A stretch of DNA of 63,613 nt from a virus. Taxonomy: Duplodnaviria; Caudoviricetes. The position numbers and the translations under genes were made by a program. The stretch covers positions 1 through 63,613 of IMG/VR virus record IMGVR_UViG_3300044638_006592. The stretch is one strand, 5' to 3'. The notes below the pieces were generated by a model, which was not told the origin of the DNA, made no database searches, and was given only the letters and a program-made list of their open reading frames with translations. Positions 1 to 63,613 of the stretch are shown here, in pieces (positions within the stretch are counted from its first letter, which is position 1; each line of letters begins with the position of its first letter).

Positions 1-16
1 CCAACAAACGAATAAA

Positions 17-628
17 ATGTGGGATTTATTTAATCCCATACCAAATTTTAATTACCAAAGAATGGCATACAAATTAGATGTAGATATTTTAGATAATCCT
101 TATGTTCAAGTAGTTTGGGAAGATTATACTGAAAATTTCACACAAGAAAAAATAAAAAGTGTAAGACAATACTTCCAAAAAAAGTATAATACTACTAACG
201 TAAATGTTATTACTAAGACTAAAACTGTTGAAGAAGTAACAAACAATGTTGATATTTCTTTCAATATTTTAGATAAAAGTTATCAGACAGAACTGATTAA
301 GCAATATCTAACATCTAAATCATTAGATTCAATTTTAGATAATATTATTAACTTGGATAAAACGGTTGATAATAAACTTTATCTAAATGAAAGTGAAGTA
401 GTTCCATTCAAAAGATGGTACATTAAGAACATCGAATTTTCAAATTTCCTTTCGTATGGTGAAAACCAAAAAATTGATTTTGATAAATGTAATGGGATAA
501 GTGTTATTGAGTCAAATCCTAGTAATTTTGGTGGGAAATGCGTAAGAAGAGATACTGAGATTGATATTGAATTTAATATTGATTACATAGTTAATAAGTT
601 AGGGTTTTTACCTGATGAGTTAAAATAA
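17..628 (+). CDS. sbcC: SbcC/Rad50 (gp46-like) ATPase, N-terminal fragment fused to split-intein N part
   Basis: IKNIEFSNFLSYG (Rad50 N-terminus) and Walker A SNFGGK cut just before the S/T; followed by CVRRDTEI (intein block A) and a stop 29 aa later. Confidence 0.85.
   Translation: MWDLFNPIPNFNYQRMAYKLDVDILDNPYVQVVWEDYTENFTQEKIKSVRQYFQKKYNTTNVNVITKTKTVEEVTNNVDISFNILDKSYQTELIKQYLTSKSLDSILDNIINLDKTVDNKLYLNESEVVPFKRWYIKNIEFSNFLSYGENQKIDFDKCNGISVIESNPSNFGGKCVRRDTEIDIEFNIDYIVNKLGFLPDELK
539..625 (+). other. Split intein N-fragment (IntN, 29 aa)
   Basis: Cys1 directly after Walker A GGK; CVRRDTEIDI matches intein block A. Confidence 0.8.
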
Positions 629-683
629 TTACACCACCTCCTTACCTTTTTAGTTTGATGGTTATATTTATAATTAAAAAGAT

Positions 684-1694
684 ATGAGGAAAGTATATAA
701 TTTTAATAAAAACCAAATAAATGATATGATTAATCTTTATGTGAATGAGATGAAATCGACTATGTTTATTTCTGAAAAATATAATGTTGATTCTTCAGTA
801 ATTAAACGAGTTTTAATTAAAAATGGTGTAGAAATAATAAAAGGGTCAGCATTTAGTGTTAATTTTTGGGTTAAAAGAGGTTTATCTGAAGAAGAATCAA
901 CTCGAAAAATTAAAGAAATGAAACCAAATTTAGTTGAACATTGGTTGTGTAGAGGATTTTCTATTGAAGAATCTAAATTAAAAACTGAATTACATTTAAT
1001 GAATACTGAAAGAGCGTTTATTGTAAAATATGGTAAAGAAGAAGGAGTTAAATTATTTAGAGAAAAAAAAGTTAAAGAGGGTAAATTACATTCACCAAGA
1101 AGTGTTGAATATTGGTTAAATAAAGGATTTTCTGTTGAGGAATCAAAAAATAAAGTTTCTGAAGGTCAGAATAAATTCAGTTTAGTTAAATGTATTGAAA
1201 AATATGGTGAAGAAGAAGGTAAAATAATATTTACTGAACGACAAAAAAAATGGCAAGAATCACTTTATAAGAATGGTAATTTAAAATCCGGATATTCAAA
1301 AGTGTCACAAGATTTATTCTTTGAGTTATTAAAATATTATAAAAATGTTGAAGAATTAAATTATGTTATGTTCGCTAAAAAAGGTGGTGAGTTTGTATTA
1401 ACCAGTAATGATGGGTTTTATCGTTATGATTTTACCGATTTATTAAATAAAAAAATTATTGAATATAATGGTGATAATTACCACGCTAATCCGGACACTT
1501 ATTCTGTAAATGAAACCCCAAATCCTTTTCGTAAAAATATCACATCTGAAGATATATGGAAAAAAGATGATATTAAGATTAAATTGGCGAATAAACATAA
1601 GTATGATGTTTTAATTATATGGGATTCCGAATATAAAAAAGATAAAGAAAAAGTTATAAAAAAATGTTTAAATTTTTTAAAAAATGAAAATTAA
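684..1694 (+). CDS. Free-standing homing endonuclease, Vsr/DUF559-like C-terminal nuclease domain
   Basis: C-terminal YDF...IIEYNGDNYHANP...KKDDIKIKLA...VLIIWDSEY; internal WxxRGFSxEES and KYGxEEG repeats; lies between the two intein halves. Confidence 0.75.
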   Translation: MRKVYNFNKNQINDMINLYVNEMKSTMFISEKYNVDSSVIKRVLIKNGVEIIKGSAFSVNFWVKRGLSEEESTRKIKEMKPNLVEHWLCRGFSIEESKLKTELHLMNTERAFIVKYGKEEGVKLFREKKVKEGKLHSPRSVEYWLNKGFSVEESKNKVSEGQNKFSLVKCIEKYGEEEGKIIFTERQKKWQESLYKNGNLKSGYSKVSQDLFFELLKYYKNVEELNYVMFAKKGGEFVLTSNDGFYRYDFTDLLNKKIIEYNGDNYHANPDTYSVNETPNPFRKNITSEDIWKKDDIKIKLANKHKYDVLIIWDSEYKKDKEKVIKKCLNFLKNEN

Positions 1695-2049
1695 AATTGG
1701 GGAATTATATGAAATTTACCAAAAATATGGTGATTTAGGTTTTAAAGTTAATACACCATATGGGTATAAAAATATTGAATGGTGTGGTATTACAGAAAAA
1801 AACGCGGATATATATAGATGTGAGTTAGAAAATGGGATGTTTGTTGAAGGTGCGGATTATCATAAATTAAAAAATGATAATGATGAATTTGTCGTTCTTA
1901 AAGAACTTCAAATCGGTGAAAAAATACAAACAATTAATGGTGATAGTTTGGTAACCAATGTTAAATTATTAGATGAAAAGGATACTCTTTATGACGTTCA
2001 GGTTGCTGAGGTTCATCAATATTATACAAATGGTATTGTATCTCACAAT
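1684..2049 (+). other. Split intein C-fragment (IntC, 122 aa)
   Basis: Block B-like GADYH, block F LYDVQV, block G SHN followed by +1 Thr. Confidence 0.85.
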
Positions 2050-3903
2050 ACAGTCTTAACGGTGGATTTACTATTGTTCTTATTCTTTAATGAGACAACC
2101 AAAACAACAAAGGCCGAAGAAATATTTAATCGATTTACCGATAAAAACAAAGTATCGGTAAAGGGTGAAATTAGTATTGATGGTGAGGATTATATTATTG
2201 TTAGGCAAATTGAAAGAAAGAAAGGTAAAACTGGTGAATGGAATGTTAAAACCGAATTAGATTTCTATAAAAAACTTTCGGATGGTAGTTTGCAGAACTT
2301 CACTGGTGAACAAAGAAGAGAAACCGAAAACTTCATTAAAACATCAATTGGTTCTAAGGAAGACTTTTTAATGACGATTTTAACAACTGCAAGTAATTTA
2401 GAAGAATTAATTGATTCCAAACCAACTGCAAGAGGTCAAGTTTTGTCTAGATTTATGGGGTTAGATTTTCTTAAAAGAAAAGAAGATGTTGCGAAAGAAA
2501 TCTATACTGAATTTGCATCTTCGATGATATCTAAAGTTTACAATAGTGAAAAACTAAAACAGGATAACGAAGATTATAAAATAAAAATTCAGTCATTTAA
2601 AGATGAGAATACTAATCATCAAAATGATTTAATCCTTGTTCAAGACAGAATTATTAAAGGTCAAGAATATAGAGATGGTCTTTTAAAAAGTAAGCATACT
2701 GATATTGATAAGGAAATCACATTATTGTCTCCCGATAAAGTTACTGGTGAAATTTTATCATTAGAAACACAAAAAAAAGGAGTTCAAAAACAACTTGAAG
2801 AAATAAAAGTGATTGAACCATCATCGTATTATCACGAAGATGAACATGATTTGATAAAGGAAGAGACCAAGAAAACATTCCAACAAAAAGTTGAAGTGGA
2901 AATAAAAATCAAATCTATTGAAGAGTTGAAAAGTTCTGTTAGTGGTGGTATTAAGTGTGAGCATTGTGGTATTGAGTTAATGAATGCGGCGATTACAAAT
3001 TCTAAAATATCTCAACTTGACGGATTTATCGTGCATAAAACTCAATTATTAGGGTTAATGCAGGATTTAACCAACAAAGAACAGGCGTTTGTACAATTAA
3101 AAAAGGAATTTGATGAGTATGAAAAAAACAAACTAATCAAAGAAAAGCATGAGTTAAACATTGAAAGTTTGGATATGAAAATATCAAATCTTCAAGACAA
3201 GTTATCGAAATACAATGAACTTCAGGATAAGATTAAAGAAAATGAAAAAACTGAAACTTTAATCATTAAAGCGGGTTTAAAATTGGATGAATTGGAATCT
3301 GAAAAAACTAATTTATCAAGAAAAATTGATACGAATAATTTTCAAATTAAATCATTCGATGATAAAATTGAAAATAATAATAAATTGATTCAAAAAATCA
3401 GTGAAGAATCTGAGAAAGAAAAGATATATAAAGTTTATTTGGATATCTTTGGAAAGAATGGTATTTCTAAAATTATTATGAAAACAATGATGCCATTAAT
3501 TAATTCAGAACTACAAAGATTACTTGAAGACAGTTCACATTTTAGATTAGAAGTTCGAATTAATGATAAGAATGAAGTTGAGTTTATAATGATTGACAAT
3601 AATACTCAAGTAGAAAAACTTATGGCTTCAGGTTCAGGTTATGAAAGAACCATAGCATCATTAGCTCTTAGGTCTGTTTTAACTAAAATTTGTTCATTAC
3701 CAAAACCAAATATTGTGGTAATGGATGAAGTTTTTGGTAAGATATCTAATGATAATTTGGATATGGTAGGTGAGTTTTTCAATAAGATTAAGGAATATTT
3801 TGAAAAAATATTTTTAATTACCCATAATCCGTTGGTAACCAACTGGTCTGACAACGTTATCAAGATTAAAAAGGTGGATAATATAAGTTTTGTCACACAA
3901 TAA
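1684..3903 (+). CDS. sbcC: Split-intein C part fused to SbcC/Rad50 C-terminal fragment
   Basis: LYDVQV...YYTNGIVSHN/T intein end, then coiled coil, CEHC zinc hook, signature SGSGYE, Walker B IVVMDEVFG, H-loop LITHN. Confidence 0.9.
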   Translation: MKIKIGELYEIYQKYGDLGFKVNTPYGYKNIEWCGITEKNADIYRCELENGMFVEGADYHKLKNDNDEFVVLKELQIGEKIQTINGDSLVTNVKLLDEKDTLYDVQVAEVHQYYTNGIVSHNTVLTVDLLLFLFFNETTKTTKAEEIFNRFTDKNKVSVKGEISIDGEDYIIVRQIERKKGKTGEWNVKTELDFYKKLSDGSLQNFTGEQRRETENFIKTSIGSKEDFLMTILTTASNLEELIDSKPTARGQVLSRFMGLDFLKRKEDVAKEIYTEFASSMISKVYNSEKLKQDNEDYKIKIQSFKDENTNHQNDLILVQDRIIKGQEYRDGLLKSKHTDIDKEITLLSPDKVTGEILSLETQKKGVQKQLEEIKVIEPSSYYHEDEHDLIKEETKKTFQQKVEVEIKIKSIEELKSSVSGGIKCEHCGIELMNAAITNSKISQLDGFIVHKTQLLGLMQDLTNKEQAFVQLKKEFDEYEKNKLIKEKHELNIESLDMKISNLQDKLSKYNELQDKIKENEKTETLIIKAGLKLDELESEKTNLSRKIDTNNFQIKSFDDKIENNNKLIQKISEESEKEKIYKVYLDIFGKNGISKIIMKTMMPLINSELQRLLEDSSHFRLEVRINDKNEVEFIMIDNNTQVEKLMASGSGYERTIASLALRSVLTKICSLPKPNIVVMDEVFGKISNDNLDMVGEFFNKIKEYFEKIFLITHNPLVTNWSDNVIKIKKVDNISFVTQ

Positions 3904-3954
3904 TTTGGTGATTCAAAAAAATATTAGTATATTTGTGGTCTCAATCAATAAAAT

Positions 3955-4506
3955 ATGTGTAGATATGTGTTATTGGTTTTTGCTGAAAGTAAGAACCAAG
4001 ATAAATTTGTCAAAGTGTTATCGGAAGAAATAGTTGGAGTTGCGGACACTGCGGATATAAAATACTTTTACGGCCCTCAGTCGGTTATTTTAACATTTAT
4101 ATCAAACGCTCCATTTGAAGATGTAAAAGATTATCTAATGTTGACATTAGGTATTTCAAACATCGTTTATTTTTTAATCCCTTATAATACAGAACAAATA
4201 GGTTATTGGATAACCCCTGAAGTTGAAAAACATTTATTCGATACTGACAAAATGTCAGAAAAACCTGACAATATTGTTAAAGAAAACAATCAGGTACGAA
4301 ATTTGTTATTTGGTGATGAGATAGAACCAAAAAATTACTTAAATGAAATTTTTGATTTAGAATGTGAAGATGATGAGATTGAAAATAACAAGAAAAGTCA
4401 AATAGTTGAAAAATCTTTAGATGATTTGTTAGATAAAATATCAAAAACGGGAGTTTCATCACTCACAAAACAAGAGTTAAAATTATTACATAACTATTCA
4501 AAATAA
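3955..4506 (+). CDS. Hypothetical protein
   Basis: 183 aa ORF after a TATATTTG promoter-like motif; C-terminal LDDLLDKISKTGVSSLT helix. Confidence 0.6.
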   Translation: MCRYVLLVFAESKNQDKFVKVLSEEIVGVADTADIKYFYGPQSVILTFISNAPFEDVKDYLMLTLGISNIVYFLIPYNTEQIGYWITPEVEKHLFDTDKMSEKPDNIVKENNQVRNLLFGDEIEPKNYLNEIFDLECEDDEIENNKKSQIVEKSLDDLLDKISKTGVSSLTKQELKLLHNYSK

Positions 4507-4509
4507 ACT

Positions 4510-5310
4510 ATGAAAGAGAAAAATTCAGTTATTCCGATTAACCAAGAAGAAATTCATCATTATCTTAAAGAGATTAGAAAGATTAAGGTAATGACACCAG
4601 AACGTGAAAAAGAATTATCAGAAATAATGAAATCTGGTACTTTAACACAATCACAAATTGAAGACGTTCATCGAGAACTTTTAGAAGGTAATTTGAGATT
4701 TGTCATTACTGTGGCGAAACAATATCAAAACCAAGGACTTGATTTTCCTGATTTGATTGCTGAAGGTAATTTAGGTTTAATGAAGGCGATTAAAAATTTT
4801 GATTGGAGTAAAGACCTTAGATTTATATCTTATGCGGTGTGGTGGGTAAAACAATCAATTTTACAATCTTTGAACGACAACGCAAGAACTATTCGTCTAC
4901 CAGTAAATGTTGTGCAAGATTTATATAAGGCGAAGAAAGAATCTGAACTGACAGGGAAAGAATTAGAAAATAGATTCCAAACATTACCATCAATGTCTAA
5001 TTTAGATGATACTATTAATGAAGATGGGGATACACTTGTAGACATTATTAAAAATGATGACGCATTATCTCCTGACCATAGTTTTAATAGTAAGGATATT
5101 TTAAAAAATAAATTAAAAAATCTTCTTGATAATTTAGACGAAAGAGAAAGAGCGATAATTGAAGATTATTATGGATTGTCTGGTAGTCCAAGAACATTAG
5201 AGGATATTGGTGAAGATTTTAATCTTACTAAAGAGAGAGTGCGACAGATAAAGGAGAAAAGTTTAAGAAAATTAAGAAACGAAAGTTCGATATTATTCGA
5301 CTATATGTAA
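4510..5310 (+). CDS. RNA polymerase sigma70-family factor (short RpoD/RpoS-like)
   Basis: Region 2 NLRFVITVAKQY...DLIAEGNLGLMKA...FISYAVWWVKQSI, ARTIRLP, region 4 TLEDIGEDFNLTKERVRQI. Confidence 0.95.
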   Translation: MKEKNSVIPINQEEIHHYLKEIRKIKVMTPEREKELSEIMKSGTLTQSQIEDVHRELLEGNLRFVITVAKQYQNQGLDFPDLIAEGNLGLMKAIKNFDWSKDLRFISYAVWWVKQSILQSLNDNARTIRLPVNVVQDLYKAKKESELTGKELENRFQTLPSMSNLDDTINEDGDTLVDIIKNDDALSPDHSFNSKDILKNKLKNLLDNLDERERAIIEDYYGLSGSPRTLEDIGEDFNLTKERVRQIKEKSLRKLRNESSILFDYM

Positions 5311-5371
5311 AAATAAAAAAAACCTTCTATTTATTATCGTAGAAGGTTTTTTACTTTTATGGAAAAATATT

Positions 5372-5701
5372 ATGAAAAAAATTATTGAATTTGCTAAAAA
5401 GTATAAGATACACATTTTAGTGTCTTTATTGGTTATTTTATTTTTCCGTTCATGTTCCAAGTCAAGTGAAGTTAGAAAATTAGAAAAGGTCAACACCAAA
5501 ACTACTGAAGTTATTGATAGTTTAACTACCCTTATAAAAGGTCAGAAAGACACTATTAATAATATTTCTGAAGTTATTAGAGTTGAAAAAATTAAAATTC
5601 ATACCGAATATGATAACTACATTTCCTCTAAAAATAGAGGAGAACAATTGATGGAATTACATAAAATTGTTAAACAAAATCTTAAAAACTTAGAAAAATG
5701 A
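5372..5701 (+). CDS. Membrane-anchored coiled-coil protein
   Basis: N-terminal hydrophobic helix then heptad-rich region. Confidence 0.6.
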   Translation: MKKIIEFAKKYKIHILVSLLVILFFRSCSKSSEVRKLEKVNTKTTEVIDSLTTLIKGQKDTINNISEVIRVEKIKIHTEYDNYISSKNRGEQLMELHKIVKQNLKNLEK

Positions 5702-6492
5702 AAAAAATTTGGGAATGGATTAAATTAAATCCAAATAGAACCATGTTTTTAGTCCCAATACTTTTAGTTGCAGGAATTTCTATTTCACACGTAGTCTCGT
5801 GGTATAATCTGTCTAACCCAATTAGTTGGGCGATTTATTTGTCGATAGCGATAGAAGTTGGTGCGATGACCGCTTTGGTTGCTGCGACTAATAGAATTAA
5901 AGGCGGGGTTTGGATTATGTTTGGATTAGTAACTTTCATACAAATGATTGGTAATATATTCTTTTCATATAAGGAAATTGATTCTAATGGAGAGCTCTTC
6001 AAAGCTTGGGTAGAATTAACTGAACCTGTTTGGGAGTTTTTAGGTTCAGATACTACAGATATCATAGCATTAAAAAGATGGTTGGCGTTTTTAGAAGGAG
6101 GATTATTACCAATAATATCATTAACATCATTACATTTTTTCATAAAGTATGAAGATAACAAAAATGAGGTTGAACCAAAAACTGAAGAAAAAATAATTGA
6201 AGGGGATGTTATTAAAGAAACCCCTATTGAAGTTGTGGTTGAAAAAAAGGTACCGGTTGAAGTTATTAAAGAAGTTTTGGTAGAAAAAAAGGTGCCGGTT
6301 GATGTTATTAAAGAAGTTTTGGTAGAAAAAGAAGTACCGGTTGAAAAAATAGTTGAAGTTCCTGTAAAATATTTTGTGAATGATGAGGGGGAGATATATG
6401 ATGAAAATGGTCATCATATCAATCCTGAGACAATAACTACAACAACGGTTGATGATGGTGTCCGAAGACTTACATATACAAAACCGAGTTAA
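5698..6492 (+). CDS. Multi-pass membrane protein with VEKxVPVEVIKEV repeats
   Basis: About four hydrophobic segments and a repetitive C-terminal tail. Confidence 0.65.
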   Translation: MKKIWEWIKLNPNRTMFLVPILLVAGISISHVVSWYNLSNPISWAIYLSIAIEVGAMTALVAATNRIKGGVWIMFGLVTFIQMIGNIFFSYKEIDSNGELFKAWVELTEPVWEFLGSDTTDIIALKRWLAFLEGGLLPIISLTSLHFFIKYEDNKNEVEPKTEEKIIEGDVIKETPIEVVVEKKVPVEVIKEVLVEKKVPVDVIKEVLVEKEVPVEKIVEVPVKYFVNDEGEIYDENGHHINPETITTTTVDDGVRRLTYTKPS

Positions 6493-6519
6493 ATAAATTT
6501 AATTTAATTTGCATGTATA

Positions 6520-7113
6520 GTGGAAATAGAAAAATTTGGAAATTTAAAATCTATCGGTAAACACAAGAAAAAGACCCAAATAATTCTTGTACATACATCA
6601 AGGAATCATCAAGATTACCTTAAATCATTAATTTATCGTTTTAACGGTAAAAATCCTAAATTACCTCATTATTTAATAAATAGAGAAGGTAAAACATATC
6701 AAATTTTATCTAACAATGAGTATTCCAAATACTTTTCTGATGAAAATCTTAACAAATATTCTATTATCATATGTTTAGAAAATTTGGGTTGGTTAGAAAA
6801 AGAACCTTTAAGTAACCAGTATGTTAACTGGATTGGCGATATTTATAATGGAGTTGTTTATGAAAAAAAATGGCGTGATTACTTTTTTTGGCAACCTTAC
6901 ACTGAAGAACAAATAAATTCTGCGGTAGAGTTAACCAAAAAAATATTTGAAGGAACTTCAATAAAAAAATCAGTCATTGGTCATAACACTAAAATAAATG
7001 GTATAGAAAAATTTGAAGGAGTGGTAACCAGAAGTAATTATGATTCAGAATCAACTGATGTTAATCCCTCGTTCGATTTCGAAATATTTTTAAAAAAAAT
7101 TGAAAATGAATAA
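6520..7113 (+). CDS. N-acetylmuramoyl-L-alanine amidase (Amidase_2-like)
   Basis: IILVHT, PHYLINREG, ICLEN, YTEEQI, VIGH motifs; GTG start. Confidence 0.75.
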   Translation: MEIEKFGNLKSIGKHKKKTQIILVHTSRNHQDYLKSLIYRFNGKNPKLPHYLINREGKTYQILSNNEYSKYFSDENLNKYSIIICLENLGWLEKEPLSNQYVNWIGDIYNGVVYEKKWRDYFFWQPYTEEQINSAVELTKKIFEGTSIKKSVIGHNTKINGIEKFEGVVTRSNYDSESTDVNPSFDFEIFLKKIENE

Positions 7114-7705
7114 CAAACACGATGAAATAAAAAAATTGTTAAAGGCATCTAGAAATATGTTGTCTAACACTCAATTAAATGAGGAAGAAAACAGAATTAA
7201 AGGTCGTTATGGAATTATAACAGAACAGGGTAGTAATTTGACCTCGGGTGACGTTACCGATAAAATAAATGTGACAAAATCTGTTGAAGATACCATTGAA
7301 GATGAAACGGAAACAAAAGAAGATAAAAAACAAGCATATAGAATATCTGGTGGTATTTTAGTTTTACATGGTAAAGATAATGTTGATTTGCAGTTAACAA
7401 CTGATGAAAAAATTGCATTTCAAGAAACTATGGATGAGTTTGTCCAGGGTGTTTCTAGTTTAGTGGATTTTAACAAATTGAACGTGTATAAGAACAATGT
7501 TGAATGGTCAGGAAAGATTATTGATTTTGACCTTGAATTCTTCTTTTCAATTGGAGAGGAAAATGGAATCTATATAAATGGTGAAATGATAAGAACTGAT
7601 GAGAAATTCTTAGAAGTAATAACTAAACTTAAAAGTTTTTATGAGAAATTCAAAACTAAATGGGCTAATGTTTTAGCTAATAGAAAAAAAACAGTAAAAG
7701 ACTAA
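7100..7705 (+). CDS. Hypothetical phage protein
   Basis: 201 aa ORF in operon. Confidence 0.6.
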   Translation: MKMNNKHDEIKKLLKASRNMLSNTQLNEEENRIKGRYGIITEQGSNLTSGDVTDKINVTKSVEDTIEDETETKEDKKQAYRISGGILVLHGKDNVDLQLTTDEKIAFQETMDEFVQGVSSLVDFNKLNVYKNNVEWSGKIIDFDLEFFFSIGEENGIYINGEMIRTDEKFLEVITKLKSFYEKFKTKWANVLANRKKTVKD

Positions 7706-7708
7706 AAT

Positions 7709-8137
7709 ATGTTTAAAGAATTTATAACCAAATTAGATTTAAAATCAATTATGATATTGGTTTTATTTGTTTTGTGTGGTATTTTCTTCACCAAAATGAT
7801 GTTAAGTGGGGAATCACATAAAAAAGAAAGAAAAACTCTATTAGAGGAAAATAAAAAAATTGAAAAACAAAAACAACTTCTAAAAAAAGATTTTTTGTTA
7901 CTCCAACAAAATTATGAGAAAGATTCTTTAGAAATTGTTCAGTTAAATAATCAATTAAATAAAATTAACCAAGACATATTAAAAAAAGATGTTGAATTAA
8001 GAAAGGCTAAAAATGAACTTGTTAATTTTAAATCAAGTTTTGAAAAAACAAAAAAGGAAATTGAAGAACTTGAGAAAAATCCAATTAAACGAACTGGAAG
8101 TGAACTTTTAGAATCAATTAAAGAAAAAACTAAATAA
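7709..8137 (+). CDS. N-terminally anchored coiled-coil protein (spanin-like topology)
   Basis: Single TM then long coiled coil; near the amidase. Confidence 0.5.
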   Translation: MFKEFITKLDLKSIMILVLFVLCGIFFTKMMLSGESHKKERKTLLEENKKIEKQKQLLKKDFLLLQQNYEKDSLEIVQLNNQLNKINQDILKKDVELRKAKNELVNFKSSFEKTKKEIEELEKNPIKRTGSELLESIKEKTK

Positions 8138-8658
8138 TGAGAAATATTTTAATAACTACAATTTTTTGTTTAACGTATATGTTTGGATATTCCCAAATTT
8201 CATTTGTTAAGGAAAACTTACCTGAATACTTAGTTCAAAATGGAGATACCATTGGAATAGTATTAACAATAGAACAAGTTCAAAAACTCGACAATAATAG
8301 TGAATTATTAACAGCATTTAAAAAATTATCTTTAAAGTGTGATAGTTTAGATGCGTATTACGTTCAAGTTATTAATAAATCAAATGAAAAAATCGCATTA
8401 TTGGAAGTTAAAGTAAAAAACTTGACAGACCAAAATCAAAAAAAGGATGACATGATATTAACATTGAAAGGTCAAGTATTAAATAAAGAAATGCAATTAA
8501 CTTTATGTGAGAAACAAAGAAGTAATGATTCAATTATTATTATCGGATTGAAAAAAGATTTATTTAAAAGTAAAGTTAAGAATGTTGCGGGATGGACTAC
8601 AACTGGTGTAACAACGGCAGTTGCAATTTTTCTTGGAATATTTTTCGGAACAAGATAA
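8137..8658 (+). CDS. Exported coiled-coil protein with C-terminal hydrophobic segment
   Basis: Signal-peptide-like N-terminus, heptads, hydrophobic C-terminus. Confidence 0.5.
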   Translation: MRNILITTIFCLTYMFGYSQISFVKENLPEYLVQNGDTIGIVLTIEQVQKLDNNSELLTAFKKLSLKCDSLDAYYVQVINKSNEKIALLEVKVKNLTDQNQKKDDMILTLKGQVLNKEMQLTLCEKQRSNDSIIIIGLKKDLFKSKVKNVAGWTTTGVTTAVAIFLGIFFGTR

Positions 8659-8666
8659 TTATAGAT

Positions 8667-8912
8667 ATGGCACTGACATCATCTGAGAAGAAAGAAATTG
8701 AAACTATGATTAGAAAAGAAATCAAGGATTTCTTAGGTTCTAATACTATGAAACAACATGAAGACAAAATGTTGGAATTAATCGCAAAAGAAATAAAGAG
8801 GGGTAAGTTAGAAGGTGATATCAAAGACATTGTAATAAAAATATTCAGAGAGTTCTATCAATTTATGTGGACTCAAAGAGGATATTGGGAACCAAGATTA
8901 AAAAACGCATAA
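8667..8912 (+). CDS. Hypothetical protein
   Basis: Likely start MALTSS at 8667 rather than the ORF-track start at 8592. Confidence 0.55.
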   Translation: MALTSSEKKEIETMIRKEIKDFLGSNTMKQHEDKMLELIAKEIKRGKLEGDIKDIVIKIFREFYQFMWTQRGYWEPRLKNA

Positions 8913-8913
8913 T

Positions 8914-9969
8914 ATGATTAAGGAACAGTTAGGTTCGGCATTATCTCCGACTAATATTAGGAATAAGACAATGGAATTAGCTGTTACAGATTCTGCATTA
9001 CAAGGAACAAATACAGGTGATGCGGTAAGAGCGGCGATGGATATGACCAGAGATTTGGGTGAAGAAAATATAATCAAAAGACCAATAAAGAAGAGTAATA
9101 TTAAAAAATTGGTTGGAAAAACTAAAATGAAACTACCTATAGGTAAAATTTTTACTATGAGTAAGATATCTGAAAACAAATTATTTGACATTTCTAAAAA
9201 AGAAATGGATGAACTTATAAATGAAAAATGGTCTCAAAAATACAAAGATAGTATTGATTGTAAAAATCCAAAAGGGTTTAGTCAACGAGCTCATTGCCAA
9301 GGAAAAAAGAAAAAAGTTTCTGAAGAGAAACTACAGGGTGGAAAAGCTGATAATAAAACTTTTGAAGATTTAGTTAAGAAAAATTTAAAAAACAACAAAT
9401 CTTATGATGATATTGAGAGTATGTTAAAAAAACAACTTAACAAAGGTGTGAAAGTTGAAATGGAACATACTAATGATAAGAAAAGGGCTAACGAAATTGC
9501 CATGGACCATTTGTTTGAAGACCCAAAGTATTATGATAAATTGGAGAAAATAGAATCAAAAGAATCGACTGGTAGTGGTTCTGCTGGAGGGTTTGTTGGT
9601 CCTGTCGGATTCAATCCTAAAAGTAAATTCGTTAAGGATTCATTTAAGGAAACTCCAAAAAAAGTTGAATCTAATGAAGCAACAGGTTCAGGTTCTGCAG
9701 GTTCTTATGTAACACCAGCAGCATGGGCTAAAACTATGAATAAAGGTGATTGGAGAGGTAAATCAAAAACTCAAATACCTGGAGGTCAATTTGTTCAAGT
9801 AAAAAAGAAATGTAAAAAATTCCCATACTGTAATCAAGGTGATATAAAAGCTTTGAATTTGTCGGAAACCATTAAAAAAATAAGTTTGAAATATGGTATA
9901 AGTGAAAATGTTGTCAGAGATATATTAAAATTAGAGTTTGGTAATAATTCAACTAACAAACAAAAATAA
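8914..9969 (+). CDS. Modular phage protein with DUF5661-like domain
   Basis: KGVKVEMEHT...EIAMDHLFEDPKYYDKL; small Cys modules and TGSGSAG repeats. Confidence 0.6.
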   Translation: MIKEQLGSALSPTNIRNKTMELAVTDSALQGTNTGDAVRAAMDMTRDLGEENIIKRPIKKSNIKKLVGKTKMKLPIGKIFTMSKISENKLFDISKKEMDELINEKWSQKYKDSIDCKNPKGFSQRAHCQGKKKKVSEEKLQGGKADNKTFEDLVKKNLKNNKSYDDIESMLKKQLNKGVKVEMEHTNDKKRANEIAMDHLFEDPKYYDKLEKIESKESTGSGSAGGFVGPVGFNPKSKFVKDSFKETPKKVESNEATGSGSAGSYVTPAAWAKTMNKGDWRGKSKTQIPGGQFVQVKKKCKKFPYCNQGDIKALNLSETIKKISLKYGISENVVRDILKLEFGNNSTNKQK

Positions 9970-9996
9970 ATAGATATTTATAATAAAAAAAAGAAA

Positions 9997-11568
9997 ATGA
10001 AAAAAATAAATAGTACTTATGTTGACAGTCTTATCTCAAAGGTTTTAAATGAAACTTTGGAAGAAAAAGCGGATAAATTAGTTTCTAAACTTAAAGGTGA
10101 CATAAAAGAATTAGGTGGTATGGATGATTCTCATCCAACTTTTGGTAAGTTAAATTTTGCCAATATGACAGATGAAGAGATTGAAGATTTAATGAAAAAA
10201 ACTTTACCATCAGGATTTGATAAAGAAAAAGATGAAGAAATGACTGAAGGAATGGACGGAGAATGTTCAGAGTGTGGTGGAATGATGAGAGAAGGTGAAT
10301 GTTCAGAATGTGGATATAATAATGAAAGTATCTATCATAGAAGTGAAGATGATTTACCTCCAACTATTGAAGATGTTGAGGAAGATATCTATAATGTTTC
10401 TAAAGGATTTCCTAAAACAAAATCAGGAAAACCCGCAACACAAGAATTTGATTATGTTGGTGAAGAAATGAGTGAAGAATCTGAAGAAGATATGGAAAAT
10501 GATGAATTTTGTAAGTATCAATTAGATAATTTCGGGCCGGATGATGAAAGATTCAAAGAAAAGTGTAAAACTATGTCTGAGTCTTTAAAAGGTGGTCAGA
10601 AAAAACTTGACAAGAATAAAAATGGTAAAATAGATGCTGAAGATTTTAAATTATTAAGAAAAAATAAGAAAAAAAATGGAGAAACGGATGAACAATGGCA
10701 AGCTTTAGCTGCGGATATGGCGGTTGCTGCGGCACCCGCGGTTGCTACTTGGGCTTTAGATAAAGCGTTTGGTGAAAGTAATGAAAGTAAGAAAAAATTT
10801 CCAGATTTAAGTGGTGATGGTAAAGTAACACGTAAAGATGTTCTATTAGGACGTGGTGTAAAATTAAAAGATAAAGGAAAGGGTAAAGTTAGTGAATCTT
10901 TAACTATGACCGAAGATGAATTGGTTGATTTAATTGAGAAAATTATCAAAGAACAAAAAGCTGGTTTGAAAACCATTGGAAAACCAAAAGGTTTAACTAA
11001 GTACGAACAAGTACACAAAGCTGATGGTAAAGAAAACCAAGAGTATTTGAAATCAGTTGCTAAAAAAATGAAAGAATATTTGAAAGATGGTTCTAAAGGT
11101 GAATATGAAACAAATCCAAAACATTTTCCAAAAGGTAATGGTGAGTTAGGTGAAATGAAAAAGAAGGCATATAAAGCATCTGATGCGGTTAAAGACTATG
11201 TTGATAATTTCACTGCGGCTGGTTTAGAGAACCTTAACTACGATGAAATTGAACCAAATGAAGATTGGGTATCAGACAATGTTAAAGGTTCATCAAGAAC
11301 AGGTAACAATCAAAAATGGGGAAACGCTGTTGAGACAGATGTTAATAAGAAAAGAGATGAAATAAGAAAGAAGAACTTATTAGGTCAAATTAAGAAAAAA
11401 GCTTATAACAAAGCTACTCAACCAATATCAAGAGATAAAGCTGGTGAAAATGAAGGTGATAAAATCATGGCTAAATTAGAATCAGTTGAACCTAAAACTG
11501 AAAAGAAATTAAATGAAGAATTTGACAAGATGAAACATTTAATTACTTACAATCAGAAGACACAATAA
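9997..11568 (+). CDS. Acidic modular protein with EF-hand-like loops; putative internal head protein
   Basis: LDKNKNGKIDAEDF and PDLSGDGKVTRKDV; ECSECG twice; ATATTTAT upstream. Confidence 0.55.
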   Translation: MKKINSTYVDSLISKVLNETLEEKADKLVSKLKGDIKELGGMDDSHPTFGKLNFANMTDEEIEDLMKKTLPSGFDKEKDEEMTEGMDGECSECGGMMREGECSECGYNNESIYHRSEDDLPPTIEDVEEDIYNVSKGFPKTKSGKPATQEFDYVGEEMSEESEEDMENDEFCKYQLDNFGPDDERFKEKCKTMSESLKGGQKKLDKNKNGKIDAEDFKLLRKNKKKNGETDEQWQALAADMAVAAAPAVATWALDKAFGESNESKKKFPDLSGDGKVTRKDVLLGRGVKLKDKGKGKVSESLTMTEDELVDLIEKIIKEQKAGLKTIGKPKGLTKYEQVHKADGKENQEYLKSVAKKMKEYLKDGSKGEYETNPKHFPKGNGELGEMKKKAYKASDAVKDYVDNFTAAGLENLNYDEIEPNEDWVSDNVKGSSRTGNNQKWGNAVETDVNKKRDEIRKKNLLGQIKKKAYNKATQPISRDKAGENEGDKIMAKLESVEPKTEKKLNEEFDKMKHLITYNQKTQ

Positions 11569-11615
11569 TTCACATTTTAATTATCGTTATTATATTTTCT
11601 CCATAAGCAAAACTT

Positions 11616-12083
11616 ATGGAGAATTTTTTTGATTATATATCAAAACCAATGAAACCTGATGACGTAGATATTTGGTTAAGGGTTAATAATATCGTACCTG
11701 AAAAATTAGAACTATTTTCTGATTTCGCACACTCACTTAATATCATTATTATTGAAACATATTTGGGTGAACCACCACCTTCAAATGAAACAAAAATAAC
11801 CATTACAGATGAAGATAATGACAAACATTTTGAATGGTGTTGGAACAAAATCGTAATAGGATTTTCAAAAGAAAATATAATATTTGAATCCAAAGGAGAC
11901 CATTATGATTATTTTAAGACTTTTTTTGATGATATTTTTTATAATCAAAAAGAAGAGAAAGTTAGGAAATCAATTGGTCATTTTTTTAATGATTTGTTTG
12001 ATATGAAAAAATCATTCACAAAATCAGATTTGGATATGATTGTTACAATATATAAGTTACTTGAAAAGAATATGAAAAAGTAA
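11616..12083 (+). CDS. Hypothetical protein
   Basis: 155 aa ORF. Confidence 0.55.
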   Translation: MENFFDYISKPMKPDDVDIWLRVNNIVPEKLELFSDFAHSLNIIIIETYLGEPPPSNETKITITDEDNDKHFEWCWNKIVIGFSKENIIFESKGDHYDYFKTFFDDIFYNQKEEKVRKSIGHFFNDLFDMKKSFTKSDLDMIVTIYKLLEKNMKK

Positions 12084-12161
12084 AAAAATCCTCATTATTA
12101 TTTACAATAGGGGAAAAAACCCTAAGTTTTGTATAATAAATAAACTAAAAAAAAACGAAAA

Positions 12162-12347
12162 ATGGAAACATTAGAAAAAATCAAAGCGTTGACTGAAGAA
12201 CTATCTACCGAAACAACAAAGTTCTTTCAGAAAGGTAATAAAAGTGCCGGAACAAGAGCGAGACAAGTATCTCAACAATTAAAAGCGTTGTTACAAACCT
12301 TACGTGAAGAAATCTTAGAAGAAAGAAAGAAAACTGATAATGAATAA
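12162..12347 (+). CDS. Histone H1-like (Hc1 family) small DNA-binding protein
   Basis: KGNKSAGTRAR motif typical of Hc1-like proteins. Confidence 0.75.
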   Translation: METLEKIKALTEELSTETTKFFQKGNKSAGTRARQVSQQLKALLQTLREEILEERKKTDNE

Positions 12348-12528
12348 TATTGAAAGTATTTTTTTATTTATATTTATATTTTCACTTTTGAACATTATCA
12401 GAGTGGTAGTTTCATTTATAAGTGCCCTATACCAAACAACCCCACAAAGGTTTATGTTAGATGATAGGGCACTTATAATCTTAGGATTATCCATATCCTA
12501 CGCAATAACCTATATTATTAAATCTTAA
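12340..12528 (+). CDS. Small two-TM membrane protein
   Basis: Two hydrophobic segments. Confidence 0.55.
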   Translation: MNNIESIFLFIFIFSLLNIIRVVVSFISALYQTTPQRFMLDDRALIILGLSISYAITYIIKS

Positions 12529-12530
12529 AC

Positions 12531-12956
12531 ATGAGTTTATATAAAGAATTTTCAGAATTATTACCATATCTACAATCGGTTAGAAAACTAAAAAACTATT
12601 TGAGTTTTGATGTACATATCCCAAACACTTGGAAATTACCAAAACGTTTTGTGGAAGAAGATAAGGTTATGGAACAAGAATCTTCCGAACCTAATCAAAG
12701 ACTTATTTCATTTGTAACCCAGATTACTGAAGAGGGGGTTGAAAAAACTTCAATAAATATTAGAGGTATTATCAAGTACAATTTAGAAAGAGAAGAAAAA
12801 GAAAGACTATTTGATGATAAAGTTAAAGAACTTAAAGATATGTTTGAAAAACAGAATCTACAAAGTTTACAATCATTAAAATTTCAAATAAAACCTAGTA
12901 AAATTACCTTAGAAGATGGAGAAGAATCAAAAACTCCTAAAGTGGTTGGAGAATGA
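12531..12956 (+). CDS. Hypothetical protein
   Basis: 141 aa ORF in operon. Confidence 0.55.
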   Translation: MSLYKEFSELLPYLQSVRKLKNYLSFDVHIPNTWKLPKRFVEEDKVMEQESSEPNQRLISFVTQITEEGVEKTSINIRGIIKYNLEREEKERLFDDKVKELKDMFEKQNLQSLQSLKFQIKPSKITLEDGEESKTPKVVGE

Positions 12957-13101
12957 ACAACTGAAGGATAAGAATGAATTAGATATTGAAAAACGAAATC
13001 TTATTAATCAATTAAAAAGATTAAAAAAAGAAGACGTTTTACCTGAAAAACCAAAAAATTTAACATTATGGCAGAGAATAAAGAAAGTATTGATGGGATA
13101 A
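12916..13101 (+). CDS. Hypothetical protein
   Basis: Overlapping operonic ORF. Confidence 0.5.
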   Translation: MEKNQKLLKWLENEQLKDKNELDIEKRNLINQLKRLKKEDVLPEKPKNLTLWQRIKKVLMG

Positions 13102-13331
13102 TTGAAAAGTTAGCATTGATAACTGACGCTTCACAAAGTTTATTCACTGATGGTAAAATGGTTATTGTTTTTGAACTTAAATTAAAGGATTTTAAGAGGG
13201 TTCAAAATAATTTCAGACAAATAGACCACGGACACAAACAATTCAAAATTGACATATCTGGAACAGAATTCATCTTTATTTTGGATGAGTTGTTGAAAGA
13301 CGAAAAAGATACTTCTTCGGAAACCCCTTAG
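13068..13331 (+). CDS. Hypothetical protein
   Basis: Overlapping operonic ORF. Confidence 0.5.
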   Translation: MAENKESIDGIIEKLALITDASQSLFTDGKMVIVFELKLKDFKRVQNNFRQIDHGHKQFKIDISGTEFIFILDELLKDEKDTSSETP

Positions 13332-13926
13332 TAATTAATATTTCATAAAGATATTTTCTTTGAGCTGTTGAAATATCTTTCACAAAAATACAATCCATTC
13401 TTTTTTCTTTTATAAATAACTCTGAAAGGGTATCAATAAACCTTTCGGAGTCTTCATTATTTTTAAATGTAAATAAATTAAATGAATCGTCATTTTGAAG
13501 GACAATTTTATTATTAAGTTTAGATAACATCTTCAAACCATCTTTAGATAGATACTTTTTTATAAATGTTTTGGTGTTAATTTTTTTCTTTGTTTCATAA
13601 TCCAAAAACTCTTCTTCAATTCTATACTTACAAATTCTTGATATTTTAAACTCGGTATTCTCCAATTCAATCTTAACCTGTCTCCCAAACTCATCACGAA
13701 TAAACATAGGTTGAGAAGGACCATAATTAACCTCAACAATACCCAATTCATAATCACAAAGTGAACCATTTTCAAACTTCATTTCAAAAATTACCTGTTC
13801 ACTCTCACCTGATAAGGTATTAAAAAGTTTTAATGCCCGTTTTTCGGTGATAAATTTATTGATTATTTTCTTTTTTTCCTTATTCTTGAATAGAATTATT
13901 CTGTAATTATATTCTAACATATTCAT
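13276..13926 (-). CDS. Hypothetical protein
   Basis: 216 aa ORF. Confidence 0.6.
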   Translation of the reverse strand: MNMLEYNYRIILFKNKEKKKIINKFITEKRALKLFNTLSGESEQVIFEMKFENGSLCDYELGIVEVNYGPSQPMFIRDEFGRQVKIELENTEFKISRICKYRIEEEFLDYETKKKINTKTFIKKYLSKDGLKMLSKLNNKIVLQNDDSFNLFTFKNNEDSERFIDTLSELFIKEKRMDCIFVKDISTAQRKYLYEILITKGFPKKYLFRLSTTHPK

Positions 13927-13954
13927 AAATTACAACATAAATGTAAAATTGTAA

Positions 13955-14884
13955 ATGAACACTGAAAATTTATATGATGCCCTTGGAGTTTCAGAAACCG
14001 CAACCCAAGATGAAATAAAGAAGGCTTACCGAAAATTGGTGATTGAACATCATCCTGATAAGGGTGGTGATGAAAGTAAATTTAAAAAAATCGCTCATTC
14101 TTATGATACTTTAGGTGACCCCAATAAACGAGCACAATATGACAACCAAAGAAAGAATCCATTTGGAAACCAAAACGGAGGGTTTAACCCATTTGAAGAC
14201 TTCTTTAATGGTGGTGGATTCTATAATCAAAGAAAAAGAAGTGCTCCTGAAAAAGTAATTGACCTTACAATTGGTGTGATTGAATCATATAAATCTGTTA
14301 ACAAAACTATAACATATAGAAGAAATATTGAATGTAATACTTGTCATGGTAGTGGTGGAGATAGAAAAACATGTGATACTTGTAAAGGTGAAGGATTCTC
14401 AACAGTAAGAGTTGGAACTGGAATGTTTGTACAACTTATGAGACAAGTATGTAATACATGTAGAGGAAATGGTTATGTATTAACAAAAAAATGTACGACC
14501 TGTGATGGAAATACCACAAAAAATGTTACAGAAACAATCGATATCAAATTACCACATGGAGTTGATGAAGGTCAATTCTATAGACTTGAAGGAAAAGGTG
14601 ATTTCTCAAAAGGTATGTATGGTGATTTAATACTAAGAATTAAAATAGCTCCACAAGATAACTTCGAGAAATTAAATAATGATTTAGTGTATAACGCTTA
14701 TCTAGGTTTTGATGACCTTCAAAAAGATTCATTGGAAATACCACATCCATCAGGAACAGTTTCCGTTAAATTACCAAAAGAATTTGATTCCTCAAAACCA
14801 CTTAGAGTTAAAGGAAAAGGATTTAGTACCAACGGAGTTGGGGATATGTTTATTAAACTTATTGTTAAGTTCAATAGGAATTAA
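13955..14884 (+). CDS. dnaJ: DnaJ chaperone
   Basis: J domain with HPD, G/F-rich linker, four CxxCxGxG-type repeats, C-terminal domain. Confidence 0.95.
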   Translation: MNTENLYDALGVSETATQDEIKKAYRKLVIEHHPDKGGDESKFKKIAHSYDTLGDPNKRAQYDNQRKNPFGNQNGGFNPFEDFFNGGGFYNQRKRSAPEKVIDLTIGVIESYKSVNKTITYRRNIECNTCHGSGGDRKTCDTCKGEGFSTVRVGTGMFVQLMRQVCNTCRGNGYVLTKKCTTCDGNTTKNVTETIDIKLPHGVDEGQFYRLEGKGDFSKGMYGDLILRIKIAPQDNFEKLNNDLVYNAYLGFDDLQKDSLEIPHPSGTVSVKLPKEFDSSKPLRVKGKGFSTNGVGDMFIKLIVKFNRN

Positions 14885-15045
14885 AATAGCTGTTTAAACA
14901 GTTGAATTGTTCCGTATATTGAAGAAAAGAGAATGTAGAACGATACAACTACATAAACCCACTGAAGAGAGGATAAACCCTTATTTTTACATTTTGAACA
15001 ACCTTCAGTTTCTTTTAATATTGTGTTTTTGTCAAATTCTTTCAT
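14881..15045 (-). CDS. Small CxxC membrane protein
   Basis: Likely start MKEFDK; GCSKC then a TM helix. Confidence 0.45.
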   Translation of the reverse strand: MKEFDKNTILKETEGCSKCKNKGLSSLQWVYVVVSFYILFSSIYGTIQLFKQLF

Positions 15046-15049
15046 AGTG

Positions 15050-15553
15050 TTAAAATTTATAATAATACACAAATTTACCATTAATTTCTTCAAAAGTAAA
15101 GTCGGACATGTCAGATTCAATAATTTGGGTATCACCTGATGTATCAACAACAATCATATTATGTTTTAGTGTATTGAACAATTTACCTGGGTGTCTTATC
15201 GATGTATTTAAAGTCAAAACCAATTCATTATTTTTTGTTCTATTCAACCAAAAGTGATAATCAAAATTATCGATATTATCCCTAATAATTAGTGCACATT
15301 CCTTCATTTTTGGGTCGGGATTACATCTATTCAATATTTTGTTTGATTGATTGAATACAACATCTTTAATCTCATCTAAAGAGTTAACCACCTCGTCATT
15401 AAAAATCCTTTGGAATCCAAGTTTACCCTGATTATCCTGAGAATGTTTATTATAAACAACTTTAACCTTTTGACCCGAATATGAAATATATTTCTTCAAT
15501 AGGGTCGAAAATTGTTCAACAATGATGTATTTTAGAGTTTCGACTAGTTTCAT
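15050..15553 (-). CDS. Hypothetical protein with N-terminal IIVE motif
   Basis: MKLVETLKYIIVEQ; ATATTTAT upstream on the minus strand. Confidence 0.6.
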   Translation of the reverse strand: MKLVETLKYIIVEQFSTLLKKYISYSGQKVKVVYNKHSQDNQGKLGFQRIFNDEVVNSLDEIKDVVFNQSNKILNRCNPDPKMKECALIIRDNIDNFDYHFWLNRTKNNELVLTLNTSIRHPGKLFNTLKHNMIVVDTSGDTQIIESDMSDFTFEEINGKFVYYYKF

Positions 15554-15596
15554 TGTAGATAAATATCTTTATAATTGAAACTATTATGGTTTAATA

Positions 15597-16148
15597 TTAT
15601 TGTTTTGGTGTATACTCCCTCAATTTGTCGGTATCTTCCAACAGGTATGGTGTTGGATAAAAGAGACCCAAAGGTGTATACTCACTCAATTTGTCGGTCT
15701 CTTCCAACTTATCCATCAATTCTACTGCTCGAGGTTGAGGTGTATACTCCCTCAATTTGTCGGTCTCTTCCAACAAACTATCGTCATTGATGCAGGTCAT
15801 GGCGGGTTTATACTCCCTCAATTTGTCGGTCTCTTCCAACTGGCGTGAAGTTGGCACATTGTCCATCATTGGTGTATACTCCCTCAATTTTTCGGTCTCT
15901 TCCAACCATATATTCATAATTGATTGAATTTCAGTGTACTCCATACCAAAAAATGACTCAAAAAATGACCAAATTTGATTATAATCAATCCAAAATTTCT
16001 TAGTTTTTAAATCTTGGTTAATTACAAAAATATCACCTTTTTTATAAAATATAGAATTTGGATAATAATCATGTTTGTACATTTTCATTTTATCCAAGTT
16101 AAAATTATCATTTAACCACTTTAACTTAATCTTTGTTAATTTATCCAT
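15597..16148 (-). CDS. Small phage protein (paralog of 31698..32048) whose C-terminus reads through a CRISPR-like array
   Basis: Shared YPxSIFY...QDLKxKxF...IWxFFESFFGMxY...IWLEET; then LEETDKLREYTP five times at 22 aa period. Confidence 0.75.
   Translation of the reverse strand: MDKLTKIKLKWLNDNFNLDKMKMYKHDYYPNSIFYKKGDIFVINQDLKTKKFWIDYNQIWSFFESFFGMEYTEIQSIMNIWLEETEKLREYTPMMDNVPTSRQLEETDKLREYKPAMTCINDDSLLEETDKLREYTPQPRAVELMDKLEETDKLSEYTPLGLFYPTPYLLEDTDKLREYTPKQ
15607..15906 (-). CRISPR. CRISPR-like mini-array 1: 5 x 36 bp repeats, 4 x 30 bp spacers, no cas genes in window
   Basis: Repeat GTTGGAAGAGACCGACAAATTGAGGGAGTATACACC (minus strand) at 15607-15642, 15673-15708, 15739-15774, 15805-15840, 15871-15906; spacers unique and exactly 30 nt. 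Confidence 0.8.
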
Positions 16149-16170
16149 ATATTAATTTTTATATAAAATA

Positions 16171-16198
16171 TCAAACCCCCCAATTAAGGAGGGTTTGA
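16171..16198. terminator. Rho-independent terminator-like hairpin
   Basis: TCAAACCCCCC-AATTAA-GGAGGGTTTGA. Confidence 0.6.
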
Positions 16199-16375
16199 TT
16201 TTCACCATTAAGGTTGAGGTATTTCTACCCGAATCGAAACTCCCGATTCTTGGAGGTTGGGTTTTCTTCCCCAGGATTTCCCGACATTCCTTTTCACCAT
16301 TAAGGTTGAGGTGTTTCTACCCGAATCGATACCCCCGATTCTTGGAGGTTGGGTTTAAGGATTTCCCAACATTCC
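16199..16375 (-). ncRNA. Tandem pair of ~90 nt GC-rich structured repeats; putative small RNA
   Basis: Copies at 16199-16290 and 16291-16375; GAATCG/CGATTC stem conserved while loops vary; bracketed by a promoter and a terminator. Confidence 0.5.
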
Positions 16376-16386
16376 CGTTTGATGAT

Positions 16387-16419
16387 ACAAAGATAAGCCA
16401 ATTTTTTGAATTTACAAAA
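16387..16419 (-). promoter_or_regulatory. Bacteroidota sigma70-type promoter
   Basis: Minus strand TTTTGTAAATTCAAAAAATTGGCTTATCTTTG fits -33 TTTG / -7 TAnnTTTG. Confidence 0.65.
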
Positions 16420-16438
16420 CATTTATCAAAAAAAAATT

Positions 16439-16535
16439 TAGTCAGGACAGGATTCGAACCTGTTCCACGGCAAGTGATTGGTACTGACCTTTCGGTTACT
16501 CCCATTTCCGCCCGCTACCATTACGGCACCTGACT
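16439..16535 (-). tRNA. tRNA-like RNA or pseudo-tRNA; no assignable anticodon
   Basis: Acceptor AGTCAGG/CCTGACT, D-loop-like AATGGTA, perfect T arm ACAGG-TTCGAAT-CCTGT; central region long and non-canonical. Confidence 0.6.
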
Positions 16536-16540
16536 AATAA

Positions 16541-16993
16541 TTATTCATCAAAATCGTAATTCAGTTGTATAAACTCTTCAAAATCTAGTTCATATTCTTC
16601 ACAAATATCTTTAATTTGATTTATTTTTGTTAATATTTTGACAATAGCTTGATTTAATTTTTTAACATGTTCTACTAGATTATCAATTTCACCTTCTATT
16701 GAATCACAATGTTCACATTCATTATCCCAATCTTGGTGGAAAAATGAATCACCATAATTATCAATTTTAGAAAATAACTGCAATACAACATGATTATCTT
16801 TTTCATCATCAAGGTTATATTCTACTTGAATGAATCCTGATGTTGATGATATGAATAGTTCATAAAAACATCCTTTTGAATCTGAATCTTCAATATTATA
16901 TCTTATTTTTAATTCTTTAAGATAGTTTTCAATTATTTCCCTAACATTGTCTTTTGTTATTTCCATATTATTCTGATTTAAAATCACGTTCAA
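16541..16993 (-). CDS. Hypothetical acidic protein
   Basis: ORF; real start probably MEITKD near 16966. Confidence 0.55.
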   Translation of the reverse strand: MNVILNQNNMEITKDNVREIIENYLKELKIRYNIEDSDSKGCFYELFISSTSGFIQVEYNLDDEKDNHVVLQLFSKIDNYGDSFFHQDWDNECEHCDSIEGEIDNLVEHVKKLNQAIVKILTKINQIKDICEEYELDFEEFIQLNYDFDE

Positions 16994-17198
16994 TTTTTTC
17001 TCTAATAGCTTGTACTATAAATTCACCTACTTCATCTTGAAATTTATCTGATTCTTTTAGTGTAGGGAATTCATTTTGTAATCTACCCCATCCTCTAATT
17101 TCGGCAACTAATTGATTTCCGCCATCTTGTTCTTTATTCCAGATGTGTGTACCATATTCATCATAGTAAACATCTGATAACCATTTTTCTATTGTCAT
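16968..17198 (-). CDS. Hypothetical protein
   Basis: Start MTIEKW follows the upstream stop; VAEIRGWG motif. Confidence 0.55.
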   Translation of the reverse strand: MTIEKWLSDVYYDEYGTHIWNKEQDGGNQLVAEIRGWGRLQNEFPTLKESDKFQDEVGEFIVQAIREKIERDFKSE

Positions 17199-17199
17199 A

Positions 17200-17460
17200 T
17201 TATTTCTTTTTAAATTGTTCAAACCATTCTTTAGGGCTGAGAGGACTTTTATATCTATTGTCATTGCTAAAACTCCAACAATAATCAGCGTACTCATTCA
17301 TATCTTCTTCACTATAACTTTTTTCTTTTTGCCATTTAGAACCTTTAATAAAAGCATTTCTTTCATATGAATTACTATCGTGTTGACCTTCCATAATTGA
17401 TTCCCAATTCTCAGGGTATAATCTTTCAGCGGCTTCTTCAAGTGTTTCCTTATCTTTCAT
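17200..17460 (-). CDS. Small phage protein, LEEAA...KWQ...EQFKKK family
   Basis: Start MKDKETLEEAA; paralog of 17462..17692. Confidence 0.6.
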   Translation of the reverse strand: MKDKETLEEAAERLYPENWESIMEGQHDSNSYERNAFIKGSKWQKEKSYSEEDMNEYADYCWSFSNDNRYKSPLSPKEWFEQFKKK

Positions 17461-17461
17461 A

Positions 17462-17692
17462 TTATTTCTTTTTAAATTGTTCAATAAAATCTCTAAACTG
17501 TGCTTGTGGATTTCTATTCCAATCGTGTTCATTAACCAAAATGTGCATTTCAAGTTCTTCAATAATATTTTCTTGTTGCCATTTAGCACCATATTTAAAA
17601 CATCTATTTGCTAAATGATTTGGATTAGTAAGTTGTGAAAAATCATGAGATAATACAAATTCTTTAGCCGCTTCTTCTAATTCTGTTTTCAT
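17462..17692 (-). CDS. Small phage protein, LEEAA...KWQ...EQFKKK family
   Basis: MKTELEEAA...GAKWQQE...EQFKKK; TATCTTTG promoter upstream. Confidence 0.6.
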   Translation of the reverse strand: MKTELEEAAKEFVLSHDFSQLTNPNHLANRCFKYGAKWQQENIIEELEMHILVNEHDWNRNPQAQFRDFIEQFKKK

Positions 17693-17821
17693 ATCGATAA
17701 TATCATTAATTAGAATACAAAGATACTATTTTTTTCCGAAACAACAAAACTTTATAAAAAAATAATGTTAAAAGTTGACATTAGACGCACTTTTCCTATA
17801 CTTACGATATATTTATATTAT

Positions 17822-17989
17822 ATGGCAATCAAAGGAAAACCTTACAAAGACGAAAAAGATAAAAAAGTTAAATACGGAATCAGTATTGACAGACATCTAT
17901 TTGAACGAATGAAAAAAGAAGAAGTCAGCGTTTCCAAGTTTATACAGAATCTGGTGAAAGAGTATTATGAGAAAGTATCAAGTAAATGA
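17822..17989 (+). CDS. Small ribbon-helix-helix-like DNA-binding protein
   Basis: KVKYGISIDRHLFERMKKEEVSVSKFIQNLV; likely start MAIKGK. Confidence 0.5.
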   Translation: MAIKGKPYKDEKDKKVKYGISIDRHLFERMKKEEVSVSKFIQNLVKEYYEKVSSK

Positions 17990-18062
17990 AAAATTTTTTG
18001 ATGAATTAAATGAGAAATCAACATACTGGTTAGGATTTTTATATGCAGATGGGTATATGTGA
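17967..18062 (+). pseudogene. Truncated LAGLIDADG homing endonuclease remnant
   Basis: MRKYQVNEKFFDELNEKSTYWLGFLYADGYM then stop; only the first LAGLIDADG helix remains. Confidence 0.7.
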
Positions 18063-18123
18063 ATTATTGGTTGATTAAATAAAAATAAAAACTTAAACTT
18101 ATAAAAAAATAAAATTAATAATT

Positions 18124-19038
18124 ATGATTTCATGGATAGGTGGTAAAAATAGAATGGCTGAATGGATTGATAGATTCATTCCAAAGGACATAGAGACATT
18201 TGTCGAACCGTTCAGTGGTATGATGTGGGTCTTTTTTAAGATGGATTTGGATAAATATCCGAATTTAAAAACAGTAGTTTATAATGATTTTAATGGGTTA
18301 AATTCTAATTTATTTAGTTGTTCAAAACAATATGATAGATTGTGGGATGAACTATCTTTATATCCTTGTCAACAGGTTGGAGTAGAAAATACACCGCCAG
18401 AATATAGAGAAATGTTTAACCAATATCAAAAAGAAATCTTTAGTCCTGAATTAATTATTACAGATGAAAATAAATTTGAAATTGCTTGTAAGTATGTTTA
18501 TGTGTTAACTCAAGTTTTTTCAGGTTCAAAACCTGAAACATCAAAATATACTGATTACAAAGGTAAATATCGTTGTAAAGTTTTGATTTTTATGGATAAG
18601 TTAAAAAATCCTGAATACAGAAAACACTTTGATAAAATTACTTTTGTTGAAAACATGGATTTTGAGGATGTAATAAAGAAATATGATGGGGATACTACTT
18701 TTTTATATATTGACGCACCTTATTGGAAAACAGAATCATATTATTCTAATCACGATTTTGATAGGAACGACCATGAAAGATTGGCAAATGTATTAAAAGA
18801 CGTAAAATCCAACTTCGCAATGTCATACTACGATTTTCCATTACTACGTCAGTGGTTTCCAACATATCAATATAAATGGGAAAAGAAAGAGTTTGCAAAA
18901 GCTGCGGCGGCAAAGAAAGGTGTAACACAAAATATGGGTGAAGAATTATTAATTATGAACTACACGTTAAACGAAGAAAAATCTGCGGTAAAGATTCCCC
19001 AACTTAAACGTGGTGAACAACTTTCATTGTTCAATTAA
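18124..19038 (+). CDS. DNA adenine methyltransferase (Dam/D12 class)
   Basis: WIGGKNR, FVEPFSG, VVYNDFN, catalytic-motif variant YIDAPY. Confidence 0.85.
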   Translation: MISWIGGKNRMAEWIDRFIPKDIETFVEPFSGMMWVFFKMDLDKYPNLKTVVYNDFNGLNSNLFSCSKQYDRLWDELSLYPCQQVGVENTPPEYREMFNQYQKEIFSPELIITDENKFEIACKYVYVLTQVFSGSKPETSKYTDYKGKYRCKVLIFMDKLKNPEYRKHFDKITFVENMDFEDVIKKYDGDTTFLYIDAPYWKTESYYSNHDFDRNDHERLANVLKDVKSNFAMSYYDFPLLRQWFPTYQYKWEKKEFAKAAAAKKGVTQNMGEELLIMNYTLNEEKSAVKIPQLKRGEQLSLFN

Positions 19039-19088
19039 TTTTTGTATATTTGCATCTTTCGCAATATTTATAAAGAAAAATAGTAGAA

Positions 19089-20459
19089 ATGAAGATTACA
19101 TCGTTATTATCTAATTTGATTGTTGAACAATCTAGATTCCAAGTATTATACGACAAGATGGTTAAACCTCAGGGAACACCTGAACCTGGTGAAAGAAAGC
19201 CTAAAGGTTTAATGGATTTTGAAACATTAAAAGCAATAATTCTTGCTGACCCTACGACAAGAGTTCCTGAAGGAAAGGACATTGACACATTAACTCTTAA
19301 AGATATGGAGTCAGTTAAGGTTGGTAGTTACACACAATGGTTATTAAAGAATTTTATTAAACCTAATGTGGAAGTGAGTGGTGGTGTTACTGACCCCAAT
19401 TCTCCGGCGGTTAAATCGGCAATTAAAGAGTATCAGAGATTATTTTTGGAGGATTTGTATAAGGTTACGGATGATTTAAGAAAGTTTGAGAGAGCGAAGC
19501 CATATCTTCCACAGAATCAGAGGGACATTAATAAATTTACAATTAATTCTTTATTTGAAACTTTAAAAGATTTTCAGATACCTGAAAAGAAGAAGGCGGA
19601 TATTGAGAAGAAGGAAGCTAAGAAATCAAGAGAGGGTTTTAATCACGCTGGTGGTGAGATTATTTTTGAGGGTAGTGATTGGACGGTTATTCGTATTTCT
19701 GACCAAGGTGCGATTGGTAAGGATGCTGCGATATATTATGGAGGTTTCCATGAACATGACAAGGGAGAATCAAGGTGGTGTACATCATCACCTGGTTTAA
19801 CATATTTTAATGGATACATTAAAGATGGTCCTTTGTATGTTATCTTCCCAAATGATGATAAGGGACAAGTTGGTCAGAAGACTGGTTTGCCTAAGGAGAG
19901 ATATCAATTCCATTTCCCATCTAATCAATATATGGATAGAGATGACAGACAGATTAATTTGGTTGACACATTAAACGGAAAGATGTCTGAATTGAAGGAG
20001 ATATTCAAACCTGAGTTTGCCAAGGGATTGGTTACGAAGGGTGGAGATAAGGTTGAAATCAACTATCCTGATAGTTCGGCTGGTAAGTTCGTTGCATTAT
20101 ATGGTTTTGATGATTTATTTGAATCATTACCTGACAATATCCAACATTTGTTGATTAATAACAAATCAAAAGAGGATATTGCTCTTGTTGTACCAGAATC
20201 TATTGGTAGATTTAAGAGTCTTCAAGCTTTATTGTTACAGAATATTGTAAAATCAATTCCTGATAATGTTGGTGAATTGAAGAATTTGAATTTCATTGCA
20301 TTACCTGACAATAAAGAATTGGTTGATATCCCTGAAAGTATTGCTGACTTGCCTAATTTGGCTTTCGTTAACTTGAAAGGTTCTCCAAAGGTTAAGATTC
20401 CGGTAAAATTGAAGGAGAAGTTATCCGATGAGGGTTCAGGATTTTACTATGTGAGTTAA
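19089..20459 (+). CDS. Phage protein with WCT motif domain and C-terminal leucine-rich repeats
   Basis: SRWCTS...YQFHF; VPESIGRFKSLQAL / IPDNVGELKNLNFI / IPESIADLPNLAFV. Confidence 0.7.
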   Translation: MKITSLLSNLIVEQSRFQVLYDKMVKPQGTPEPGERKPKGLMDFETLKAIILADPTTRVPEGKDIDTLTLKDMESVKVGSYTQWLLKNFIKPNVEVSGGVTDPNSPAVKSAIKEYQRLFLEDLYKVTDDLRKFERAKPYLPQNQRDINKFTINSLFETLKDFQIPEKKKADIEKKEAKKSREGFNHAGGEIIFEGSDWTVIRISDQGAIGKDAAIYYGGFHEHDKGESRWCTSSPGLTYFNGYIKDGPLYVIFPNDDKGQVGQKTGLPKERYQFHFPSNQYMDRDDRQINLVDTLNGKMSELKEIFKPEFAKGLVTKGGDKVEINYPDSSAGKFVALYGFDDLFESLPDNIQHLLINNKSKEDIALVVPESIGRFKSLQALLLQNIVKSIPDNVGELKNLNFIALPDNKELVDIPESIADLPNLAFVNLKGSPKVKIPVKLKEKLSDEGSGFYYVS

Positions 20460-20492
20460 TTTTATTATTATTTAATCATAAAATACATTTTT

Positions 20493-20780
20493 ATGAAAAA
20501 CATTGACGTTGATATCTATATGACACAACTTAAAGGGTTTTTCGAAAAAAACCCCAATAGTTTGGTTGAACTTATTGGTAATATGAATCGTGATGATTTC
20601 TTCAATAAGGTTGAGGAACAATGTTATAAAAATGCTAATGATGGTGATGAGATATCTCTTACACAGAAACAGCTCATTGATATTGTTGTCACAATGAATA
20701 ATCCTGATGTTAAAAATGTTAAAGAAAAGGTATCTGGTATATTTCAGAAAACAAGATTTGGATTAATTTCTTTAAATTAA
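20493..20780 (+). CDS. Hypothetical protein
   Basis: 95 aa ORF. Confidence 0.55.
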   Translation: MKNIDVDIYMTQLKGFFEKNPNSLVELIGNMNRDDFFNKVEEQCYKNANDGDEISLTQKQLIDIVVTMNNPDVKNVKEKVSGIFQKTRFGLISLN

Positions 20781-20831
20781 TTTTGTAATTTCAATTTTTT
20801 TTTGTATCTTTGTTGTCTAAATAAATAAACT

Positions 20832-21584
20832 ATGATGACAATTCAAGAAATTCAGGCCGTTGCTCCTTCGGTATTTGCAACACAACCATCTTCAAAAATG
20901 TCAAACAGGTATCAATTTGTTCCGACATTTGAAATCATGGAAAATTTCCAACGTGAGGGATGGAATCTCTCTTCTGTAAAACAAAATGGTAGGGGTATCC
21001 ATGATGTCCATGAACTTCGATTCCGAAATTCTGAATTGCCAAAGGTGGGTGATACATTGGTTGAAGCAATCATTCGAAATTCTCATAATGGGTTGGCGAC
21101 CTTTTCCGTAAGTGCTGGTCTTCATCGATTGGTATGTAGCAATGGTTTGACGGTACCAACATCAATTGCTGAGTCTTTCAACATCCGTCACAAGAGTTTT
21201 CAATATGATGATGTGAAACGATTGACCGAGAGTTTTGCTTCCCGATTACCTTTGATTCAAGGTTCTGTTGACAAGATGATGTCTCGTGAATTGAATATGG
21301 ATGAGAAGATTGAATTTGTTCAACGAGCAAATATGGCAAAATGGGTTATGGGTTCTGTTCCATCCACATTGAAAATTGAGGATATCCTTGAACCAAAACG
21401 AGAAGGTGATGAGGGAGATAGTCTATGGAAAGTATTCAACGTTGTTCAAGAGAAGTTTATTCGAGGTGGAGTTCAATATACCACACCAAGGGGTCGTAAG
21501 TCTTCAATTCGTGGGTTGAAAAACATAATGGCGGTTAACAAGATGAACACCAAGTTGTGGGAGATTGCTGAAGAAATGTGTTAA
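20832..21584 (+). CDS. DUF932/DUF945 family protein
   Basis: APSVFA...SNRYQFVPT...NSHNG...GLHRLVCSNGL...LWKVFNVVQE. Confidence 0.85.
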   Translation: MMTIQEIQAVAPSVFATQPSSKMSNRYQFVPTFEIMENFQREGWNLSSVKQNGRGIHDVHELRFRNSELPKVGDTLVEAIIRNSHNGLATFSVSAGLHRLVCSNGLTVPTSIAESFNIRHKSFQYDDVKRLTESFASRLPLIQGSVDKMMSRELNMDEKIEFVQRANMAKWVMGSVPSTLKIEDILEPKREGDEGDSLWKVFNVVQEKFIRGGVQYTTPRGRKSSIRGLKNIMAVNKMNTKLWEIAEEMC

Positions 21585-21605
21585 TTTAAAATAAACATTT
21601 GGGGG

Positions 21606-23360
21606 GTGGAATCCCCCCTTTTTTTAATTATGGAAGATTTGTATAAGTTTGTTGAAAATCGATATATTGTTTGGGAGTATGCGGATTCATGTCCATTTAT
21701 TCCTGTCCAATCAAAGGAAGTTTGTGAAAATGAGGGACCAGTTCCTGTTATAGAGGTTAGAGTAAAACCAACTGAAAGGTGGGACTTGAAGGATGATGGT
21801 ATGTATCATGGGGAGGAGTGTTATGTAAAAAACTATGGTAATTTATTGGCAACTGTTAACCATAGTAGAATAACTATTGTTGTGGGTAGAAAAGATGATA
21901 AAGTTAGTATTAAGATTTTTCAATATATAAGAATTAGAAATAGAGGTCGGAGATTTTTTAAAGTAACTACCAAAGTAGATTATGTTAGTTACAATTTAAA
22001 AACTCATTCTTTGTATTCTGGTCATATATCAAATTACCATAAGAAAAGGAAATTTTCAAAAGCAGTAAGACAAAATTGTTATGAGTTGAACCCCCTAAAT
22101 ATGGTTTCCTCCTTGATAAGGAGTTTATTGACAACATCATTTCATAGTGAACCTGAAAAGATTGCTGAGAGAACTGAAGTTGTTGATAACGTATTTAAAG
22201 TTTTCTTTAAGAACATACCAGGTTCTGAGAAATATAAAAATCTTGATAATACCCAATGTTTGTATGCTGTTAGTTGTGAGAATAGGGGTATAAAACTTCC
22301 AAATAATTGGAATGTGTTTTCTTATGTACATCCTCAACCTAAAATGAAAGATTTGAGAAAGCATCAGATGAAATATATGGATGCTTTAATGACCATTTTT
22401 AAACTGAAGGGGGATAAGATAAAGAAAGTATTGCATAGTTTGGATACGTTTAATCATTTGGAGTTATATCGTTGGTGTGAAAAGTTTTTTGGTGAGAGTT
22501 TTATGTTGGGACAATCTGATGAATTTTTAAAAAAGGTTTTTCAATCCAATCATGGTGTAAATTACAACTTTGATTTTTCAAAGTTTTCAAAATCGGAAAA
22601 GAAAAACGTATTTTGTATTTTCCAACAAATGTTGGATGGTCATATTAATGCAAATACATTCTTTGACCATTTAAGTATGAAGTCTAGAATATCGATATTT
22701 GAAGATATTAAATGGAAATCAAAAAATTATCTTCAATTCAGAGATGAACATATGGAATTTACTGAACGTTTGGATTTCTATACCAAAGGTGAATATAAAA
22801 GGACTTATCCTAAAAAATTTGTTGAAAAAATTCAAGAAAACATTTTGGGTGAGTATTATCCTGTTCTGTTGACTGATTCATTGAGTTATAATTTGGAATC
22901 ATTTAACCAATCAAATTGTGTTAAGGGTTATGTTAATAAAGAGAGTTCCCTAATAATTTCATTGAGAAAGGGTGATTCTGAATCAAAAGAACGGGCGACT
23001 ATTGAATATAATATTTCTAAGTATTATCATTCTGTGGTTATTAAAAGGGTTCAAACTTTGGGTAGATTCAACTATCCTTTGACTTCAGATTGGAATGAGG
23101 TGGTTCAACTATTGGATGAAAGGGTTAATGACTTGGTTAATGATGGGGTTTTTGATGGTATCTATGAATGTGAGTATAAGGTTGGATATACCACTGCAAA
23201 AACAAAAACAATATTTGAAGACTGTAAATGGATGCAACCTCATGAAAAAATATTAAAGTGGGAAAATTCTGACTTTGGTAAAATATCTGTTAATTTTAGG
23301 GTTGGAAATATTCTTGTACCAGAAATAGAACCAATGGAAATAATTCCAATTGAATTTTAA
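21606..23360 (+). CDS. PcfJ-domain-like protein
   Basis: C-terminal ESFNQSNCVKGY...ISLR...RATIEY...VQTLGRFN; start probably MEDLYK near 21630. Confidence 0.65.
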   Translation: MESPLFLIMEDLYKFVENRYIVWEYADSCPFIPVQSKEVCENEGPVPVIEVRVKPTERWDLKDDGMYHGEECYVKNYGNLLATVNHSRITIVVGRKDDKVSIKIFQYIRIRNRGRRFFKVTTKVDYVSYNLKTHSLYSGHISNYHKKRKFSKAVRQNCYELNPLNMVSSLIRSLLTTSFHSEPEKIAERTEVVDNVFKVFFKNIPGSEKYKNLDNTQCLYAVSCENRGIKLPNNWNVFSYVHPQPKMKDLRKHQMKYMDALMTIFKLKGDKIKKVLHSLDTFNHLELYRWCEKFFGESFMLGQSDEFLKKVFQSNHGVNYNFDFSKFSKSEKKNVFCIFQQMLDGHINANTFFDHLSMKSRISIFEDIKWKSKNYLQFRDEHMEFTERLDFYTKGEYKRTYPKKFVEKIQENILGEYYPVLLTDSLSYNLESFNQSNCVKGYVNKESSLIISLRKGDSESKERATIEYNISKYYHSVVIKRVQTLGRFNYPLTSDWNEVVQLLDERVNDLVNDGVFDGIYECEYKVGYTTAKTKTIFEDCKWMQPHEKILKWENSDFGKISVNFRVGNILVPEIEPMEIIPIEF

Positions 23361-23369
23361 AAACTAATT

Positions 23370-23735
23370 ATGGCAAAAATACCAAAACATTGTATTAAAA
23401 AATTTAAGGAACATTATACTTCTTATCCGAGTATATTATCTATACCTGATTTGAATATAAATGATGATATAAATAAGTTCTTTTCAAAAAGTAGAATTGT
23501 ATGGAGAGAGGAACATATTGATTCGGATGGTGTTATTAACACAACACATAAATTGATTGATTATGATTCATCTGGTGTAATGGTTTTTATTTCTAAATCT
23601 CCAACTATTTATAATACTGGAAATGTTTATATATTAACAACTGAGGCACGAATGGACGTTGCAAAATTAACTATATCAAGATTAAATAAAATAAAAAATG
23701 GAAATAACAGCGGAACAACTAAGAGAGAAAATTAA
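23370..23735 (+). CDS. Hypothetical protein
   Basis: 121 aa ORF. Confidence 0.5.
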   Translation: MAKIPKHCIKKFKEHYTSYPSILSIPDLNINDDINKFFSKSRIVWREEHIDSDGVINTTHKLIDYDSSGVMVFISKSPTIYNTGNVYILTTEARMDVAKLTISRLNKIKNGNNSGTTKREN

Positions 23736-24021
23736 AAATGGTGATAAAATTATTGTGGATTTCTACACGTCTTGGTGTGGACCCTGTAAAATGATGAAAC
23801 CAATATTTGAAAAGGTTGCATCAGAAATTAATGAACAGGAAACTGGTGTCAAATTATATACCTTTAATGCTGAAAGTGATTCTAGTTTATCAGTAGAATT
23901 GGGAATCAGGTCTGTACCTACAATTAAATCATTTAATGGTGGTAGTGAAGTATATAGTAGGTCAGGTATTCATGGTGAATTACAAATAAAAGATTTGTCA
24001 AAACAACTTTTAAATGGATAA
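23698..24021 (+). CDS. trxA: Thioredoxin
   Basis: VDFYTSWCGPCKMM; IRSVPT cis-Pro. Confidence 0.95.
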   Translation: MEITAEQLREKIKNGDKIIVDFYTSWCGPCKMMKPIFEKVASEINEQETGVKLYTFNAESDSSLSVELGIRSVPTIKSFNGGSEVYSRSGIHGELQIKDLSKQLLNG

Positions 24022-24295
24022 ATTATTAGTTGTTTTCACAATGAAAGGATGTCCTTATTGTGAAATGATGAAGGAAAAGTTGGTTAATGAGAATATCGAA
24101 TTTTTCGAGAGAGACATTGACGAACATAAAGAAGAATATAATATTTTTGTTGAGGTTACCAAGAATGATTATGTTCCGTCCTTTATGATAATTGAGAATC
24201 CTAGTGGTAAACATGTATCACATTTATATGCACCTGAACGAGACTATAATGAAATAGATGAAGGCGTTCAAATAATTCGAGAACATTTTAAATAA
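24014..24295 (+). CDS. Glutaredoxin-like protein
   Basis: GCPYC and YVPSF motifs. Confidence 0.85.
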   Translation: MDKLLVVFTMKGCPYCEMMKEKLVNENIEFFERDIDEHKEEYNIFVEVTKNDYVPSFMIIENPSGKHVSHLYAPERDYNEIDEGVQIIREHFK

Positions 24296-24321
24296 AAAAA
24301 CCTCCTTTTAGGAGGTTTTTT
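24295..24321. terminator. Bidirectional Rho-independent terminator
   Basis: AAAAAA-CCTCC-TTTTA-GGAGG-TTTTTT between convergent genes. Confidence 0.8.
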
Positions 24322-24322
24322 G

Positions 24323-25162
24323 TTATATGATAATCATATCATTTATTTTGTCTCGAACCAACCAAGGTTTTTTACCAAAAGGTTCTGATAATTCAAGGGA
24401 TATATCGTAATTTGAAAGATATTCTTTTTCAAATTTGTTAAAATTAAAATCAAACACATCTAAAACCAAAGATTCAATCACCTTATTATCATACATTGAG
24501 TCGCAATTTATATTCAGTACAACTTCTTCATTATCTTCTCTTTCAGTTATTAAATCTATCTTAATGTGAATTTCATCTGTATTCAAAATATTAAAAAGAT
24601 GGTATGCGACATATTCACAATAGAATAATTCGGTAATACCTAAACTTTTGGAATGACCGTATGGAAACGATGAACTCACAGACAAATTTTGATTTTGGAT
24701 AAAGTAATCATCATTAATTGGGTTATTTTTATTTGAATTTATAATTAATCGATTATTGTATGAAATTGAATCTAAAAATCCTGAGAATTGATAACTACTT
24801 TGAGCAAAGTCAATTACTTTTGGATGGTAAATAGGTCTTGATGAATCATAAAACACAAAATGGTGTATACCATATTTACCAACACCATCATAATAATTAA
24901 TGATGTCAATAATATTAAAGTTCTTTATTTTATTCCATTCCAAATAATCTTTGTTTTCCTTAAAAAAACTTTCTTTAATTTCGGTTAAATTTGCAATAAC
25001 CTTACAAGTTGTCTCACCTTCAACAACGACAAAATTTTTAAAATCTGTGACCTTTATGTGTGTTCTGTACTGATTATTTGGGTCTATCTTATTTGAAATG
25101 TAAGTAGCAAACTTACTTACAAACCCAGTTTCTGAATTTTCTAAAATATAATCTATTTTCAT
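24323..25162 (-). CDS. Degenerate S-adenosylmethionine synthetase (MetK)-like protein
   Basis: FVVVEGETT, CEYVAYHL, LVLDVFDF and terminal FGKKPW recall the MetK scaffold; catalytic motifs absent. Confidence 0.45.
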   Translation of the reverse strand: MKIDYILENSETGFVSKFATYISNKIDPNNQYRTHIKVTDFKNFVVVEGETTCKVIANLTEIKESFFKENKDYLEWNKIKNFNIIDIINYYDGVGKYGIHHFVFYDSSRPIYHPKVIDFAQSSYQFSGFLDSISYNNRLIINSNKNNPINDDYFIQNQNLSVSSSFPYGHSKSLGITELFYCEYVAYHLFNILNTDEIHIKIDLITEREDNEEVVLNINCDSMYDNKVIESLVLDVFDFNFNKFEKEYLSNYDISLELSEPFGKKPWLVRDKINDMIII

Positions 25163-25259
25163 TCAATGTTTTTTTTTCAATTAATAAACAAAATTTTTAA
25201 TACTATAAATAGAAAAAGGGAGACTAGCTCCCTTTAATTTTGTTATTTGTGAAAAATAA

Positions 25260-25421
25260 TTATTTTCTTTTATAATAACGTTCAACAATCTTTTTAATTG
25301 AATCTTGAATTGCTGGATTTCCCTTTGGTGGTGAGGTTTGATTTGTACTTGTTTGAGGTACTTGATTTACCGCAGGTTTTGATTGTGCTCCGTTATTTTT
25401 GTTTTTACATCCACAGCCCAT
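25260..25421 (-). CDS. 53 aa microprotein starting MGCGCK (not in ORF track)
   Basis: Open frame MGCGCKNKNN...IKKIVERYYKRK; terminator-like hairpin downstream near 25215. Confidence 0.55.
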   Translation of the reverse strand: MGCGCKNKNNGAQSKPAVNQVPQTSTNQTSPPKGNPAIQDSIKKIVERYYKRK

Positions 25422-25534
25422 AATAAATTATTTTTTAAGTGGTTTATTTTTTGTATCTTTGTGTAATAATAAATATCATCAAGAAATGAATTATGTAAAG
25501 TTTTTTTTTAAAATAGTTAAGAAATCGTATATTT

Positions 25535-26926
25535 ATGAATATGAGTAGAAAAATACAGATTACCGAGAAAAAACTAATCAATTTTTTAAATAGATTGGTA
25601 GAACAGGAAGACGATTCTTATTATAAAATATCTCCACAAGAATATCTTGAATTACTTAAATTGTCAGGATATCATGGAAAAGGTATTACTAAACTACCAA
25701 TGTTTGGAGGTAAACCACTATGGATAACTGGTAATTTAGACGTTTCAGGTCTACCTGTTGATGACTTAGGTAATGTTGGATATATTGATGGTAGATTGGA
25801 TATTGGTAATACTAATGTTGGTGATGTATCTCAAATACAAGTTAAAGGATATATATCTGACTATGGTTCTAAAAGGGATAAATTAAGAAAAGCTGCGGAA
25901 TTAAGACAAAAAAGAGCAGAAGCTGCGGAAAGACGTGAAGAGAATGAATGGAGCCCAGAAAATACTGATGATGTTGGTATAAAAGCAAATGCTCTATTTG
26001 AGTGGTTAGTTGGTCAAAATGAATTATCTGGAATTTCTGATGAGGAAAAAGAAGAGTTGAAAAACTTGGAAGTTGAATTAGAACAATTAAAAGAACGATA
26101 CGATTCCGATGAACTTGAATCTGATGAAGTAAGTGAACTATATGATAAAATAACTGAAATTGAGGAAAGGATTGAAGAATTAACCGGTGAAAATGTAGAT
26201 GTTTATGATTTAGTTGAGAAAGGTAATCATTATGGATTGACTACTTTTGAAGTTTTAAGTTTAGGTGATAGGGAATATACTGTTGGTACAGAATCAGAAA
26301 TGGATGAAGCAGGTAAAAAATATACCGAGTCATATATTGATGATGTTGGAATTGAAGGATTTAATCGTAGTTTTATTGTAGATTATATTGATGAAGATGA
26401 ATTAAGGGAATATATTCATGATTTTTATTATGATGATGTTAGTCAAAATCCTGATGTATATTTTGACGAAGATGATTTTGAATTGACTGAGGAGCAAGAA
26501 AAAAGAAAAGAAGAATTGGAGAATTATATTTCCGAAATGGAAGATATGAAATCTAATTTGGAAGATGAACAAAAAGAAATTGAGGATAGTGATAGTGATG
26601 AATATTTATCAATTCAGGAAAAATTAGATGAAATCGATGAGAATATAGATACCGCTCAAGAAGAGTTGGATTCAATAGAACCTGATACAGAACCAACAGA
26701 TGCCATGATTGAGGATAAAGTTGAAGATTATGTTAATTATAGAATGAGAGACCCTCTTGCGTTCATTGAAGAATTTGGTTTAAAAATTGATAATCTTATC
26801 GATAAAGATGAATTGGCTCAAGGATTATTAAATACTGATGGATATGGTATTATGAATAGTTATGATGGTGAATATGACACGATAGAGTTCAATGATGAGA
26901 CTTATTATATTATGCGAGTTAATTAA
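25535..26926 (+). CDS. Highly acidic coiled-coil phage protein
   Basis: N-terminal KIQITE motif; D/E-rich; ATATTTAT upstream. Confidence 0.65.
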   Translation: MNMSRKIQITEKKLINFLNRLVEQEDDSYYKISPQEYLELLKLSGYHGKGITKLPMFGGKPLWITGNLDVSGLPVDDLGNVGYIDGRLDIGNTNVGDVSQIQVKGYISDYGSKRDKLRKAAELRQKRAEAAERREENEWSPENTDDVGIKANALFEWLVGQNELSGISDEEKEELKNLEVELEQLKERYDSDELESDEVSELYDKITEIEERIEELTGENVDVYDLVEKGNHYGLTTFEVLSLGDREYTVGTESEMDEAGKKYTESYIDDVGIEGFNRSFIVDYIDEDELREYIHDFYYDDVSQNPDVYFDEDDFELTEEQEKRKEELENYISEMEDMKSNLEDEQKEIEDSDSDEYLSIQEKLDEIDENIDTAQEELDSIEPDTEPTDAMIEDKVEDYVNYRMRDPLAFIEEFGLKIDNLIDKDELAQGLLNTDGYGIMNSYDGEYDTIEFNDETYYIMRVN

Positions 26927-26973
26927 ATTCTATTCATTTACTCAAAAAGTTTTCATATTATTATTTATAATGA

Positions 26974-27756
26974 ATGGAAACTAAAATCAAAAAAAATAAG
27001 GTAAAATTTGTTATGGATACCGATTGGGTATTCAAAGGTGTGTTAGATTCTGAAGAGAAAAGATATATTTTATTAAATTACTTTCAAAAACTAAATAAGA
27101 ATTTGGAAGAAATTAAGATATACCCAATGTTTACAGAGTTATCTCTTCATTTGGGTAATATACAAACTTTATTAACTAGGAATCAAATTTTATATACTGA
27201 TAAAAAATTCACATCAAATGATGAGGAATTAATGTTGACAGATTTAAAAGTTAAGGATGTTCCTGAAATGACAGATAAAGAATATGAGGAATATCAAAAA
27301 ATTTTAAAATATAGTCAACCAAAATTATTTGATTATTTCAATATAACAAAATCACTTTGGATGGTGGTTTATGAGAATATTAATGTTAATGTTAAGAAAA
27401 ATAAAAATAATTTATCAAGCAAAGGTGGATTCTTTTATTATGAATCAAGTGGTCAGGTTAGAATTTGGAGATATACCACAAGAAAAGTTGTTAAATTGAA
27501 GAACCAATACAAGACCAAGATTGATTTAATTTACGAGGGTGGGAAAAATGATTTGACAATATTAGAAATTATAAGTAAATTTTCATCAACATTTGAAACA
27601 AAAAACGAAAAAAAATATCCTGTTTTTGAAGTTACGTGCAAGGATATATTTCCGTTGAATGAAACATTAATACCAATCTTCAAAAGAAAAGTTTTGGCGT
27701 ATATTGCTCAAAGTGTTAAAAGTTTAAAATCATACGAAGAAAATGGGATTCAATAA
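26974..27756 (+). CDS. Hypothetical protein
   Basis: 260 aa ORF. Confidence 0.6.
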   Translation: METKIKKNKVKFVMDTDWVFKGVLDSEEKRYILLNYFQKLNKNLEEIKIYPMFTELSLHLGNIQTLLTRNQILYTDKKFTSNDEELMLTDLKVKDVPEMTDKEYEEYQKILKYSQPKLFDYFNITKSLWMVVYENINVNVKKNKNNLSSKGGFFYYESSGQVRIWRYTTRKVVKLKNQYKTKIDLIYEGGKNDLTILEIISKFSSTFETKNEKKYPVFEVTCKDIFPLNETLIPIFKRKVLAYIAQSVKSLKSYEENGIQ

Positions 27757-27937
27757 AAGATATGTTAGTGTTGAAACATTGTCACATATAATTGAAAATG
27801 AAAATGATTTAATAAGATATTTTAAAAATGCTGACGCATTAATTTTTATAGATGATATATCTCGTGAGGTATATAATCTAGTTGTGGAGAAAAAATCATA
27901 CAAACACTTAATAAAAAAAATCAAAACAAATGAGTAA
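27743..27937 (+). CDS. Hypothetical protein
   Basis: MGFNKRYV small operonic ORF. Confidence 0.5.
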   Translation: MGFNKRYVSVETLSHIIENENDLIRYFKNADALIFIDDISREVYNLVVEKKSYKHLIKKIKTNE

Positions 27938-28319
27938 AATTTTAGAATTTCCAATTGTAGAACCATTAAAATCAAACAGGTGGTTGATTAAATTACAAGG
28001 TATGGATATACATCCTTATCTATTCAGAAAATATAAAATGTTTAATGAGGGTGAAGATATTATATTAACAACTGAGTTTATGGAAACGGTTGTTCATTCT
28101 TATAACCCAAAAGATATTTTCAATATTAATAAAGTTACGATTGAATATCTTAGTCCTGTGGGTGATGTCGTTAATGGTTTATCATTTACACCAAAAGGAA
28201 TTAATTTTGAAAGAAAACATTCTTATTCTGACGATAACTTGATGATTACAAAATTAAGATTTATTATTGATGCAAATACATTAACACTTTTATTTAAAAC
28301 TGAAGAAAATGGAGAATAA
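27930..28319 (+). CDS. Possible divergent tail-tube (gp19-like) paralog
   Basis: EPLKSNRWLI and EYLSPVGDVV resemble tube-protein motifs. Confidence 0.4.
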   Translation: MSKILEFPIVEPLKSNRWLIKLQGMDIHPYLFRKYKMFNEGEDIILTTEFMETVVHSYNPKDIFNINKVTIEYLSPVGDVVNGLSFTPKGINFERKHSYSDDNLMITKLRFIIDANTLTLLFKTEENGE

Positions 28320-28533
28320 AGAACATGTAAATCATCCAGAACATTATGGTGGGGCGGGAAATCTTTATGAAGCGATAAAAGTTATTGACGCTTGGGACTT
28401 AGGGTTTTGTTTAGGTAATACGGTTAAGTACATATCAAGAGCCGGTAAAAAAGACCCTAAGAAAGAACTAGAAGACCTTAAAAAGGCTCTTTGGTATTTG
28501 AATCATCACATTGAAAAGTTGGAAGGTAAATGA
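28309..28533 (+). CDS. DUF3310 (SaV / T7 gp1.7-like) protein
   Basis: VNHPEHY...GFCLGNTVKYISRAGKK...EDLKKALWYL. Confidence 0.9.
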   Translation: MENKEHVNHPEHYGGAGNLYEAIKVIDAWDLGFCLGNTVKYISRAGKKDPKKELEDLKKALWYLNHHIEKLEGK

Positions 28534-29318
28534 ATGCACCAGTAAGGTATTACGGAAGTAAAGGAGGTTTCTACAATAAGATTATTGAATTTTTTCCTAC
28601 TGATGGTTATGATAAATATATTGAACCTTTTGCGGGTACATTCATAGTAGGTTTAAAAAAACCAATCACAAAAATTGAAGTGTACAATGATATGGAGAAG
28701 AATGTATATTCTCTATATAAAGTAATATCGGATAAAGAATTGTTCCAACAATTTAAAGAAAAGTGTGATTTGGTTTTTTATTCTGAAGATATCAGGAAAG
28801 AATTTAAAGAAGAACTTAAAAAAGAATTATCCATAGTTGATAGAGCATTTTATTTCTTTTATGTGAATAGGACATCTCATAATGGAATTGGGGGATTCTC
28901 AATGAATACTCATGTAAGAAGAGGGATGAGTAAAGCGGTTTCAGATTTTCTATCGGCAATAGACAGACTACCTGAATTACATGACAGATTATCAAAAGTT
29001 ATTGTTACAAATACTGATGGTATTAAGTTAATTGAAAAATATAATAATCCAAATACATTACTATATTGTGACCCACCTTATGAACAGAGTACAAGAACTG
29101 GTGCAAGATATAACGTAGACATGGATAGAGAAGGACATGTTAATTTTTTAAATTCTGTAATCAATAGTAAATCAAAAATATTGATTAGTGGATATGATTG
29201 TGAATTATATGATACATTGATTGAGAATGGATTTACAAAACATCAATTTGATGTTAAAACAATTGATGGTAATTTTGAAAAGAAAACAAAAGTTGAAACT
29301 GTTTGGAAAAATTATTAA
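28530..29318 (+). CDS. DNA adenine methyltransferase (Dam/D12 class)
   Basis: YYGSKG, YIEPFAG, EVYND, YCDPPY, ETVWKNY. Confidence 0.9.
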   Translation: MNAPVRYYGSKGGFYNKIIEFFPTDGYDKYIEPFAGTFIVGLKKPITKIEVYNDMEKNVYSLYKVISDKELFQQFKEKCDLVFYSEDIRKEFKEELKKELSIVDRAFYFFYVNRTSHNGIGGFSMNTHVRRGMSKAVSDFLSAIDRLPELHDRLSKVIVTNTDGIKLIEKYNNPNTLLYCDPPYEQSTRTGARYNVDMDREGHVNFLNSVINSKSKILISGYDCELYDTLIENGFTKHQFDVKTIDGNFEKKTKVETVWKNY

Positions 29319-29338
29319 TATTATAAAAAAACAAAAAA

Positions 29339-30190
29339 ATGATTGAAAATTACGTTGGTAAAGTATTAAATGGTGATTGTATTGAGGTGATGTCAGAAAT
29401 ACCTGAGTCATCTGTACATTTGGTGGTTTGTAGTCCTCCATACAATGTTCAGATTCCTTATGACACCCACAAAGATGATTTACCTATGAGTGAATATTGG
29501 GATTGGACTGAGAAATGGTTAACACAGGTTTATCGACTACTAAAGGATGACGGTAGAGTTTCAATCAATATTCCTTATGAAGTAAATGTTCAAGAAAGGG
29601 GTGGTAGAGTATTTTTTGTGTCTGAATTTTATCAGGTAATGAAAAAAGTAGGTTTCAAGTTCTTTGGTATTATTGATTTGGAGGAAGATAGTCCACATAG
29701 AAGTAAGACTACAGCTTGGGGTTCTTGGATGAGTCCATCAAGTCCATATATATACAATCCAAAGGAATGTGTAATATTGGGTTATAAAAAACAACATGTA
29801 AAAATAGTTAAAGGTCAACCTCAATGGACTGGTGAGTTAGTTGAACAGGAAGATGGTAAGAAGAAAATGATATACAAGGAAGAAGATAAGAAAGACTTTA
29901 TGGAGTTAGTATTTGGACAATGGAAATACTTGAATGATAGTAGACCTTTAACTAAGGCAACTTTTAGTATGGACATTCCAACAAAAGCAATAAAGATATT
30001 AACATACAAAAACGATATTGTTCTTGACCCATTCGCAGGAAGTGGAACCAGTTTGGTTGCTGCTGAGATATTAGATAGACGATGGATTGGAATTGAGTTA
30101 TCACCAAACTATACGGAAGTTGCAAGAAAACGAGTCTCAACATTTAAATTAGAGAAACAACAATTAAATTTAGAATTTGAAAGAGGTTAA
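29339..30190 (+). CDS. DNA methyltransferase, N4/N6 beta class
   Basis: GDCIE, SPPYN, VLDPFAGSGT, WIGIELS. Confidence 0.9.
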   Translation: MIENYVGKVLNGDCIEVMSEIPESSVHLVVCSPPYNVQIPYDTHKDDLPMSEYWDWTEKWLTQVYRLLKDDGRVSINIPYEVNVQERGGRVFFVSEFYQVMKKVGFKFFGIIDLEEDSPHRSKTTAWGSWMSPSSPYIYNPKECVILGYKKQHVKIVKGQPQWTGELVEQEDGKKKMIYKEEDKKDFMELVFGQWKYLNDSRPLTKATFSMDIPTKAIKILTYKNDIVLDPFAGSGTSLVAAEILDRRWIGIELSPNYTEVARKRVSTFKLEKQQLNLEFERG

Positions 30191-30235
30191 CCAACCTCTT
30201 TTTTTATTTTATAGATATTTATAATAAAAAATCAA

Positions 30236-30613
30236 ATGTCTAATAAAATATTAATATCAGAAGAAGAAAAAAGTAGAATTTTAAATCTACACGAGAATTT
30301 CAAAACTAAAGGGATTTTAAATGAACAAGATGATGACCCACAGCATAGTTTTGTAAGAGGGGTTCAAAGATTCTTGAATGAAAAAATTAAAGCTGGGTTA
30401 ACCGTAGATGGGTTAACAGATAATAATATGAAATCAAAAACAGCACAAGCAATCGGTAAATACCAACAAAATTTGGGTGTTTATCCTGTAGATGGTGTTT
30501 GGGGTCCTGAAACTTGGTCAAAGATGACAAAAGAAGATAAAGAAAGATTAAAGGACCTTGTTGCTGAAGAAGGTGGATTAATTGACAGATTCCTTCGTTG
30601 GATTGGATTATAA
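30236..30613 (+). CDS. Peptidoglycan-binding-domain protein with ISEEEKSRIL leader
   Basis: VQRFLN...LTVDG...TAQAIGKYQ...VDGVWGPET. Confidence 0.7.
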   Translation: MSNKILISEEEKSRILNLHENFKTKGILNEQDDDPQHSFVRGVQRFLNEKIKAGLTVDGLTDNNMKSKTAQAIGKYQQNLGVYPVDGVWGPETWSKMTKEDKERLKDLVAEEGGLIDRFLRWIGL

Positions 30614-31695
30614 AAAAAATACTTATGAAAACAAAATCACTTAATGAGAATGAATTGAAAGAAAAAATCTTTCAAATCTATAAAGAGGAAGAAATAAAAA
30701 TATTCGAACAAAAATGGAATAGTTTATCTTCTGATGATAAAAAATTTGTTTTGGAGTTCTTAAAAGTTCTTCATCCTGAAAAATCTAAATTATTGAACGA
30801 AGCAAAATGGTATAATACTGTTGGAGATATTGCAGGTATATTTGACCCTACAGGAACTGTTGATTTGATAAATGGTATTAGTTATTGGAAACAAGGTGAC
30901 CATTTATTTGCTTTATTATCTTGGATTTCAGTAATTCCTTATGTTGGTGATGTGGTAGCTAAACCAGTAATTGGTGTTTTTAAAGCGGGAGGAATTATTG
31001 GTAAAGAATTTAAGGCTGCTATGGTTGCTGGTGATGCCGCTAAAATAGCATCAACGGCAAAACAATCAGGACCACTTAAAATATTTGTTGAGAGAGCTCC
31101 AATTTGGGGTGGTGAATTAATAAAAATGTTATCCGGATTTATAAATAAATTTCCAATAGTTAGACGTATCATTCCACTCATCGAAAATTATGTTAAATTA
31201 TTTAAAAGTGCTTCAGTTGAAATGAAGACCGCGAGTAAAGCAGGTAAAGAAGCGGAAGCGGTATTTAAAGGGTTTAGAGAGTTTGGTGGAGTTAAGAATA
31301 ATTGGTTGAAATATATGAAATCAAACGCACCTCTTTGGGAAAAATTAAATGCTGGCAGTTTTAGATTATTCGGAGGTAATCCGGCAACAAGGTCATTAAT
31401 GAGAAGAAGTAAGTGGTATTTAGGATTTTTGGATGCTGTTGGATTAGCGAATACTGTAGGTCCTGAAGAAGTTGAATCTAAAGTTCCTGATTTCGAAGCA
31501 AAACTTGATGAATACAATAGAAGTCCTCAAGCTCAAAGAAATATGGAACAAGACGTTGCAAGTTCAAAAGTTGAAGCGGTTCCACCTCCACCTACATCAA
31601 CAAGTACATCATCACCAATTCCAACTGACCCATTTACATTATTGGGTTCATTGTTTGGTGGTTCATCATCAGGTCTTGGTAAAGTTTTATCGTAA
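30598..31695 (+). CDS. Phage protein with pre-toxin TG-like hydrophobic segment
   Basis: DIAGIFDPTGTVDLING...LLSWISVIPYVGD; start probably MKTKSL near 30625. Confidence 0.5.
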   Translation: MDWIIKKILMKTKSLNENELKEKIFQIYKEEEIKIFEQKWNSLSSDDKKFVLEFLKVLHPEKSKLLNEAKWYNTVGDIAGIFDPTGTVDLINGISYWKQGDHLFALLSWISVIPYVGDVVAKPVIGVFKAGGIIGKEFKAAMVAGDAAKIASTAKQSGPLKIFVERAPIWGGELIKMLSGFINKFPIVRRIIPLIENYVKLFKSASVEMKTASKAGKEAEAVFKGFREFGGVKNNWLKYMKSNAPLWEKLNAGSFRLFGGNPATRSLMRRSKWYLGFLDAVGLANTVGPEEVESKVPDFEAKLDEYNRSPQAQRNMEQDVASSKVEAVPPPPTSTSTSSPIPTDPFTLLGSLFGGSSSGLGKVLS

Positions 31696-31697
31696 AT

Positions 31698-32048
31698 ATG
31701 AAATATCTTATAACGGAATCAAAAGTAAGGGAAATTGCGTTAAAATGGATGAATGATAATTTTAGTCCAGACCAATTGGAAATTGTTAAAAGTCCAAAAT
31801 ATCCTGACTCAATTTTTTACAGAAAAAATGGTCAAGTTGTTATGGAACAGGATTTAAAAAAGAAAAATTTTTACTTTCATTATGATGAAATTTGGTTATT
31901 TTTTGAATCGTTTTTTGGTATGAAATACTCTGAAATAGAACAACTTATGGAGATATGGTTGGAAGAGACCCTTAATTTAGAGGAATATACACCTATCAGT
32001 GAGTACGTAATCAATGGCATTGGTGGTTGGAAGAGACCCTTAATTTAA
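31698..32048 (+). CDS. MKYLITES-family protein whose 3' end is repeat 1 plus spacer 1 of CRISPR-like array 2
   Basis: Paralog of 15597..16148; LEETLNLEEYTP is encoded by the 36 bp repeat. Confidence 0.8.
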   Translation: MKYLITESKVREIALKWMNDNFSPDQLEIVKSPKYPDSIFYRKNGQVVMEQDLKKKNFYFHYDEIWLFFESFFGMKYSEIEQLMEIWLEETLNLEEYTPISEYVINGIGGWKRPLI

Positions 32049-32323
32049 AGGGATATACACCTAGATTATGGTTTTAGGTTGCCATCAGCTAGTTGGAAGA
32101 GACCCTTAATTTAAAGGGATATACACCTTTTCATAATAAATTCTATTTTATTGTTACGTTGGAAGAGACCCTTAATTTATAGGAATATACACCTCAATAC
32201 CGCGATAAAAATGGACGGACAGGTTGGAAAACACTCTCAATTTAGAGGGATATACACCCAATGATTCAGGTATATCGCAGATGTTTTAGTTTAAAAATAC
32301 TCTCAAATTAAAACAGAATCACC
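31958..32323 (+). CRISPR. CRISPR-like mini-array 2: 5 x 36 bp repeats plus one degenerate terminal repeat; spacers 32/30/30/29/30 bp
   Basis: GTTGGAAGAGACCCTTAATTTAAAGGGATATACACC-type repeats at 31958, 32026, 32092, 32158, 32223; degenerate copy 32289-32323; internal CCCTT/AAGGG stem. Confidence 0.85.
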
Positions 32324-32659
32324 TTCTCGAATACCTAATTTTTTACAGGTATTACCTTTCAATTCAAGTATGGTATCACCAGTTCCAAAATAGTTTGGAC
32401 AATCTTCAGTTTCACAAGGAGGACAATTATGGTGGATTTTTGTAATAACATTATCTTCAATAAAAATAATGTCTAATGGTATAATGCAGTTTTTCATCCA
32501 AAATGCGTGTTCACCTGAGTTCATCAAAAATAACATACCATTAAATGTGTTATCAAAGTTTTTACCCATCATACCTTTTGAGGTATCTTTTTGAGAAAAT
32601 ACAACTTTGACTTTGAATTTGTGATTTCCTATATTTATTAACATAACTATAAATATCAA
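32303..32659 (-). CDS. DUF192 family protein
   Basis: GMLF...FWMKNCIIPLDIIFI...ILELKGN...LGIREGD. Confidence 0.85.
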   Translation of the reverse strand: MIFIVMLINIGNHKFKVKVVFSQKDTSKGMMGKNFDNTFNGMLFLMNSGEHAFWMKNCIIPLDIIFIEDNVITKIHHNCPPCETEDCPNYFGTGDTILELKGNTCKKLGIREGDSVLI

Positions 32660-32662
32660 ACT

Positions 32663-33061
32663 ATGGATAACTTTAATAGGTCAGCAGGAATAATTGTAAA
32701 ATGTGGTGATGAGGTTTTGCTTTGTAAAAGAAGTGAAGACCAAACTTATGGTGGTGTTTGGAGTATTCCTAGTGGTCATCTAAATAAAGGTGAAGATGCT
32801 ATTGATGCCATGAAAAGAGAGTTCGAAGAAGAAACAAATCTTAAAGTTAATAAGAATCTTAAATTAATTAGTTTTATTCCAATGGGTAAAAGTCTTATGT
32901 ATGTTTACCTTATGAAAGTTAAAGAAAAGATATATCCTGACTTAGAAAATGCTGTTGATGGAATCGAACACTCTGAATGTGGTTGGTTCACATTTGATAA
33001 CATTCCTGAGTCAGTAAATGAAAAACTTAAAAAAGTTATTGAAATTTCATACAAGGATTGA
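32663..33061 (+). CDS. NUDIX hydrolase
   Basis: Nudix box GHLNKGEDAIDAMKREFEEETNL. Confidence 0.9.
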   Translation: MDNFNRSAGIIVKCGDEVLLCKRSEDQTYGGVWSIPSGHLNKGEDAIDAMKREFEEETNLKVNKNLKLISFIPMGKSLMYVYLMKVKEKIYPDLENAVDGIEHSECGWFTFDNIPESVNEKLKKVIEISYKD

Positions 33062-33191
33062 GTTTTTTTCAACTTTGTGTATATTTATATTCACAAACCA
33101 ATCCCCCTTCTTTATTGGTTAAATTATAAAACCCAAGTAAAAGTAAAATTTTATTTGGGTTTTTTGTTTTTCAGGAAAAATATTTGTATAT

Positions 33192-33644
33192 TTGTTGAGT
33201 ATGGGAAATAATATTCAAATAAAGAACAGAAAAGTTTCATTTGAATATGAGATTATTGAGACTTATACTGCCGGAATCGTACTTCAAGGAACTGAGGTTA
33301 AAATGATTAGGGAAGGTAAAGTATCAATGGTTGACAGTTATTGTTATTTTAGTGATGGTGAACTATTTGTTAAAAATTTATTAATAAACGAATCTAAATC
33401 TTTTTTCACTCACAAACCTGACAGAATTAAGAAACTTTTGTTGAAGAAACAAGAATTAGTTAAGATTGAGAATAAACTTGTTAAGGGATTAACGTTATTA
33501 CCATTCAAGTTATTCACGAATGAGAAAGGTGTAATAAAAATTGAGGTTGTATTAGGTAGAGGTAAAAAATTGTATGATAAGAGAGAGAGTTTGAAACTGA
33601 AAGATATAAAGAGAATACAAAATTGTCAACTAAAAATAAAATAA
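33192..33644 (+). CDS. smpB: SsrA-binding protein SmpB
   Basis: NRKVSFEY...AGIVLQGTEVKMIREGK...KLLLKKQE...GRGKKLYDKRE. Confidence 0.95.
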   Translation: MLSMGNNIQIKNRKVSFEYEIIETYTAGIVLQGTEVKMIREGKVSMVDSYCYFSDGELFVKNLLINESKSFFTHKPDRIKKLLLKKQELVKIENKLVKGLTLLPFKLFTNEKGVIKIEVVLGRGKKLYDKRESLKLKDIKRIQNCQLKIK

Positions 33645-33732
33645 CGGTGGCGATTGGCGAAGTAAAAGCCCTGCACTACCGTTAAAGTTTAACACGATGC
33701 TCAATGGCTTTTATTTTGCCAATTGCGTGTTA
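33642..33732. repeat. attC-like hairpin site, long variant (91 bp)
   Basis: TAAC-GGTG-GCGATTGGCGAAGTAAAAGCC...GGCTTTTATTTTGCCAATTGC-GT-GTTA; the three mismatches are all G.T on the + strand. Confidence 0.75.
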
Positions 33733-33826
33733 TCGGTTCGGTGCGGTTTATTTTGTTAATAACTTTATTTGGTGGTTACGATATTAATACGTATCTTTGT
33801 CGTATAAATAATTAAAACAAACAATT

Positions 33827-34279
33827 ATGGAAACATTCAATTTCAATGATGGTGGCAGAGAAGCCGCAGGTTACAAAGGGAAAACAGGCGATTGCGTTGC
33901 TCGTTCAATTGCCATTACCACAGGATTGCCTTATCAGCAGGTTTATGAAGCCTTAGCAAATGGTAACGCTACACAACGCAAAGGCAAAAGAGAAGGGAGT
34001 AAGGCAGGTGTAAGAACTGCTGCAAGAGGCATTAACACTAAGCGTAAATGGTTTGGTGATTATATGGCTTCTCTTGGATTTGTTTGGACACCAACAATGC
34101 TTATAGGTCAAGGCTGTAAAGTTCATTTAAAGGCAGATGAATTACCGATGGGTAAACTTATTGTAAATGTATCCAAACACTTTACAGCAGTTATTGATGG
34201 TGTTATAAATGACACTTACGATTGCAGTAGAGAAGGAACAAGATGTGTTTACGGATACTATAAATACATTGGCAAATGA
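33827..34279 (+). CDS. Cassette 1 hypothetical protein
   Basis: FNDGGR...GDCVARSIAI...KHFTAVIDGVINDTYDCS; higher GC than flanks; own TATCTTTG promoter. Confidence 0.7.
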   Translation: METFNFNDGGREAAGYKGKTGDCVARSIAITTGLPYQQVYEALANGNATQRKGKREGSKAGVRTAARGINTKRKWFGDYMASLGFVWTPTMLIGQGCKVHLKADELPMGKLIVNVSKHFTAVIDGVINDTYDCSREGTRCVYGYYKYIGK

Positions 34280-34361
34280 GAGTTGAAATAAACCTTACAG
34301 AAGAAGTTGCAAAAGCTATTCAAAAGAAAGCAGAAGCACAAAACTTAATAATTAAAAACGA

Positions 34362-35156
34362 ATGTTAAATAGAATTACTGAACAGCCATTTTACCAAACC
34401 CGTGTTAGTGGCAGTACTTTTGTGAACGCTGACTGCTTTGATGTTTTTCCTTTTATTGAGGACAAATCAATTGATGCTATTATTTGCGATTTACCTTATG
34501 GAACTACTAACTGTAAATGGGATTCTGTTTTGGATTTGAATAAACTTTGGGAACAATATAAACGAATACTAAAAGATAATGGAGTGGTAATTTTATTTGC
34601 ACAAACACCATTTGATAAAGTGCTTGGTTGCTCAAATTTGGAATGGTTAAAATACGAATGGATTTGGGAGAAAACACAAGCAACAGGATATTTTAATGCA
34701 AAGAAAATGCCTATGAAAGCACACGAAAATATTTTAGTATTTTACAATAAAACTCCAAAGTTTAACCCACAAAAAACAGAAGGACACAAGCCTGTAAACA
34801 CCTATACCAAGAAAGCAGAAGTTTGTAATAAAACAGAAGTGTATGGGAAAGTAAAACAAGATGTAAGTGGTGGTGGAGAAACTGACAGATACCCAAGAAG
34901 TGTGCAAGTTTTTTCTTCAGATAAACAGAAAACAAAACTTGATGGAACTATACATCCTACACAGAAGCCACTTGCTTTACTTGAAATGCTTGTAAAATCA
35001 TATACAAACGAAAGCGATATGGTATTGGATAACACAATGGGTTCAGGAACAACAAACTTGGCTTGTATCAAATTAAATCGCAAATCAATTGGTATCGAAA
35101 AGGAAAAACAATATTACGATGTCGCTGTTCGGAGGGCTTCGGAGTATTGCCACTAA
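34362..35156 (+). CDS. Cassette 2 DNA methyltransferase, N6/N4 beta class
   Basis: ICDLPYGTT, KYEWIWEK, HPTQKP, VLDNTMGSGTT; stop codon is the TAA of the next TAAC. Confidence 0.9.
   Translation: MLNRITEQPFYQTRVSGSTFVNADCFDVFPFIEDKSIDAIICDLPYGTTNCKWDSVLDLNKLWEQYKRILKDNGVVILFAQTPFDKVLGCSNLEWLKYEWIWEKTQATGYFNAKKMPMKAHENILVFYNKTPKFNPQKTEGHKPVNTYTKKAEVCNKTEVYGKVKQDVSGGGETDRYPRSVQVFSSDKQKTKLDGTIHPTQKPLALLEMLVKSYTNESDMVLDNTMGSGTTNLACIKLNRKSIGIEKEKQYYDVAVRRASEYCH
34380..34407. repeat. Right half of an attC-like site (left arm apparently deleted)
   Basis: GCCATTTTACCAAACCC-GT-GTTA followed by GTGGCAGTAC, complementary to the cassette end at 35144-35157. Confidence 0.6.
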
Positions 35157-35201
35157 CGTCCGATGATAAACAATCGTTTTAATGTTGTTTATCATTTGTT
35201 A
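35154..35201. repeat. attC-like hairpin site (48 bp)
   Basis: TAACGTCCGATGATAAACAATCGTTTTAATGTTGTTTATCATTTGTTA. Confidence 0.85.
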
Positions 35202-35312
35202 TGTGTAGGTGTGGTTAATTAAGGTAGAATGTTTAATCGGAGAACCGAACAAAAAATTTAAAAGAAAAAAGTGGGAATTTTAAATCTTAATATTTATATA
35301 TAAAAGAAAACA

Positions 35313-36164
35313 ATGAAAGATTTGAAAAAGTTTATTAAAACAACAATACGAGAATTTTTGAATGAGAATGACAATACTTTTAAGCTTAACTTAAATGATA
35401 AAAATTTATCTAAAGTTATTGAAAGAATTAGTAAAATTTATAATTGTTCTATTGAAGATATAAATAATGGTGAATGTGATAATTTTGCCGTAGAAGTTGC
35501 TGAATATTTTTTTGGGGAAGATACAACACAAACATTATTTTTTAGAGAATTAAATGGGTTCAAATTAGTTACCTATGGTGATTATTCTAAATTTGATGAT
35601 GAATTAGACCCTCATACTTGGATTTTTTATAATGGAAAACACTATGACTCAGAAACACCGAATGGTGTTGAATCATATTATGATTTACCAATTTATAAAA
35701 GACAATTTAAAGATAAAACATTAAATGAAACATACTCAGAAGATAAAGATGAAATTATAGAATTTCTCAATGATTTACCAGAAGAAATAACACTATATCG
35801 TGGTTTAATAGTACCAAAAGAAAAGAAAACTATAAATAAAAAATCATTAGGTGTTCATTGGTCATTGGATGAATATTTTGTTAAAAATATGTTTGAATAT
35901 GATACCTTTAGGATTTATGATAGAGAAGATTATAATTTATGGTTTATAGAAGCTGTTTTTAATAAATCAGATATTGATTTTGAAGGGACAATAGATAAAA
36001 GAATTATAAAAGATAGTGGTTTCTTTTGGGATGAACTAACTGGTGAGATGATACAAAATGATTCAGATGGAATAAAACAACACCCATATTCACATGAAAA
36101 TGAAATTTTGGTGAAACCAAACTCAACCCCAAAAATAATTAAAATAGAGAAAATAAAATTATAA
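35313..36164 (+). CDS. Cassette 3 two-domain hypothetical protein with phage-type leader
   Basis: MKDLKKFIKTTIREFLNE; ATATTTAT upstream; second domain ITLYRG...LGVHWS...ENEI resembles an ADP-ribosyltransferase-like R-S-E pattern. Confidence 0.65.
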   Translation: MKDLKKFIKTTIREFLNENDNTFKLNLNDKNLSKVIERISKIYNCSIEDINNGECDNFAVEVAEYFFGEDTTQTLFFRELNGFKLVTYGDYSKFDDELDPHTWIFYNGKHYDSETPNGVESYYDLPIYKRQFKDKTLNETYSEDKDEIIEFLNDLPEEITLYRGLIVPKEKKTINKKSLGVHWSLDEYFVKNMFEYDTFRIYDREDYNLWFIEAVFNKSDIDFEGTIDKRIIKDSGFFWDELTGEMIQNDSDGIKQHPYSHENEILVKPNSTPKIIKIEKIKL

Positions 36165-36234
36165 AAGTGGGTGGGTTTTCTTTTAAAATTTCAACCGAAA
36201 TGTTGATTAGAACGATGAACGGAACACTTACACA

Positions 36235-36282
36235 TAACGTCTGATGATAAACAATCGTTTTAATGTTGTTTATCATTTGTTA
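36235..36282. repeat. attC-like hairpin site (48 bp)
   Basis: Same 48-mer, TAACGTCTGATG...TTTGTTA. Confidence 0.85.
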
Positions 36283-36311
36283 TATTTAGTTTTTATTATT
36301 AAATTTAAATT

Positions 36312-36569
36312 ATGGAAAAATTAAATACATTTTTAATAGATAAGATATTTGAAAAAATTAATTCAGATGGACATAAAATATTAGAGGTTAAAGAAATTAT
36401 AGAATCAACAAAACAAAATAAAACATGTAAAGTTCATTTATTTAACGAAATATACCTTGAAACTAAAAAAGATGATTATCAGGAATTGATAAAAAGACAT
36501 TTTTCATTTTTGTTAGAAAACGAAGAATACGAACTTTGTAGTGAATTAAAAAAATTAAAATTAATATAA
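36312..36569 (+). CDS. Cassette 4 hypothetical protein
   Basis: C-terminal ENEEYELCSELK (UVR-like helix). Confidence 0.55.
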   Translation: MEKLNTFLIDKIFEKINSDGHKILEVKEIIESTKQNKTCKVHLFNEIYLETKKDDYQELIKRHFSFLLENEEYELCSELKKLKLI

Positions 36570-36573
36570 GATT

Positions 36574-36759
36574 ATGAAAAGATTACACGTAAAATTTATC
36601 AAATGGTTGTCCAATAAATTTGGTTATAAAATTGTGATGTTAAAAGGTAAAAATGGTACAACCACCATCGAAGGGAACAGAGAAGTTTTACCTTATGTGG
36701 ATATAACAGGATATTTCTTCAAAAAAGAACCACTTAGACGTAATGTTGGAAAAAATTGA
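36574..36759 (+). CDS. Cassette 4 hypothetical protein
   Basis: 61 aa ORF ending just before the next site. Confidence 0.5.
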   Translation: MKRLHVKFIKWLSNKFGYKIVMLKGKNGTTTIEGNREVLPYVDITGYFFKKEPLRRNVGKN

Positions 36760-36762
36760 ATA

Positions 36763-36810
36763 TAACGTCTGATGATAAACAATCGTTTTAATGTTGTTTA
36801 TCATTTGTTA
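36763..36810. repeat. attC-like hairpin site (48 bp)
   Basis: Same 48-mer. Confidence 0.85.
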
Positions 36811-36854
36811 GGTTTTGTCATTAATTTGTTTTACCTTTGTAAAAAATAATTATT

Positions 36855-37028
36855 ATGGAAAGAACATTTAATAGAAAAGAAGTTGAGGAAATGTGTAAAC
36901 AATCCTATATGAGAGGAATGAGTATTCAACACGACACAATGACAAAAAAGAAAATGAAACCACCAAAGGTTTTTGTTGAATGGGTAAAACAACTTATTGA
37001 TGAATGTCCAGTTGGTAAGTTTAAATAA
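36855..37028 (+). CDS. Cassette 5 57 aa protein (not in ORF track)
   Basis: MERTFNRKEVEEMCKQSY...CPVGKFK fills the cassette; TTTG...TACCTTTG promoter upstream. Confidence 0.6.
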   Translation: MERTFNRKEVEEMCKQSYMRGMSIQHDTMTKKKMKPPKVFVEWVKQLIDECPVGKFK

Positions 37029-37038
37029 AAATTGAATA

Positions 37039-37086
37039 TAACGTCCGATGATAAACAATCGTTTTAATGTTGTTTATCATTTGTTA
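37039..37086. repeat. attC-like hairpin site (48 bp)
   Basis: Same 48-mer. Confidence 0.85.
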
Positions 37087-37399
37087 GCACCAGTACGGTT
37101 AAATATTTTAAAAATTATTTGATGGTTTCATTTATTTTACTTACCTTCGCATCATAATAATTTTAAAACATAAAAAATATGAAAATGTTATCAGAATCAG
37201 TTAAAAGTACAAAATTTGTTGGTTTAGACAAATTAATGGAACATGGTTATTTACTTAATCAAGGTGTAAATAATAAGTTTTAAATTTAACCCAGAATGTG
37301 ATGCTAATATTGAAAAATATTTATCGCAAGATAAAATAAATGAAATAATTGGTGAAAACATTAAAAAAGATTTTATTAACTTTATAAAAAATAACTAAA

Positions 37400-37606
37400 A
37401 TGGAAGAAATAACTAACAAAAGATTAGTGTTTAACGCTGATGAAATAAAAGAAATAATAAAAGAACACTTAAAATCAAAAGGTGTTGATGTACAAATAAT
37501 AGAATTTTTTGGTACAACTTTAAATTATGTAAATAGAGATGATTACATGGGTGAACCAAAATTTAATCTAAAAACAGTTGTTTGTCAAAGCTATAATAAA
37601 GAATAA
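37400..37606 (+). CDS. Cassette 6 hypothetical protein
   Basis: 68 aa ORF. Confidence 0.55.
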   Translation: MEEITNKRLVFNADEIKEIIKEHLKSKGVDVQIIEFFGTTLNYVNRDDYMGEPKFNLKTVVCQSYNKE

Positions 37607-37834
37607 ATGGAAGAAATTTACACAAACATCATTCATCATAAACCAGTCCCAATCACTGAGTTTAAACCAACATCACCAATGATGAACCCAATTACTTATG
37701 AATTAATTAACCCAGAAGCTTGGGAAGATGGGTTGTATTTATCACCAAATTTAATGGATGAAAACTTTTCAATAAATATGGTATTTGAGGTAAAGGATAA
37801 AAAAGTGGTTAGGGTATATAAATCGAAGGCATGA
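37607..37834 (+). CDS. Cassette 6 hypothetical protein
   Basis: 75 aa ORF abutting the previous stop. Confidence 0.55.
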   Translation: MEEIYTNIIHHKPVPITEFKPTSPMMNPITYELINPEAWEDGLYLSPNLMDENFSINMVFEVKDKKVVRVYKSKA

Positions 37835-37848
37835 TGTAGTATTGGTGC

Positions 37849-37896
37849 TAACGTATGATGATAAACAATCGTTTTAATGTTGTTTATCATTTGTTA
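37849..37896. repeat. attC-like hairpin site (48 bp)
   Basis: TAACGTATGATG...TTTGTTA. Confidence 0.85.
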
Positions 37897-37953
37897 TACA
37901 CAGTATTTTGTGTGGTGGGTTGATATTAACAAAATAAATTAGTATTTTAGTAA

Positions 37954-38358
37954 ATGAAAATAGAAATACCTTTATATAATATTAAAGTTAAGTTTTACTT
38001 TGATTATGATTTAAGTAAACCAATTAATAAGATAAAGAAAAAACATAAAAAGAAAAAACTTTATAAAATAGGTGAAATTGATTTTAATGGAATTGTTATC
38101 GGAGAGTTTATACCAAAGAAAAAGTTGGTTTATGTGTTAGTAAATAGAACCGATAAAGGTATTTGTGTCGATACTTTAACTCACGAAATATATCATTTGA
38201 CTTCTAAAATTATGAAATATAATGGTTTTAAGTTTAAGAAAAGTGATGAACCTTTTGCGATATTAAATGGGAAATTAAATTCAATGATTATTGGTAAATT
38301 AATAAAAAAGGGTAAGAAATTAGATTACCCAACAACTAAACAAATAAAAATAAAATGA
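37954..38358 (+). CDS. Cassette 7 HExxH protein
   Basis: TLTHEIYH...DEPFA. Confidence 0.6.
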   Translation: MKIEIPLYNIKVKFYFDYDLSKPINKIKKKHKKKKLYKIGEIDFNGIVIGEFIPKKKLVYVLVNRTDKGICVDTLTHEIYHLTSKIMKYNGFKFKKSDEPFAILNGKLNSMIIGKLIKKGKKLDYPTTKQIKIK

Positions 38359-38627
38359 TAAAAATGATAAAACAAGAATGTTCATCATTACTATTAAACA
38401 TGAGTGATGAACAAATAAATGAGTTAATAAAAATAAGTAAGGAAGATTTAATTGAATCTAAAGGTACTTTTGATGAAGACACACTTTACCAATTATCATT
38501 GTCTAATGTAAAATTACATTGGGCTAGATTTATTAGACAATACTCAAATAACCCACTTAATAAAATAATTGATGTTGATAAGATTATCAACGAGGAAACG
38601 TTAAACGTTAAAACTTTATTAAAATAA
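38355..38627 (+). CDS. Cassette 7 hypothetical protein
   Basis: 90 aa ORF. Confidence 0.5.
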   Translation: MIKMIKQECSSLLLNMSDEQINELIKISKEDLIESKGTFDEDTLYQLSLSNVKLHWARFIRQYSNNPLNKIIDVDKIINEETLNVKTLLK

Positions 38628-38628
38628 T

Positions 38629-38778
38629 ATGAGTGATTTAATTTATTTATTCAATTGTTGGTGGAAAACAGTAATTAGAGGAAACCCCAATAAACGGTCA
38701 TTTTTGATTTTTTCAAAAATGTTACGATTAGAAATAGAATGTTTGTTATATACTGGTAGATTTACATCTGAAATTTAG
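38629..38778 (+). CDS. Cassette 7 49 aa protein (not in ORF track)
   Basis: MSDLIYLFNCWWK...FTSEI, starting 2 nt after the previous stop. Confidence 0.4.
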   Translation: MSDLIYLFNCWWKTVIRGNPNKRSFLIFSKMLRLEIECLLYTGRFTSEI

Positions 38779-38791
38779 TGCGATGGATGAA

Positions 38792-38838
38792 AAAATATTG
38801 TGTATAACTATTTTATATAAACAGGTACCTTTAAACAA
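38792..38838. other. attI-like primary recombination site
   Basis: Cassette 7 end AAAATATTGTGTATAAC is not followed by the hairpin and lies ~30 bp upstream of the recombinase. Confidence 0.65.
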
Positions 38839-39651
38839 TTGATAATGAACGAAAAAGGTTTACCAACTTTAAAGATTTGTGAACAAAAGTTTAATTACTT
38901 AAATTACTCACCTCGAACCAAAGAGAACTATCTGAGTCATATAAGTAGGTTTATTACATCACAGACTAAATCCGCAACACACTTAAATTCCAAAGATTTT
39001 CAATCTTATTTGGATAACTATCAATTCACTTCTGTTTCTCAGCAAAACCAAGTGATTAATTCAATTAGATTTTTATACAAATTTGGATTGAATAAAAAAT
39101 ATGATAAAGTAAGTTTCAAAAGACCAAAATCAGAAAAGAAACTACCCAGAGTTATTGATGGTGAATTTATAAAAGAAAGATTATCTAAAATTGAAAATCT
39201 TAAACACAAAGCAATTTTAACCTTAACATATTCGGTTGGGCTAAGAGTATCAGAAATTGTTAATCTAAAGATTGAAGATATAGATTCCAAAAGAATGTTG
39301 ATTAATATCAAAAACGCAAAAGGTAGAAAAGATAGACTAGTCCCATTATCAAAAAATGTACTTAATCTACTAAGAGAGTATTTTAAAGAATATAGACCAA
39401 CAGAATATCTATTTAATGGTCAAACGATAAATCAATATTCTGTAAGAAGTTGTCAAGAAATTTATAAAAAATACATTGAATTGTCTGGACATATACATAC
39501 ATTAAGACATAGTTGTGCTACTAATCTATTAGAAAACGGAACTGACCTAAAAATAATACAGAAAATCTTAGGGCATTCAAGTGTTAAAACTACAGAAATA
39601 TATACTCATGTTTCCAATCAAATATTGTCAAGAGTAAATTTACCCATATAA
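38839..39651 (+). CDS. Tyrosine recombinase/integrase with N-terminal SAM-like domain
   Basis: YSPRTKENY; catalytic GLRVSE, KGRKDR, HTLRHS, LGHS, TEIYTH. Confidence 0.95.
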   Translation: MIMNEKGLPTLKICEQKFNYLNYSPRTKENYLSHISRFITSQTKSATHLNSKDFQSYLDNYQFTSVSQQNQVINSIRFLYKFGLNKKYDKVSFKRPKSEKKLPRVIDGEFIKERLSKIENLKHKAILTLTYSVGLRVSEIVNLKIEDIDSKRMLINIKNAKGRKDRLVPLSKNVLNLLREYFKEYRPTEYLFNGQTINQYSVRSCQEIYKKYIELSGHIHTLRHSCATNLLENGTDLKIIQKILGHSSVKTTEIYTHVSNQILSRVNLPI

Positions 39652-39684
39652 AATTTGGTAGTTTAAAAATTTATTTGTATCTTT

Positions 39685-39972
39685 GTGGTCATGAATATTA
39701 CACTGACACATAACATCAAAATCCAACACGAAAAGTTTGGAGTCCTTCTGAATGAAACATTTGTTGATTCAACACAATTTAAGTTGTTTCTAAAAATGGT
39801 TCAGGGTTGTTTGGAACTGAAAAACGATTTGACATTTTTCAATGGATATGATTTTTTAATTCATGTTCCCTTCAAACATTTAACAGAATCTATTATTTCT
39901 ACATCACCTGTTGAAAATTATCAACTTGCTGACCACATGAAAAGTAAAATAGAATCTTTAATCACTAAATAA
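39685..39972 (+). CDS. Hypothetical protein
   Basis: ORF after a TATCTTTG promoter. Confidence 0.55.
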   Translation: MVMNITLTHNIKIQHEKFGVLLNETFVDSTQFKLFLKMVQGCLELKNDLTFFNGYDFLIHVPFKHLTESIISTSPVENYQLADHMKSKIESLITK

Positions 39973-39978
39973 AAAAAT

Positions 39979-40182
39979 ATGGGATTCTCAATTATTTTAA
40001 TTGCAATTATTTTGTATGTTTTATTCAAAAACATTATTAATTTCGTTAGATTTATTTTTTTTATATTCATTGCGTTTATCCTAATGATTGGTATTATTTT
40101 AGGTAGAGGATGTTCCAATATGGGTAATACAAATGAAAAAAATAACACAGTACAAGTTGACACTTTATCAAAAAATGTTTAA
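39979..40182 (+). CDS. Small membrane protein
   Basis: Two hydrophobic segments. Confidence 0.5.
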   Translation: MGFSIILIAIILYVLFKNIINFVRFIFFIFIAFILMIGIILGRGCSNMGNTNEKNNTVQVDTLSKNV

Positions 40183-40191
40183 ACTTGAAAT

Positions 40192-40389
40192 ATGAATAAC
40201 ATTATTAAAATCGTATTTTTTTGGATTATTTTACTAGTAACATTCGGACTATTTGCCGAGTATTGTATTAATCGAGAAGTTCCATTATTAATCACAGGGT
40301 CAGTCTTATTCATTTATGGGTGGGTATTTATGATTCTTTTAAAATATTCTGTAAACAATTTAATAAACAATAAAAAAAACAAACAATGA
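40192..40389 (+). CDS. Small membrane protein
   Basis: Two TM segments, upstream of the SPFH gene. Confidence 0.5.
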   Translation: MNNIIKIVFFWIILLVTFGLFAEYCINREVPLLITGSVLFIYGWVFMILLKYSVNNLINNKKNKQ

Positions 40390-41333
40390 TTGGACTTTCA
40401 ATTTTTATTTTAGGGCTGGTTTCTGCAGCTATTGTTTCAATTTCTACAAAATCGGACATGATTAAAGTAACACAAACTCGTTCAGGTACTGAAGAGGATT
40501 TTAACCCAAAATGGCTGATTACACCGATTAGTATATTATTATTATCAATTTTAGTATCAATTATTCAACCTTATAAACTTGAACGTGTTGACGCTGGACA
40601 TATTGGTATCAAGGTTAATTTGGTTGGTAATGAACGTGGTGTTTCTGATTATACATACAAAACAGGTTGGGTTGTATATAATACTTGGACAGAAAATCTG
40701 TTCGAATTCCCAACATATCAACAACATATTGATTATGGGGCTCAATCGGTTATTACAAAAGGTGGGTTTAACGCAACAATTAAACCATCATTTAACTACT
40801 CATTAGTTCCAAATGCTGTTGGTGATATGTTTGTAAATTTACGACTATCAATTAAGGAAGTTGAACAAGGATGGTTAATGACAGCAATTGTTGGTTCAGT
40901 GAATGACGTGGCAAATAAATGGAATGTTGATTCGATTTTCAATAATAGAGAACAATTTGAAGCGGCAATAATTCAAGAATGTAATAAACGTGTGTCTAAA
41001 TGGTTTGTTATTTCTCAATTAAGGACAAACATAACACCTCCTGAAGAATTACAAAAATCAATAATAGATAAGACACAAGCAATACAAGAAGTACAGGTTG
41101 CGGAAAACCAAAAGAAAGTTGCTGAAGCTGAAGCGGATAGAAAAATAGCAGTTGCTAAAGGTGATAGTGCTCAATTAGTTATCGGGGCAAAGGCTGAAGC
41201 GGAAGCGTTTAAAATAAAGCAACAACAATTGACACCTCTATATGTTGAATATTTGAAAATTCAAAAGTGGGATGGAAGTCTACCATCAACAGTTCTTGGG
41301 AACTCGAATGGTGTGATGGTTAATATGAAATAA
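40386..41333 (+). CDS. SPFH/band 7 domain membrane protein
   Basis: ERVDAGHIGIKVNL, AEAEA coiled coil, KWDGSLP. Confidence 0.9.
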   Translation: MIGLSIFILGLVSAAIVSISTKSDMIKVTQTRSGTEEDFNPKWLITPISILLLSILVSIIQPYKLERVDAGHIGIKVNLVGNERGVSDYTYKTGWVVYNTWTENLFEFPTYQQHIDYGAQSVITKGGFNATIKPSFNYSLVPNAVGDMFVNLRLSIKEVEQGWLMTAIVGSVNDVANKWNVDSIFNNREQFEAAIIQECNKRVSKWFVISQLRTNITPPEELQKSIIDKTQAIQEVQVAENQKKVAEAEADRKIAVAKGDSAQLVIGAKAEAEAFKIKQQQLTPLYVEYLKIQKWDGSLPSTVLGNSNGVMVNMK

Positions 41334-41390
41334 CTAGTTTCCTTGTGTCAAATAACAAGGTGGTGGAGCAACTGACGTAAGTCGGTCCCA

Positions 41391-41417
41391 AGGGAAACGA
41401 GAGTTTCCCTTTTTTTA
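41391..41417 (+). terminator. Rho-independent terminator
   Basis: AGGGAAAC-GAGA-GTTTCCCT then a T tract. Confidence 0.8.
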
Positions 41418-41419
41418 TT

Positions 41420-41647
41420 TTGTACTATATTTTGGTTATGTATAAAAAAACAAAGAAGAGAACGCTTATAAAATCAATATTTTGGAGACTATTGGCAACA
41501 ATAAATAGCTATTTTATTTTGATTTTATTCACTCATTCCAATAATCTGCACAAAGCAATTTTCATGAATATAACAGGTTTTATTATGTTCTTTGGATATG
41601 AAAGGATTTGGAACATAATAAAGTGGGGAAAATATGGTAGAGAGTAA
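41420..41647 (+). CDS. DUF2061-like small membrane protein
   Basis: RTLIKSIFWRLLAT...YERIWNIIKWG. Confidence 0.7.
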   Translation: MYYILVMYKKTKKRTLIKSIFWRLLATINSYFILILFTHSNNLHKAIFMNITGFIMFFGYERIWNIIKWGKYGRE

Positions 41648-41667
41648 TATTTATAATAAAACACACC

Positions 41668-41973
41668 ATGAAAAATATCGTCATATCTGAAAAACAACTT
41701 GATACTTTAGTTAAGAAAATAAATGAGAACCATCAGGAAGGTTCATATATGTCAAAACAACAATTGTATACTATTGCGGTTTTGGCTTATAACATGTGGG
41801 AAAAAATGGAAGAAGGAGAACAACTTGAAGATTGGATGGAGACAAAGATTGCTCAAGCAGAACAAAGTATAGTTGGTGTTGCAAAAACATATATGTATAA
41901 CCAACTTACTGATGGTAATGAAAAAACTGGTATGGGTTCACTTAATTATGGAGACTTAGTTATCGGTAAATAA
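41668..41973 (+). CDS. Phage protein with MKNIVISE leader
   Basis: EGSYMSKQQL...QLEDWMETKI; ATATTTAT upstream. Confidence 0.6.
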   Translation: MKNIVISEKQLDTLVKKINENHQEGSYMSKQQLYTIAVLAYNMWEKMEEGEQLEDWMETKIAQAEQSIVGVAKTYMYNQLTDGNEKTGMGSLNYGDLVIGK

Positions 41974-42203
41974 TTTTACTTTATCGTTATTTTTTATTAT
42001 TCTTAAAAAAAAAGAATATGGAAAATACTATTAAGAAAAGTAAAGAATTAGAAATATTAGAATCAATCGTAAAATTGATTCAGGAAACACCAAATGATGG
42101 TGATTTAGGTAGAAAAATAAGAACAATATATACTATAACTGACCAATTCAAAATAGTTCCGTGATTTATTTGAAATTTATGATATTTATGATAAAACTCA
42201 AAC

Positions 42204-42653
42204 ATGGAAAATAAATTTAAAAAAGAATTATTTGAAGAAGTTAAACGAAGAGGTTTAATTGTAGAACAAAAATCAGAGGGGTTTGGTTTAAAAGAAATGG
42301 TATCTAAGTTATTTCATTCTGAAACTCAAGTACATATGTTTCATTTACAAACCAAATCACAATCATCATTCGCTGAACATATGGCATTAGGTGGTTATTA
42401 TGATGAGATTGGCGATAAATTAGACTCATTAATTGAAAGTTATCAAGGTAAATACGATATCGTTAAAGGTTATAAATCATATCCTTTTGATGATTATAAG
42501 AACGTTGAACAATTAATATCATACTTCAAAGAATTAGTTGATATGGTAACAACTAATAGAAAATCTATTAAAGAAAGTTATCTTCAAAACCAAATAGATG
42601 GAATCGAAGAATTGATTTATTCTACATTATACAAGTTAAGAAATTTAAAATAA
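42204..42653 (+). CDS. Ferritin/Dps-like phage protein (DUF5856-like)
   Basis: HMFHLQT...AEHMALGGYYD...ESYQGKY...LYKLRNL. Confidence 0.75.
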   Translation: MENKFKKELFEEVKRRGLIVEQKSEGFGLKEMVSKLFHSETQVHMFHLQTKSQSSFAEHMALGGYYDEIGDKLDSLIESYQGKYDIVKGYKSYPFDDYKNVEQLISYFKELVDMVTTNRKSIKESYLQNQIDGIEELIYSTLYKLRNLK

Positions 42654-42671
42654 TTACGTGTCCTTTAACCC

Positions 42672-43097
42672 GTGAATCCAAGACCCCACAGAAATGTGGG
42701 GTTTTTTATTTTTAAGATATTTATGTATATGAATTATCAAATAAAAAAGGAGCAATTACAGAGTATTTTTGATTCTATGATGAAGGAATTTGAAAATCTT
42801 GAGTACACTGATAGAAGTTATGATTATTGGGATTCTTTAAAATCACGATATGTTGATGATAATGTGACAAATTTCTATAAAAATATTGATGAAGATTATG
42901 ATGATGATAATTGGATTTTCCAATATCAAAACACACCTGGTGATTCCGCCACAAAATATGAAGTTCCTGTATTAAGATGTTCTGAATATTATGTAAAAAC
43001 TATAATAACAATATTTCAAGACAATTGGGGTGACTTAATGAAAGAGTGGTTCAAAAAAAAATATGGTTTATATGTGAATCATGTTAGAACTTACTAA
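42672..43097 (+). CDS. Phage protein, WFxxKY-tail family
   Basis: Likely start MNYQIKKE; C-terminal MKEWFKKKYGL. Confidence 0.6.
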   Translation: MNPRPHRNVGFFIFKIFMYMNYQIKKEQLQSIFDSMMKEFENLEYTDRSYDYWDSLKSRYVDDNVTNFYKNIDEDYDDDNWIFQYQNTPGDSATKYEVPVLRCSEYYVKTIITIFQDNWGDLMKEWFKKKYGLYVNHVRTY

Positions 43098-43115
43098 ATC
43101 GATATATTTATAGAT

Positions 43116-44051
43116 ATGAAATTATTTATTAAAAGAATTTTGAAGGAAATATATGAAAGTGAAACGAATCCACTTTCAGAAAAAGAAATACGTTTATTTA
43201 AGTATCTTAACACTCACAAGAAGGAACATAGTACTCAATCTAAGATGTTAGATTTAATAAAAACAATGATGCCCTTCATTGGTAGACCTACAGATGAAGC
43301 TAGATTTTATTATGAAGTTTATACTGCGAATTACAGACCTGATGGTGATTATGAAAATATAGACAAATCAACATTTAAAGACTATAGACAATTCAAACAA
43401 AGAAGAACACCTAACAATAATGCTTATAACTATACAAGTGGTAAAATACCTTTTAGAGGTTCGAATTTAGAGGGTTATTGGGATGTTAATAATAATGGAG
43501 ACTGGTATTATGTTGTTACTTCATATAATTGGTACCCAATATTTTTATTTATAAATGGTCAATGGTATAGAGTAAGTAACTCTTACTCATCCTCAACAGG
43601 GAAACATTTATCAGGGTCAAATCCTGTAAGATGGAACTCAGAGATAAAGGCGGATGTTATTATGGTTACACCTGAAGAAATCAAGAACATTCGTGATGGT
43701 AAGGACATGGGAACAATTAAAACAAGTCGAGTACAGAACTTCATGACTAAGTTTTCAAAAAGTCTCATAGGAACAACTAAAATGATTAGTATTGGTTGGT
43801 ATGACGATAGAAAAAAAGTTAAATACACGATTACTGATATTAAACAGGACGGTGAAAAAATAGTAATTTATATTAAAATATTGAAAGCTGGTAAAGTAGT
43901 TGATGGTAAAATGGAGGTAAATCCTGATGGTTACATACATCCAAGTCCATTCTCAGAAAGTATAGAACAAGGTATTAAAGAAAGGATAATTAGAGATAAT
44001 AGTGATTACCTTAAAGAAGATAATACCGAATTCATTTTCAATCATTTATAA
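43116..44051 (+). CDS. Phage protein with KRILKE leader
   Basis: YVVTSYNWYPIF...YSSSTGKH; ATATTTAT upstream. Confidence 0.6.
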   Translation: MKLFIKRILKEIYESETNPLSEKEIRLFKYLNTHKKEHSTQSKMLDLIKTMMPFIGRPTDEARFYYEVYTANYRPDGDYENIDKSTFKDYRQFKQRRTPNNNAYNYTSGKIPFRGSNLEGYWDVNNNGDWYYVVTSYNWYPIFLFINGQWYRVSNSYSSSTGKHLSGSNPVRWNSEIKADVIMVTPEEIKNIRDGKDMGTIKTSRVQNFMTKFSKSLIGTTKMISIGWYDDRKKVKYTITDIKQDGEKIVIYIKILKAGKVVDGKMEVNPDGYIHPSPFSESIEQGIKERIIRDNSDYLKEDNTEFIFNHL

Positions 44052-44119
44052 AAAAAACCATCTTTTATTTTGTTATTTCGGAAATTAATTGTATCTTTGT
44101 TTTACTAAACAACAGAGAT

Positions 44120-44857
44120 ATGACCACCAATAACACACTCTCAAAAGTAAGAAACTACCAAGGAACAAATTCATTCATCTTGAATTTAAAGCAATCTTTA
44201 TCTAAATTTGGGGGATTAACTCCGAGACAGATGGAGGCTGCCGAGAAAGTATTGATATCTACCACAGAAGTAAAAATAGATGAACTTTCTGAGGATATGC
44301 AAAAAATTGCAAAATATGACGGACCTAATACATTTATTAATGACATAAAGTCAAAACTAATGAAGTATGGCACTTTGACTGAAAATCAAGTTCGAGCATC
44401 CCTTAATCAAATACAGAAAGACGAGAACAAAAAGAACACTCATAAGATGAACATACCTACAATTGGGGAGACAATCAAGGTTGGACGTGGAATTGGAGAA
44501 AGACTTAAAGAAACCTATGGTTTGAAATTCAATCCTATTCTTCTTGATATCACTAAGGTTTTGGGAGTATCTCCTAAAGCAGTTAAGTTTGAGGCAAAAC
44601 TAACTGAAAAACGTGGTAAAGTATGTTGTGTATGTGCAAGAACTCTGACTGATGAACTTTCTATGTTGAGTGGTGTTGGTAAATTGTGTTCTGAACACGT
44701 TGGTGTTCCATATCTTAAAGATAAGTCACAAGCGGAGACTTTCCGTCAAGAGTATCTCAAACGTATTGAGGAAATCGGTACTATGGAAGTATGGGTTCCT
44801 AAATCACAGATTAAAATTTGGGATGGTAATACAGAAATAATACTAAAAATGATATAA
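44120..44857 (+). CDS. Protein with DUF6011-like zinc finger
   Basis: CCVCARTLTDELS...GVGKLC; duplicated FIxxLK...GxLTxxQ unit. Confidence 0.65.
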   Translation: MTTNNTLSKVRNYQGTNSFILNLKQSLSKFGGLTPRQMEAAEKVLISTTEVKIDELSEDMQKIAKYDGPNTFINDIKSKLMKYGTLTENQVRASLNQIQKDENKKNTHKMNIPTIGETIKVGRGIGERLKETYGLKFNPILLDITKVLGVSPKAVKFEAKLTEKRGKVCCVCARTLTDELSMLSGVGKLCSEHVGVPYLKDKSQAETFRQEYLKRIEEIGTMEVWVPKSQIKIWDGNTEIILKMI

Positions 44858-45272
44858 AAATGGTAAATCAAGTTAAAACAATTGATTGGTATAATGATAT
44901 ACCACCAGGTTCGGTTATTCATGTTGAAAAAGAACTAAAAACTAAATATATTGGAATTTGGGCTAATTGTTTTGGGTCTTATAAAGTAAAAATTGAAAAA
45001 AAGTTCTGTATTATTTTGGAGAATAAATAATTTTTTGTATCTTTGTATTCACAATTACTAACCAACACAAAAAACAAAGTTATGAAAAAGGTAGAAATCA
45101 CAATTCAGGAGATATGGATGGCGACAAGACCATCAATAAGAAAGAGTAAAAAAAACTATACCCGTAAAGACAAACACAAGAAAAAGTTTGACTAGTCAAT
45201 ACTATCGACTTATTTAAAAATTTGTAAACTATCCACAGATATACTTTGTTGGATAGTTTTTTTATGGGTTTA

Positions 45273-45947
45273 TTAAAATTCGGAGTAAAAAACTTGACCA
45301 ATTTGAACTTCGTCTTCGTTATGTTCGTAAAAATGTAATTCTACCTTACCATTACTCATAAACATAAATTCACCATGTGAACCTTCATTTATTTCCCATC
45401 CACCATAAAAACCTCCTAACCAATTGTATAGAAAACTTAAAACATCTTTTTCTAAATCGGTTTCAAATTCTCCATCAAATTCAATCTTATTATATATTTC
45501 ACCGGAGTCACCACCACCATCAAATTTAACAATACCTACTTTGAACCCATCCTCTCTCATTTCGTTAAAAAATTCAGACCAATTCTCATCTTCATTCAAT
45601 TCTTTTTCATCGTATAAATCATTTGAACCGAATTGATATTCAGTTCTTGTTATCTCTATTTTTTTTTCTTTACAATCAATATTGATTCTTAACTGACCAT
45701 TATTATCGCAGTCAACTTCACCTTCAATAGGTAAATCATTTTCTTCTATTATTTCTTTAATTACCTCATTAATACGGTCATATCCTTCAATTAGATTTCC
45801 AAAACCTTTTTGCCAATAATTTTCGTAATAATTTATTTCACAATTTTCAACATATTGATATTGTGAAACTTCCTCGGCACCATAACCCATACAGTAATGT
45901 GCGAATAATTTTAATGATTTAATTTGTTCTTCTGTTAAAGTATTCAT
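45273..45947 (-). CDS. DUF6878-like protein
   Basis: FDGGGDSGEI...GWEINEGSHGEF. Confidence 0.6.
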   Translation of the reverse strand: MNTLTEEQIKSLKLFAHYCMGYGAEEVSQYQYVENCEINYYENYWQKGFGNLIEGYDRINEVIKEIIEENDLPIEGEVDCDNNGQLRINIDCKEKKIEITRTEYQFGSNDLYDEKELNEDENWSEFFNEMREDGFKVGIVKFDGGGDSGEIYNKIEFDGEFETDLEKDVLSFLYNWLGGFYGGWEINEGSHGEFMFMSNGKVELHFYEHNEDEVQIGQVFYSEF

Positions 45948-45961
45948 ATGTAATAAATATT

Positions 45962-46312
45962 CTAATCAATATTTAAATCCAGTGTTCTCATCATCCAAAC
46001 AGGTTTTTCTTTTGCTTGAATAGCATCAACCCATTCTCTTGCGGTTGGGATATAATTATAACAATCTTCTTTTACATGTTGTTCACCTAAGTATCTGGTA
46101 TAAACTACTTTTCCATCTGAATTGGTGAAATGAGTCCCAAACTTTTGTTCACATTCAAAAATACCTTCGGAATGATGTCTTATTATTCTATGGTAAGAAT
46201 GTGGAATCCAACCCTTAGTATCATCAAACCATTGATGAATATGAATATAATCTTCCCATTTTCCACCAAATTTTTTGGCTGAAGATTTTGAATGTAAAAT
46301 TGGATGTGACAT
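45962..46312 (-). CDS. DUF6915-like protein
   Basis: MSHPILHSKSSAKKFGG...IHQWFD...HHSEGIFECE...GEQHVKED. Confidence 0.7.
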   Translation of the reverse strand: MSHPILHSKSSAKKFGGKWEDYIHIHQWFDDTKGWIPHSYHRIIRHHSEGIFECEQKFGTHFTNSDGKVVYTRYLGEQHVKEDCYNYIPTAREWVDAIQAKEKPVWMMRTLDLNID

Positions 46313-46369
46313 ATGATTTAAAAATAATAATTATTTTCATTTGATAAATAGAAAAATTTTGGATATTTA

Positions 46370-46936
46370 TTGGTTATGGACATCATTATTACAGAACAAC
46401 AATTAAATAATTTAAGAGAGGTTGAGAATATTAAGAAAACTCTCTTTAAATTTTGGGATAATAATGGAGGGTATATTGATAATAGTATTCTATCCATGTT
46501 TGGATTTAAAGGAAGAATTTTAAATATTGGTAATATTACGATTAGTGAAAATGAGTTATATAATTGGTTAATTGATTGGAGAGGTGAAAATAAATCAATT
46601 ATTTTGGTTGAGAAATTTTTAAATCAAAATCCACATAAAATTGAAAATTGTGGGGGATATGAGTTTGAATTTGACGTTTTTGACTACAAAATACACGACA
46701 GACAGGTTGATTTGGTTTTGAGGGTTAATGACAAAAGAGGACGTGTTGCATTGATATTTCAGGATGGTCAATTATGGAATCTAAAAGATGCTAGAAATAA
46801 TGAAGATTTCGGATGGGAAATTGATGGTGAAATTCAGGATTGTCTTTATGAATATTTTTTATTAAATTTGTCAGACAAAACAGGTTTTGATAGTGTTTTT
46901 GAAAGAATTGACTACACATCTGACGGAGAATGGTAA
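46370..46936 (+). CDS. Phage protein with IIITEQQ leader
   Basis: Leader motif plus ATATTTAT upstream. Confidence 0.6.
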   Translation: MVMDIIITEQQLNNLREVENIKKTLFKFWDNNGGYIDNSILSMFGFKGRILNIGNITISENELYNWLIDWRGENKSIILVEKFLNQNPHKIENCGGYEFEFDVFDYKIHDRQVDLVLRVNDKRGRVALIFQDGQLWNLKDARNNEDFGWEIDGEIQDCLYEYFLLNLSDKTGFDSVFERIDYTSDGEW

Positions 46937-47556
46937 ATACAAAATATTTAGAATTATTACATAAGTATTTTAACGGGAAGTTGAATATACAGGGTATTGA
47001 ATTAGTATTACCAAATGCGGTTTTGCTACATAATCCTAATTTATTCTATTTCCCAATAAACAATCCGAATGATATTTCATATTCAAAAATGTCTTTAAAT
47101 GGGTTTTTGGAAGAAGAGATGAATAGTTTCTATTCAATTATGAGTTTTGAAGATAAAAACAAAATGAAATATAAATTTTCAGGTCCTGAATTTTATATTA
47201 ATTTGGGTTTACATAATAAGATAAAGAGTGTACTATCAGGAATAACTGATATTACATTAAGCGATATTCAAATAGATATTGTTCATAAGCAAATTGACAT
47301 TGACTTTATTGATGATGGTTGTGATATAAAGAATATTGTTGAACCAATACGAGCTTGGAGAATATTTGATAATAAAGATAAAGAACAAGTTGATTTAAAT
47401 TGGGCTCTTATTAATTACGAGCAATTAAGAAAAACTGAAAGGTTTTGGGAACATGAAACAAACTATCTTAGTTTGGATGGTTTATTCGAAAATGAAGAAA
47501 TCTTTATTGATGGAGAATGGATGTACTTTTATTGTAAAACGGTTTTTTCGTATTAA
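46930..47556 (+). CDS. Hypothetical protein (paralog of 49589..50248)
   Basis: Shared NPxxxSYxKxxLxGxLEE motif. Confidence 0.55.
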   Translation: MVNTKYLELLHKYFNGKLNIQGIELVLPNAVLLHNPNLFYFPINNPNDISYSKMSLNGFLEEEMNSFYSIMSFEDKNKMKYKFSGPEFYINLGLHNKIKSVLSGITDITLSDIQIDIVHKQIDIDFIDDGCDIKNIVEPIRAWRIFDNKDKEQVDLNWALINYEQLRKTERFWEHETNYLSLDGLFENEEIFIDGEWMYFYCKTVFSY

Positions 47557-48152
47557 ATAATATCTTCACTCTCTAATAATGTATAACTGAATTTATTTCC
47601 GTGTATTTTACTTGCCTTTTTACATATTGACATAAAGATATCAAAATCCATTACTCTTTTAAAAACTTGACAACCCATACTCCAATTTTCAACCCAAGTT
47701 GAATCCTGACCTGATTTATGAATATTAATACCAAACGAACCTGTTTGAGTTTCAACCTCATCAAATGTTAAATCTTTGTTTTTATCTCTCCATACGGTTA
47801 CATCACCATTTCTTTGACATAATGCGTCATATTTGTTCTGATGTTTATCAACAGACCAAACACTTCTATATTGATTCGGAACTAATCTTGCAACACCTTT
47901 TGGATTGTCATTTTCCAAAACACCCTTTTTACCTGGGTCTGTAGTTGCTGACCAACAGAAAAATTTCCATTCTCCATTTTCTTTGTAAGAAATTGTCAGA
48001 CAATCGTCAAATAAATTTGTTACTTTTTTACCTGTTGATGAATTTCTAACACCAACAATATTAACATCAAATCCTTTATTTTCGGTATCTTCAAACCAAA
48101 CATAGTTTTTAGATTTAACAGCTCTTTCAATTTGTTCTCTAGTATAACACAT
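47553..48152 (-). CDS. L,D-transpeptidase-like cell-wall enzyme candidate
   Basis: NIVGVR, ATTDPG, GINIH...WSMGCQV (His and Cys as in the YkuD fold). Confidence 0.6.
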   Translation of the reverse strand: MCYTREQIERAVKSKNYVWFEDTENKGFDVNIVGVRNSSTGKKVTNLFDDCLTISYKENGEWKFFCWSATTDPGKKGVLENDNPKGVARLVPNQYRSVWSVDKHQNKYDALCQRNGDVTVWRDKNKDLTFDEVETQTGSFGINIHKSGQDSTWVENWSMGCQVFKRVMDFDIFMSICKKASKIHGNKFSYTLLESEDII

Positions 48153-49217
48153 AATTTTAATTTTACTATAAATATTCAGTTTTCAGTATATTTATTACAT
48201 ATGCCAACAGGAGATATTGCTTTAGATATTGTAAATTATATTAATAATGGTGAATTTGATGAAGTTCTACCATATTTTGGGGATTTTGAAACTGCGTTAA
48301 ATTTTCTTAAAAAGAAAGGTTACTTACATCTTTTAGACCCATTTGAAGTTCCTGATGAGTTTAGAAATGGTTTAATTCATTTTCTATTAAGTGAGAAAGA
48401 AACCAGAGAGGGAACATTAAAAACGTTAATATCAAGATTAAGTGATGTTAAAGAAGAAAACGGACAATACTATCTAATATTGGATGGTCGAGAAGAATTG
48501 GCGGATTTATTCAAAGAATATAGTAGAGATACATCACCTTATGATGCGGCTAAATCAGTATTAAGTGAGGATTATTGGGAACCATTTTATGACCTTGGAG
48601 AAAATGTTTATAGGGATGTTGTTGAAGAATTAAATCCTGATAATAAAAATTATTTGAAGAGTTTTATACTTGATAAATTAAAAGATACAAAAATAGAATT
48701 GGATGGTCAGTCTTCGGAAGAGATGGAATTAATTGCTTCAGAACAAGGACATGATGACCATATGATTGTAAATCAAGAAAATATTGATAGAATATTAGGT
48801 GATGAAGAAACGATGGATTGGTTATTTAAAAATGATTTAGATGGTTTACATTCAGACCTTGGTAATATATACAACAATGCTTACAATAGTGCTTACACAG
48901 ATGAAATTTATAATAAAGTATGGGATGAATTATTAACGTACATAGATGATAAAGTAGTTGAAGATTTCAAATGGGGTAAAGGGTATTATCGTCAAAAGGT
49001 AAAAATAACCAATCGTATAAATTCAGTAATTGATGACTGGTTTGATGAATATAAAAATCATTCAGACGATTTTGATTATTATGGTTCTTATTTAGGTATA
49101 ATCCAACAACTTATGAATGAGGGTAACTATGAAAAATTGAGTTTTAGAATTCCTGACTATGCTGACTCTAGTGATGTTGAAAACAATGTCAATCAAATGT
49201 TACGGGATTATATTTAA
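48132..49217 (+). CDS. Acidic hypothetical protein
   Basis: Likely start MPTGD at 48201 after ATATTTAT. Confidence 0.6.
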   Translation: MFSSITHNFNFTINIQFSVYLLHMPTGDIALDIVNYINNGEFDEVLPYFGDFETALNFLKKKGYLHLLDPFEVPDEFRNGLIHFLLSEKETREGTLKTLISRLSDVKEENGQYYLILDGREELADLFKEYSRDTSPYDAAKSVLSEDYWEPFYDLGENVYRDVVEELNPDNKNYLKSFILDKLKDTKIELDGQSSEEMELIASEQGHDDHMIVNQENIDRILGDEETMDWLFKNDLDGLHSDLGNIYNNAYNSAYTDEIYNKVWDELLTYIDDKVVEDFKWGKGYYRQKVKITNRINSVIDDWFDEYKNHSDDFDYYGSYLGIIQQLMNEGNYEKLSFRIPDYADSSDVENNVNQMLRDYI

Positions 49218-49588
49218 TCGTAAAAAGTTTTAATTTTTAAATTATATTTTGATTCGAACCATTCTTTAAATGGTTTTTTCCACCTACCTTCAAATAAAGA
49301 ATATAATGTGTTTGCTAACTCAGTATCTAATTTTAATGCGGGTAAATAATTTAGTTCCTCACCATATTCTTTTTTCTTAGGCGAATTTAATACTTCAGGA
49401 TATGGATAATAACTTATGACAGGAGTATCATAGTCATTTTCTTGAAAACAAATTTCTTCAAAGTTGACACCCATATCCCAATCAAAAGCACTACAATCAA
49501 ATTGTTCTAAATTCTGTAATTCAGGTATATCTTCAATATACTTCATTATAACCTTTTCTAAATTTGATTCTGTTATTATATACTTCAT
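49214..49588 (-). CDS. MKYIITES-family protein
   Basis: Leader MKYIITESNL; tail FKEWFESKYNL. Confidence 0.65.
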   Translation of the reverse strand: MKYIITESNLEKVIMKYIEDIPELQNLEQFDCSAFDWDMGVNFEEICFQENDYDTPVISYYPYPEVLNSPKKKEYGEELNYLPALKLDTELANTLYSLFEGRWKKPFKEWFESKYNLKIKTFYD

Positions 49589-50248
49589 TTAATATGTGTT
49601 ACCTTCATTATCTTTAAAACCTATGTGAAATTGTGTATACATATATTCACTATCATATAATGTTACGTGGTCTCTTAAAAAAATATAAACAGGAGACATT
49701 AGTTCAGTTGAGTATTCCATTATAAAGTTTTCATCAGAATATATTTCATGTATTATTTCCTTTAAATCATCCCCATATAAATTTTTTTTCCAAATAGAAC
49801 CTCTTGATTTTATTTTTTCAGTTGGATTTATAAGTATAATTTCAACATCTACTTCCCAAAAATCATAACCCGGTCTTAATTTAATTTTATTTACTTTACA
49901 ATCAGATTCAACATTTTTAAATTGAAATTTCTTTATGGTTTTACACAATTCAGTTATTTTCTTTTCATCGTTTTTATTAATAAAAAAATCTGGTTTAATA
50001 TCCAATCTTGAAAGTGATTTATAATTTTCTTGTTGTGGTATAAAACCAATTAATTTACCAAAATCTCTTAAATATTCTTCTAAGTAACCTTCTAAAACAT
50101 TTTTATTATAAGATAATCCTTTAGGGTTTTCTAATGTCCAATCAATTGTTTTTTCTGTCCATAATTCATGATATAGTTTTAGACCATGAAAATCAATTTC
50201 TTTGGGTAAATATAACTCACTAAATTGTTTTATCAGTTTTTCATTCAT
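49589..50248 (-). CDS. Hypothetical protein (paralog of 46930..47556)
   Basis: ENPKGLSYNKNVLEGYLEE. Confidence 0.55.
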   Translation of the reverse strand: MNEKLIKQFSELYLPKEIDFHGLKLYHELWTEKTIDWTLENPKGLSYNKNVLEGYLEEYLRDFGKLIGFIPQQENYKSLSRLDIKPDFFINKNDEKKITELCKTIKKFQFKNVESDCKVNKIKLRPGYDFWEVDVEIILINPTEKIKSRGSIWKKNLYGDDLKEIIHEIYSDENFIMEYSTELMSPVYIFLRDHVTLYDSEYMYTQFHIGFKDNEGNTY

Positions 50249-50813
50249 ACTAATAAATAGTGATATATTTATAAATATGAATGATACAACATCAAAAGAA
50301 AAAATTAAAAATCTAATTGACGCTATTGGTATTCATGATGCTAAAAAAATTTTAGGGATGAAGACAACTGATATTGTTAATTTCACTAAAATGAATATTA
50401 ATTCAGAACTTGCTTATGATATATTCTATGAATTATTTTCGGAAAATAAATTACCTAAAATATATCATGAATTCGAATTATATTTCAATATAATGGAAGG
50501 AATTCTTCAATGGGAATGTACTAATAAAGATATTTTTTCAAATAAAAAATATGTTGAAAAAATGCTCATATATGCGACACCATTTTGGGATGGTGAAAAT
50601 GATGTACCTATTGTAATGTCGTATTATGAGGTATTAGATGAGAAAACAAACGAATCTATTATTGTATTTGAGGACGATTTTGTTGAATCAATTAAAATTG
50701 ATAAGACATTTAAAGATATTGAAGAATTATTGATTTGGTTTAGAGATTTTTACTTACCTGAAGTGTATAATGTAATAATTAAATACAGAAATGAATATAG
50801 AAAAAATATATAA
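50202..50813 (+). CDS. Hypothetical protein
   Basis: Likely start MNDTTS near 50277; YATPFWDG. Confidence 0.55.
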   Translation: MGKYNSLNCFISFSFILINSDIFINMNDTTSKEKIKNLIDAIGIHDAKKILGMKTTDIVNFTKMNINSELAYDIFYELFSENKLPKIYHEFELYFNIMEGILQWECTNKDIFSNKKYVEKMLIYATPFWDGENDVPIVMSYYEVLDEKTNESIIVFEDDFVESIKIDKTFKDIEELLIWFRDFYLPEVYNVIIKYRNEYRKNI

Positions 50814-51359
50814 TTAAACTTTTTCTATTGAATTTTTGTCTAATTTTATATCAGTTGTTTCACCATCATAATAATCAACATCAACTTCTCTACCATTATA
50901 ATAATCTAAATCACCATTATTATCCATTAAATTTAATAATTCAATGAAGTCATTTTTACCATTTGAATAAGAATATATTTTGTGCTCATATGTTCTTCTA
51001 ACATATTCCTTTCTATGCTCATCATAGTCAAATTTATAGTGACTTACTTTTGGTTTTTTTAATGGTTGTGGAGTTGAGTCTTTAAAGTCATTTGTTTTAA
51101 GTATATTTAGTATAAAATCATAATCAATATATTCAGGTTGAATACTAAATAGTTTAAGAACACCATCACAAGTATCGATAAAATCACTATCATCAAAAGA
51201 TAATGAACGATAATCATCTAATTCGCTCATAACCATGTAGCATAATTTATATAAAGTATTATTACTTAAATTTTCTAATTTTGACTTTTCCATATTGGAT
51301 AAATAGTTGTTTATATCGAAAAAAAATCGTAACTTTGTACCATGTTTAAAATTTATCAA
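50814..51359 (-). CDS. Hypothetical protein
   Basis: Likely start MEKSKL near 51293. Confidence 0.55.
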   Translation of the reverse strand: MINFKHGTKLRFFFDINNYLSNMEKSKLENLSNNTLYKLCYMVMSELDDYRSLSFDDSDFIDTCDGVLKLFSIQPEYIDYDFILNILKTNDFKDSTPQPLKKPKVSHYKFDYDEHRKEYVRRTYEHKIYSYSNGKNDFIELLNLMDNNGDLDYYNGREVDVDYYDGETTDIKLDKNSIEKV

Positions 51360-52076
51360 GTTGGTGGAAGTGTTCGAGATGAAATTCTTGGAGTAAACTC
51401 AAAAGATATCGATTTTGTTGCCGTTCCGTCATCAGAACTCATATCAGAATATTCTGAAGCGTCTGAGATGTTTAAGATATTGGTATCTTATTTAAAAGTT
51501 GAAGGATATGATATGTTCCTGATAACTGACAATTGTTATACAATTCGAGCTAAATTTCCAAAAGGTCATGTTAATGAAGGATTGGTTGCTGACTTTGTAA
51601 TGGCGAGAAAGGAAATTGGGTATGTACCTGGTACAAGAACACCAATTGTTAAACCTGGTACATTGTTTGACGATTTGGAACGCCGAGATTTTACTTTAAA
51701 TGCTTTGGCTAAAGATGATGATGGTCAAATCATAGACTTTTTTGGTGGAATTAAGGACTTAGAAAACAAAGTGCTTAGAACACCATTGTCACCAATTAAG
51801 ACATTTGAAGATGATGGATTAAGAATCATAAGATGTATTAGATTCTCAATAACCAAAGGATTTTCAATACCTTATGATATTGAAAAAATTATAAAAGATT
51901 ATGATTACAAAAATAAGATGAAGGTTGTTTCAATTGAACGTATCAGGGAAGAGTTGTTTAAATGTTTTAAATTCGATACGATTAAAACAATTGAAACACT
52001 TCAACGATATCCCGAACTTTTCAAATACGTATTTAAAGATAATGTTTTATGGTTAAAACCGACAATGGAATTATGA
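51342..52076 (+). CDS. Class II tRNA nucleotidyltransferase (CCA-adding / poly(A) polymerase family)
   Basis: VGGSVRD, DIDF, DLERRDFTLNALA, EDDGLRIIRCIRF, ERIREE. Confidence 0.9.
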   Translation: MFKIYQVGGSVRDEILGVNSKDIDFVAVPSSELISEYSEASEMFKILVSYLKVEGYDMFLITDNCYTIRAKFPKGHVNEGLVADFVMARKEIGYVPGTRTPIVKPGTLFDDLERRDFTLNALAKDDDGQIIDFFGGIKDLENKVLRTPLSPIKTFEDDGLRIIRCIRFSITKGFSIPYDIEKIIKDYDYKNKMKVVSIERIREELFKCFKFDTIKTIETLQRYPELFKYVFKDNVLWLKPTMEL

Positions 52077-52300
52077 GAGAAATAATTTATGGAGTCTTTG
52101 ATAAGACCTATGGGACTGGTATTTACATGGGATTTTTCAAGAATGAGGATGATGCAAAAAAAGAGATGCAAATCCAAATGAAAAGATTGGAAACTGAACA
52201 TGGAACTAAGAATTTAGTTTATAAAGATGATAGGGTTGTGATTGAAAACAAGTCAGGTGATGATATTATTTTCATCATTCATTCATATGTTTTACGATAG
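52049..52300 (+). CDS. Hypothetical protein
   Basis: Likely start MREIIY overlapping the upstream stop. Confidence 0.5.
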   Translation: MVKTDNGIMREIIYGVFDKTYGTGIYMGFFKNEDDAKKEMQIQMKRLETEHGTKNLVYKDDRVVIENKSGDDIIFIIHSYVLR

Positions 52301-52317
52301 TTTCATATTTATCAGTT

Positions 52318-52683
52318 ATGAATAAAGAAAAACGTAATACCAATTTATCAAGATGGCAAGACACGGCTGAAATTTTAATTAATTCTTTAGTTAAAGTTCA
52401 TGGTTCAGAAAACTTCATGAAATTCGCTGTTAATGTTTATCCTGACCAATTCAATAACCATTACTTTGCAAATGTTACCGCAGTAATGAGAAAATCATTT
52501 GGTAAAGATGAAAGTGAAACATTACAGAATAAAAGATTTGAGATATCAAGATATATCAAAGACTATTTACCAAATTTAGATAAGGATATGTCGGTTAGTT
52601 TTAATACTGAGACTGTTGACTTATATAATGATAGGTCAAAACCTTGGTATGATGAAAGAAAAAAACAATTTGGGTATTTGTGA
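52318..52683 (+). CDS. Hypothetical protein
   Basis: 121 aa ORF; ATATTTAT upstream. Confidence 0.55.
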   Translation: MNKEKRNTNLSRWQDTAEILINSLVKVHGSENFMKFAVNVYPDQFNNHYFANVTAVMRKSFGKDESETLQNKRFEISRYIKDYLPNLDKDMSVSFNTETVDLYNDRSKPWYDERKKQFGYL

Positions 52684-52688
52684 TAGTG

Positions 52689-53063
52689 TTATTCAGAATC
52701 AACGCTCTTAACAGGTTTTGATAAAAACTTCTCAAACCAAATCGGACCATATTTTTTAAAAATCTCTTCAGTAAAGACTCCTATTATTTTTTCGTATAAT
52801 TCATGATTAATAACCACAATTGGAAATTCTTCAGGTTCATACCTTTCTTCATAACCATAATCATTTGTGTCTTTATAATACGAAAAAAACCAAGGTGCTG
52901 ATTCATAACCACCTTCATCATCGGTTTCATGCCATTCTATCGGATGATAAGATAAACCACCCCAACGTGTATTAGAATACTCTTCAACATTAGTCATACC
53001 AACTCCATGTAAGTATGAATTGAGAATGTTTAATAATTTTTGTTCCGAAATATTATAATTCAT
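52689..53063 (-). CDS. Phage protein with MNYNISE leader
   Basis: Leader motif and IWFEK tail. Confidence 0.6.
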   Translation of the reverse strand: MNYNISEQKLLNILNSYLHGVGMTNVEEYSNTRWGGLSYHPIEWHETDDEGGYESAPWFFSYYKDTNDYGYEERYEPEEFPIVVINHELYEKIIGVFTEEIFKKYGPIWFEKFLSKPVKSVDSE

Positions 53064-53087
53064 TAATAATAAATATCTGATAAATGA

Positions 53088-53489
53088 TTATTCAAGATTC
53101 ACATTATCAATTACTTTATTAACCGCAACAGTTCTTTCACTTAATGAGCATTGAATATCAAAAATATTTTTATTTAACACCCAATCTAACAAATCATTTA
53201 AATCGGAATTTAAGGATGTGATTTTTTTTATATTTGTTGACATATATTCTTTTACAAACAAACAAAGAAATTCATCAGTTTCAGGGTATTCCAATGAAAA
53301 AATCGTAAAAAATGTTGAAAAATATTGTTCTCTCCAAAAAAGAGTACCTTCCCTATTAACCTGAAGATACCAATATTTTGAATTTGGATTAATAAACCAA
53401 ATATTCCCATTTAAATTAATCACGGAAACATCCGAAAAATCATCTTTGATTTTATCAGATAAAGTTTTCATCATTTTAGGATGTATCAT
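53088..53489 (-). CDS. Hypothetical protein, possible distant relative of the array-bearing genes
   Basis: WF...YFSTFFTIFSLEY...FVKE pattern; weak 22 aa periodicity in the tail. Confidence 0.5.
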   Translation of the reverse strand: MIHPKMMKTLSDKIKDDFSDVSVINLNGNIWFINPNSKYWYLQVNREGTLFWREQYFSTFFTIFSLEYPETDEFLCLFVKEYMSTNIKKITSLNSDLNDLLDWVLNKNIFDIQCSLSERTVAVNKVIDNVNLE

Positions 53490-53578
53490 AAAACAAAATT
53501 AATAAAAAAAACTGAGAAACCAAATGATATATTGACCAATATTTAAATTTTACTTATTATTGAATATAATTAATCCAA

Positions 53579-53950
53579 ATGAAATTTAACAAAATTATTT
53601 TTTTTGTGTTTTTGTTATCTTCATGCTCACCATATATTGAAAAATTAACATTAAACGTTAAGAAAATAGATACAAAAGATAATTGTTATTGTAAATATAA
53701 AATTTCAGGGTATTCAAATCATACAACATTAAAAGACACTTGTAATTTATTTAAAGTTGGTGATGTTTTGACTTTGAAAAAAACTAATAATGGAAATGGT
53801 GTGGTATATCAAATGAGGGCTTATGTACCGTATGAGGAATTTAATGAGTATTTTATAAAAAAAGGTAATTCTATTATAAAATTCAGACAAATTGATACAA
53901 TATATAAAGATTTTGATTGGGATGATAATTATGAATTAATAAAAAAATAA
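53579..53950 (+). CDS. Putative lipoprotein
   Basis: Lipobox-like FLLSSC after a hydrophobic N-terminus. Confidence 0.55.
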   Translation: MKFNKIIFFVFLLSSCSPYIEKLTLNVKKIDTKDNCYCKYKISGYSNHTTLKDTCNLFKVGDVLTLKKTNNGNGVVYQMRAYVPYEEFNEYFIKKGNSIIKFRQIDTIYKDFDWDDNYELIKK

Positions 53951-53951
53951 T

Positions 53952-54338
53952 ATGAAAAAGAAAATAATGGAAGAGTTTCACAAATTGATTGACAAAGGTC
54001 GAGAACTCACAAAAAAACATGATGATTTATTTAATGAAATTATCAAGGATGACAGAATACCTGATAACTTAAAAGAGTCTTTGGAAAAAATACATAACCA
54101 AATGACGGATACTAACCAAAAGATATTTAATTTTTTGGATGAAAAAAACGTTGAGAAAACAATTAAGATTAAAGTTGAAAGTATCAATCCTGTTGGAGAT
54201 ACTATAACAGAACAAAAAATAAATTTTACATATAAACCTTATGAAAGTAGAGTATTTATTACTATCGGGGATTGTATGTATCGAATAAATGAGATTGGGG
54301 AGATTTTAGACAGTTTCGTACCAACAAAAGTTAAATGA
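53952..54338 (+). CDS. Hypothetical protein
   Basis: 128 aa ORF. Confidence 0.5.
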   Translation: MKKKIMEEFHKLIDKGRELTKKHDDLFNEIIKDDRIPDNLKESLEKIHNQMTDTNQKIFNFLDEKNVEKTIKIKVESINPVGDTITEQKINFTYKPYESRVFITIGDCMYRINEIGEILDSFVPTKVK

Positions 54339-54542
54339 AATGTTACAAAATTTTTGGGACAATTTTAAAATCATAAGGAGAATTAAAGGTGGTGAGTGGT
54401 ATAAAACAAAACACAGAGGTTGGATTAGACCAGAATTATTCGATGCTTATTTGAGTAGTGGTTTTGACCCCGTTTTATTAAGTTGGGAAAAATACAAAAA
54501 TTTTTTTAGAAGTAAATAGAGATATTTATAATAAAAAAAGAA

Positions 54543-54842
54543 ATGGAAAAGAAACAAAAACCACTAAAGAAAAAATCATCATTTTTTGTTAGAATGTTTA
54601 TGGATGACAATGACATAAACGAAAAATCCATTGTTGGATTCGGGGCTTTCATTATGATGGTTATAGCCATGTCAGTAGATTTGATAACTGGTTATACAGG
54701 AAAGCAATTAACCATTAATGAATTCATTTTTGATGGGTTCATGATAATAACATTAGGTGCATTTGGTATTGCTTCTGTTGACAAATATATTACGTCAAGG
54801 AATGGTAAAAAAACCGATGAAGAAGAGCAACCTGTAGAGTAA
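54543..54842 (+). CDS. Two-TM membrane protein (holin-like topology)
   Basis: Basic N-terminus, two TM helices, charged tail; ATATTTAT upstream. Confidence 0.55.
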   Translation: MEKKQKPLKKKSSFFVRMFMDDNDINEKSIVGFGAFIMMVIAMSVDLITGYTGKQLTINEFIFDGFMIITLGAFGIASVDKYITSRNGKKTDEEEQPVE

Positions 54843-54848
54843 AAAATT

Positions 54849-54881
54849 AAAAACCCCCCCAAAATTAAATGGGGGTTTTTT
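54849..54881 (+). terminator. Rho-independent terminator
   Basis: AAAAACCCCC...GGGGGTTTTT. Confidence 0.7.
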
Positions 54882-54885
54882 ATTT

Positions 54886-55689
54886 GTGGTAATTTGGATA
54901 TTTATTAGTTATATGAAAATTATCCTAACAGAGAACCAATATAGAACATTATTATCTGAAAGTAGTGGTGTAAATTTACTTGATGACCATAAGAAGGATT
55001 TGGAAAAGGTATTGAGTAAATTTATGAAACAAAAATATGATTGGTTCGAAGGAATTGAAATAGAGTATTTGTCATTCTTACCTGATTTAGGTTATGTTGG
55101 AATTCAGGGTGTAATTAGTGTTGATATGGAGTGGGGTGCTAAACAATGGAGAGAATATCATTATAGTCAATATTTCCCTGGTAATGATTATTGGAAAACT
55201 GGCGAAGTAACAGATTCTGTAAGTTTTGGTGATATAATTGGTTCAGATTTCGGTGATGAAATTAGAAAATTAATTTTGGATTATTTTAAATTAGTTACAG
55301 GAATATCTGCAAGAACTTTAAGTTGGTCTTGGTTAATGACTAAATTTATTGAAAAGGATGAAGATTTAGTTACTGAAGAAATTTCTGATATTAGAAAAGT
55401 TAAAGCGATGGATATGGTGTTACAAAATGAATATCCGAATCAATATACTGATGAACATGCTGGTTCGACCCTTGTTCTAACTGATGAAGAAAATGCTTAT
55501 ATTTTATTTAAATATAACTGGAAAAAAAATACATTATATTACGATTTTGATTTAACATATAAACCTTTTGATAAATGGTTACCTTTTGATGATTTTGAAT
55601 ATAGTACATCATTTAATAATTTATTAAGAGATTATTCAGAATTCAGATTTGGTAAAAGACCTGAATTTGTTCATTCAATAACAGCTTAA
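54886..55689 (+). CDS. Phage protein with MKIILTE leader
   Basis: Likely start MKIILTENQY. Confidence 0.6.
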   Translation: MVIWIFISYMKIILTENQYRTLLSESSGVNLLDDHKKDLEKVLSKFMKQKYDWFEGIEIEYLSFLPDLGYVGIQGVISVDMEWGAKQWREYHYSQYFPGNDYWKTGEVTDSVSFGDIIGSDFGDEIRKLILDYFKLVTGISARTLSWSWLMTKFIEKDEDLVTEEISDIRKVKAMDMVLQNEYPNQYTDEHAGSTLVLTDEENAYILFKYNWKKNTLYYDFDLTYKPFDKWLPFDDFEYSTSFNNLLRDYSEFRFGKRPEFVHSITA

Positions 55690-55690
55690 T

Positions 55691-56110
55691 ATGAAATTAC
55701 AAGAAGAAATATTATCAATTAAAAATAAAATGGGTTTAACAGAATCTGATGCTTCAGATTTTATTGAAAAATATGAGAAAGATTTAAAGTTGGCCAAAAA
55801 GTTAATACCTGAATTAATTAAGTTACTTAAAGATAATTTTGGTGATGATTTATATAAAATAGATTATAAAATAAAAGGTGTTGCTTTTGGGAGCACTTGG
55901 ATAAAAGATGAAAAGACGGGTAATAGTCAAAGTTATTCGTCAGAAAAAGTTCTTTTTACTTTAGAATTTATTAATAAAAATTATAGGGAAAAAAGAGAGA
56001 TTCGGGATAAATTTTCCAACATCATTGAAAGTTTTACACCATTTAATCTTCAACTTTATGGATGTCCAATTGATGTTGATTTTTTCAACTATACAAAAGA
56101 AGAGTTTTAA
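55691..56110 (+). CDS. Phage protein with MKLQEEI leader
   Basis: MKLQEEILSIKNKMGLTE. Confidence 0.6.
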   Translation: MKLQEEILSIKNKMGLTESDASDFIEKYEKDLKLAKKLIPELIKLLKDNFGDDLYKIDYKIKGVAFGSTWIKDEKTGNSQSYSSEKVLFTLEFINKNYREKREIRDKFSNIIESFTPFNLQLYGCPIDVDFFNYTKEEF

Positions 56111-56113
56111 CTT

Positions 56114-56416
56114 ATGAAATATCTAATAACTGAGTCAAAGTTAAAACAGACATTATTCAAATATTATGATTCAATTTTTGAAGATTGGTATTTTGTGGAA
56201 AATGGTGATTGGGAAGGAGTGTCAGTTCCAAAATATAATGGTGAACTTTTAATCGGTTATAAAAAAGATGACCCAAATACTGGTTATTATTGGGGTGATG
56301 TAATAGGTATTGATTTTATTGAATCTTTATTTGGGTTACCAAATGATGAACAAAAACAATATTTAAAAGAATATGTGGAGGAAAAATTTAATTTAAAATT
56401 TGACACTTTAATGTAA
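56114..56416 (+). CDS. MKYLITES-family protein
   Basis: Leader MKYLITESKL; tail KEYVEEKFNL. Confidence 0.65.
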   Translation: MKYLITESKLKQTLFKYYDSIFEDWYFVENGDWEGVSVPKYNGELLIGYKKDDPNTGYYWGDVIGIDFIESLFGLPNDEQKQYLKEYVEEKFNLKFDTLM

Positions 56417-56429
56417 TCAAAAATATCGT

Positions 56430-56819
56430 ATGAAAATAGATAATGCAAAGGTAAAATTACTTAAAATACTTTATTCTCAAGGAATAATAGATACATCAAA
56501 ATTTGTTGGTGGATATCAAAAACTACTTAAATTAACTGATGGTGATATACCTGATGATATGAAAATTACGGAAATTAGAGAAGTTATTGATAATATTGGT
56601 GGATTAGGTCTTGGTGAGACACCATTTGAAGAACCTATATTTTATGATGAAAAAGATGGAGAAGTACATCAAATAGAATATTTTGGATTAAGTAAAGTCA
56701 CAATTCAAGTTTGGGGTGGATATAAACATTCAACTGATTTGGGTGAATACGATGTAAGTTATGAGGTACTATCAACAACAATTTTGGATGATATTATGGA
56801 AATAGTATCTCAGATTTAA
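56430..56819 (+). CDS. Hypothetical protein
   Basis: 129 aa ORF. Confidence 0.55.
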   Translation: MKIDNAKVKLLKILYSQGIIDTSKFVGGYQKLLKLTDGDIPDDMKITEIREVIDNIGGLGLGETPFEEPIFYDEKDGEVHQIEYFGLSKVTIQVWGGYKHSTDLGEYDVSYEVLSTTILDDIMEIVSQI

Positions 56820-56872
56820 TATTAAGTTAACGTAAAATCAAATTCACAAGGTTATTTATAGAAAAATAATTT

Positions 56873-57625
56873 ATGTCAAAAAGAGAACTTGAAATTGTTG
56901 CTATCTCAGATGTACATTTAGGTACTTATGGATGCCATGCGGAAGAATTAAATAACTACCTGAAATCAATAAAAACTAATATATTAATATTAAATGGTGA
57001 TATATTTGATGGATATGTTTTTGATAAAAAATACTTTGATAAACATCAGCTTGAATTTATTAGAATTATTTTACAATTCTTAAAAAACAATACAAAAGTA
57101 TATTATATAACAGGTAATCATGACGATTTTTTACGAGATTTTGATACCATAGAATTTAATAATTTTATTAAGGACGATAAATTGATATTAACAATAAATG
57201 GTAAAAAATACTGGATATTTCACGGAGACGTATTTGACATTTCGGTAAAAGGGAAATTGGGTAAATTTTTAACAAAAATAGGTGGTAAATCATATGATTT
57301 CATAATATATTTAAACAGAAAAATTAACTTACTATTAAAAAAAATTAATAAAAAACCATTTTCCTTATCTAAAAAAATAAAAGAAAATGTTAAAAGAGCT
57401 ATTAAATATATTAGTGATTTTGAAAAATTATCCTGTGAACATGGAATTGATAAAGAATTTGATTATGTTATAAATGGTCATATACACGAACCTAAAATTG
57501 TTGAGTTTAAAAATGAGAAAGGTTCTATTATATATATGAACTCAGGCGATTGGGTTGAAAATCTAACTAGTTTAGAATTTGATGGTATTGGATGGAAAAT
57601 ACATAGATATAATGAAAAAAATTAA
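56873..57625 (+). CDS. LpxH-like metallophosphoesterase (UDP-2,3-diacylglucosamine diphosphatase family)
   Basis: ISDVHLG, LNGDIFD, GNHD, FHGD, GHIH, NSGDWVE. Confidence 0.85.
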   Translation: MSKRELEIVAISDVHLGTYGCHAEELNNYLKSIKTNILILNGDIFDGYVFDKKYFDKHQLEFIRIILQFLKNNTKVYYITGNHDDFLRDFDTIEFNNFIKDDKLILTINGKKYWIFHGDVFDISVKGKLGKFLTKIGGKSYDFIIYLNRKINLLLKKINKKPFSLSKKIKENVKRAIKYISDFEKLSCEHGIDKEFDYVINGHIHEPKIVEFKNEKGSIIYMNSGDWVENLTSLEFDGIGWKIHRYNEKN

Positions 57626-58619
57626 AATACTATACGGTATACAAACCACAGGAAATGGACATATTTCACGTTCAGTAGAAATTATAAATAAAATACAGAA
57701 ATTTGAAAATTTTGAAATTGATGTTTTGTTATCGGGTCAACAAAAAAACATTGAATTACCTGAAAATATAAATGTAATCAAAAGATTAGATGGATTAAAG
57801 TTTAATACCAATGAAAAAATAAACTTAATTAATATCTTCAAAGGGAATAATTTAGTAAGATTTTTTAAAGACGTTTACTATTTGAATTTAAAAGGTTATG
57901 ATATTATTATAACAGACTTTGAACCCGTAACTAGTTGGGCGGCAATACTAAAAAGGAAAAAAATATTAGGTATTGGGAATCATTACAAATTTTTATCCAA
58001 AAGATTCAGTACTAACATGTATTACAATTTAAATAAAATAATGTGTAAGATAATATCACCAATAAGTTCATACATTTATTTTGATTATTTTAAGGGTGAA
58101 AAATCTTGTTTACCTATCATTAAAGGTGATTTAATACGTAACAAAGGTAAAATAGAAACAAACAAAAAAACTATTTTGACCTATATTCATTCGGTGCCAT
58201 GGCACCAACAATTGGTTCAATTTTCTAATCTTAGTGACTATAATTTCATCATATATACTTCGGATAAAGACTTACCTCAACAAACAATCAGAATTGCTAA
58301 TTTTAAAATAAAACAAGTTAATTCAAAAACATTCAACGATGACTTATTAAAGTCAGACGTTGTAATATGTAATGCTGGGTTTCAATTAACTAGCGAATGT
58401 TTATTTTTAGGGAAAAAATTGTATGTAATACCGATAAAAAATCAAATAGAACAGATTTATAATGCAGAACAATTAAAGAATATTGGTATTACGTCAGAAA
58501 AGCAAATTATAAAAGAAAAATTAATTGATTTAATTGAATCGGATTTTTTTGTTGAAATTAATTTTGACCAACAATACGAAACGAAAATCATAGACACGAT
58601 TAATGATATGGTTAAATAA
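57579..58619 (+). CDS. GT-B glycosyltransferase (MJ1255/VC2487-like)
   Basis: KILYGIQTTGNGHISR, ITDFEP, CNAGF...E...GKK...P...QIEQ. Confidence 0.85.
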   Translation: MMVLDGKYIDIMKKIKILYGIQTTGNGHISRSVEIINKIQKFENFEIDVLLSGQQKNIELPENINVIKRLDGLKFNTNEKINLINIFKGNNLVRFFKDVYYLNLKGYDIIITDFEPVTSWAAILKRKKILGIGNHYKFLSKRFSTNMYYNLNKIMCKIISPISSYIYFDYFKGEKSCLPIIKGDLIRNKGKIETNKKTILTYIHSVPWHQQLVQFSNLSDYNFIIYTSDKDLPQQTIRIANFKIKQVNSKTFNDDLLKSDVVICNAGFQLTSECLFLGKKLYVIPIKNQIEQIYNAEQLKNIGITSEKQIIKEKLIDLIESDFFVEINFDQQYETKIIDTINDMVK

Positions 58620-58643
58620 GTTTTTTTATATATTTATCTCTAA

Positions 58644-59141
58644 ATGAACCTAACTGAAAACATAAATAGGATTAAACAAATGATGGGTATTATCAAAGAA
58701 GATATCCACTTTAATAATTGGTCTATACCTTCAAAAAAACAATTAAGATTAGAATATCAAATTGAACACGAATTAAAGGATGAAAATTACTTTGATTCAG
58801 AAAAAGAGTTTCTCAAAGCGGTAAACAACGGAAAAATAATTACAATAAAATCTGAGGATGATTCGGATATTATGAGTAGAAGTCGAAAAAAGAATTATGA
58901 TGACATTCTACAACTTATTAAGTCATATAAGTCATATCCTGAGTTTAGAAACGAAGAAACGTTACAAAAGATATATGATGGGTTTAAAAATAATGATAAA
59001 ATGGATTTACCAATCATTATTGAATTCTCCGATGGAACAAGAAAAGTCTTTTCAGGAAACACCAGATTAGATGTTGCATTTCAATTGGGAATTGAACCAA
59101 AAGTTTTATTGATTAAAAGTGAAAATACAAACTATTTATAA
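58644..59141 (+). CDS. Phage protein with MNLTENI leader and ParB/Srx-like C-terminus
   Basis: LPIII...VFSGNTRL. Confidence 0.5.
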   Translation: MNLTENINRIKQMMGIIKEDIHFNNWSIPSKKQLRLEYQIEHELKDENYFDSEKEFLKAVNNGKIITIKSEDDSDIMSRSRKKNYDDILQLIKSYKSYPEFRNEETLQKIYDGFKNNDKMDLPIIIEFSDGTRKVFSGNTRLDVAFQLGIEPKVLLIKSENTNYL

Positions 59142-59154
59142 ATAAAATAAGTAA

Positions 59155-59541
59155 ATGAGTCAATTAAAAAATACATTAGAATCACAAATACCTATAGTTA
59201 AAAACTTAATATATTTAACTGAAAAAGAAACTTTTGGTGATATTGACATTTCATTAGATGACCTTGATTATGATGAAAATGGTTTATATTCTGTAATAAT
59301 TAGAGTTGAATTTTCCATATCTACAAATCCGGATTATAATTCAATTGCTGATACATTAACACATGTTAGTGAAAAAATAGATAATGTCCTCCAAAAAGTA
59401 TCTTTTAACCTTAATGGAAAATTAAAAAAACCTGAAGTAAGTGATATAAATTATTCTGGTACTATGGTACTAAGTATGGTGTTCACTTATGATGATGAAG
59501 AGTTAAGAATCACATCCCACTCGATGTTTAGTCGAATTTAA
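59155..59541 (+). CDS. Hypothetical protein
   Basis: 128 aa ORF. Confidence 0.5.
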   Translation: MSQLKNTLESQIPIVKNLIYLTEKETFGDIDISLDDLDYDENGLYSVIIRVEFSISTNPDYNSIADTLTHVSEKIDNVLQKVSFNLNGKLKKPEVSDINYSGTMVLSMVFTYDDEELRITSHSMFSRI

Positions 59542-59594
59542 TTTGACATAGTAAATTACATTTATTATTATTAGTCTTTCTACAAAATTAAAAA

Positions 59595-59951
59595 ATGAGA
59601 AAGATTTATCTTGCAATACCTTATACTGGTATGGAACAAAGTAGTTACGAACAAGTAACAAGTGCAACCGCACAAATAATAAATTCATACGAACTTAACG
59701 TTTTCAGTCCGATAACTCATTCACATCCACTAACAAAATATGGTGTGAAAGGAACATGGGATTACTGGCAAAGAATCGATTTCCAATTTATTGATTGGTG
59801 TGATGAAGTATGGGTTATGATACCAAAAGAAGGTGTTGACAGGGTTAAAAACTCAATAGGTGTTCAAAGTGAAATAGAATATGCAACAAACCTTGGAAAA
59901 CCTGTTAAATATATAACAATTCAAACAACAGTTCAGGAATATAATATATGA
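59595..59951 (+). CDS. DUF1937 / nucleoside 2-deoxyribosyltransferase-like protein
   Basis: IYLAIPY, VFSPITHSH, CDEVWV, SIGVQSEIEYA...GKPV. Confidence 0.75.
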   Translation: MRKIYLAIPYTGMEQSSYEQVTSATAQIINSYELNVFSPITHSHPLTKYGVKGTWDYWQRIDFQFIDWCDEVWVMIPKEGVDRVKNSIGVQSEIEYATNLGKPVKYITIQTTVQEYNI

Positions 59952-60122
59952 GATTCAAAGAATGGTTAAACAAAGGTGAAGGAGGTTCTTGGTATGAACC
60001 TTATGTTACAAATTTAGATTTGATACATATCTTTATTTTCACCTTAATAGGTTGTTTAATTATAATTTTGGGTTGTATGGTTATATCTTAACCAAATCAA
60101 ATTTCCATTATATTTATAATGG

Positions 60123-60455
60123 ATGAACTTACAAGAATCAATTAGAAAAGTATTAAGAGAGGTCAAAGAGGAATTCGAAGACTTCGCATCAACCCGTGGA
60201 AAAGGGGCTGAAAAAATTGCAAATAATGCAAAAGAAAAAGGGGGTTTAGCTCTCTTAACTTGGCATCATTTCAAAGTTAAATTACCATATTACAACAAAG
60301 CAAAAGAGGGGAAGATAGACATGGATGAGGTAAAAAAGGAATTTGATGCCACATACAAAAAAATATCATTAAATATGACTCAGATAGAGTTCCAAAGAGA
60401 AATGGGTCGATTAGAAGTTTTGGGCGAATTGTTAATTAGAAACAAAAAAGACTAA
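60123..60455 (+). CDS. Phage protein with MNLQESIRKVLRE leader
   Basis: Leader motif; ATATTTAT upstream. Confidence 0.6.
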   Translation: MNLQESIRKVLREVKEEFEDFASTRGKGAEKIANNAKEKGGLALLTWHHFKVKLPYYNKAKEGKIDMDEVKKEFDATYKKISLNMTQIEFQREMGRLEVLGELLIRNKKD

Positions 60456-60478
60456 ATTAAGTTACAAGAAAACATTAT

Positions 60479-61069
60479 ATGAGATTTATTATTACTGAAA
60501 CACAATATAAAAAGTTTTTAACTTCTAGCTCTAAAATGAGTGACTCGATAAAGAACTATTTAAATACATATATTTCAAATGGTAAACGAAAAATAGGGAT
60601 TAAATCTCGTAATTATGGTAATTTACGAGAAGATTGGTGTGTTAAGGGAAAAGAAACCATTACTGCAGTTTACTATTTTGAAAATGGAGAACCCATCCAA
60701 GGAAATTTATATGTTTCAAAATCACTTATCGATGAAATACAATCTTTTTTTAGTGTGAGAAAATCATATGTAATTCAAATAATTGAGGAATGGTATGATG
60801 AAACTATGGTTCCTGAATTTGAAAAAATAATAGGTGAAAGTGGTTTACATATAACGGATATTAATGACATTGAAGAACATGATTGTATTTCTGAACCAAC
60901 AAAACCTGAAGGAATTACTGATGAAGAAATGATTGATTTTATTGATAAGAATACTGCATATAGAAGAGTGGAAATCATTGATAAAATTAAAACAGGGGAA
61001 AGAGACCTTGAAGATTTCTATTTGGACATTGTAGATACTGTAGAAAGAAAAAAACAATTAGGTTTTTAA
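60479..61069 (+). CDS. Phage protein with MRFIITE leader
   Basis: Leader motif. Confidence 0.6.
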   Translation: MRFIITETQYKKFLTSSSKMSDSIKNYLNTYISNGKRKIGIKSRNYGNLREDWCVKGKETITAVYYFENGEPIQGNLYVSKSLIDEIQSFFSVRKSYVIQIIEEWYDETMVPEFEKIIGESGLHITDINDIEEHDCISEPTKPEGITDEEMIDFIDKNTAYRRVEIIDKIKTGERDLEDFYLDIVDTVERKKQLGF

Positions 61070-61079
61070 AACTATTAAT

Positions 61080-61556
61080 ATGAATTTACAAGAAACCATA
61101 AAGAGAATATTGAGGGAAGAAAGAGAAATATCAACTAAATTATTGAGAAGACTTAATTTTGATATATTGGATAAAGGGTTTAATGACGCATTAAACATTT
61201 CCTCAATTAGATATGTTAAACACATTGACAAATGGAATAATATGACATTGGAAAAATTTAAGAACATGGTCATATCGATGATGATGGATGATGTTTTTTT
61301 TAAAATTGTGGGTTATGACGAATCGTATGATTCTTTATTTGATGAAATATTTGAATTTTTGATGGAATATTATTCATCAGATATGGAGAAAACATATAGA
61401 TTTTTTCAAATCGGTAAGTTACCTAATTATAAAACAAGGGGAGAACAAAATGAGTCAGAACTAACAGAAAAGTGTTGGAAAGGATATACTCAAAAGGGGA
61501 TGAAAACAATGTTTGGTAAGAGATACCCAAATTGTGTAAAGAAAACGAAAAAATGA
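61080..61556 (+). CDS. Phage protein with MNLQETIKRILREE leader and C-terminal CWKGY...PNCVK module
   Basis: Motifs seen directly. Confidence 0.6.
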   Translation: MNLQETIKRILREEREISTKLLRRLNFDILDKGFNDALNISSIRYVKHIDKWNNMTLEKFKNMVISMMMDDVFFKIVGYDESYDSLFDEIFEFLMEYYSSDMEKTYRFFQIGKLPNYKTRGEQNESELTEKCWKGYTQKGMKTMFGKRYPNCVKKTKK

Positions 61557-62149
61557 GATTAGAAGAAACCATAAGAAGAATATTAAGGGAAGAAACTCAG
61601 GGTATTAATAAATTTATTGATACAATAGATTCCAAATTTAGATTATCGGAAGATTTAAAACAATTTTTGATTGATTTTATTAATAAATCAAATTGTAAGA
61701 ATATTGAGTTTTCAGGATTTAAAGCGCCAGCATTTGGTTTTGCTTTACATGATGGTGTACTAATTAATAAAATCATTTTAAATAATCAATTAGATTTTAT
61801 ATTGTTTGTTATTTTTCATGAGGTTGCTCACCAGTATCAATTTAAGAAATATGGTGTTGAAAAAATGTATGAATGTTATGTTGGAGATATGAGTGTTGAA
61901 GATGCTGCTAAATTCATGAAAAAAACTGAAGAAGTTGCTGATGATTTTGCCGCAAGAAAAATGAGAGAATTATATAAAAAAGGGTTAATTGATAGGTTAT
62001 ATATTGCACCTCAAATGTATAAAAATATGCCATTGAGTCAATTGATATTTATGATAAGTAATTATAAAAATCAGATGAAGAGTAAGAATATAACATCACC
62101 TGAGAAAATAAGTGAGTTTTTTTATAATATGGTTAAAAGTGAATTATGA
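61532..62149 (+). CDS. HExxH zinc-metallopeptidase-like protein with RRILREE leader
   Basis: FHEVAHQYQ...EEVADDFA; likely start MRLEET. Confidence 0.65.
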   Translation: MCKENEKMRLEETIRRILREETQGINKFIDTIDSKFRLSEDLKQFLIDFINKSNCKNIEFSGFKAPAFGFALHDGVLINKIILNNQLDFILFVIFHEVAHQYQFKKYGVEKMYECYVGDMSVEDAAKFMKKTEEVADDFAARKMRELYKKGLIDRLYIAPQMYKNMPLSQLIFMISNYKNQMKSKNITSPEKISEFFYNMVKSEL

Positions 62150-62517
62150 GATTACAAGAAACCATAAGAAGAATATTAAAAGAAGAATCCAAAAGAGATG
62201 AGATAATAGATTTATATCTAGCCAAAAGGATTTCATCTTTTACAAAATTTGATATGAAAGACGGATTACATCCAAGAATAGAATTTGTTGATGATAAATT
62301 ACACCATACAATGGTTGTAATAGATTTTAATAGACGTACACAGAAAAATGAGGTTCATATGGATGATAGTTTATATGGTGAAATATATAATATGTTTTCT
62401 ATGGATGGTTTTGAAGAAATACAAAAACATTTAAAAAGATGGTTTTCTAATAATTTTGATGGATTAAATGATATAAGTGAAATAGACACATTTGAAAATG
62501 ATGAATACATATATTGA
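62146..62517 (+). CDS. Phage protein with MRLQETIRRILKEE leader
   Basis: Leader motif; LKRWF tail. Confidence 0.6.
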   Translation: MRLQETIRRILKEESKRDEIIDLYLAKRISSFTKFDMKDGLHPRIEFVDDKLHHTMVVIDFNRRTQKNEVHMDDSLYGEIYNMFSMDGFEEIQKHLKRWFSNNFDGLNDISEIDTFENDEYIY

Positions 62518-63112
62518 TATGAACTTACAACAAACCATAAGAAGAATATTAAGGGAAGAAACCGAAATTCCTTTATTTATTAAAAGGAGATTCACACCTG
62601 AAGACCTTGAATGGTTAATTAACGATATTAAAGAATTAATTGAATTTGGTGAAAGTTTGGATACCGCAATTTATGATGGTGTTAGAGAATTTATTAAAGG
62701 TAAAAAATTTTCAGACATAGATGAGTTTGGTGATGAACAATCTTATTGGGATTCTTATTTAAAATATGAAAAACCATTGGTTAAATATGTAAAAGATAAT
62801 ATAAGCAATACACGGATTACCGAAGAAATCGGTGACAAAAAACACGATAAGTCCAGATTAATAGAGAAGTTATTATATACCACATTTGTTATACCAAATA
62901 AAGATATTGTATGTAGTGTTGAGGTAAAACATCCTGATGATAGGGAAGTACTGGAAGGTCAACCGAAATATATTAGTTATAGTATAACAATAACATTTAT
63001 TGGGGAAATTAGAACAAATACGTTAGGATTAATGAATGAAGTGTGGGGTATTGTATATGACTATACAAACACACCATGTGATATATATTCCAAGTACGTT
63101 AAAGAGTGTTAA
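62492..63112 (+). CDS. Phage protein with MNLQQTIRRILREE leader
   Basis: Leader motif; likely start near 62519. Confidence 0.6.
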   Translation: MKMMNTYIDMNLQQTIRRILREETEIPLFIKRRFTPEDLEWLINDIKELIEFGESLDTAIYDGVREFIKGKKFSDIDEFGDEQSYWDSYLKYEKPLVKYVKDNISNTRITEEIGDKKHDKSRLIEKLLYTTFVIPNKDIVCSVEVKHPDDREVLEGQPKYISYSITITFIGEIRTNTLGLMNEVWGIVYDYTNTPCDIYSKYVKEC

Positions 63113-63177
63113 TCATTTAGATTTAATGGGGGTTTTATATTATTTGTTAAAAACCAAATAAAAATTAAGACATGGAA

Positions 63178-63609
63178 TTAATAAATAAATTCTATTTCAT
63201 ATACGGGATGAATCTCGGTCCATCCATGTCTTTTATCAAAAACAAATGGTCCTGTAACCAAAACCCTATCACCTTTTTGGGGGATTAAAATACTATTTTT
63301 ATAATTAAAACAGATGGGGAATATTGTTCGGTGTCCACAAACAATCTCAACAACCAAACAACCATCTTGTTTGGTAAAATTTCTTTTATCCAAATAAGAG
63401 GTATCATCATGAAATAGGGTATCCAATTTTAAGTTAATATGGATATCACCGTCAAATGATTTTTTAATGGAATGGATGGTTCCAACAACGGAGATTTTAT
63501 CTTCAATCACTTTAAGTCTATGTGAATCAAAAACATGTTCCCAAATTTTAATATGGGATGAATCCGTGGGTGAAATAAATAAAAGGGTGGATAAAATAAA
63601 TGAAAACAT
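63178..63609 (-). CDS. Exported OB-fold-like protein (5' end may lie outside the window)
   Basis: DGDIHINL...VVEIVC...VTGPFVFD...WTEIHPV. Confidence 0.55.
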   Translation of the reverse strand: MFSFILSTLLFISPTDSSHIKIWEHVFDSHRLKVIEDKISVVGTIHSIKKSFDGDIHINLKLDTLFHDDTSYLDKRNFTKQDGCLVVEIVCGHRTIFPICFNYKNSILIPQKGDRVLVTGPFVFDKRHGWTEIHPVYEIEFIY

Positions 63610-63613
63610 ATAA

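What the first reader, a model, noticed from the sequence alone, without database searches (positions are those of the whole stretch)
15597..16148. CRISPR-like array translated as the C-terminus of a protein
Seen: five 36 bp repeats and four unique spacers of exactly 30 bp (66 bp = 22 codons) lie inside an ORF that stays open through all units, giving LEETDKLREYTP plus 10 variable residues each time. The first repeat supplies the end of the core domain (IWLEET), where other family members here have a WFExKY-like tail. The repeat ends GTTGGAAGAGACC and TATACACC are shared with array 2, but the internal hairpin is broken here (CCGAC/GAGGG). Inference: spacer acquisition, probably by host Cas1-Cas2 in trans, is either used to diversify a protein tail or the gene acts as leader/decoy. 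I know of no described system like this.
Basis: partly seen in the sequence, partly recalled or inferred. Interest (0 to 1): 0.85.

Follow-up and report, generated by a model that had tools for sequence, protein, structure and literature searches.

The report
CRISPR array translated as protein tail
A lake jumbo phage carries a small gene whose last codons are the first repeat of a CRISPR-style array, so each newly inserted spacer adds 22 amino acids to the protein, and related phages keep only spacers that leave this reading frame open.

Summary
Window 15597-16148 (minus strand) is one 183-aa ORF. It consists of an 80-aa folded core followed by five 36-nt repeats and four unrelated 30-nt spacers, with a period of exactly 66 nt.

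It behaves as a CRISPR-type array. Thirteen strain variants share the gene-distal spacers, differ at the gene-proximal end, and show internal unit losses. The spacers are unrelated to each other and have 43% GC, against 21% for the gene core. The repeat is 29/36 (gapped) identical to repeats that lie next to cas13a in bacterial MAGs.

No cas gene was found in the window, or in a related phage record that CheckV rates 100% complete. Host Cas1-Cas2 acting in trans is therefore inferred, not shown.

The same small-gene family is multi-copy (1270 representatives) and carries such arrays in several subfamilies.
- In this lineage, 13 of 13 distinct spacers are in frame and stop-free.
- In a sister subfamily (type C, not in the window), 133 of 133 are. 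The other five frames give 37-73%. Old spacers there also show excess synonymous change.
- Two further subfamilies, including the window's array 2, and bacterial arrays show no such bias.

Best reading: a CRISPR array taken into a coding sequence and translated as a modular, mostly disordered tail. Why the phage keeps it is unknown. I found no description of this in print.

The parts
15597..16148 (-). Whole ORF (183 aa): core domain plus translated array 1 and its stop codon
   Evidence: Thirteen cluster representatives have a near-identical core and lengths 139/161/183/205 aa, plus one of 182 aa.
15907..16148 (-). Core domain coding region upstream of repeat 1 (aa 1-80)
   Evidence: AlphaFold2 pLDDT is 83-94 over aa 1-89, with a helix, four strands and two helices. 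GC is 0.21.
15871..15906 (-). Repeat 1 (leader-proximal). It encodes LEETEKLREYTP, the end of the last helix of the core.
15841..15870 (-). Spacer a (MMDNVPTSRQ), the newest in this strain. A 116-nt contig in one lake run holds it outside any repeat context.
15805..15840 (-). Repeat 2 (variant TATAAACC)
15775..15804 (-). Spacer b (AMTCINDDSL). The unit carrying it is missing in several strains.
   Evidence: A contig in run X8 skips 66 nt, 15742->15809.
15739..15774 (-). Repeat 3 (consensus)
15709..15738 (-). Spacer c (QPRAVELMDK), shared with L023 with 1 mismatch
15673..15708 (-). Repeat 4 (variant GAGTGAG, also present in L023)
15643..15672 (-). Spacer d (LGLFYPTPYL), the oldest. It is identical in L023 and present in 11 of 13 variants.
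15607..15642 (-). Repeat 5 (trailer end, variant GATACC), followed by K-Q-stop at 15597-15606
16170..16199 (-). Terminator-like 12-bp hairpin just upstream of the gene. No such site lies between the array and the next gene.
15050..15553 (-). Co-directional downstream ORF (167 aa, no family match), starting 43 nt after the array ORF's stop
31698..32048 (+). Paralogous gene (116 aa) whose last codons are repeat 1 of array 2. A 32-nt first spacer shifts the frame, and the ORF stops in repeat 2.
31958..32258 (+). Array 2: five repeats (starting at 31958, 32026, 32092, 32158, 32223) with spacers of 32, 30, 30 and 29 nt. The last repeat is degenerate and the hairpin is intact.
   Evidence: L009, L095 and P0014-P0018 show different spacer sets.
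49214..49588 (-). Array-less family member (tail WFESKYNLKIKT...)
52689..53489 (-). Two array-less family members (52689-53063 and 53088-53489)
56114..56416 (+). Array-less family member
60479..61069 (+). Array-less family member (longer ORF)
62146..62517 (+). Array-less family member (tail WFSNNFDG...)

Best explanation
The 183-aa ORF is a small jumbo-phage gene fused to a CRISPR-type array.

**Architecture (shown).** Repeat 1 doubles as the last 12 codons of the folded core, the end of its C-terminal helix.

**Growth (pattern shown, enzyme inferred).** New 30-nt spacers enter at this gene-proximal, leader-like side, with duplication of the 36-nt repeat. This is what a Cas1-Cas2 integrase does. 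Because the phages carry no cas genes, the host's enzyme acting in trans is inferred, most likely one serving a type VI system, which the repeat resembles.

**Translation (selection shown for subfamily C, suggested for this lineage).** A unit is 66 nt, or 22 codons, so each acquisition adds a 22-aa module of 12 constant and 10 spacer-encoded residues to a mostly disordered C-terminal tail. In this lineage, and in sister subfamily C, only spacers that are in frame and stop-free persist. In C, old spacers also evolve under purifying selection in that frame. The array is therefore translated, and an intact ORF matters.

**RNA role (inferred).** The repeat's central hairpin is lost here while the repeat ends are kept. 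This suggests the crRNA role has been given up while the array remains competent for integration.

**Function (inferred, open).** The likeliest purpose is that the core must stay joined to conserved distal modules, with new modules serving as raw material for a variable interaction surface.
For: **CRISPR-type dynamics**
- L023 shares the two gene-distal spacers and their repeat variants, but has two different gene-proximal spacers.
- L094 and run contigs lack one internal unit.
- The 13 protein variants read: abcd, eabcd, fgcd, acd (four times), eabd, hfcd, cd, ijkl, mif, gd.
- Of 1275 spacer pairs, all but 3 orthologous pairs are no more alike than shuffles.
- Spacer GC is 0.43, against 0.21 for the gene core and 0.285 for the window.

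**Resemblance to type VI**
- The repeat is 36 nt and the spacers 30 nt.
- Gapped identity is 29/36 (A1) and 30/36 (type B) to repeats in bacterial MAGs. In 5 of 8 neighbouring ORFs tested, those repeats lie beside Cas13a (E about 1e-200).
- The orientation is the same, and the bacterial arrays have the same terminal repeat degenerate at its 3' end.

**No phage cas genes**
- Cas1: 0 of 5 phage records.
- Cas13a model: 0 of 5 phage records. The model rang in 3 of 3 bacterial genomes used as positive controls.
- None of 13 large ORFs of the phage record G001, which CheckV rates 100% complete, nor any of 3 window ORFs, hit a Cas effector.

**The gene-array fusion is conserved**
- 33-34 of 96 unique family ORFs carry repeat 1 in their last codons plus at least one spacer.

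**Translation**
- A1: 13 of 13 distinct spacers are in frame (12 of 30 nt, 1 of 27 nt) and stop-free. The A2-like subfamily gives 43 of 65 (Fisher p 0.009).
- Type C at DNA level: 133 of 133 stop-free in the repeat frame, against 49-97 of 133 in the other frames (p 2e-26). 132 of the 133 spacers are exactly 30 nt.
- Type C codon differences (synonymous:non-synonymous) are 16:12 in frame, against 3:24 and 7:20 out of frame.
- Bacterial control arrays: 46-58 of 85 stop-free.
Against: - There is no direct evidence of transcription or translation. The RNA-library contigs did not cover the array.
- No cas genes, no host and no host array with this repeat were found. The ends pattern gave 0 hits in 185,579 species genomes.
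- No convincing protospacer turned up. INPHARED gave only chance hits, 0.99 Mb of related phage DNA gave none, and there is one unverified 116-nt contig.
- For this lineage the sample is only 13 spacers. Per-spacer null rates of 0.52-0.66 give p = 2e-4 to 5e-3 before correcting for the several lineages looked at.
- With 79% of bacterial spacers being 30 nt long, frame-keeping alone is only p about 0.05.
- The strongest selection evidence comes from subfamily C, which is not in the window.
- The tail is predicted disordered and the core has no structural or family match, so no function can be assigned.
- The window's own array 2 is not read through.
Confidence: 0.6

Rival explanations
1. This is a non-coding phage mini-array, or an RNA decoy of the Racr or crRNA-flooding kind, for the host's Cas13. 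The gene merely supplies the promoter and leader. The mRNA's 3' part is processed into crRNAs or sequesters Cas13. Translation through the array is incidental.
For: - Orphan arrays with host-like repeats are known in huge phages (PMC7162821, passages read). Viral mini-arrays and solitary repeat units are also known (PMC11656645 and PMC10651486, passages read).
- The repeat resembles type VI-A repeats.
- Array 2 and type B behave this way. They have an intact or partial hairpin, 29-31-nt spacers, stops at the null rate and a truncated terminal repeat.
- No spacer matches the phage itself.
Against: - In array 1 the central hairpin is not predicted.
- 13 of 13 spacers are in frame and stop-free, and 133 of 133 in type C, with synonymous excess in that frame. 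A purely RNA role does not predict either result.
- The stem is only weakly better kept in array-bearing than in array-less paralogues (4.31 against 3.62 of 6 pairs).
- No Cas13 host is known for these phages.
Confidence: 0.17
2. Tolerated parasitism, or an integration sink. The gene's native C-terminal helix happens to look like, or has evolved to mimic, a host CRISPR leader-repeat junction. Host Cas1-Cas2 keeps inserting spacers into phage DNA. Selection only removes insertions that break the ORF or cut off conserved distal modules. The added modules have no function of their own, though the sink may lower host immunisation.
For: - Array-less paralogues keep a homologous W-V/F-E-N/x-K/T tail, and even GTTGA(A/G)AAT at DNA level. 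The motif therefore belongs to the protein family.
- What arrays 1 and 2 share is the repeat ends, which is what an integrase recognises, not the middle.
- The distal modules are the conserved ones: spacer d is in 11 of 13 variants, and CDVKVRVPWK is in 17 of 50 type C proteins.
- The tails are predicted disordered.
Against: - Phages could escape insertions by synonymous change, yet they keep several arrays per genome, with up to 9 repeats each. This suggests a benefit.
- Purifying selection on old spacer peptides shows that at least some modules matter.
- A sink predicts many phage-derived spacers. None was seen, although such spacers would be purged if Cas13 were active.
Confidence: 0.18
3. 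This is an ordinary protein tandem repeat, with a 22-aa unit and a hypervariable linker, that evolves by slippage, unequal crossing-over and point mutation, with no CRISPR-type insertion.
For: - The ORF is open throughout and the period is a multiple of 3.
- Rfam has no CRISPR-DR match.
- No cas genes are nearby.
Against: - The repeats are kept at DNA level, including third codon positions, while the spacers are as unlike each other as shuffled sequence (type C median 8/30).
- The spacers have twice the GC of the gene.
- New units appear only with novel sequence at the gene-proximal end.
- In array 2 and type B, repeats beyond the stop codon stay conserved although untranslated.
- The repeat is 80% identical to repeats next to cas13a.
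Confidence: 0.05

Closest known systems
Orphan or compact CRISPR arrays and mini-arrays of viruses (huge phages: Al-Shayeb et al. 2020, PMC7162821; archaeal viruses and a survey reviewed in PMC11656645)
   Same: A phage-borne array without cas genes. It is short (1-9 units). Its repeats resemble those of bacterial CRISPR systems. It presumably depends on host Cas proteins.
   Different: - Here repeat 1 lies inside a conserved protein-coding gene of a multi-copy family.
- In two lineages the whole array is an ORF under frame-preserving selection.
- The repeats are about 80% identical, not identical, to any bacterial repeat found.
- No spacer was found to target a related virus.
Type VI-A (Cas13a) CRISPR arrays of bacteria
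   Same: - 36-nt repeat and 30-nt spacers.
- A GTTG(G/A)A... start and an ACACC end.
- A stem-loop in the 3' half (array 2, some type B).
- A leader-proximal full repeat and a terminal repeat degenerate at its 3' end.
- The same orientation relative to transcription.
   Different: - No cas13a in the phage.
- The hairpin is lost in array 1.
- The array overlaps coding sequence.
- In bacterial arrays only 54-68% of spacers are stop-free per frame. Reading from the first repeat closed within 0-2 units in 9 of 10 arrays.
Type VI-B (Cas13b) direct repeats (Smargon et al. preprint 10.1101/092577, passages read)
   Same: 36-nt repeat, 30-nt spacers and a 66-nt unit. Subfamily C's repeat ends in CAAC and is predicted to pair its two ends.
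   Different: Array 1 ends in ACACC and its ends do not pair.
RNA anti-CRISPRs (Racr) and solitary repeat units (Camara-Wilpert et al. 2023, PMC10651486)
   Same: Phage-encoded mimicry of CRISPR repeats that could titrate Cas proteins.
   Different: - Racrs are solitary, non-coding small RNAs.
- That survey found none for type VI, and it masked ORFs before searching (passages read). It could not have seen these.
- Here spacers are present and turn over, and the sequence is coding.
Diversity-generating retroelements and other phage protein-diversification systems (recalled, not tested)
   Same: A phage protein's C-terminal region is made hypervariable by a dedicated DNA-level mechanism.
   Different: DGRs rewrite a fixed-length variable region from a template by mutagenic reverse transcription. 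Here unrelated foreign 30-mers are inserted as new modules. No reverse transcriptase or template repeat was seen.

Membership tests
CRISPR array (structural definition) | Direct repeats of 23-47 nt separated by unique spacers of similar length | tested here: met
   Five 36-nt repeats with at most 1 mismatch, and four 30-nt spacers. The spacers are unrelated to each other.
CRISPR array (structural definition) | Polarised growth: new spacers at one (leader) end, old spacers shared at the other, plus internal deletions | tested here: met
   Thirteen variants, L023, L094, and a 66-nt skip in a run contig.
CRISPR array (structural definition) | Degenerate terminal repeat | tested here: met
   Array 2's last repeat has 3 mismatches in the fixed ends. 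Type B and C arrays end in truncated repeats. Array 1's last repeat has only 1 variant base.
CRISPR array (structural definition) | Spacers derive from foreign DNA (protospacers exist) | tested here: inconclusive
   - Spacer GC is 0.43 against 0.21 for the gene.
- One 116-nt contig holds spacer a outside a repeat context.
- There are no matches in INPHARED, in IMG/VR exact scans, or in 0.99 Mb of related phage DNA.
CRISPR array (structural definition) | Adjacent or genomic cas genes | tested here: not met
   - Cas1: 0 of 5 phage records.
- Cas13a: 0 of 5.
- No Cas effector among 16 large ORFs.
- The window is only 22% of its genome.
Type VI-A (Cas13a) array | Repeat sequence related to repeats that flank cas13a | tested here: met
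   29/36 (A1 against L083) and 30/36 (type B against L086 and L083) gapped identity. Cas13a lies next to those arrays.
Type VI-A (Cas13a) array | Stem-loop in the 3' half of the repeat, followed by a short flank next to the spacer | tested here: not met
   Array 1's repeat does not form it, and its minimum-energy fold is a different 5' hairpin. The feature is met in array 2 and in some type B repeats.
Type VI-A (Cas13a) array | Processing and use by Cas13a | not testable with these tools
   Host unknown. No RNA reads lay on the array.
Viral mini-array for inter-virus competition | Spacers match related viruses | tested here: not met
   The queries were 184 spacers. Of 448 hits of at least 22 nt in 0.99 Mb of related phage DNA, all lie inside arrays except a contig-end copy of array 1's own spacer and one AT-rich 22/30 match that hits two loci.
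Racr / solitary repeat unit | [quoted passage not shown] | tested here: not met
   The repeat lies in an ORF and carries spacers. Expression was not testable.
Ordinary protein tandem repeat | Units, including the variable parts, related by duplication and divergence | tested here: not met
   Spacer pairs are no more alike than shuffles (maximum 17 matches in both). The type C median is 8/30.

The most novel reading that the evidence does not exclude
Jumbo phages have turned CRISPR spacer integration into a generator of new protein sequence. A gene end that doubles as a leader-repeat junction lets the host integrase add random foreign 10-residue modules to a family of phage proteins. Selection keeps the translatable ones and fixes useful ones, such as the widely conserved CDVKVRVPWK module. 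On this reading the phage uses this DNA-level, modular protein-diversification system in its conflict with the host.
Probability: 0.3. Interest if true: 0.95.

Novelty: categorically new. Interest (0 to 1): 0.88.

Why it matters
CRISPR arrays are regarded as non-coding. Here the array is also an open reading frame whose integrity is under selection, and it grows by what looks like spacer acquisition.

If this holds, three things follow.
- Adaptation machinery can write new coding sequence into a gene. That would be a previously undescribed route to modular protein diversification and de novo peptide birth.
- Phages expose integration-competent repeat mimics to host Cas1-Cas2. This bears on how adaptation chooses its targets, and on anti-CRISPR strategies against RNA-targeting type VI systems.
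- Surveys that mask ORFs before looking for viral repeats miss a large class. SRUFinder did so (PMC10651486). This family has 1270 cluster representatives, and subfamily C alone gave 1127 proteins.

It also gives a natural data set for studying how random peptides become functional. It comprises hundreds of dated insertions with a known order.

Tried and rejected
**Family, fold and RNA-family searches**
- Rfam found nothing on the array, either at gathering threshold on the whole window or at E<=1 on 15500-16600.
- Pfam and PHROGs found nothing significant for the two array genes or the downstream ORF.
- Foldseek of the A1 model against BFVD and PDB gave no hit at E<=0.001.
- The ESM Atlas returned only unnamed viral clusters.

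**Host search**
- The repeat-ends pattern gave 0 hits in genome contigs.
- A looser two-repeat pattern gave 33 stretches. These supplied the VI-A comparison but no identical repeat.
- A very loose single-repeat pattern over 88 genomes of the class of G011 matched at the control rate and was useless.
- 133 spacers from those bacterial arrays gave only short chance matches to the phage DNA.

**Protospacers**
- blastn of both arrays against INPHARED gave only E>=0.09.
- Exact IMG/VR scans found only the array itself for spacer h, and nothing for a 20-nt core of spacer a or for the flank of the candidate protospacer contig.
- A local search in 0.99 Mb of related phage DNA found nothing convincing.

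**Transcription**
- The two metatranscriptome runs hold only 0.06 of the sampled words. Their contigs do not cover the array. This says nothing either way.

**Hairpin covariation**
- Stem pairing in type B is only slightly better in array-bearing than in array-less paralogues. This was not decisive.

**Operon-polarity idea**
- The idea was that stop-free spacers are needed to keep a downstream gene expressed. It fits array 1, which has a co-directional gene 43 nt downstream and no terminator. It also fits array 2, which has a convergent neighbour and tolerates stops.
- It does not fit L013's type C array, where by my own reading of the sequence, not by an ORF call, a convergent gene follows. 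I left it as a minor idea.

**My first guess**
- I first guessed from memory that the repeat was type VI-B-like. For arrays 1, 2 and type B this gave way to the tested VI-A resemblance. It may still hold for type C.

Full report
**What is there.**
- The window is an IMG/VR virus record of 63.6 kb with 28.5% GC. CheckV estimates it at 22% of a genome, so it is a fragment of a jumbo phage.
- On the minus strand, ORF 15597..16148 (183 aa) contains five 36-nt repeats spaced exactly 66 nt apart. Each has at most one mismatch to the consensus, and no shuffle of the window produced a match.
- A second array lies on the plus strand at 31958-32258. It shares the first 13 and last 8 bases of the repeat but has a different middle.
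- Both arrays begin inside the last codons of paralogous small genes, which are 55% identical over 83 aa.
- In array 1 all four spacers are 30 nt and stop-free, so the ORF runs through the whole array.
- In array 2 a 32-nt first spacer shifts the frame, and the ORF ends in the second repeat.
- RNA folding predicts the central 5-bp hairpin for the array-2 repeat but not for the array-1 repeat.

**It behaves as a CRISPR array.**
- A closely related viral contig (L023) has the same gene and five repeats. Its two gene-distal spacers, and the two repeat variants next to them, are the window's (one mismatch in one spacer). Its two gene-proximal spacers are entirely different.
- A metagenome contig (L094) has the window's spacers a, c and d but lacks b. 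A contig in a lake run skips exactly 66 nt at that place.
- A search of 5.8 billion proteins returned 13 cluster representatives with a near-identical core. Their lengths are 139, 161, 183 and 205 aa (steps of 22), plus one of 182 aa.
- Their tails, read as spacer strings from gene to trailer, are: abcd, eabcd, fgcd, acd (four times), eabd, hfcd, cd, ijkl, mif, gd.
- This pattern is the signature of CRISPR adaptation: conserved trailer spacers, novel spacers next to the gene, and occasional internal loss.
- Of 1275 pairs among 51 spacers, only 3 are alike, and these are orthologous copies. The rest do not exceed shuffled controls.
- The window's array-1 spacers have 43% GC, against 21% for the gene core. 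Of all 51 spacers, 53% reach 40% GC, against 14% of 30-mers in the window.

**Which CRISPR type it resembles.**
- The repeat-ends pattern found no bacterial genome. A looser two-repeat pattern found 33 stretches.
- The closest repeats come from Alpha-, Beta- and Gammaproteobacteria, Binatia and other MAGs. They share the GTTG(G/A)A start, a stem-loop and the ACTACACC end.
- Eight large ORFs beside such arrays were tested. Five are Cas13a (E 1e-103 to 1e-226), one is Cas12g and two are unassigned.
- Gapped identity is 29/36 for array 1 and 30/36 for the type B phage repeat.
- The bacterial arrays have the same orientation, an upstream leader, and a terminal repeat that decays in its 3' part, as in the phage arrays. 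Their spacers are 30 nt in 73 of 92 cases.
- Subfamily C's repeat ends in CAAC and pairs its two ends. These are features the Cas13b preprint gives for VI-B repeats (passages read).
- The arrays are therefore type VI-like by architecture and sequence. Use by a Cas13 was not testable.

**No cas genes on the phage side.**
- Cas1 was found in 0 of 5 phage records, one of which CheckV rates 100% complete at 293,850 bp.
- A Cas13a model was found in 0 of 5. The same model rang in 3 of 3 bacterial genomes used as positive controls.
- Thirteen ORFs of 727-1610 aa from the record rated complete, and three from the window, hit no Cas effector.
- Cas1 is present in 3 of 5 of the bacterial genomes that carry the related VI-A arrays.
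- Insertion by a host integrase in trans is thus an inference.

**The gene family.**
- An HMM iterated over the ORFs of all fetched loci found 96 unique members. Eight are in the window and eleven in the record rated complete, and they often lie in tandem.
- 33-34 of the 96 have repeat 1 in their last codons, followed by at least one spacer.
- Four repeat/gene subfamilies were seen:
  - A1 (this finding).
  - A2 (the window's array 2).
  - B (GTTGAGAATACC..., encoding WVENTLQMKVTNT).
  - C (GGTGGAAGAGGT..., encoding WVEEVLNHKVSTT).
- Array-less paralogues keep a homologous W-V/F-E-x-K/T tail.
- A profile of the family finds 1270 cluster representatives at E<=1e-3.
- AlphaFold2 gives a confident core over residues 1-89, with helix, four strands and two helices. 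Repeat 1 forms the end of the last helix, and the array-encoded tail is low-confidence (pLDDT 41-54).
- The type C protein has the same core. Its tail is also low-confidence, except for a short strand at the widely conserved module CDVKVRVPWK.
- No family or fold match suggests a function.

**Is the array translated under selection?**

The null expectation comes from four comparisons.
- Across 51 spacers known at DNA level, 43 are stop-free in the repeat's coding frame. The other five frames give 21-35 (Fisher p 2e-4; test).
- In 85 spacers of bacterial VI-A arrays, 46-58 are stop-free per frame. Reading from the first repeat closes within 0-2 units in 9 of 10 arrays.
- In the A2-like subfamily (55 proteins, 65 spacers entered in frame), 43 are read through and 22 contain a stop. 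Only 21 of the 43 are followed by an in-frame repeat.
- Type B spacers are 29, 30 and 31 nt long in equal numbers (11 each), and 26 of 33 are stop-free.

Two lineages depart from that null.
- All 13 distinct A1 spacers are stop-free, and all are multiples of three (twelve of 30 nt, one of 27 nt). Fisher p is 0.009 against A2-like. The chance of 13/13 stop-free is 2e-4 to 5e-3 for per-spacer rates of 0.52-0.66. The chance of 13/13 in frame is 0.05 at the bacterial rate and 9e-5 at the A2-like rate.
- Type C gives a decisive result at DNA level that does not depend on gene calling.
  - The seed pattern allowed periods of 63-69 nt and returned 40 viral stretches.
  - After dropping four giant-virus-bin loci with 24/27-nt units, 53 unique arrays hold 133 unique spacers, 132 of 30 nt and one of 27 nt.
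  - All 133 are stop-free in the repeat frame, against 97, 49, 85, 77 and 95 in the other frames (p 2e-26).
  - With the looser set, 165 of 166 spacers are stop-free, and 62 of 63 arrays are read from repeat 1 to the last repeat.
  - Among 16 near-identical spacer pairs, codon differences (synonymous:non-synonymous) are 16:12 in the repeat frame, against 3:24 and 7:20 in the wrong frames. These pairs are not independent.
  - Type C proteins number 1127 at E<=1e-5, with lengths in 22-aa steps.
  - In 50 parsed proteins, modules seen in three or more proteins lie towards the trailer (mean relative position 0.68), against 0.45 for singletons.

**Reading.**
- Arrays A2 and B look like ordinary phage mini-arrays that happen to start in a gene.
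- Arrays A1 and C look like the same element taken into the coding sequence. Insertions continue, but only those that keep the frame open survive. Older modules are constrained as protein, and the VI-A-type hairpin has gone.
- For the window's array 1 this rests on 13 spacers and on analogy with C, hence a confidence of 0.6.
- Still open is whether the phage gains from the added modules, from offering an integration sink, or from an RNA effect on Cas13.

**Context and literature.**
- The locus starts after a terminator-like hairpin (16199-16170). It runs without a predicted terminator into a co-directional ORF at 15553.
- The stretch occurs in 16 lake-water metagenome runs from 16 studies.
- Huge phages are known to carry compact arrays without cas genes (PMC7162821, passages read). 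Viral mini-arrays and solitary repeat units are also known (PMC11656645 and PMC10651486, passages read).
- The SRU survey reports no type VI case, and it masked ORFs before searching.
- Four full-text searches listed no paper whose title or abstract describes a translated CRISPR array or an array embedded in a phage gene. I saw only listings, plus the passages named above. Supplements were closed.

**Limits.**
- There are no expression data, no host, and no verified protospacer.
- The window lacks 78% of its genome.
- The protein-database evidence depends on others' gene calls, although truncated variants of at least 100 aa would have been listed.

Noticed in passing
window 16439-16535 (-): A tRNA gene of 97 nt. 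Rfam RF00005 scores it 44.4 bits at E 6e-8 and covers the full model. ARAGORN did not call it, and the gathering-threshold Rfam run on the whole window missed it. Its length suggests an intron or other insertion. It is conserved in L023.
   Followed up: partly
window 16199-16264 and 16291-16356: Two copies of a 66-nt element, 92 nt apart and 95% identical, lie between the tRNA and the array gene. DNA contigs of two runs 'go back 92', which means a different copy number. The only RNA-library contigs that lay on the stretch cover 16212-16300. Function unknown.
   Followed up: no
window 13955-14884 (+): A phage-encoded DnaJ-like ORF of 309 aa. By eye it has an HPD motif and four CxxCxG zinc-finger repeats in the translation. 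The repeats also show as a 39-nt direct repeat family. The name comes from my own reading, not from a family search.
   Followed up: no
window 1684-3903 (+): A 739-aa ORF that matches the SbcC-like subunit (phrog_77, E 5e-36) and PADLOC LmuB (E 6e-10). A similar ORF in G001 also hits LmuB.
   Followed up: no
P0036, P0056 (homologues of the array-2 gene): In these two proteins the ORF reads through one spacer and a truncated repeat straight into the next family paralogue. The result is a two-domain fusion joined by a spacer-encoded linker.
   Followed up: no
Type C proteins P0069-P0120; loci L099-L138: The spacer-encoded module CDVKVRVPWK, with variants such as CDVEVRVPWK, recurs in 17 of 50 type C proteins, even where the cores are only about 50-60% identical. 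It is the only part of the tail that AlphaFold2 predicts as a strand. This suggests a spacer that became a fixed functional element.
   Followed up: partly
L011 / L013 / many type B loci: The truncated terminal repeat GTTGAGAATACCTAACTAA carries a stop codon in all three frames (GT-TGA, ACC-TAA, AAC-TAA). Translation therefore ends there whatever the length of the preceding spacer.
   Followed up: partly
G011 (genome of L086), C1:1358960-1362330: The bacterial MAG whose repeat is closest to the phage type B repeat has a cas13a-like gene interrupted by 6 in-frame stops (2 TAG, 4 TAA), and one Cas1. It is either a decaying locus or carries assembly errors.
   Followed up: no
L102, L106, L111, L114 (giant-virus-bin contigs): These matched the type C seed pattern but have 24/27-nt 'spacers' and overlapping registers. 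They are probably an unrelated protein repeat, and I excluded them from the strict count.
   Followed up: no

Follow-up and report, generated by a model that had tools for sequence, protein, structure and literature searches.

Two gene-fused repeat arrays in a lake phage

The stretch of DNA analyzed here, referred to as the window, is the entire record of a single contig of 63,613 bp that is classed as a virus and has a G + C content of 25–34%. Two small genes in the window, one on each strand, run directly into arrays of regular repeats. The features involved are listed below.

15607–15906, minus strand: Array 1, five 36-bp repeats and four 30-bp spacers.
15775–15804, minus strand: spacer 2 of Array 1 (the amidase spacer), complementary on this strand to the sense strand of the amidase gene.
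15743–15808, minus strand: 66-bp unit of a repeat and the amidase spacer, polymorphic in lake populations.
15870–16148, minus strand: leader gene 1, 93 codons, the last 12 of which (LEETEKLREYTP) are repeat 1 of Array 1.
16170–16199, minus strand: terminator-like hairpin immediately ahead of leader gene 1, with a 12-bp stem followed by a T run, from a consensus scan only.
31698–31994, plus strand: leader gene 2, the last 12 codons of which are repeat 1 of Array 2.
31958–32259, plus strand: Array 2, four good repeats and a degenerate fifth, with spacers of 32, 30, 30 and 29 bp.
32062–32091, plus strand: spacer 2 of Array 2 (the uvrB spacer), in sense orientation, reading DYGFRLPSA on the array's own strand.

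In order from the gene to the trailer, the repeats of Array 1 lie at 15871–15906, 15805–15840, 15739–15774, 15673–15708 and 15607–15642, and their starts (15607, 15673, 15739, 15805 and 15871) follow a period of exactly 66 bp. The four 30-bp spacers between them are mutually unrelated, which is the regular-repeat pattern of a CRISPR array. A 24-nt core of the repeat had five matches at up to three mismatches, compared with none in 100 shuffles, and the distal repeats bear fixed mutations. The repeats of Array 2 belong to the same family, on the opposite strand: the first 12–13 nt and the last 8 nt are common to both sets, and their cores differ. A decayed remnant of the repeat continues beyond Array 2 to about position 32325.

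Each array continues from the end of its gene, on the same strand, and repeats in the array sense start GTTGGAAG. The protein of leader gene 1 ends ...IWLEETEKLREYTP and that of leader gene 2 ends ...IWLEETLNLEEYTP; the two are paralogues, with proteins that are 55% identical. Because one 66-bp unit amounts to 22 codons, the frame of leader gene 1 is open through all four spacers, and the minus-strand ORF at 15597–16148 spans the whole of Array 1, stopping two codons past the last repeat, at 15597. The ORF of leader gene 2 ends at 32048, its frame having been shifted by the 32-bp first spacer.

The leader protein has no Pfam family, no tblastn match in the 50,697 phage records of INPHARED, and no match in the ESM Atlas. 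An AlphaFold (AF2) model of leader protein 1 shows a confident alpha/beta domain (pLDDT 83.5) for which fold comparison gave no match (best E of 0.13 with Foldseek, best Z of 5.0 with VIA-align). The last predicted helix, residues 71–87, extends into the part coded by the repeat, and the final four residues are predicted to be disordered. Of 610 candidates in a profile search with the protein, 298 passed at E ≤ 0.001, and every one of these is metagenomic. C-terminal tails were inspected in the best 120 of these 298; some carry further LEET..L..YTP units about 10 variable residues apart, and others end in the shifted-frame peptide of the repeat. At the DNA level, the array begins within the last 12 codons of the gene in 14 of the 15 viral loci obtained from the profile search, the exception, L054, being a partial match. 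Three more records (L023, L024 and L025) also carry gene-fused arrays, the last of which was left out of later counts as its repeat was not registered. Repeats diverge along with the gene; for example, those of L052 and L053 start GGTGGAGG and end ACAACAAC. A limited search of open-access text found no report of arrays fused in frame to phage genes.

The completeness of the window according to CheckV is 22% of the lake phage genome and that of related IMG/VR fragments, which are 12–115 kb in length, is 4–39%; together these values imply that the phage genome is roughly 290 kb in size. Nineteen lake-water metagenome runs contain the array locus, and no RNA run is listed among them. The longest ORF that a scan of the window gave is no more than 739 aa, and the first 25 kb of the window had no match in INPHARED. 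The phage SmpB had taxonomically mixed matches in the ESM Atlas, which makes it uninformative as a clue to the host. A preprint on boreal jumbophages describes isolates with no reported CRISPR arrays.

Origin of the spacers

A sequence-only reading of this DNA had proposed that the segment 15775–15804 encodes the Amidase_3 motif TIVIDAGHG(G) on the strand opposite to the gene, and that the spacer is captured foreign coding DNA. Both proposals were borne out. The plus strand of the segment is AAACTATCGTCATTGATGCAGGTCATGGCG, which translates to QTIVIDAGHGG, and a plus-strand ORF at 15600–15848 that reads ...QQTIVIDAGHGGFILPQ includes QQTIVIDAGHGG. The spacer has an exact 30/30 match at positions 1359–1388 (plus strand) of L004, inside an Amidase_3 ORF of a bacterial metagenome-assembled genome (MAG) that is labelled uncultured Christensenella; the identity reported by BLAST is 33 nt because three flanking repeat bases match too. 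This donor ORF encodes 235–245 aa with a hydrophobic stretch at the N-terminus and matches the Pfam Amidase_3 profile (PF01520) with an E-value of 1.2e-42, residues 42–222 corresponding to profile positions 1–172. The domain starts exactly at TIVIDAGHGG (residue 42), that is, at the spacer and at profile position 1. The best NCBIfam model is spore_cwlD (TIGR02883) at 189.8 bits, below its cut-off of 221.55, and the gene is CwlD-like, short of a certified equivalog. Its neighbors (tsaD, prfB and secA) are chromosomal, in a region of 36–42% G + C.

The exact protospacer in an Amidase_3 gene identifies the spacer as captured amidase coding DNA. Furthermore, since the donor's sense strand corresponds to the plus strand of the window, a minus-strand transcript of Array 1 would be antisense to the amidase mRNA, as the earlier reading had anticipated. 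The donor is a chromosomal gene of the Christensenella-labelled MAG, neither an endolysin nor a gene from Bacteroidota. Two other candidates were considered and rejected. The metagenome match L003 proved to be the array of the same phage and not a protospacer. Among viral amidases no endolysin source was found; only four IMG/VR contigs encode TIVIDAGHGG, with 21–25 of 30 positions identical to the spacer, and the exact 30-mer had no match in IMG/VR.

Short conserved motifs can arise at random in one of six frames, and the peptide on the plus strand might in principle be a coincidence in a segment that is not amidase DNA. This explanation is scarcely credible, and the nucleotide match refutes it as far as sequence evidence goes: random matches to a 30-mer are expected about 1e-6 times in about 1.2e12 positions, and other genes that encode the same peptide differ from the spacer at wobble sites. 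TIVIDAGHGG is encoded in 11 of 121 genomes of the MAG's order, the ten others differing from the spacer at 5–7 of nine wobble sites; for all fourteen other genes (four viral and these ten), a hand recount gave differences at 5–8 of the nine. From those 14 sequences, the probability of a full wobble match is about 9e-6 per TIVIDAGHGG gene. The expectation of chance exact hits in 185,579 genomes would then be roughly 0.05–0.15, an upper-bound estimate that assumes that at most 9% of them carry such a gene and allows for two extra 5′ bases. The origin of the spacer in an Amidase_3 gene is secure on these comparisons; that the donor lineage is that of the Christensenella-labelled MAG is only likely. 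Several observations count against this lineage as the host of the phage. Genomes in the MAG's family are about 1 Mb; none of 60 relatives comes within three mismatches of the amidase spacer; the MAG itself has neither Cas1 nor the array repeat (at up to three mismatches); and the other eight spacers of the window have no match in it except for a 19-nt intergenic chance hit.

A second source could be named in Array 2. A search of a plasmid collection matched its spacer 2 to an annotated gene, the uvrB of Mycoplasmopsis cynos, at 26/30 positions and in the frame of the coding sequence; no other spacer had a match in that collection. A nucleotide pattern coding for DYGFRLPSA occurred once each in nine of 101 sampled genomes and never in a reversed control, and in the three of three cases that were checked it lies inside a TIGR00631 uvrB gene on the same strand. 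Judged from these matches, the spacer is a fragment of uvrB in sense orientation to its source.

A source was thus named for two of the nine window spacers (amidase and uvrB), and none was found for the other seven in the collections searched. No window spacer matches the five related phage records searched or, elsewhere, the window itself; the core of spacer 1 of Array 2 had no matches, the whole of Array 1 had only chance matches in INPHARED, and the arrays of L053, L050 and L047 gave nothing significant against plasmids. Two further spacers, WREVGTLSII and GMVLDKRDP, had also been read as plausible coding sequence. They are encoded on the plus strand as described, and wobble-degenerate patterns for them found no source, only a relative's copy of the array.

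The two named origins indicate that the phage has taken up some spacers, if not more, from bacterial chromosomes, in either orientation. One is antisense (amidase) and the other sense (uvrB), so there is no strand rule, and a single antisense spacer is no evidence of RNA targeting; the antisense geometry described in the earlier reading holds, and that reading made too much of the orientation. That two of nine spacers lie in ultra-conserved motifs is more than expected from random sampling of chromosomes, a figure to be read with the fact that only such spacers are recognizable when the true donor is absent from the collections.

Spacer turnover and reading frame in natural populations

Spacer content differs between closely related phages in a polarized manner. 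The window has its two gene-distal spacers in common with L002/L041, and two gene-proximal spacers differ in each; L052 and L053 have two spacers in common, with one and three different; and L047 has two extra spacers compared with L046. In these three pairs the gene-distal spacers are kept and the gene-proximal end differs, which is the polarized turnover of a CRISPR array. Within the best 120 of the 298 family proteins, variants that are 97–100% identical to the protein of gene 1 have the same distal spacers, whereas the proximal ones are of at least eight kinds. Turnover at the gene-proximal end is the signature of leader-end integration and makes the gene side the leader side. From this spacer order, the direction of the gene is likely to be the direction of transcription of the array, with the degenerate repeats at the far end.

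The amidase unit itself is present in some lake populations and absent from others. Contigs of four lake runs (X1, X2, X4 and X13) were aligned to the locus. In three of them, a 94-nt piece (15745–15838) carries the amidase spacer at a depth like that of the flanks: 21.7 versus 20–23.6 in X1, 8.9 versus 10.9–12 in X2, and 6.2 versus 6.0–6.2 in X4. A 5714-nt contig of X13 runs straight from 15742 into 15809, with exactly 66 bp absent, and the depth of the spacer is 0. Likewise, the protein variants P0004, P0006 and P0007 pass directly from spacer 1 to spacer 3. These absences imply one of two events, loss of the unit when repeats recombined or its insertion within the array; the repeat ahead of the amidase spacer has a private C-to-A change.

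The relationship between spacers and the reading frame was assessed at the level of DNA and of protein. The DNA count covered 17 arrays and 38 unique spacers, with near-identical ones merged and three doubtful terminal ones kept. For spacers in a translated context, a stop occurs in the ORF frame in 4/24, compared with 14/24 and 10/24 in the other frames (Fisher p = 0.005). The protein count used 119 proteins with a recognizable first repeat; 28 of 115 unique first spacers stop within 10 codons, compared with 38–51% expected from composition (p from 1e-3 to 5e-9), in a sample taken from the best 120 of 298 proteins, a ranking that may favor read-through tails. Stops in the codons at spacer–repeat junctions are not depleted (9/96, versus about 10% expected). 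A period of three bases is present in the composition of the spacers (chi-square p = 0.008), and untranslated spacers show it as well. Spacers of 29, 31 or 32 bp, which break the frame, are common, and the tails then end SWKRLSN; Array 2 is included among these.

Candidate functions of the arrays

The locus is a phage-borne CRISPR mini-array without cas genes that forms part of a conserved gene and gains spacers in nature, at least some of them from bacterial chromosomal genes. Neither the window nor any of nine related viral records, all fragments of 4–39% completeness, gave a detectable Cas1, and no Cas9 exceeded the cut-off in the five of these nine that were searched, all of them partial. 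In the phage DNA examined, from fragmentary records, no cas genes were seen beside the arrays. The geometry of 36-bp repeats and 30-bp spacers fits type VI-B, and also many type II arrays (II-C). No Rfam CRISPR-DR family reached the threshold for the repeats, and the array repeat was absent, at up to three mismatches, from 301 genomes of the protospacer MAG's class, the search in genomes having been confined to the phylum of that MAG. Cas13b recognizes a hairpin that spans the VI-B repeat. The Array 2 repeat can form a 5-bp internal hairpin and the Array 1 repeat a different one of 5 bp (z-scores of −0.9 and −1.4); no whole-repeat hairpin is common to both arrays and neither repeat folds better than shuffles. 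In the window, no complement of the repeat longer than 11 nt occurs elsewhere and there is no tracrRNA anti-repeat or cas9 nearby, though the host could supply both. The ends of the repeat may resemble those of Bacteroidota VI-B repeats, a likeness to which we give no weight as evidence.

We consider it fairly probable that the amidase segment is a genuine spacer in a cas-less mini-array of an uncultured lake phage, an array that is fused to a gene, served by the host and used as a source of guides. In this phage family, a small conserved gene passes into the array at its 3′ end, its last 12 codons forming repeat 1. Each 66-bp unit lengthens the reading frame by 22 codons, and new units enter at the gene-proximal end. 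Insertion would presumably be the work of host Cas1–Cas2 acting in trans, since no cas gene was seen in the phage DNA examined. The amidase spacer derives from the beginning of the catalytic domain in a bacterial CwlD-like Amidase_3 gene, and its sister spacer derives from uvrB. Most likely, one transcript would cover gene and array, and a Cas effector of the host, with arrays of VI-B or II-C geometry, would process it into guide RNAs; the phage may thereby direct host nucleases at bacterial or rival targets. We rate use as guides the most likely role, above a decoy, diversification of the protein tail or a tolerated scar. Several points sit uneasily with this account: no host array with the repeat was found in the protospacer MAG or in 301 genomes of its class, no Rfam family reached the threshold, the Array 1 repeat is without the hairpin of Array 2, seven of the nine spacers are without a named source, the donor lineage is uncertain, and the opposite orientations of the two named spacers give no sign of selection for pairing with mRNA.

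Alternatively, the arrays may be by-products of infection. If the 3′ end of the gene mimics the leader–repeat junction of the host, Cas1–Cas2 could integrate there during infection, duplicating 36 bp and leaving scars without guide function. Several properties of the locus agree with this: the repeat is real coding sequence that continues the last predicted helix of the leader protein, it co-evolves with the gene across loci of 33–98% identity, the Array 1 repeat is without a conserved hairpin, and the spacers include housekeeping DNA of host type in both orientations. Insertion at the junction also always keeps the protein up to ...YTP, and on this account would be tolerated for that reason. 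Accidents of this kind would scarcely be expected to give arrays at 14 of 15 related loci, with two paralogues in each genome affected, or repeat ends as strongly conserved as those common to Arrays 1 and 2 (12 nt at 5′ and 8 nt at 3′); scars should also vanish, yet old distal spacers persist across relatives. We regard it as unlikely, although deserving of serious attention, that the arrays are scars of this kind. The reading frame suggests another possibility, namely that units are kept readable since each spacer adds about 10 variable residues to a C-terminal tail, or since translation is needed for expression of the array. The ORF that is open across all four spacers of Array 1, the low counts of stops and the 3-base period are what this would predict. 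Selection for translation is nonetheless difficult to reconcile with the many arrays in which a single spacer of 29, 31 or 32 bp is enough to break the frame, with junction codons in which stops are not depleted, with a period that is present in untranslated spacers too, with protein counts drawn from the best-ranked proteins, and with predicted disorder at the end of the peptide that the repeat encodes, and we judge it improbable.

With a decoy function, the repeats would be RNA anti-CRISPRs by which a Cas effector of the host is titrated away, and the spacers would be incidental. Precedents exist: PMC11656645 describes inhibitors of this type in the form of single repeats and mini-arrays of viruses, and extraneous leader–repeat RNA can sequester Cas13b according to PMC13187072; gene sequence precedes the first repeat here and would yield leader–repeat RNA of this type. 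Rapid spacer turnover, as seen in this family, is not something that a decoy requires, and a host repeat for comparison was not found; this role seems very improbable to us. On a wider scale, one can picture widespread giant lake phages that keep an in-frame array growing in an expressed gene, where each 30-bp capture would be both a candidate guide and a stretch of 10 residues, and where the adaptation and effector proteins of the host would be aimed at conserved bacterial genes such as those for the amidase and UvrB. This combined picture is doubtful.

Among the closest known parallels to these arrays are virus-borne mini-arrays. As described by Medvedeva et al. 2019 (PMC6858448) and in PMC11656645, these are also short viral arrays without cas genes, presumably served by the host, that vary between close relatives. 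In those accounts they have one or two spacers, which derive from related viruses, and repeats identical to those of the host. In contrast, the arrays described here start inside a protein-coding gene, in frame, have four or five spacers, and have named spacers from bacterial housekeeping genes; no host array with their repeat was found in the protospacer MAG or its class. The type VI-B (Cas13b) arrays of Flavobacterium columnare, which are filled in trans by a type II-C Cas1 according to PMC8092290, are alike in having 36-bp repeats and 30-bp spacers, the geometry given for a VI-B2 array in PMC13187072. They are also alike in having no adaptation genes of their own and a guide-then-repeat layout from the leader side. 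Acquisition by the F. columnare array takes in host and phage DNA alike, with no mRNA or strand bias, according to PMC8092290, and host-chromosome spacers and the lack of a strand rule are again points of likeness. The phage arrays differ in that there is no cas13b and no whole-repeat hairpin was found, and in lying in a phage and inside a gene.

Off-target integration by Cas1–Cas2 reportedly creates new arrays, named ‘neo-CRISPR’, a finding attributed to Nivala and colleagues in 2018. The term is used in 10.1101/148544, and ectopic acquisition is covered in PMC7999890. As in those cases, the repeat here is a duplicated pre-existing sequence beside the site of integration, and the amidase unit could be an ectopic internal insertion. 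Conservation across a large and diverged phage gene family, with two paralogues per genome, would be unexpected for sporadic accidents. Phage guide RNAs that hijack or silence host Cas9, as outlined in bioRxiv 10.64898/2026.06.01.729453, and RNA anti-CRISPRs are alike in that a phage makes RNA for loading into host Cas proteins. As they are described there, they are single fixed guides or lone repeats, whereas the present array gains spacers.

Viral mini-arrays without cas genes are already known as weapons between related viruses. The present arrays differ in their in-frame fusion to a gene that is conserved throughout a large family of jumbo phages from lakes, in their gain of spacers in nature, and in the origin of the nameable spacers in conserved bacterial genes, with the caution that one antisense spacer does not amount to a demonstration of RNA targeting. 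Should the arrays be in use, the phage turns the CRISPR machinery of its host on bacterial targets. If they are scars, they document in nature how spacers integrate off target into the DNA of a phage and how a repeat arises from coding sequence. Either way, the locus is a traceable marker of contact between phages and hosts in lakes.

Surroundings of the two arrays

Several features adjoin or lie near the arrays:

16199-16264 and 16291-16356: two direct repeats of 66 nt each, 95% alike
16439-16535, minus strand: tRNA match (Rfam, 44.4 bits, E 6.7e-08)
32303-32659, minus strand: gene convergent with Array 2, its 3' end overlapped by the decayed last repeat of that array

Upstream of leader gene 1, the direct repeat pair sits between this gene and the tRNA match; the pair matches no Rfam family and is also present in the relative L002. 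The tRNA match carries a 37-nt insert around the anticodon, compared with 11 positions in the Rfam model, and ARAGORN called no tRNA anywhere in the window. This element may be a phage tRNA, either intron-bearing or interrupted in some other way. At the far end of Array 2, the overlap between the decayed last repeat and the 3' end of the convergent gene is kept in the related loci L023 and L024.

Elsewhere in the window, most large open reading frames other than the SbcC-like one listed below have no Pfam or PHROG match. Three genes with matches are listed here:

1684-3903, plus strand: SbcC-like nuclease subunit (PHROG 77, E 4.6e-36)
13955-14884, plus strand: DnaJ-like chaperone (its score of 240 bits falls short of the equivalog cut-off)
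33192-33644, plus strand: SsrA-binding protein SmpB (TIGR00086, 149.9 bits, over the cut-off)

Variant loci in relatives

In the distant relative L025 (41% identity; L025 3180-3300, G306:C1:3314-3548), the repeats differ in sequence, one ‘spacer’ consists of TACCCCACAAG three times over, and a second array is found ∼9 kb away on the same contig. Another variant is seen in the related locus L001:

L001 10270-12045, minus strand: open reading frame of 591 aa, with the leader domain (93 residues) as its C-terminal part

This reading frame continues into the array, and the C-terminal position of the leader domain within it indicates that fusion to a larger protein is possible.

Spacer composition and protospacer flanks

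Counted from the spacer ends, base composition shows a 3-base period (chi-square p 0.008, n = 38 spacers from all arrays), which is also displayed by spacers outside a translated context. Downstream of the protospacer in the uvrB gene of Mycoplasmopsis cynos (L058), the sequence is similar to the beginning of the repeat (window 32092-32110), agreeing at 12 of 19 positions in an ungapped alignment, and three bases flanking the amidase protospacer are the same as the repeat ends. The likeness of both flanks to the repeats may be due to chance, or may hint at how fragments get chosen.

What the first reader, a model, noticed from the sequence alone, without database searches (positions are those of the whole stretch)
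31698..32323. Second CRISPR-like array starting at the same codon of a paralogous gene, with a type VI-B-like repeat
Seen: repeat 1 encodes LEETLNLEEYTP of the ORF, and spacer 1 (32 nt) shifts frame so the protein stops in repeat 2. Repeats decay away from the gene (repeat 5 variant, degenerate copy 32289-32323), so the growing end appears to be inside the coding sequence. The stem CCCTT/AAGGG becomes CTCTC/GAGGG in repeat 5, a pairing-preserving change. Known: 36 nt repeats with 30 nt spacers typify Bacteroidota type II-C and VI-B arrays. From memory, to be verified, the Bergeyella Cas13b repeat GTTGGAACTGCTCTCATTTTGGAGGGTAATCACAAC is close to repeat 5. Two independent loci with different spacers argue for a real gene-plus-array system with no cas genes in the window.
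Basis: partly seen in the sequence, partly recalled or inferred. Interest (0 to 1): 0.85.

Follow-up and report, generated by a model that had tools for sequence, protein, structure and literature searches.

The report
Phage CRISPR array starting inside gene
A large lake-water phage carries short CRISPR-style repeat-spacer arrays, without any cas genes, whose first repeat is the last part of a small conserved phage gene, an arrangement that recurs in many related phages and has no described counterpart that I could find.

Summary
Window 31958-32324 holds five 36-nt repeats plus a decayed sixth, separated by unique 29-32-nt spacers. Repeat 1 encodes the last 12 residues of the folded part of a 116-aa ORF. 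A paralogue with its own array lies at 15597-16148 (-).

The window is a fragment of a large Bacteroidota-type phage. The same design (small gene, then an array starting right after one Trp codon) recurs in 10 of 10 closer IMG/VR relatives. It also holds in 89 of 98 metagenome arrays; the other 9 are cut by the end of the stretch.

Related strains share gene-distal spacers and differ at the gene-proximal end. Spacers look like captured coding DNA in random frame and strand. No Cas1, Cas13a, Cas13b or TnpB/Cas12 was found in five phage records, one of them complete.

No cellular array with this repeat was found. The best resemblance is 27/36, to Cas13a-linked repeats. The Bergeyella VI-B repeat scores 16-19/36.

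I read it as a cas-less phage CRISPR-type array written in trans. Its partner effector and its targets are unknown (0 protospacers).

One fact is unexplained: some lineages, including the window's other array, keep every spacer in frame and stop-free.

The parts
31698..32048 (+). Gene B: small phage ORF (116 aa). Residues 1-92 form a confidently predicted alpha/beta domain. Its last helix runs into repeat 1.
   Evidence: ORF. AlphaFold2 model with mean pLDDT 87.6 and helix 77-92. No Pfam or PHROG family. The family profile finds 1599 clusters at E<=1e-3.
31958..31993 (+). Repeat 1, read as (W)LEETLNLEEYTP in the gene frame. This is the leader-repeat junction where new units appear.
   Evidence: Logan contigs in runs X1 and X5 follow the window up to 31993 and then continue with a different sequence.
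31994..32025 (+). Spacer 1 (32 nt). It shifts the frame so that the ORF stops in repeat 2.
32026..32258 (+). Repeats 2-5 (32026, 32092, 32158, 32223) with spacers 2-4 (30, 30, 29 nt). Repeat 5 is a 5-mismatch variant.
   Evidence: Spacer 4, repeat 5 and the tail are shared with the strain variant P0046.
32259..32324 (+). Spacer 5 (30 nt) and the decayed terminal repeat 6 (32289-32324), which overlaps the end of the convergent DUF192 gene.
   Evidence: 22/36 to repeat 5; 25/36 to the terminal repeat of relative L011..
15597..16148 (-). Gene A (paralogue, 54% identity) with its own array. Five repeats lie at 15871-15906, 15805-15840, 15739-15774, 15673-15708 and 15607-15642, with four 30-nt spacers. 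One 183-aa ORF reads through the whole array.
16388..16418 (-). Bacteroidota-type promoter motif upstream of gene A.
   Evidence: 21 matches in the window against 5.5 +/- 2.3 in shuffles. The consensus itself is recalled knowledge.
56114..56416 (+). Third, distant paralogue (29% identity) without an array. It keeps the C-terminal ...YVEEKFNLK motif.

Best explanation
Array B, and its sister array A, are genuine CRISPR-type repeat-spacer arrays carried without cas genes by a large freshwater phage of a Bacteroidota host. They are unusual because the 'leader' and the first repeat are the 3' end of a small conserved phage gene.

Shown:
- Regular 36-nt repeats with unique 29-34-nt spacers.
- The same gene-array junction in essentially every relative.
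- Fast spacer turnover that is polar: new units appear next to the gene, old units are shared at the far end, and the terminal repeat decays.
- Spacers that look like pieces of foreign protein-coding DNA, taken in any frame and either strand. They are not taken from the phage's own genome where that could be tested.

Inferred:
- New spacers are written in at the gene-repeat junction by a Cas1-Cas2-type integrase supplied in trans, most likely by the host. Each 36+30-nt insertion copies the gene's own last 36 nt, which would explain why each paralogue has 'its own' repeat.
- The array is transcribed with the gene.
- The RNA is used by a host class 2 effector. Type VI is the nearest by repeat resemblance, but weakly.
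- The most likely purpose is to turn host immunity against competing mobile elements, as proposed for other virus-borne cas-less arrays.

The partner effector, the targets and RNA processing are not shown.
For: Anatomy.

Conserved design:
- 10 of 10 closer IMG/VR relatives (L009-L018) start an array at the same codon.
- 89 of 98 arrays found in metagenome contigs follow an open frame of at least 30 aa ending in Trp. 87 of those carry the family motif. The other 9 begin within 56 nt of the end of the held stretch.
- Two further repeat families (VENTLQMKVTNT-type and VEEVLNHKVSTT-type) sit at the same place in more distant homologues.

Polar turnover:
- Window array A and L016 share the 2 distal spacers and differ in the 2 proximal ones.
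- 13 near-identical gene-A proteins carry 13 different units in nested orders: abcd, eabcd, acd, cd, hfcd and others.
- The third spacer of L014 is the first spacer of L010.
- P0046 is array B with a new proximal unit and the same distal unit.
- Lake contigs diverge exactly after repeat 1.

Spacers (168 unique):
- Lengths are 29:26, 30:98, 31:26, 32:16, 33:1, 34:1. Mean GC is 36.7% against 30.0% for the loci.
- The coding-likeness score has z = 10.7 against shuffles and z = 4.0 against a first-order Markov null. The positive control gives z = 16.1.
- The best frame is spread evenly over six frames (33, 23, 25, 27, 31, 29; p = 0.78) and the strand split is 81:87. The classifier calls the strand correctly 84% of the time on true gene fragments.
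- In a complete 294-kb relative, 0 of 4 spacers match its own genome.

Cas-less: 0 of 5 phage records match Cas13a, Cas13b, Cas1 or TnpB/Cas12 profiles.

Precedent: virus-borne cas-less arrays thought to use host Cas proteins are described in PMC6858448 and PMC7162821 (passages read).
Against: No protospacer was found:
- 0 of 6 spacer cores match IMG/VR outside their own arrays.
- About 220 spacers found nothing outside arrays in 1.0 Mb of the window plus related loci.
- Nothing turned up in GenBank phages.

No cellular CRISPR locus with this repeat was found:
- Of 45 stretches with GTTGGA...ACAMC arrays among one genome for each of 185,579 species, the closest (L069) is itself a phage-like gene-attached array.
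- The best cas-linked repeats reach only 27/36.
- 0 of 401 genomes of one order (that of the genome behind L069, titled an uncultured Flavobacterium MAG) and 0 of 5 other genomes match with up to 3 mismatches.
- Known virus-borne arrays have repeats and leaders like their hosts'.

The repeat hairpin is weak, is absent in array A, and shows little covariation. The lack of strand bias argues against selection for RNA targeting. No RNA data exist. Several lineages keep all spacers in frame and stop-free, which a purely RNA-level role does not explain.
Confidence: 0.45

Rival explanations
1. RNA decoy or anti-CRISPR. The repeats mimic the repeats of a host CRISPR system, plausibly an RNA-targeting one. 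Expressed in many copies from a phage mRNA, they soak up the effector or the adaptation complex. Spacer gain is then a by-product of the host integrase acting on the mimic.
For: Repeat mimicry as a phage anti-CRISPR strategy is established (PMC10651486, passages read). The arrays are short: 2-8 repeats in 84 of 98 arrays and a single matching repeat in 14. No targets were found. There is no strand bias. The repeats resemble type VI repeats more than the panel background: mean 12-13 of 25 free positions against 9.3 +/- 4.0.
Against: Known Racrs are solitary non-coding repeats close to the host repeat, and no host repeat like this one was found. The repeats differ strongly between paralogues in one genome (A against B) and between phage lineages, which fits poorly with mimicry of a single host repeat. 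The predicted hairpins are weak.
Confidence: 0.2
2. Protein-level function. The array exists to rewrite or extend the C-terminus of the small protein. The captured units are translated, and the variable tails or 22-aa modules are the product.
For: Repeat 1 encodes the end of the last helix of a well-predicted domain. The W-x-E-E-T-x-x-L motif is also conserved in family members without arrays.

All 13 distinct units of the gene-A strain series are in frame and stop-free. So are 19 spacers (17 distinct) of the VEEVLNHKVSTT-type arrays in L023, L026 and L030, including one 36-nt spacer. The pool-wide chance of a 30-nt stop-free spacer is 62/168 = 0.37.

11 of 149 family representatives have in-frame 22-aa periodic tails. 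One 760-aa ORF strings five domain-array units together.
Against: It does not hold for the array in question or for the family at large. Array B, L009-L015 and many metagenome arrays stop in spacer 1 or repeat 2. 70 of 168 spacers are not 30 nt. Stops in the gene frame occur in 36 of 98 30-nt spacers, against 41-46 in the other five frames. The gene frame is the best coding frame for only 33 of 168 spacers, with 28 expected.
Confidence: 0.15
3. Not CRISPR-related. An unknown phage-encoded mechanism (another integrase or a recombination system) inserts 66-nt units at the 3' end of this gene family, and the resemblance to CRISPR arrays is convergent.
For: No cas gene was found in a complete phage genome with such arrays. 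No matching cellular arrays were found. The repeat is always gene-derived. The whole gene-B-plus-array unit is absent in some co-occurring genomes: a joint 31695>32309 that skips 613 nt, seen in runs X1 and X5.
Against: The 36-nt repeat, the spacer mode of 30 nt with a spread of about 2 nt, polar gain, internal loss and terminal decay together are the signature of Cas1-Cas2 integration. No other known mechanism produces it (established knowledge). Only four cas profiles were tested.
Confidence: 0.12
4. Ordinary protein tandem repeat or chance repeat, with no acquisition process.
For: The 66-nt period equals 22 codons, and array A is one open frame.
Against: Repeats are identical at the DNA level while the spacers are unrelated. 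The boundaries are sharp. Spacer lengths of 29-34 nt break the frame. Spacers carry coding signal in random frames and strands. Chance is excluded.
Confidence: 0.02

Closest known systems
Virus-borne mini-CRISPR arrays of Sulfolobales viruses SPV1/SPV2 (PMC6858448; passages read)
   Same: Both are cas-less arrays in virus genomes. Both show spacer turnover between closely related strains. In both cases host adaptation and interference proteins are presumed to act in trans.
   Different: Those arrays lie in intergenic regions behind host-like promoter leaders, have host-like repeats and carry 1-2 spacers that hit sister viruses. Here the leader and first repeat are coding sequence, no host-like repeat was found, and about 220 spacers hit nothing in 1.0 Mb of relatives.
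Compact CRISPR arrays of huge phages that lack adaptation or interference genes (PMC7162821; passages read)
   Same: Both involve large phage genomes with short arrays (their median is six repeats), no Cas1/Cas2, and a suggested use of host Cas proteins against competing phages.
   Different: In the passages read, those arrays are said to have repeats similar to their hosts' in some cases. No fusion to a gene is mentioned. I did not read the whole paper or its supplements.
RNA anti-CRISPRs / solitary repeat units (PMC10651486; passages read)
   Same: Both are phage-encoded copies of CRISPR-like repeats without cas genes.
   Different: Racrs are solitary, non-coding and close to a host repeat. 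That survey found SRUs for all CRISPR-Cas types except type VI. It masked confident ORFs before searching, so repeats inside genes, as here, would not have been seen.
Type VI-A (Cas13a) and VI-B (Cas13b) arrays
   Same: All have 36-nt repeats starting GTTGGA with spacers of about 30 nt. Array B's predicted hairpin sits where that of a Cas13a-linked repeat (L073) sits. Identity reaches 27/36 to Cas13a-linked repeats.
   Different: No Cas13 was found in the phage records. Identity to the Bergeyella Cas13b repeat is 16-19/36 ungapped. There is no end pairing. The hairpins are weak, and absent in array A. Spacers show no strand bias.
Leader control of the first repeat in type VI arrays (PMC13187072; abstract read)
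   Same: Both concern what the sequence upstream of repeat 1 does to the first unit.
   Different: There, a non-coding leader RNA forms a hairpin with repeat 1. Here the upstream sequence is a translated gene. Any analogous role for translation is speculation.

Membership tests
CRISPR array (generic) | Near-identical direct repeats of 23-50 nt separated by unique spacers of similar length | tested here: met
   168 unique spacers of 29-34 nt with a mode of 30.
CRISPR array (generic) | Polar spacer turnover among related strains, with a decayed terminal repeat | tested here: met
CRISPR array (generic) | Spacers derived from foreign DNA (protospacers found) | tested here: inconclusive
   Spacers look like foreign coding DNA, and 0 of 4 are self-derived in a complete genome. 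However, 0 of 6 were found in IMG/VR and none in 1.0 Mb of relatives.
CRISPR array (generic) | Non-coding, AT-rich leader with a promoter next to repeat 1 | tested here: not met
   The sequence upstream of repeat 1 is the coding sequence of a conserved gene in 89 of 98 arrays; the other 9 are cut.
CRISPR-Cas locus | cas genes beside the array or elsewhere in the same genome | tested here: not met
   0 of 5 phage records, one of them complete, match Cas13a, Cas13b, Cas1 or TnpB/Cas12 profiles. Four large ORFs near arrays have no cas family. Other cas families were not searched.
Type VI-B array | 36-nt repeat with about 30-nt spacers | tested here: met
Type VI-B array | Repeat with paired ends (GUUG...CAAC) and sequence similarity to Cas13b-linked repeats | tested here: not met
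   The window repeats end in ACACC and fold without end pairing, whereas the Bergeyella repeat pairs its ends. Identity is 16-19/36 ungapped and 24-26/37-38 gapped.
Type VI-B array | Cas13b in the genome that uses the array | not testable with these tools
   Cas13b is absent from the phage records and the host is unknown. The Flavobacterium MAG whose bin holds the related contig L069 has cas1 but no Cas13b match. Binning is only a weak link.
Type VI (RNA-targeting) array | Spacers biased to be antisense to transcripts | tested here: not met
   Inferred coding strand is 81 forward to 87 reverse, with a classifier that is right 84% of the time.
Type VI-A array | Repeat with a 3'-half stem-loop, similar to Cas13a-linked repeats | tested here: inconclusive
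   Array B's hairpin is at the same position as in L073, but it is weak. Array A has none. Identity is 24-27/36.
RNA anti-CRISPR (Racr/SRU) | Solitary non-coding repeat, near-identical to a host repeat, behind its own promoter | tested here: not met
   These are arrays of 2-8 repeats inside or behind a coding gene, and no host repeat was found.

The most novel reading that the evidence does not exclude
A CRISPR-type integration process writes captured foreign DNA into the 3' end of a protein-coding phage gene. The array is then at once RNA and protein: each acquisition copies the gene's last 12 codons and adds 10 new ones. In some lineages selection keeps every captured unit in frame and free of stops. 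These lineages include the window's array A, the VEEVLNHKVSTT-type arrays, and a 760-aa chain of five domain-array units. There the captured DNA would be translated into modular, fast-changing proteins. On this reading the system could run without any known cas gene and without a cellular counterpart, that is, a phage-autonomous adaptive module.
Probability: 0.15. Interest if true: 0.95.

Novelty: new variant of a known kind. Interest (0 to 1): 0.8.

Why it matters
Cas-less arrays in viruses are known, but only as intergenic copies of host arrays. Here a whole family of lake phages places the growing end of a CRISPR-type array inside a conserved gene. The gene family spans 1599 protein clusters at 50% identity. 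The repeats co-evolve with each gene copy and match no cellular array that I could find.

If a host integrase does the writing, this shows that adaptation machinery accepts coding sequence as leader and repeat. It would also mean phages can keep private, rapidly updated spacer records. If no host system matches, it points to an unrecognised acquisition or effector system.

Pipelines that mask ORFs before looking for repeats, as SRUFinder does, will have missed this class.

The open-frame lineages raise a testable question: are captured spacers ever translated?

Tried and rejected
Protospacers. Six 24-nt spacer cores were scanned in IMG/VR. They returned only their own arrays (L036, L165, L166) or nothing. 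About 220 spacers were compared with 1.0 Mb of the window plus loci. All 32 hits that my crude filter flagged as lying outside arrays proved on inspection to lie inside arrays. Both arrays plus their genes were compared with GenBank phages: only chance-level hits, E >= 0.2.

Host repeat. The genome-contig scan gave 45 stretches, none closer than 27/36 except the phage-like L069. 0 of 5 and 0 of 401 genomes matched with up to 3 mismatches. These are samples: 'not found in those searched', not 'absent'.

Rfam. There was no family at gathering score in the window and no CRISPR-DR match to the repeats.

Fold and family of the small protein. No Pfam or PHROG family. No PDB sequence relative. Best Foldseek E-value 0.098. 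Best VIA Z 4.5, within noise. The Atlas gave only viral hypothetical clusters. The idea that it resembles AcrVIB1 could not be tested; I read only passages of that preprint.

Polarity idea. I tested whether open frames are kept where a co-directional gene follows the array. It is not supported: 25 open against 23 not open with a co-directional gene, and 6 against 9 with a convergent gene.

Spacer-end motifs. There is no strong positional bias.

RNA evidence. No RNA holder was listed. Run X20, guessed to be RNA, covers only flanking parts and is probably DNA. Nothing can be said on expression or processing.

An early small-sample hint that spacers are coding in the gene frame disappeared in the larger set, except in particular lineages.

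The Flavobacterium MAG behind L069 has cas1-cas2 at a contig end and no Cas13b hit. This was not pursued, because binning is a weak link.

Literature searches listed no paper describing arrays that begin inside an ORF. These were keyword searches of an open-access library, so this is no proof of absence. Supplements were closed and may hold relevant array lists for PMC7162821 and PMC10651486.
Full report
WHAT IS THERE. The window is an IMG/VR virus record of 63,613 bases with 28.5% G+C. CheckV estimates it at 22% complete, so it is a fragment of a phage of roughly 290 kb. At 31958-32258 (+) lie five 36-nt repeats separated by spacers of 32, 30, 30 and 29 nt. Four copies match the consensus with at most 2 mismatches, against 0 matches in 100 shuffles. 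Repeat 5 differs from the consensus at 5 positions (my count on the sequences). After a 30-nt spacer there is a sixth, decayed copy at 32289-32324, with 22/36 identity to repeat 5. It overlaps the end of a convergent DUF192 gene. Repeat 1 is read as LEETLNLEEYTP by the ORF 31698-32048 (116 aa). The 32-nt spacer shifts the frame, and the stop lies in repeat 2.

CONTEXT. The window holds phage-typical and auxiliary genes: an SbcC-like nuclease subunit, three DNA methyltransferases, DnaJ, SmpB, NUDIX and a peptidoglycan-binding protein. The motif TTTG-N17-21-TAnnTTTG occurs 21 times against 5.5 +/- 2.3 in shuffles. From recalled knowledge, this is the Bacteroidota promoter type. Eighteen lake-water metagenome runs hold the locus almost completely.

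SECOND ARRAY AND PARALOGUES. A paralogue with 54% identity lies at 15597-16148 (-). It has five repeats at an exact 66-nt period (GTTGGAAGAGACCGACAAATTGAGGGAGTATACACC) and four 30-nt spacers. Here a single 183-aa ORF reads through the entire array and stops two codons after the last repeat. A third, distant paralogue (56114-56416) has no array but keeps a similar C-terminal motif.

THE DESIGN IS CONSERVED.
- A search of IMG/VR with the gene found 26 loci.
- All 10 closer relatives (40-84% identity, L009-L018) carry a 36-nt-repeat array that starts at the same Trp-Leu-Glu-Glu codons, with other spacers.
- More distant homologues (26-33% identity) and their neighbours carry two other repeat families at the same place. 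One is GTTGAGAATACC...ACACC, read as VENTLQMKVTNT. The other is GGTGGAAGAGGT...CACAAC, read as VEEVLNHKVSTT.
- A pattern scan of metagenome contigs gave 83 stretches, in which I counted 98 arrays on 80 loci.
- 89 of these arrays follow an open frame of at least 30 aa ending in Trp, and 87 of the 89 carry the family motif. The other 9 begin within 56 nt of the end of the held stretch. None stands free or beside a cas gene.
- Several arrays run directly into the next family gene (...LEETYNLKKE|MKYIITENK...), giving tandem gene-array-gene-array units.
- IMG/VR and JGI contigs overlap, so I counted spacers as unique sequences.

TURNOVER IS FAST AND POLAR.
- Window array A and its orthologue L016 share the two gene-distal spacers (one with a single mismatch) and differ in the two proximal ones.
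- Thirteen proteins with an almost identical N-terminal domain have lengths of 139, 161, 182, 183 and 205 aa, that is, steps of 22 aa. They carry 13 different units in nested orders (abcd, eabcd, eabd, acd, cd, hfcd, fgcd, gd, ijkl, mif). Old units sit at the far end, additions at the gene end, and losses are internal.
- The third spacer of L014 is the first spacer of L010. L030 and L023 share two spacers.
- For array B itself, P0046 has a new proximal unit and the same distal unit, repeat 5 and tail. P0014 (95% identical in the alignment) and L009 (84%) carry other spacers.
- In two lake runs a contig follows the window up to the last base of repeat 1 and then continues with a different sequence.
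- The same runs hold a form that lacks the whole gene-B-plus-array unit, a joint at 31695>32309.

WHAT THE SPACERS ARE.
- 168 unique spacers of this repeat family have lengths 29:26, 30:98, 31:26, 32:16, 33:1 and 34:1. Their mean G+C is 36.7%, against 30.0% for the loci.
- They are not random sequence. A codon-usage score trained on these phages, taking the best of six frames, exceeds shuffles by z = 10.7 and a first-order Markov null by z = 4.0. True 30-mers from held-out phage genes give z = 16.1.
- The best frame is spread evenly over the six frames (33, 23, 25, 27, 31, 29; chi-square p = 0.78) and over the two strands (81:87). The classifier calls the strand correctly 84% of the time and the frame 76% of the time on real gene fragments.
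- So the spacers behave like pieces of protein-coding DNA of low-G+C genomes, taken in any register. That is what integrase-type capture gives and what in-place coding does not.
- They are not self-derived where this could be tested: 0 of 4 in the complete 294-kb relative and none of the window's 8 in the window itself.
- No source was found.

CAS GENES AND CELLULAR COUNTERPARTS.
- Profiles for Cas13a, Cas13b, Cas1 and TnpB/Cas12 match none of five phage records, including the complete one. Other cas families were not searched.
- A scan of one genome for each of 185,579 species for paired 36-nt repeats of the form GTTGGA...ACAMC gave 45 stretches.
- In that panel I found Cas13b beside 4 arrays (L046, L056, L064, L065) and Cas13a beside 3 (L050, L073, L076). 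Cas9 lay beside L040. TnpB/Cas12f-like proteins lay beside L045 and L047.
- The repeat closest to the window family (up to 20 of 25 unconstrained positions) is L069. This is itself a 1.8-kb phage-like contig with a baseplate-like ORF, a family gene and a gene-attached array.
- Next come the Cas13a-linked repeats: 24-27/36, with a mean of 12-13 of 25 free positions against a panel background of 9.3 +/- 4.0.
- No match with up to 3 mismatches was found in 401 genomes of one order (that of the genome behind L069, titled an uncultured Flavobacterium MAG) or in 5 other genomes.

RNA STRUCTURE. Repeats 2-3 and repeat 5 of array B are predicted to form a 5-bp hairpin at 12-16/23-27, the position of the hairpin in the Cas13a-linked repeat of L073. 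It is weak, and no better than shuffles. Array A lacks it. The VEEVLNHKVSTT-type repeat pairs its ends instead. Across 66 unique repeats only three pairs are kept, one of them mostly as G-U, and there is little covariation.

THE PROTEIN. The N-terminal 92 residues fold with confidence (pLDDT 87.6) into helix, four strands, helix, helix. The last helix (77-92) includes the first six codons of repeat 1. The Trp and the following acidic motif are also conserved in members without arrays. The repeat is therefore gene sequence first, which explains why each paralogue has its own repeat. The family is large: 1599 clusters at E <= 1e-3 and 368 at E <= 1e-10. It has no known family or fold match.

THE UNEXPLAINED PART. 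Because 36 + 30 = 66 nt, each canonical insertion keeps the frame.
- Pool-wide, a unit is 30 nt and stop-free in the gene frame in 62 of 168 cases (0.37). Stops are only mildly depleted in that frame: 36 of 98 against 41-46 in the other frames.
- Array B and many others terminate early.
- Yet all 13 units of the gene-A strain series are in frame and stop-free.
- So are 19 spacers (17 distinct) of the VEEVLNHKVSTT-type arrays, including one of 36 nt. In those arrays the decayed distal repeats still read as similar peptides.
- 11 of 149 family representatives have in-frame periodic tails, and one 760-aa ORF chains five domain-array units.
- At 0.37 per unit, such runs are very unlikely by chance. 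This is my inference, with one caveat: the 100-aa lower length limit would hide forms truncated in the first spacer.
- The idea that this protects a downstream co-directional gene from polarity is not supported.

HOW IT MOST LIKELY WORKS.
Shown: a CRISPR-type array with polar gain of foreign coding DNA, whose leader-repeat junction lies in a gene; no recognisable cas genes in the phage.
Inferred: a Cas1-Cas2-type integrase acting in trans, most likely the host's, inserts each spacer at the gene-repeat junction and copies the gene's last 36 nt. The array is transcribed with the gene. The RNA serves a host class 2 effector, most likely to exclude competitors, as proposed for other virus-borne arrays.
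The rivals are a decoy or anti-CRISPR role, a protein-level role, or a non-CRISPR mechanism. The type VI-B label is not supported as membership. 'Works like a class 2 array of the type VI size class' is as far as the data go.

COMPARISON AND NOVELTY. Known virus-borne arrays are intergenic, and their repeats (and for the Sulfolobales viruses also their leaders) are host-like; the Sulfolobales arrays often target sister viruses. Racr surveys masked ORFs and found no type VI representatives. My five keyword searches listed no description of arrays that begin inside a gene. I class this as a new variant of a known kind, with a real chance that it is more than that.

LIMITS. There are no RNA data, no host, no protospacer and no full cas survey. 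Some loci are the same contigs held in two collections. Paper supplements were closed.

Noticed in passing
window 16439-16535 (-): Rfam tRNA match of 97 nt (44.4 bits, gathering score 29) that ARAGORN did not report. It may carry an intron or a long extra arm. It lies just upstream of the promoter of gene A.
   Followed up: partly
window 16199-16264 and 16291-16356: Two 66-nt direct repeats, 95% alike, lie between the Bacteroidota-type promoter (16388-16418, minus strand) and the start of gene A, with small hairpins. No Rfam family matches. This may be a structured 5' leader.
   Followed up: partly
window 35142-37909: Five copies of a ~73-nt element with a conserved hairpin core (…GATGATAAACAATCGTTTTAATGTTGTTTATCATTTGTTA…) lie between genes. 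They could be terminator-like or mobile miniature elements.
   Followed up: no
window 60123-62560: A cluster of small paralogous genes, all starting MNLQE/MRLEE-TIRRILREE (families D5 and D6). This is another expanded small-protein family.
   Followed up: no
window 9970, 30211, 41637, 54518: A recurring motif …GATATTTATAATAAAAAA… sits directly upstream of start codons, including the operon that ends with gene B. It may be a phage-specific promoter.
   Followed up: no
window 31696-32308: In two lake runs a contig joins 31695 to 32309 with two other letters between. This is a co-occurring genome form that lacks the whole gene-B-plus-array unit.
   Followed up: partly
window 33192-33644, 13955-14884, 28530-30190, 34362-35156: The phage encodes SmpB, a full DnaJ and three DNA methyltransferases (Pfam). 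These are translation and chaperone auxiliaries typical of very large phages.
   Followed up: partly
L110 (- strand), array starting at 3059: The first three spacers of one array begin with nearly the same 9 nt (AACTTGGGC / AACTTGGGC / TACTTGGTC). Either the repeat is longer in this lineage or there is a bias at the insertion site.
   Followed up: no
L019, L021, L027, L031 (IMG/VR loci): In the VENTLQMKVTNT-type arrays the first spacer is 31 nt in all four arrays seen, although its sequence differs. The ORF therefore always ends at a TGA inside repeat 2 (…LRIPYK*). Homologues that seem to lack an array (L020, L022, L023) end …LRIPYYN*, …LRMPWYN* or …LRIPSN*, which is a decayed second repeat read in that frame.
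   Followed up: partly
P0168 (760 aa, protein library): One ORF contains five family domains, each followed by in-frame repeat-spacer units (LEEHFKSKGVTP-type). It is a chain of gene-array units without stops.
   Followed up: no
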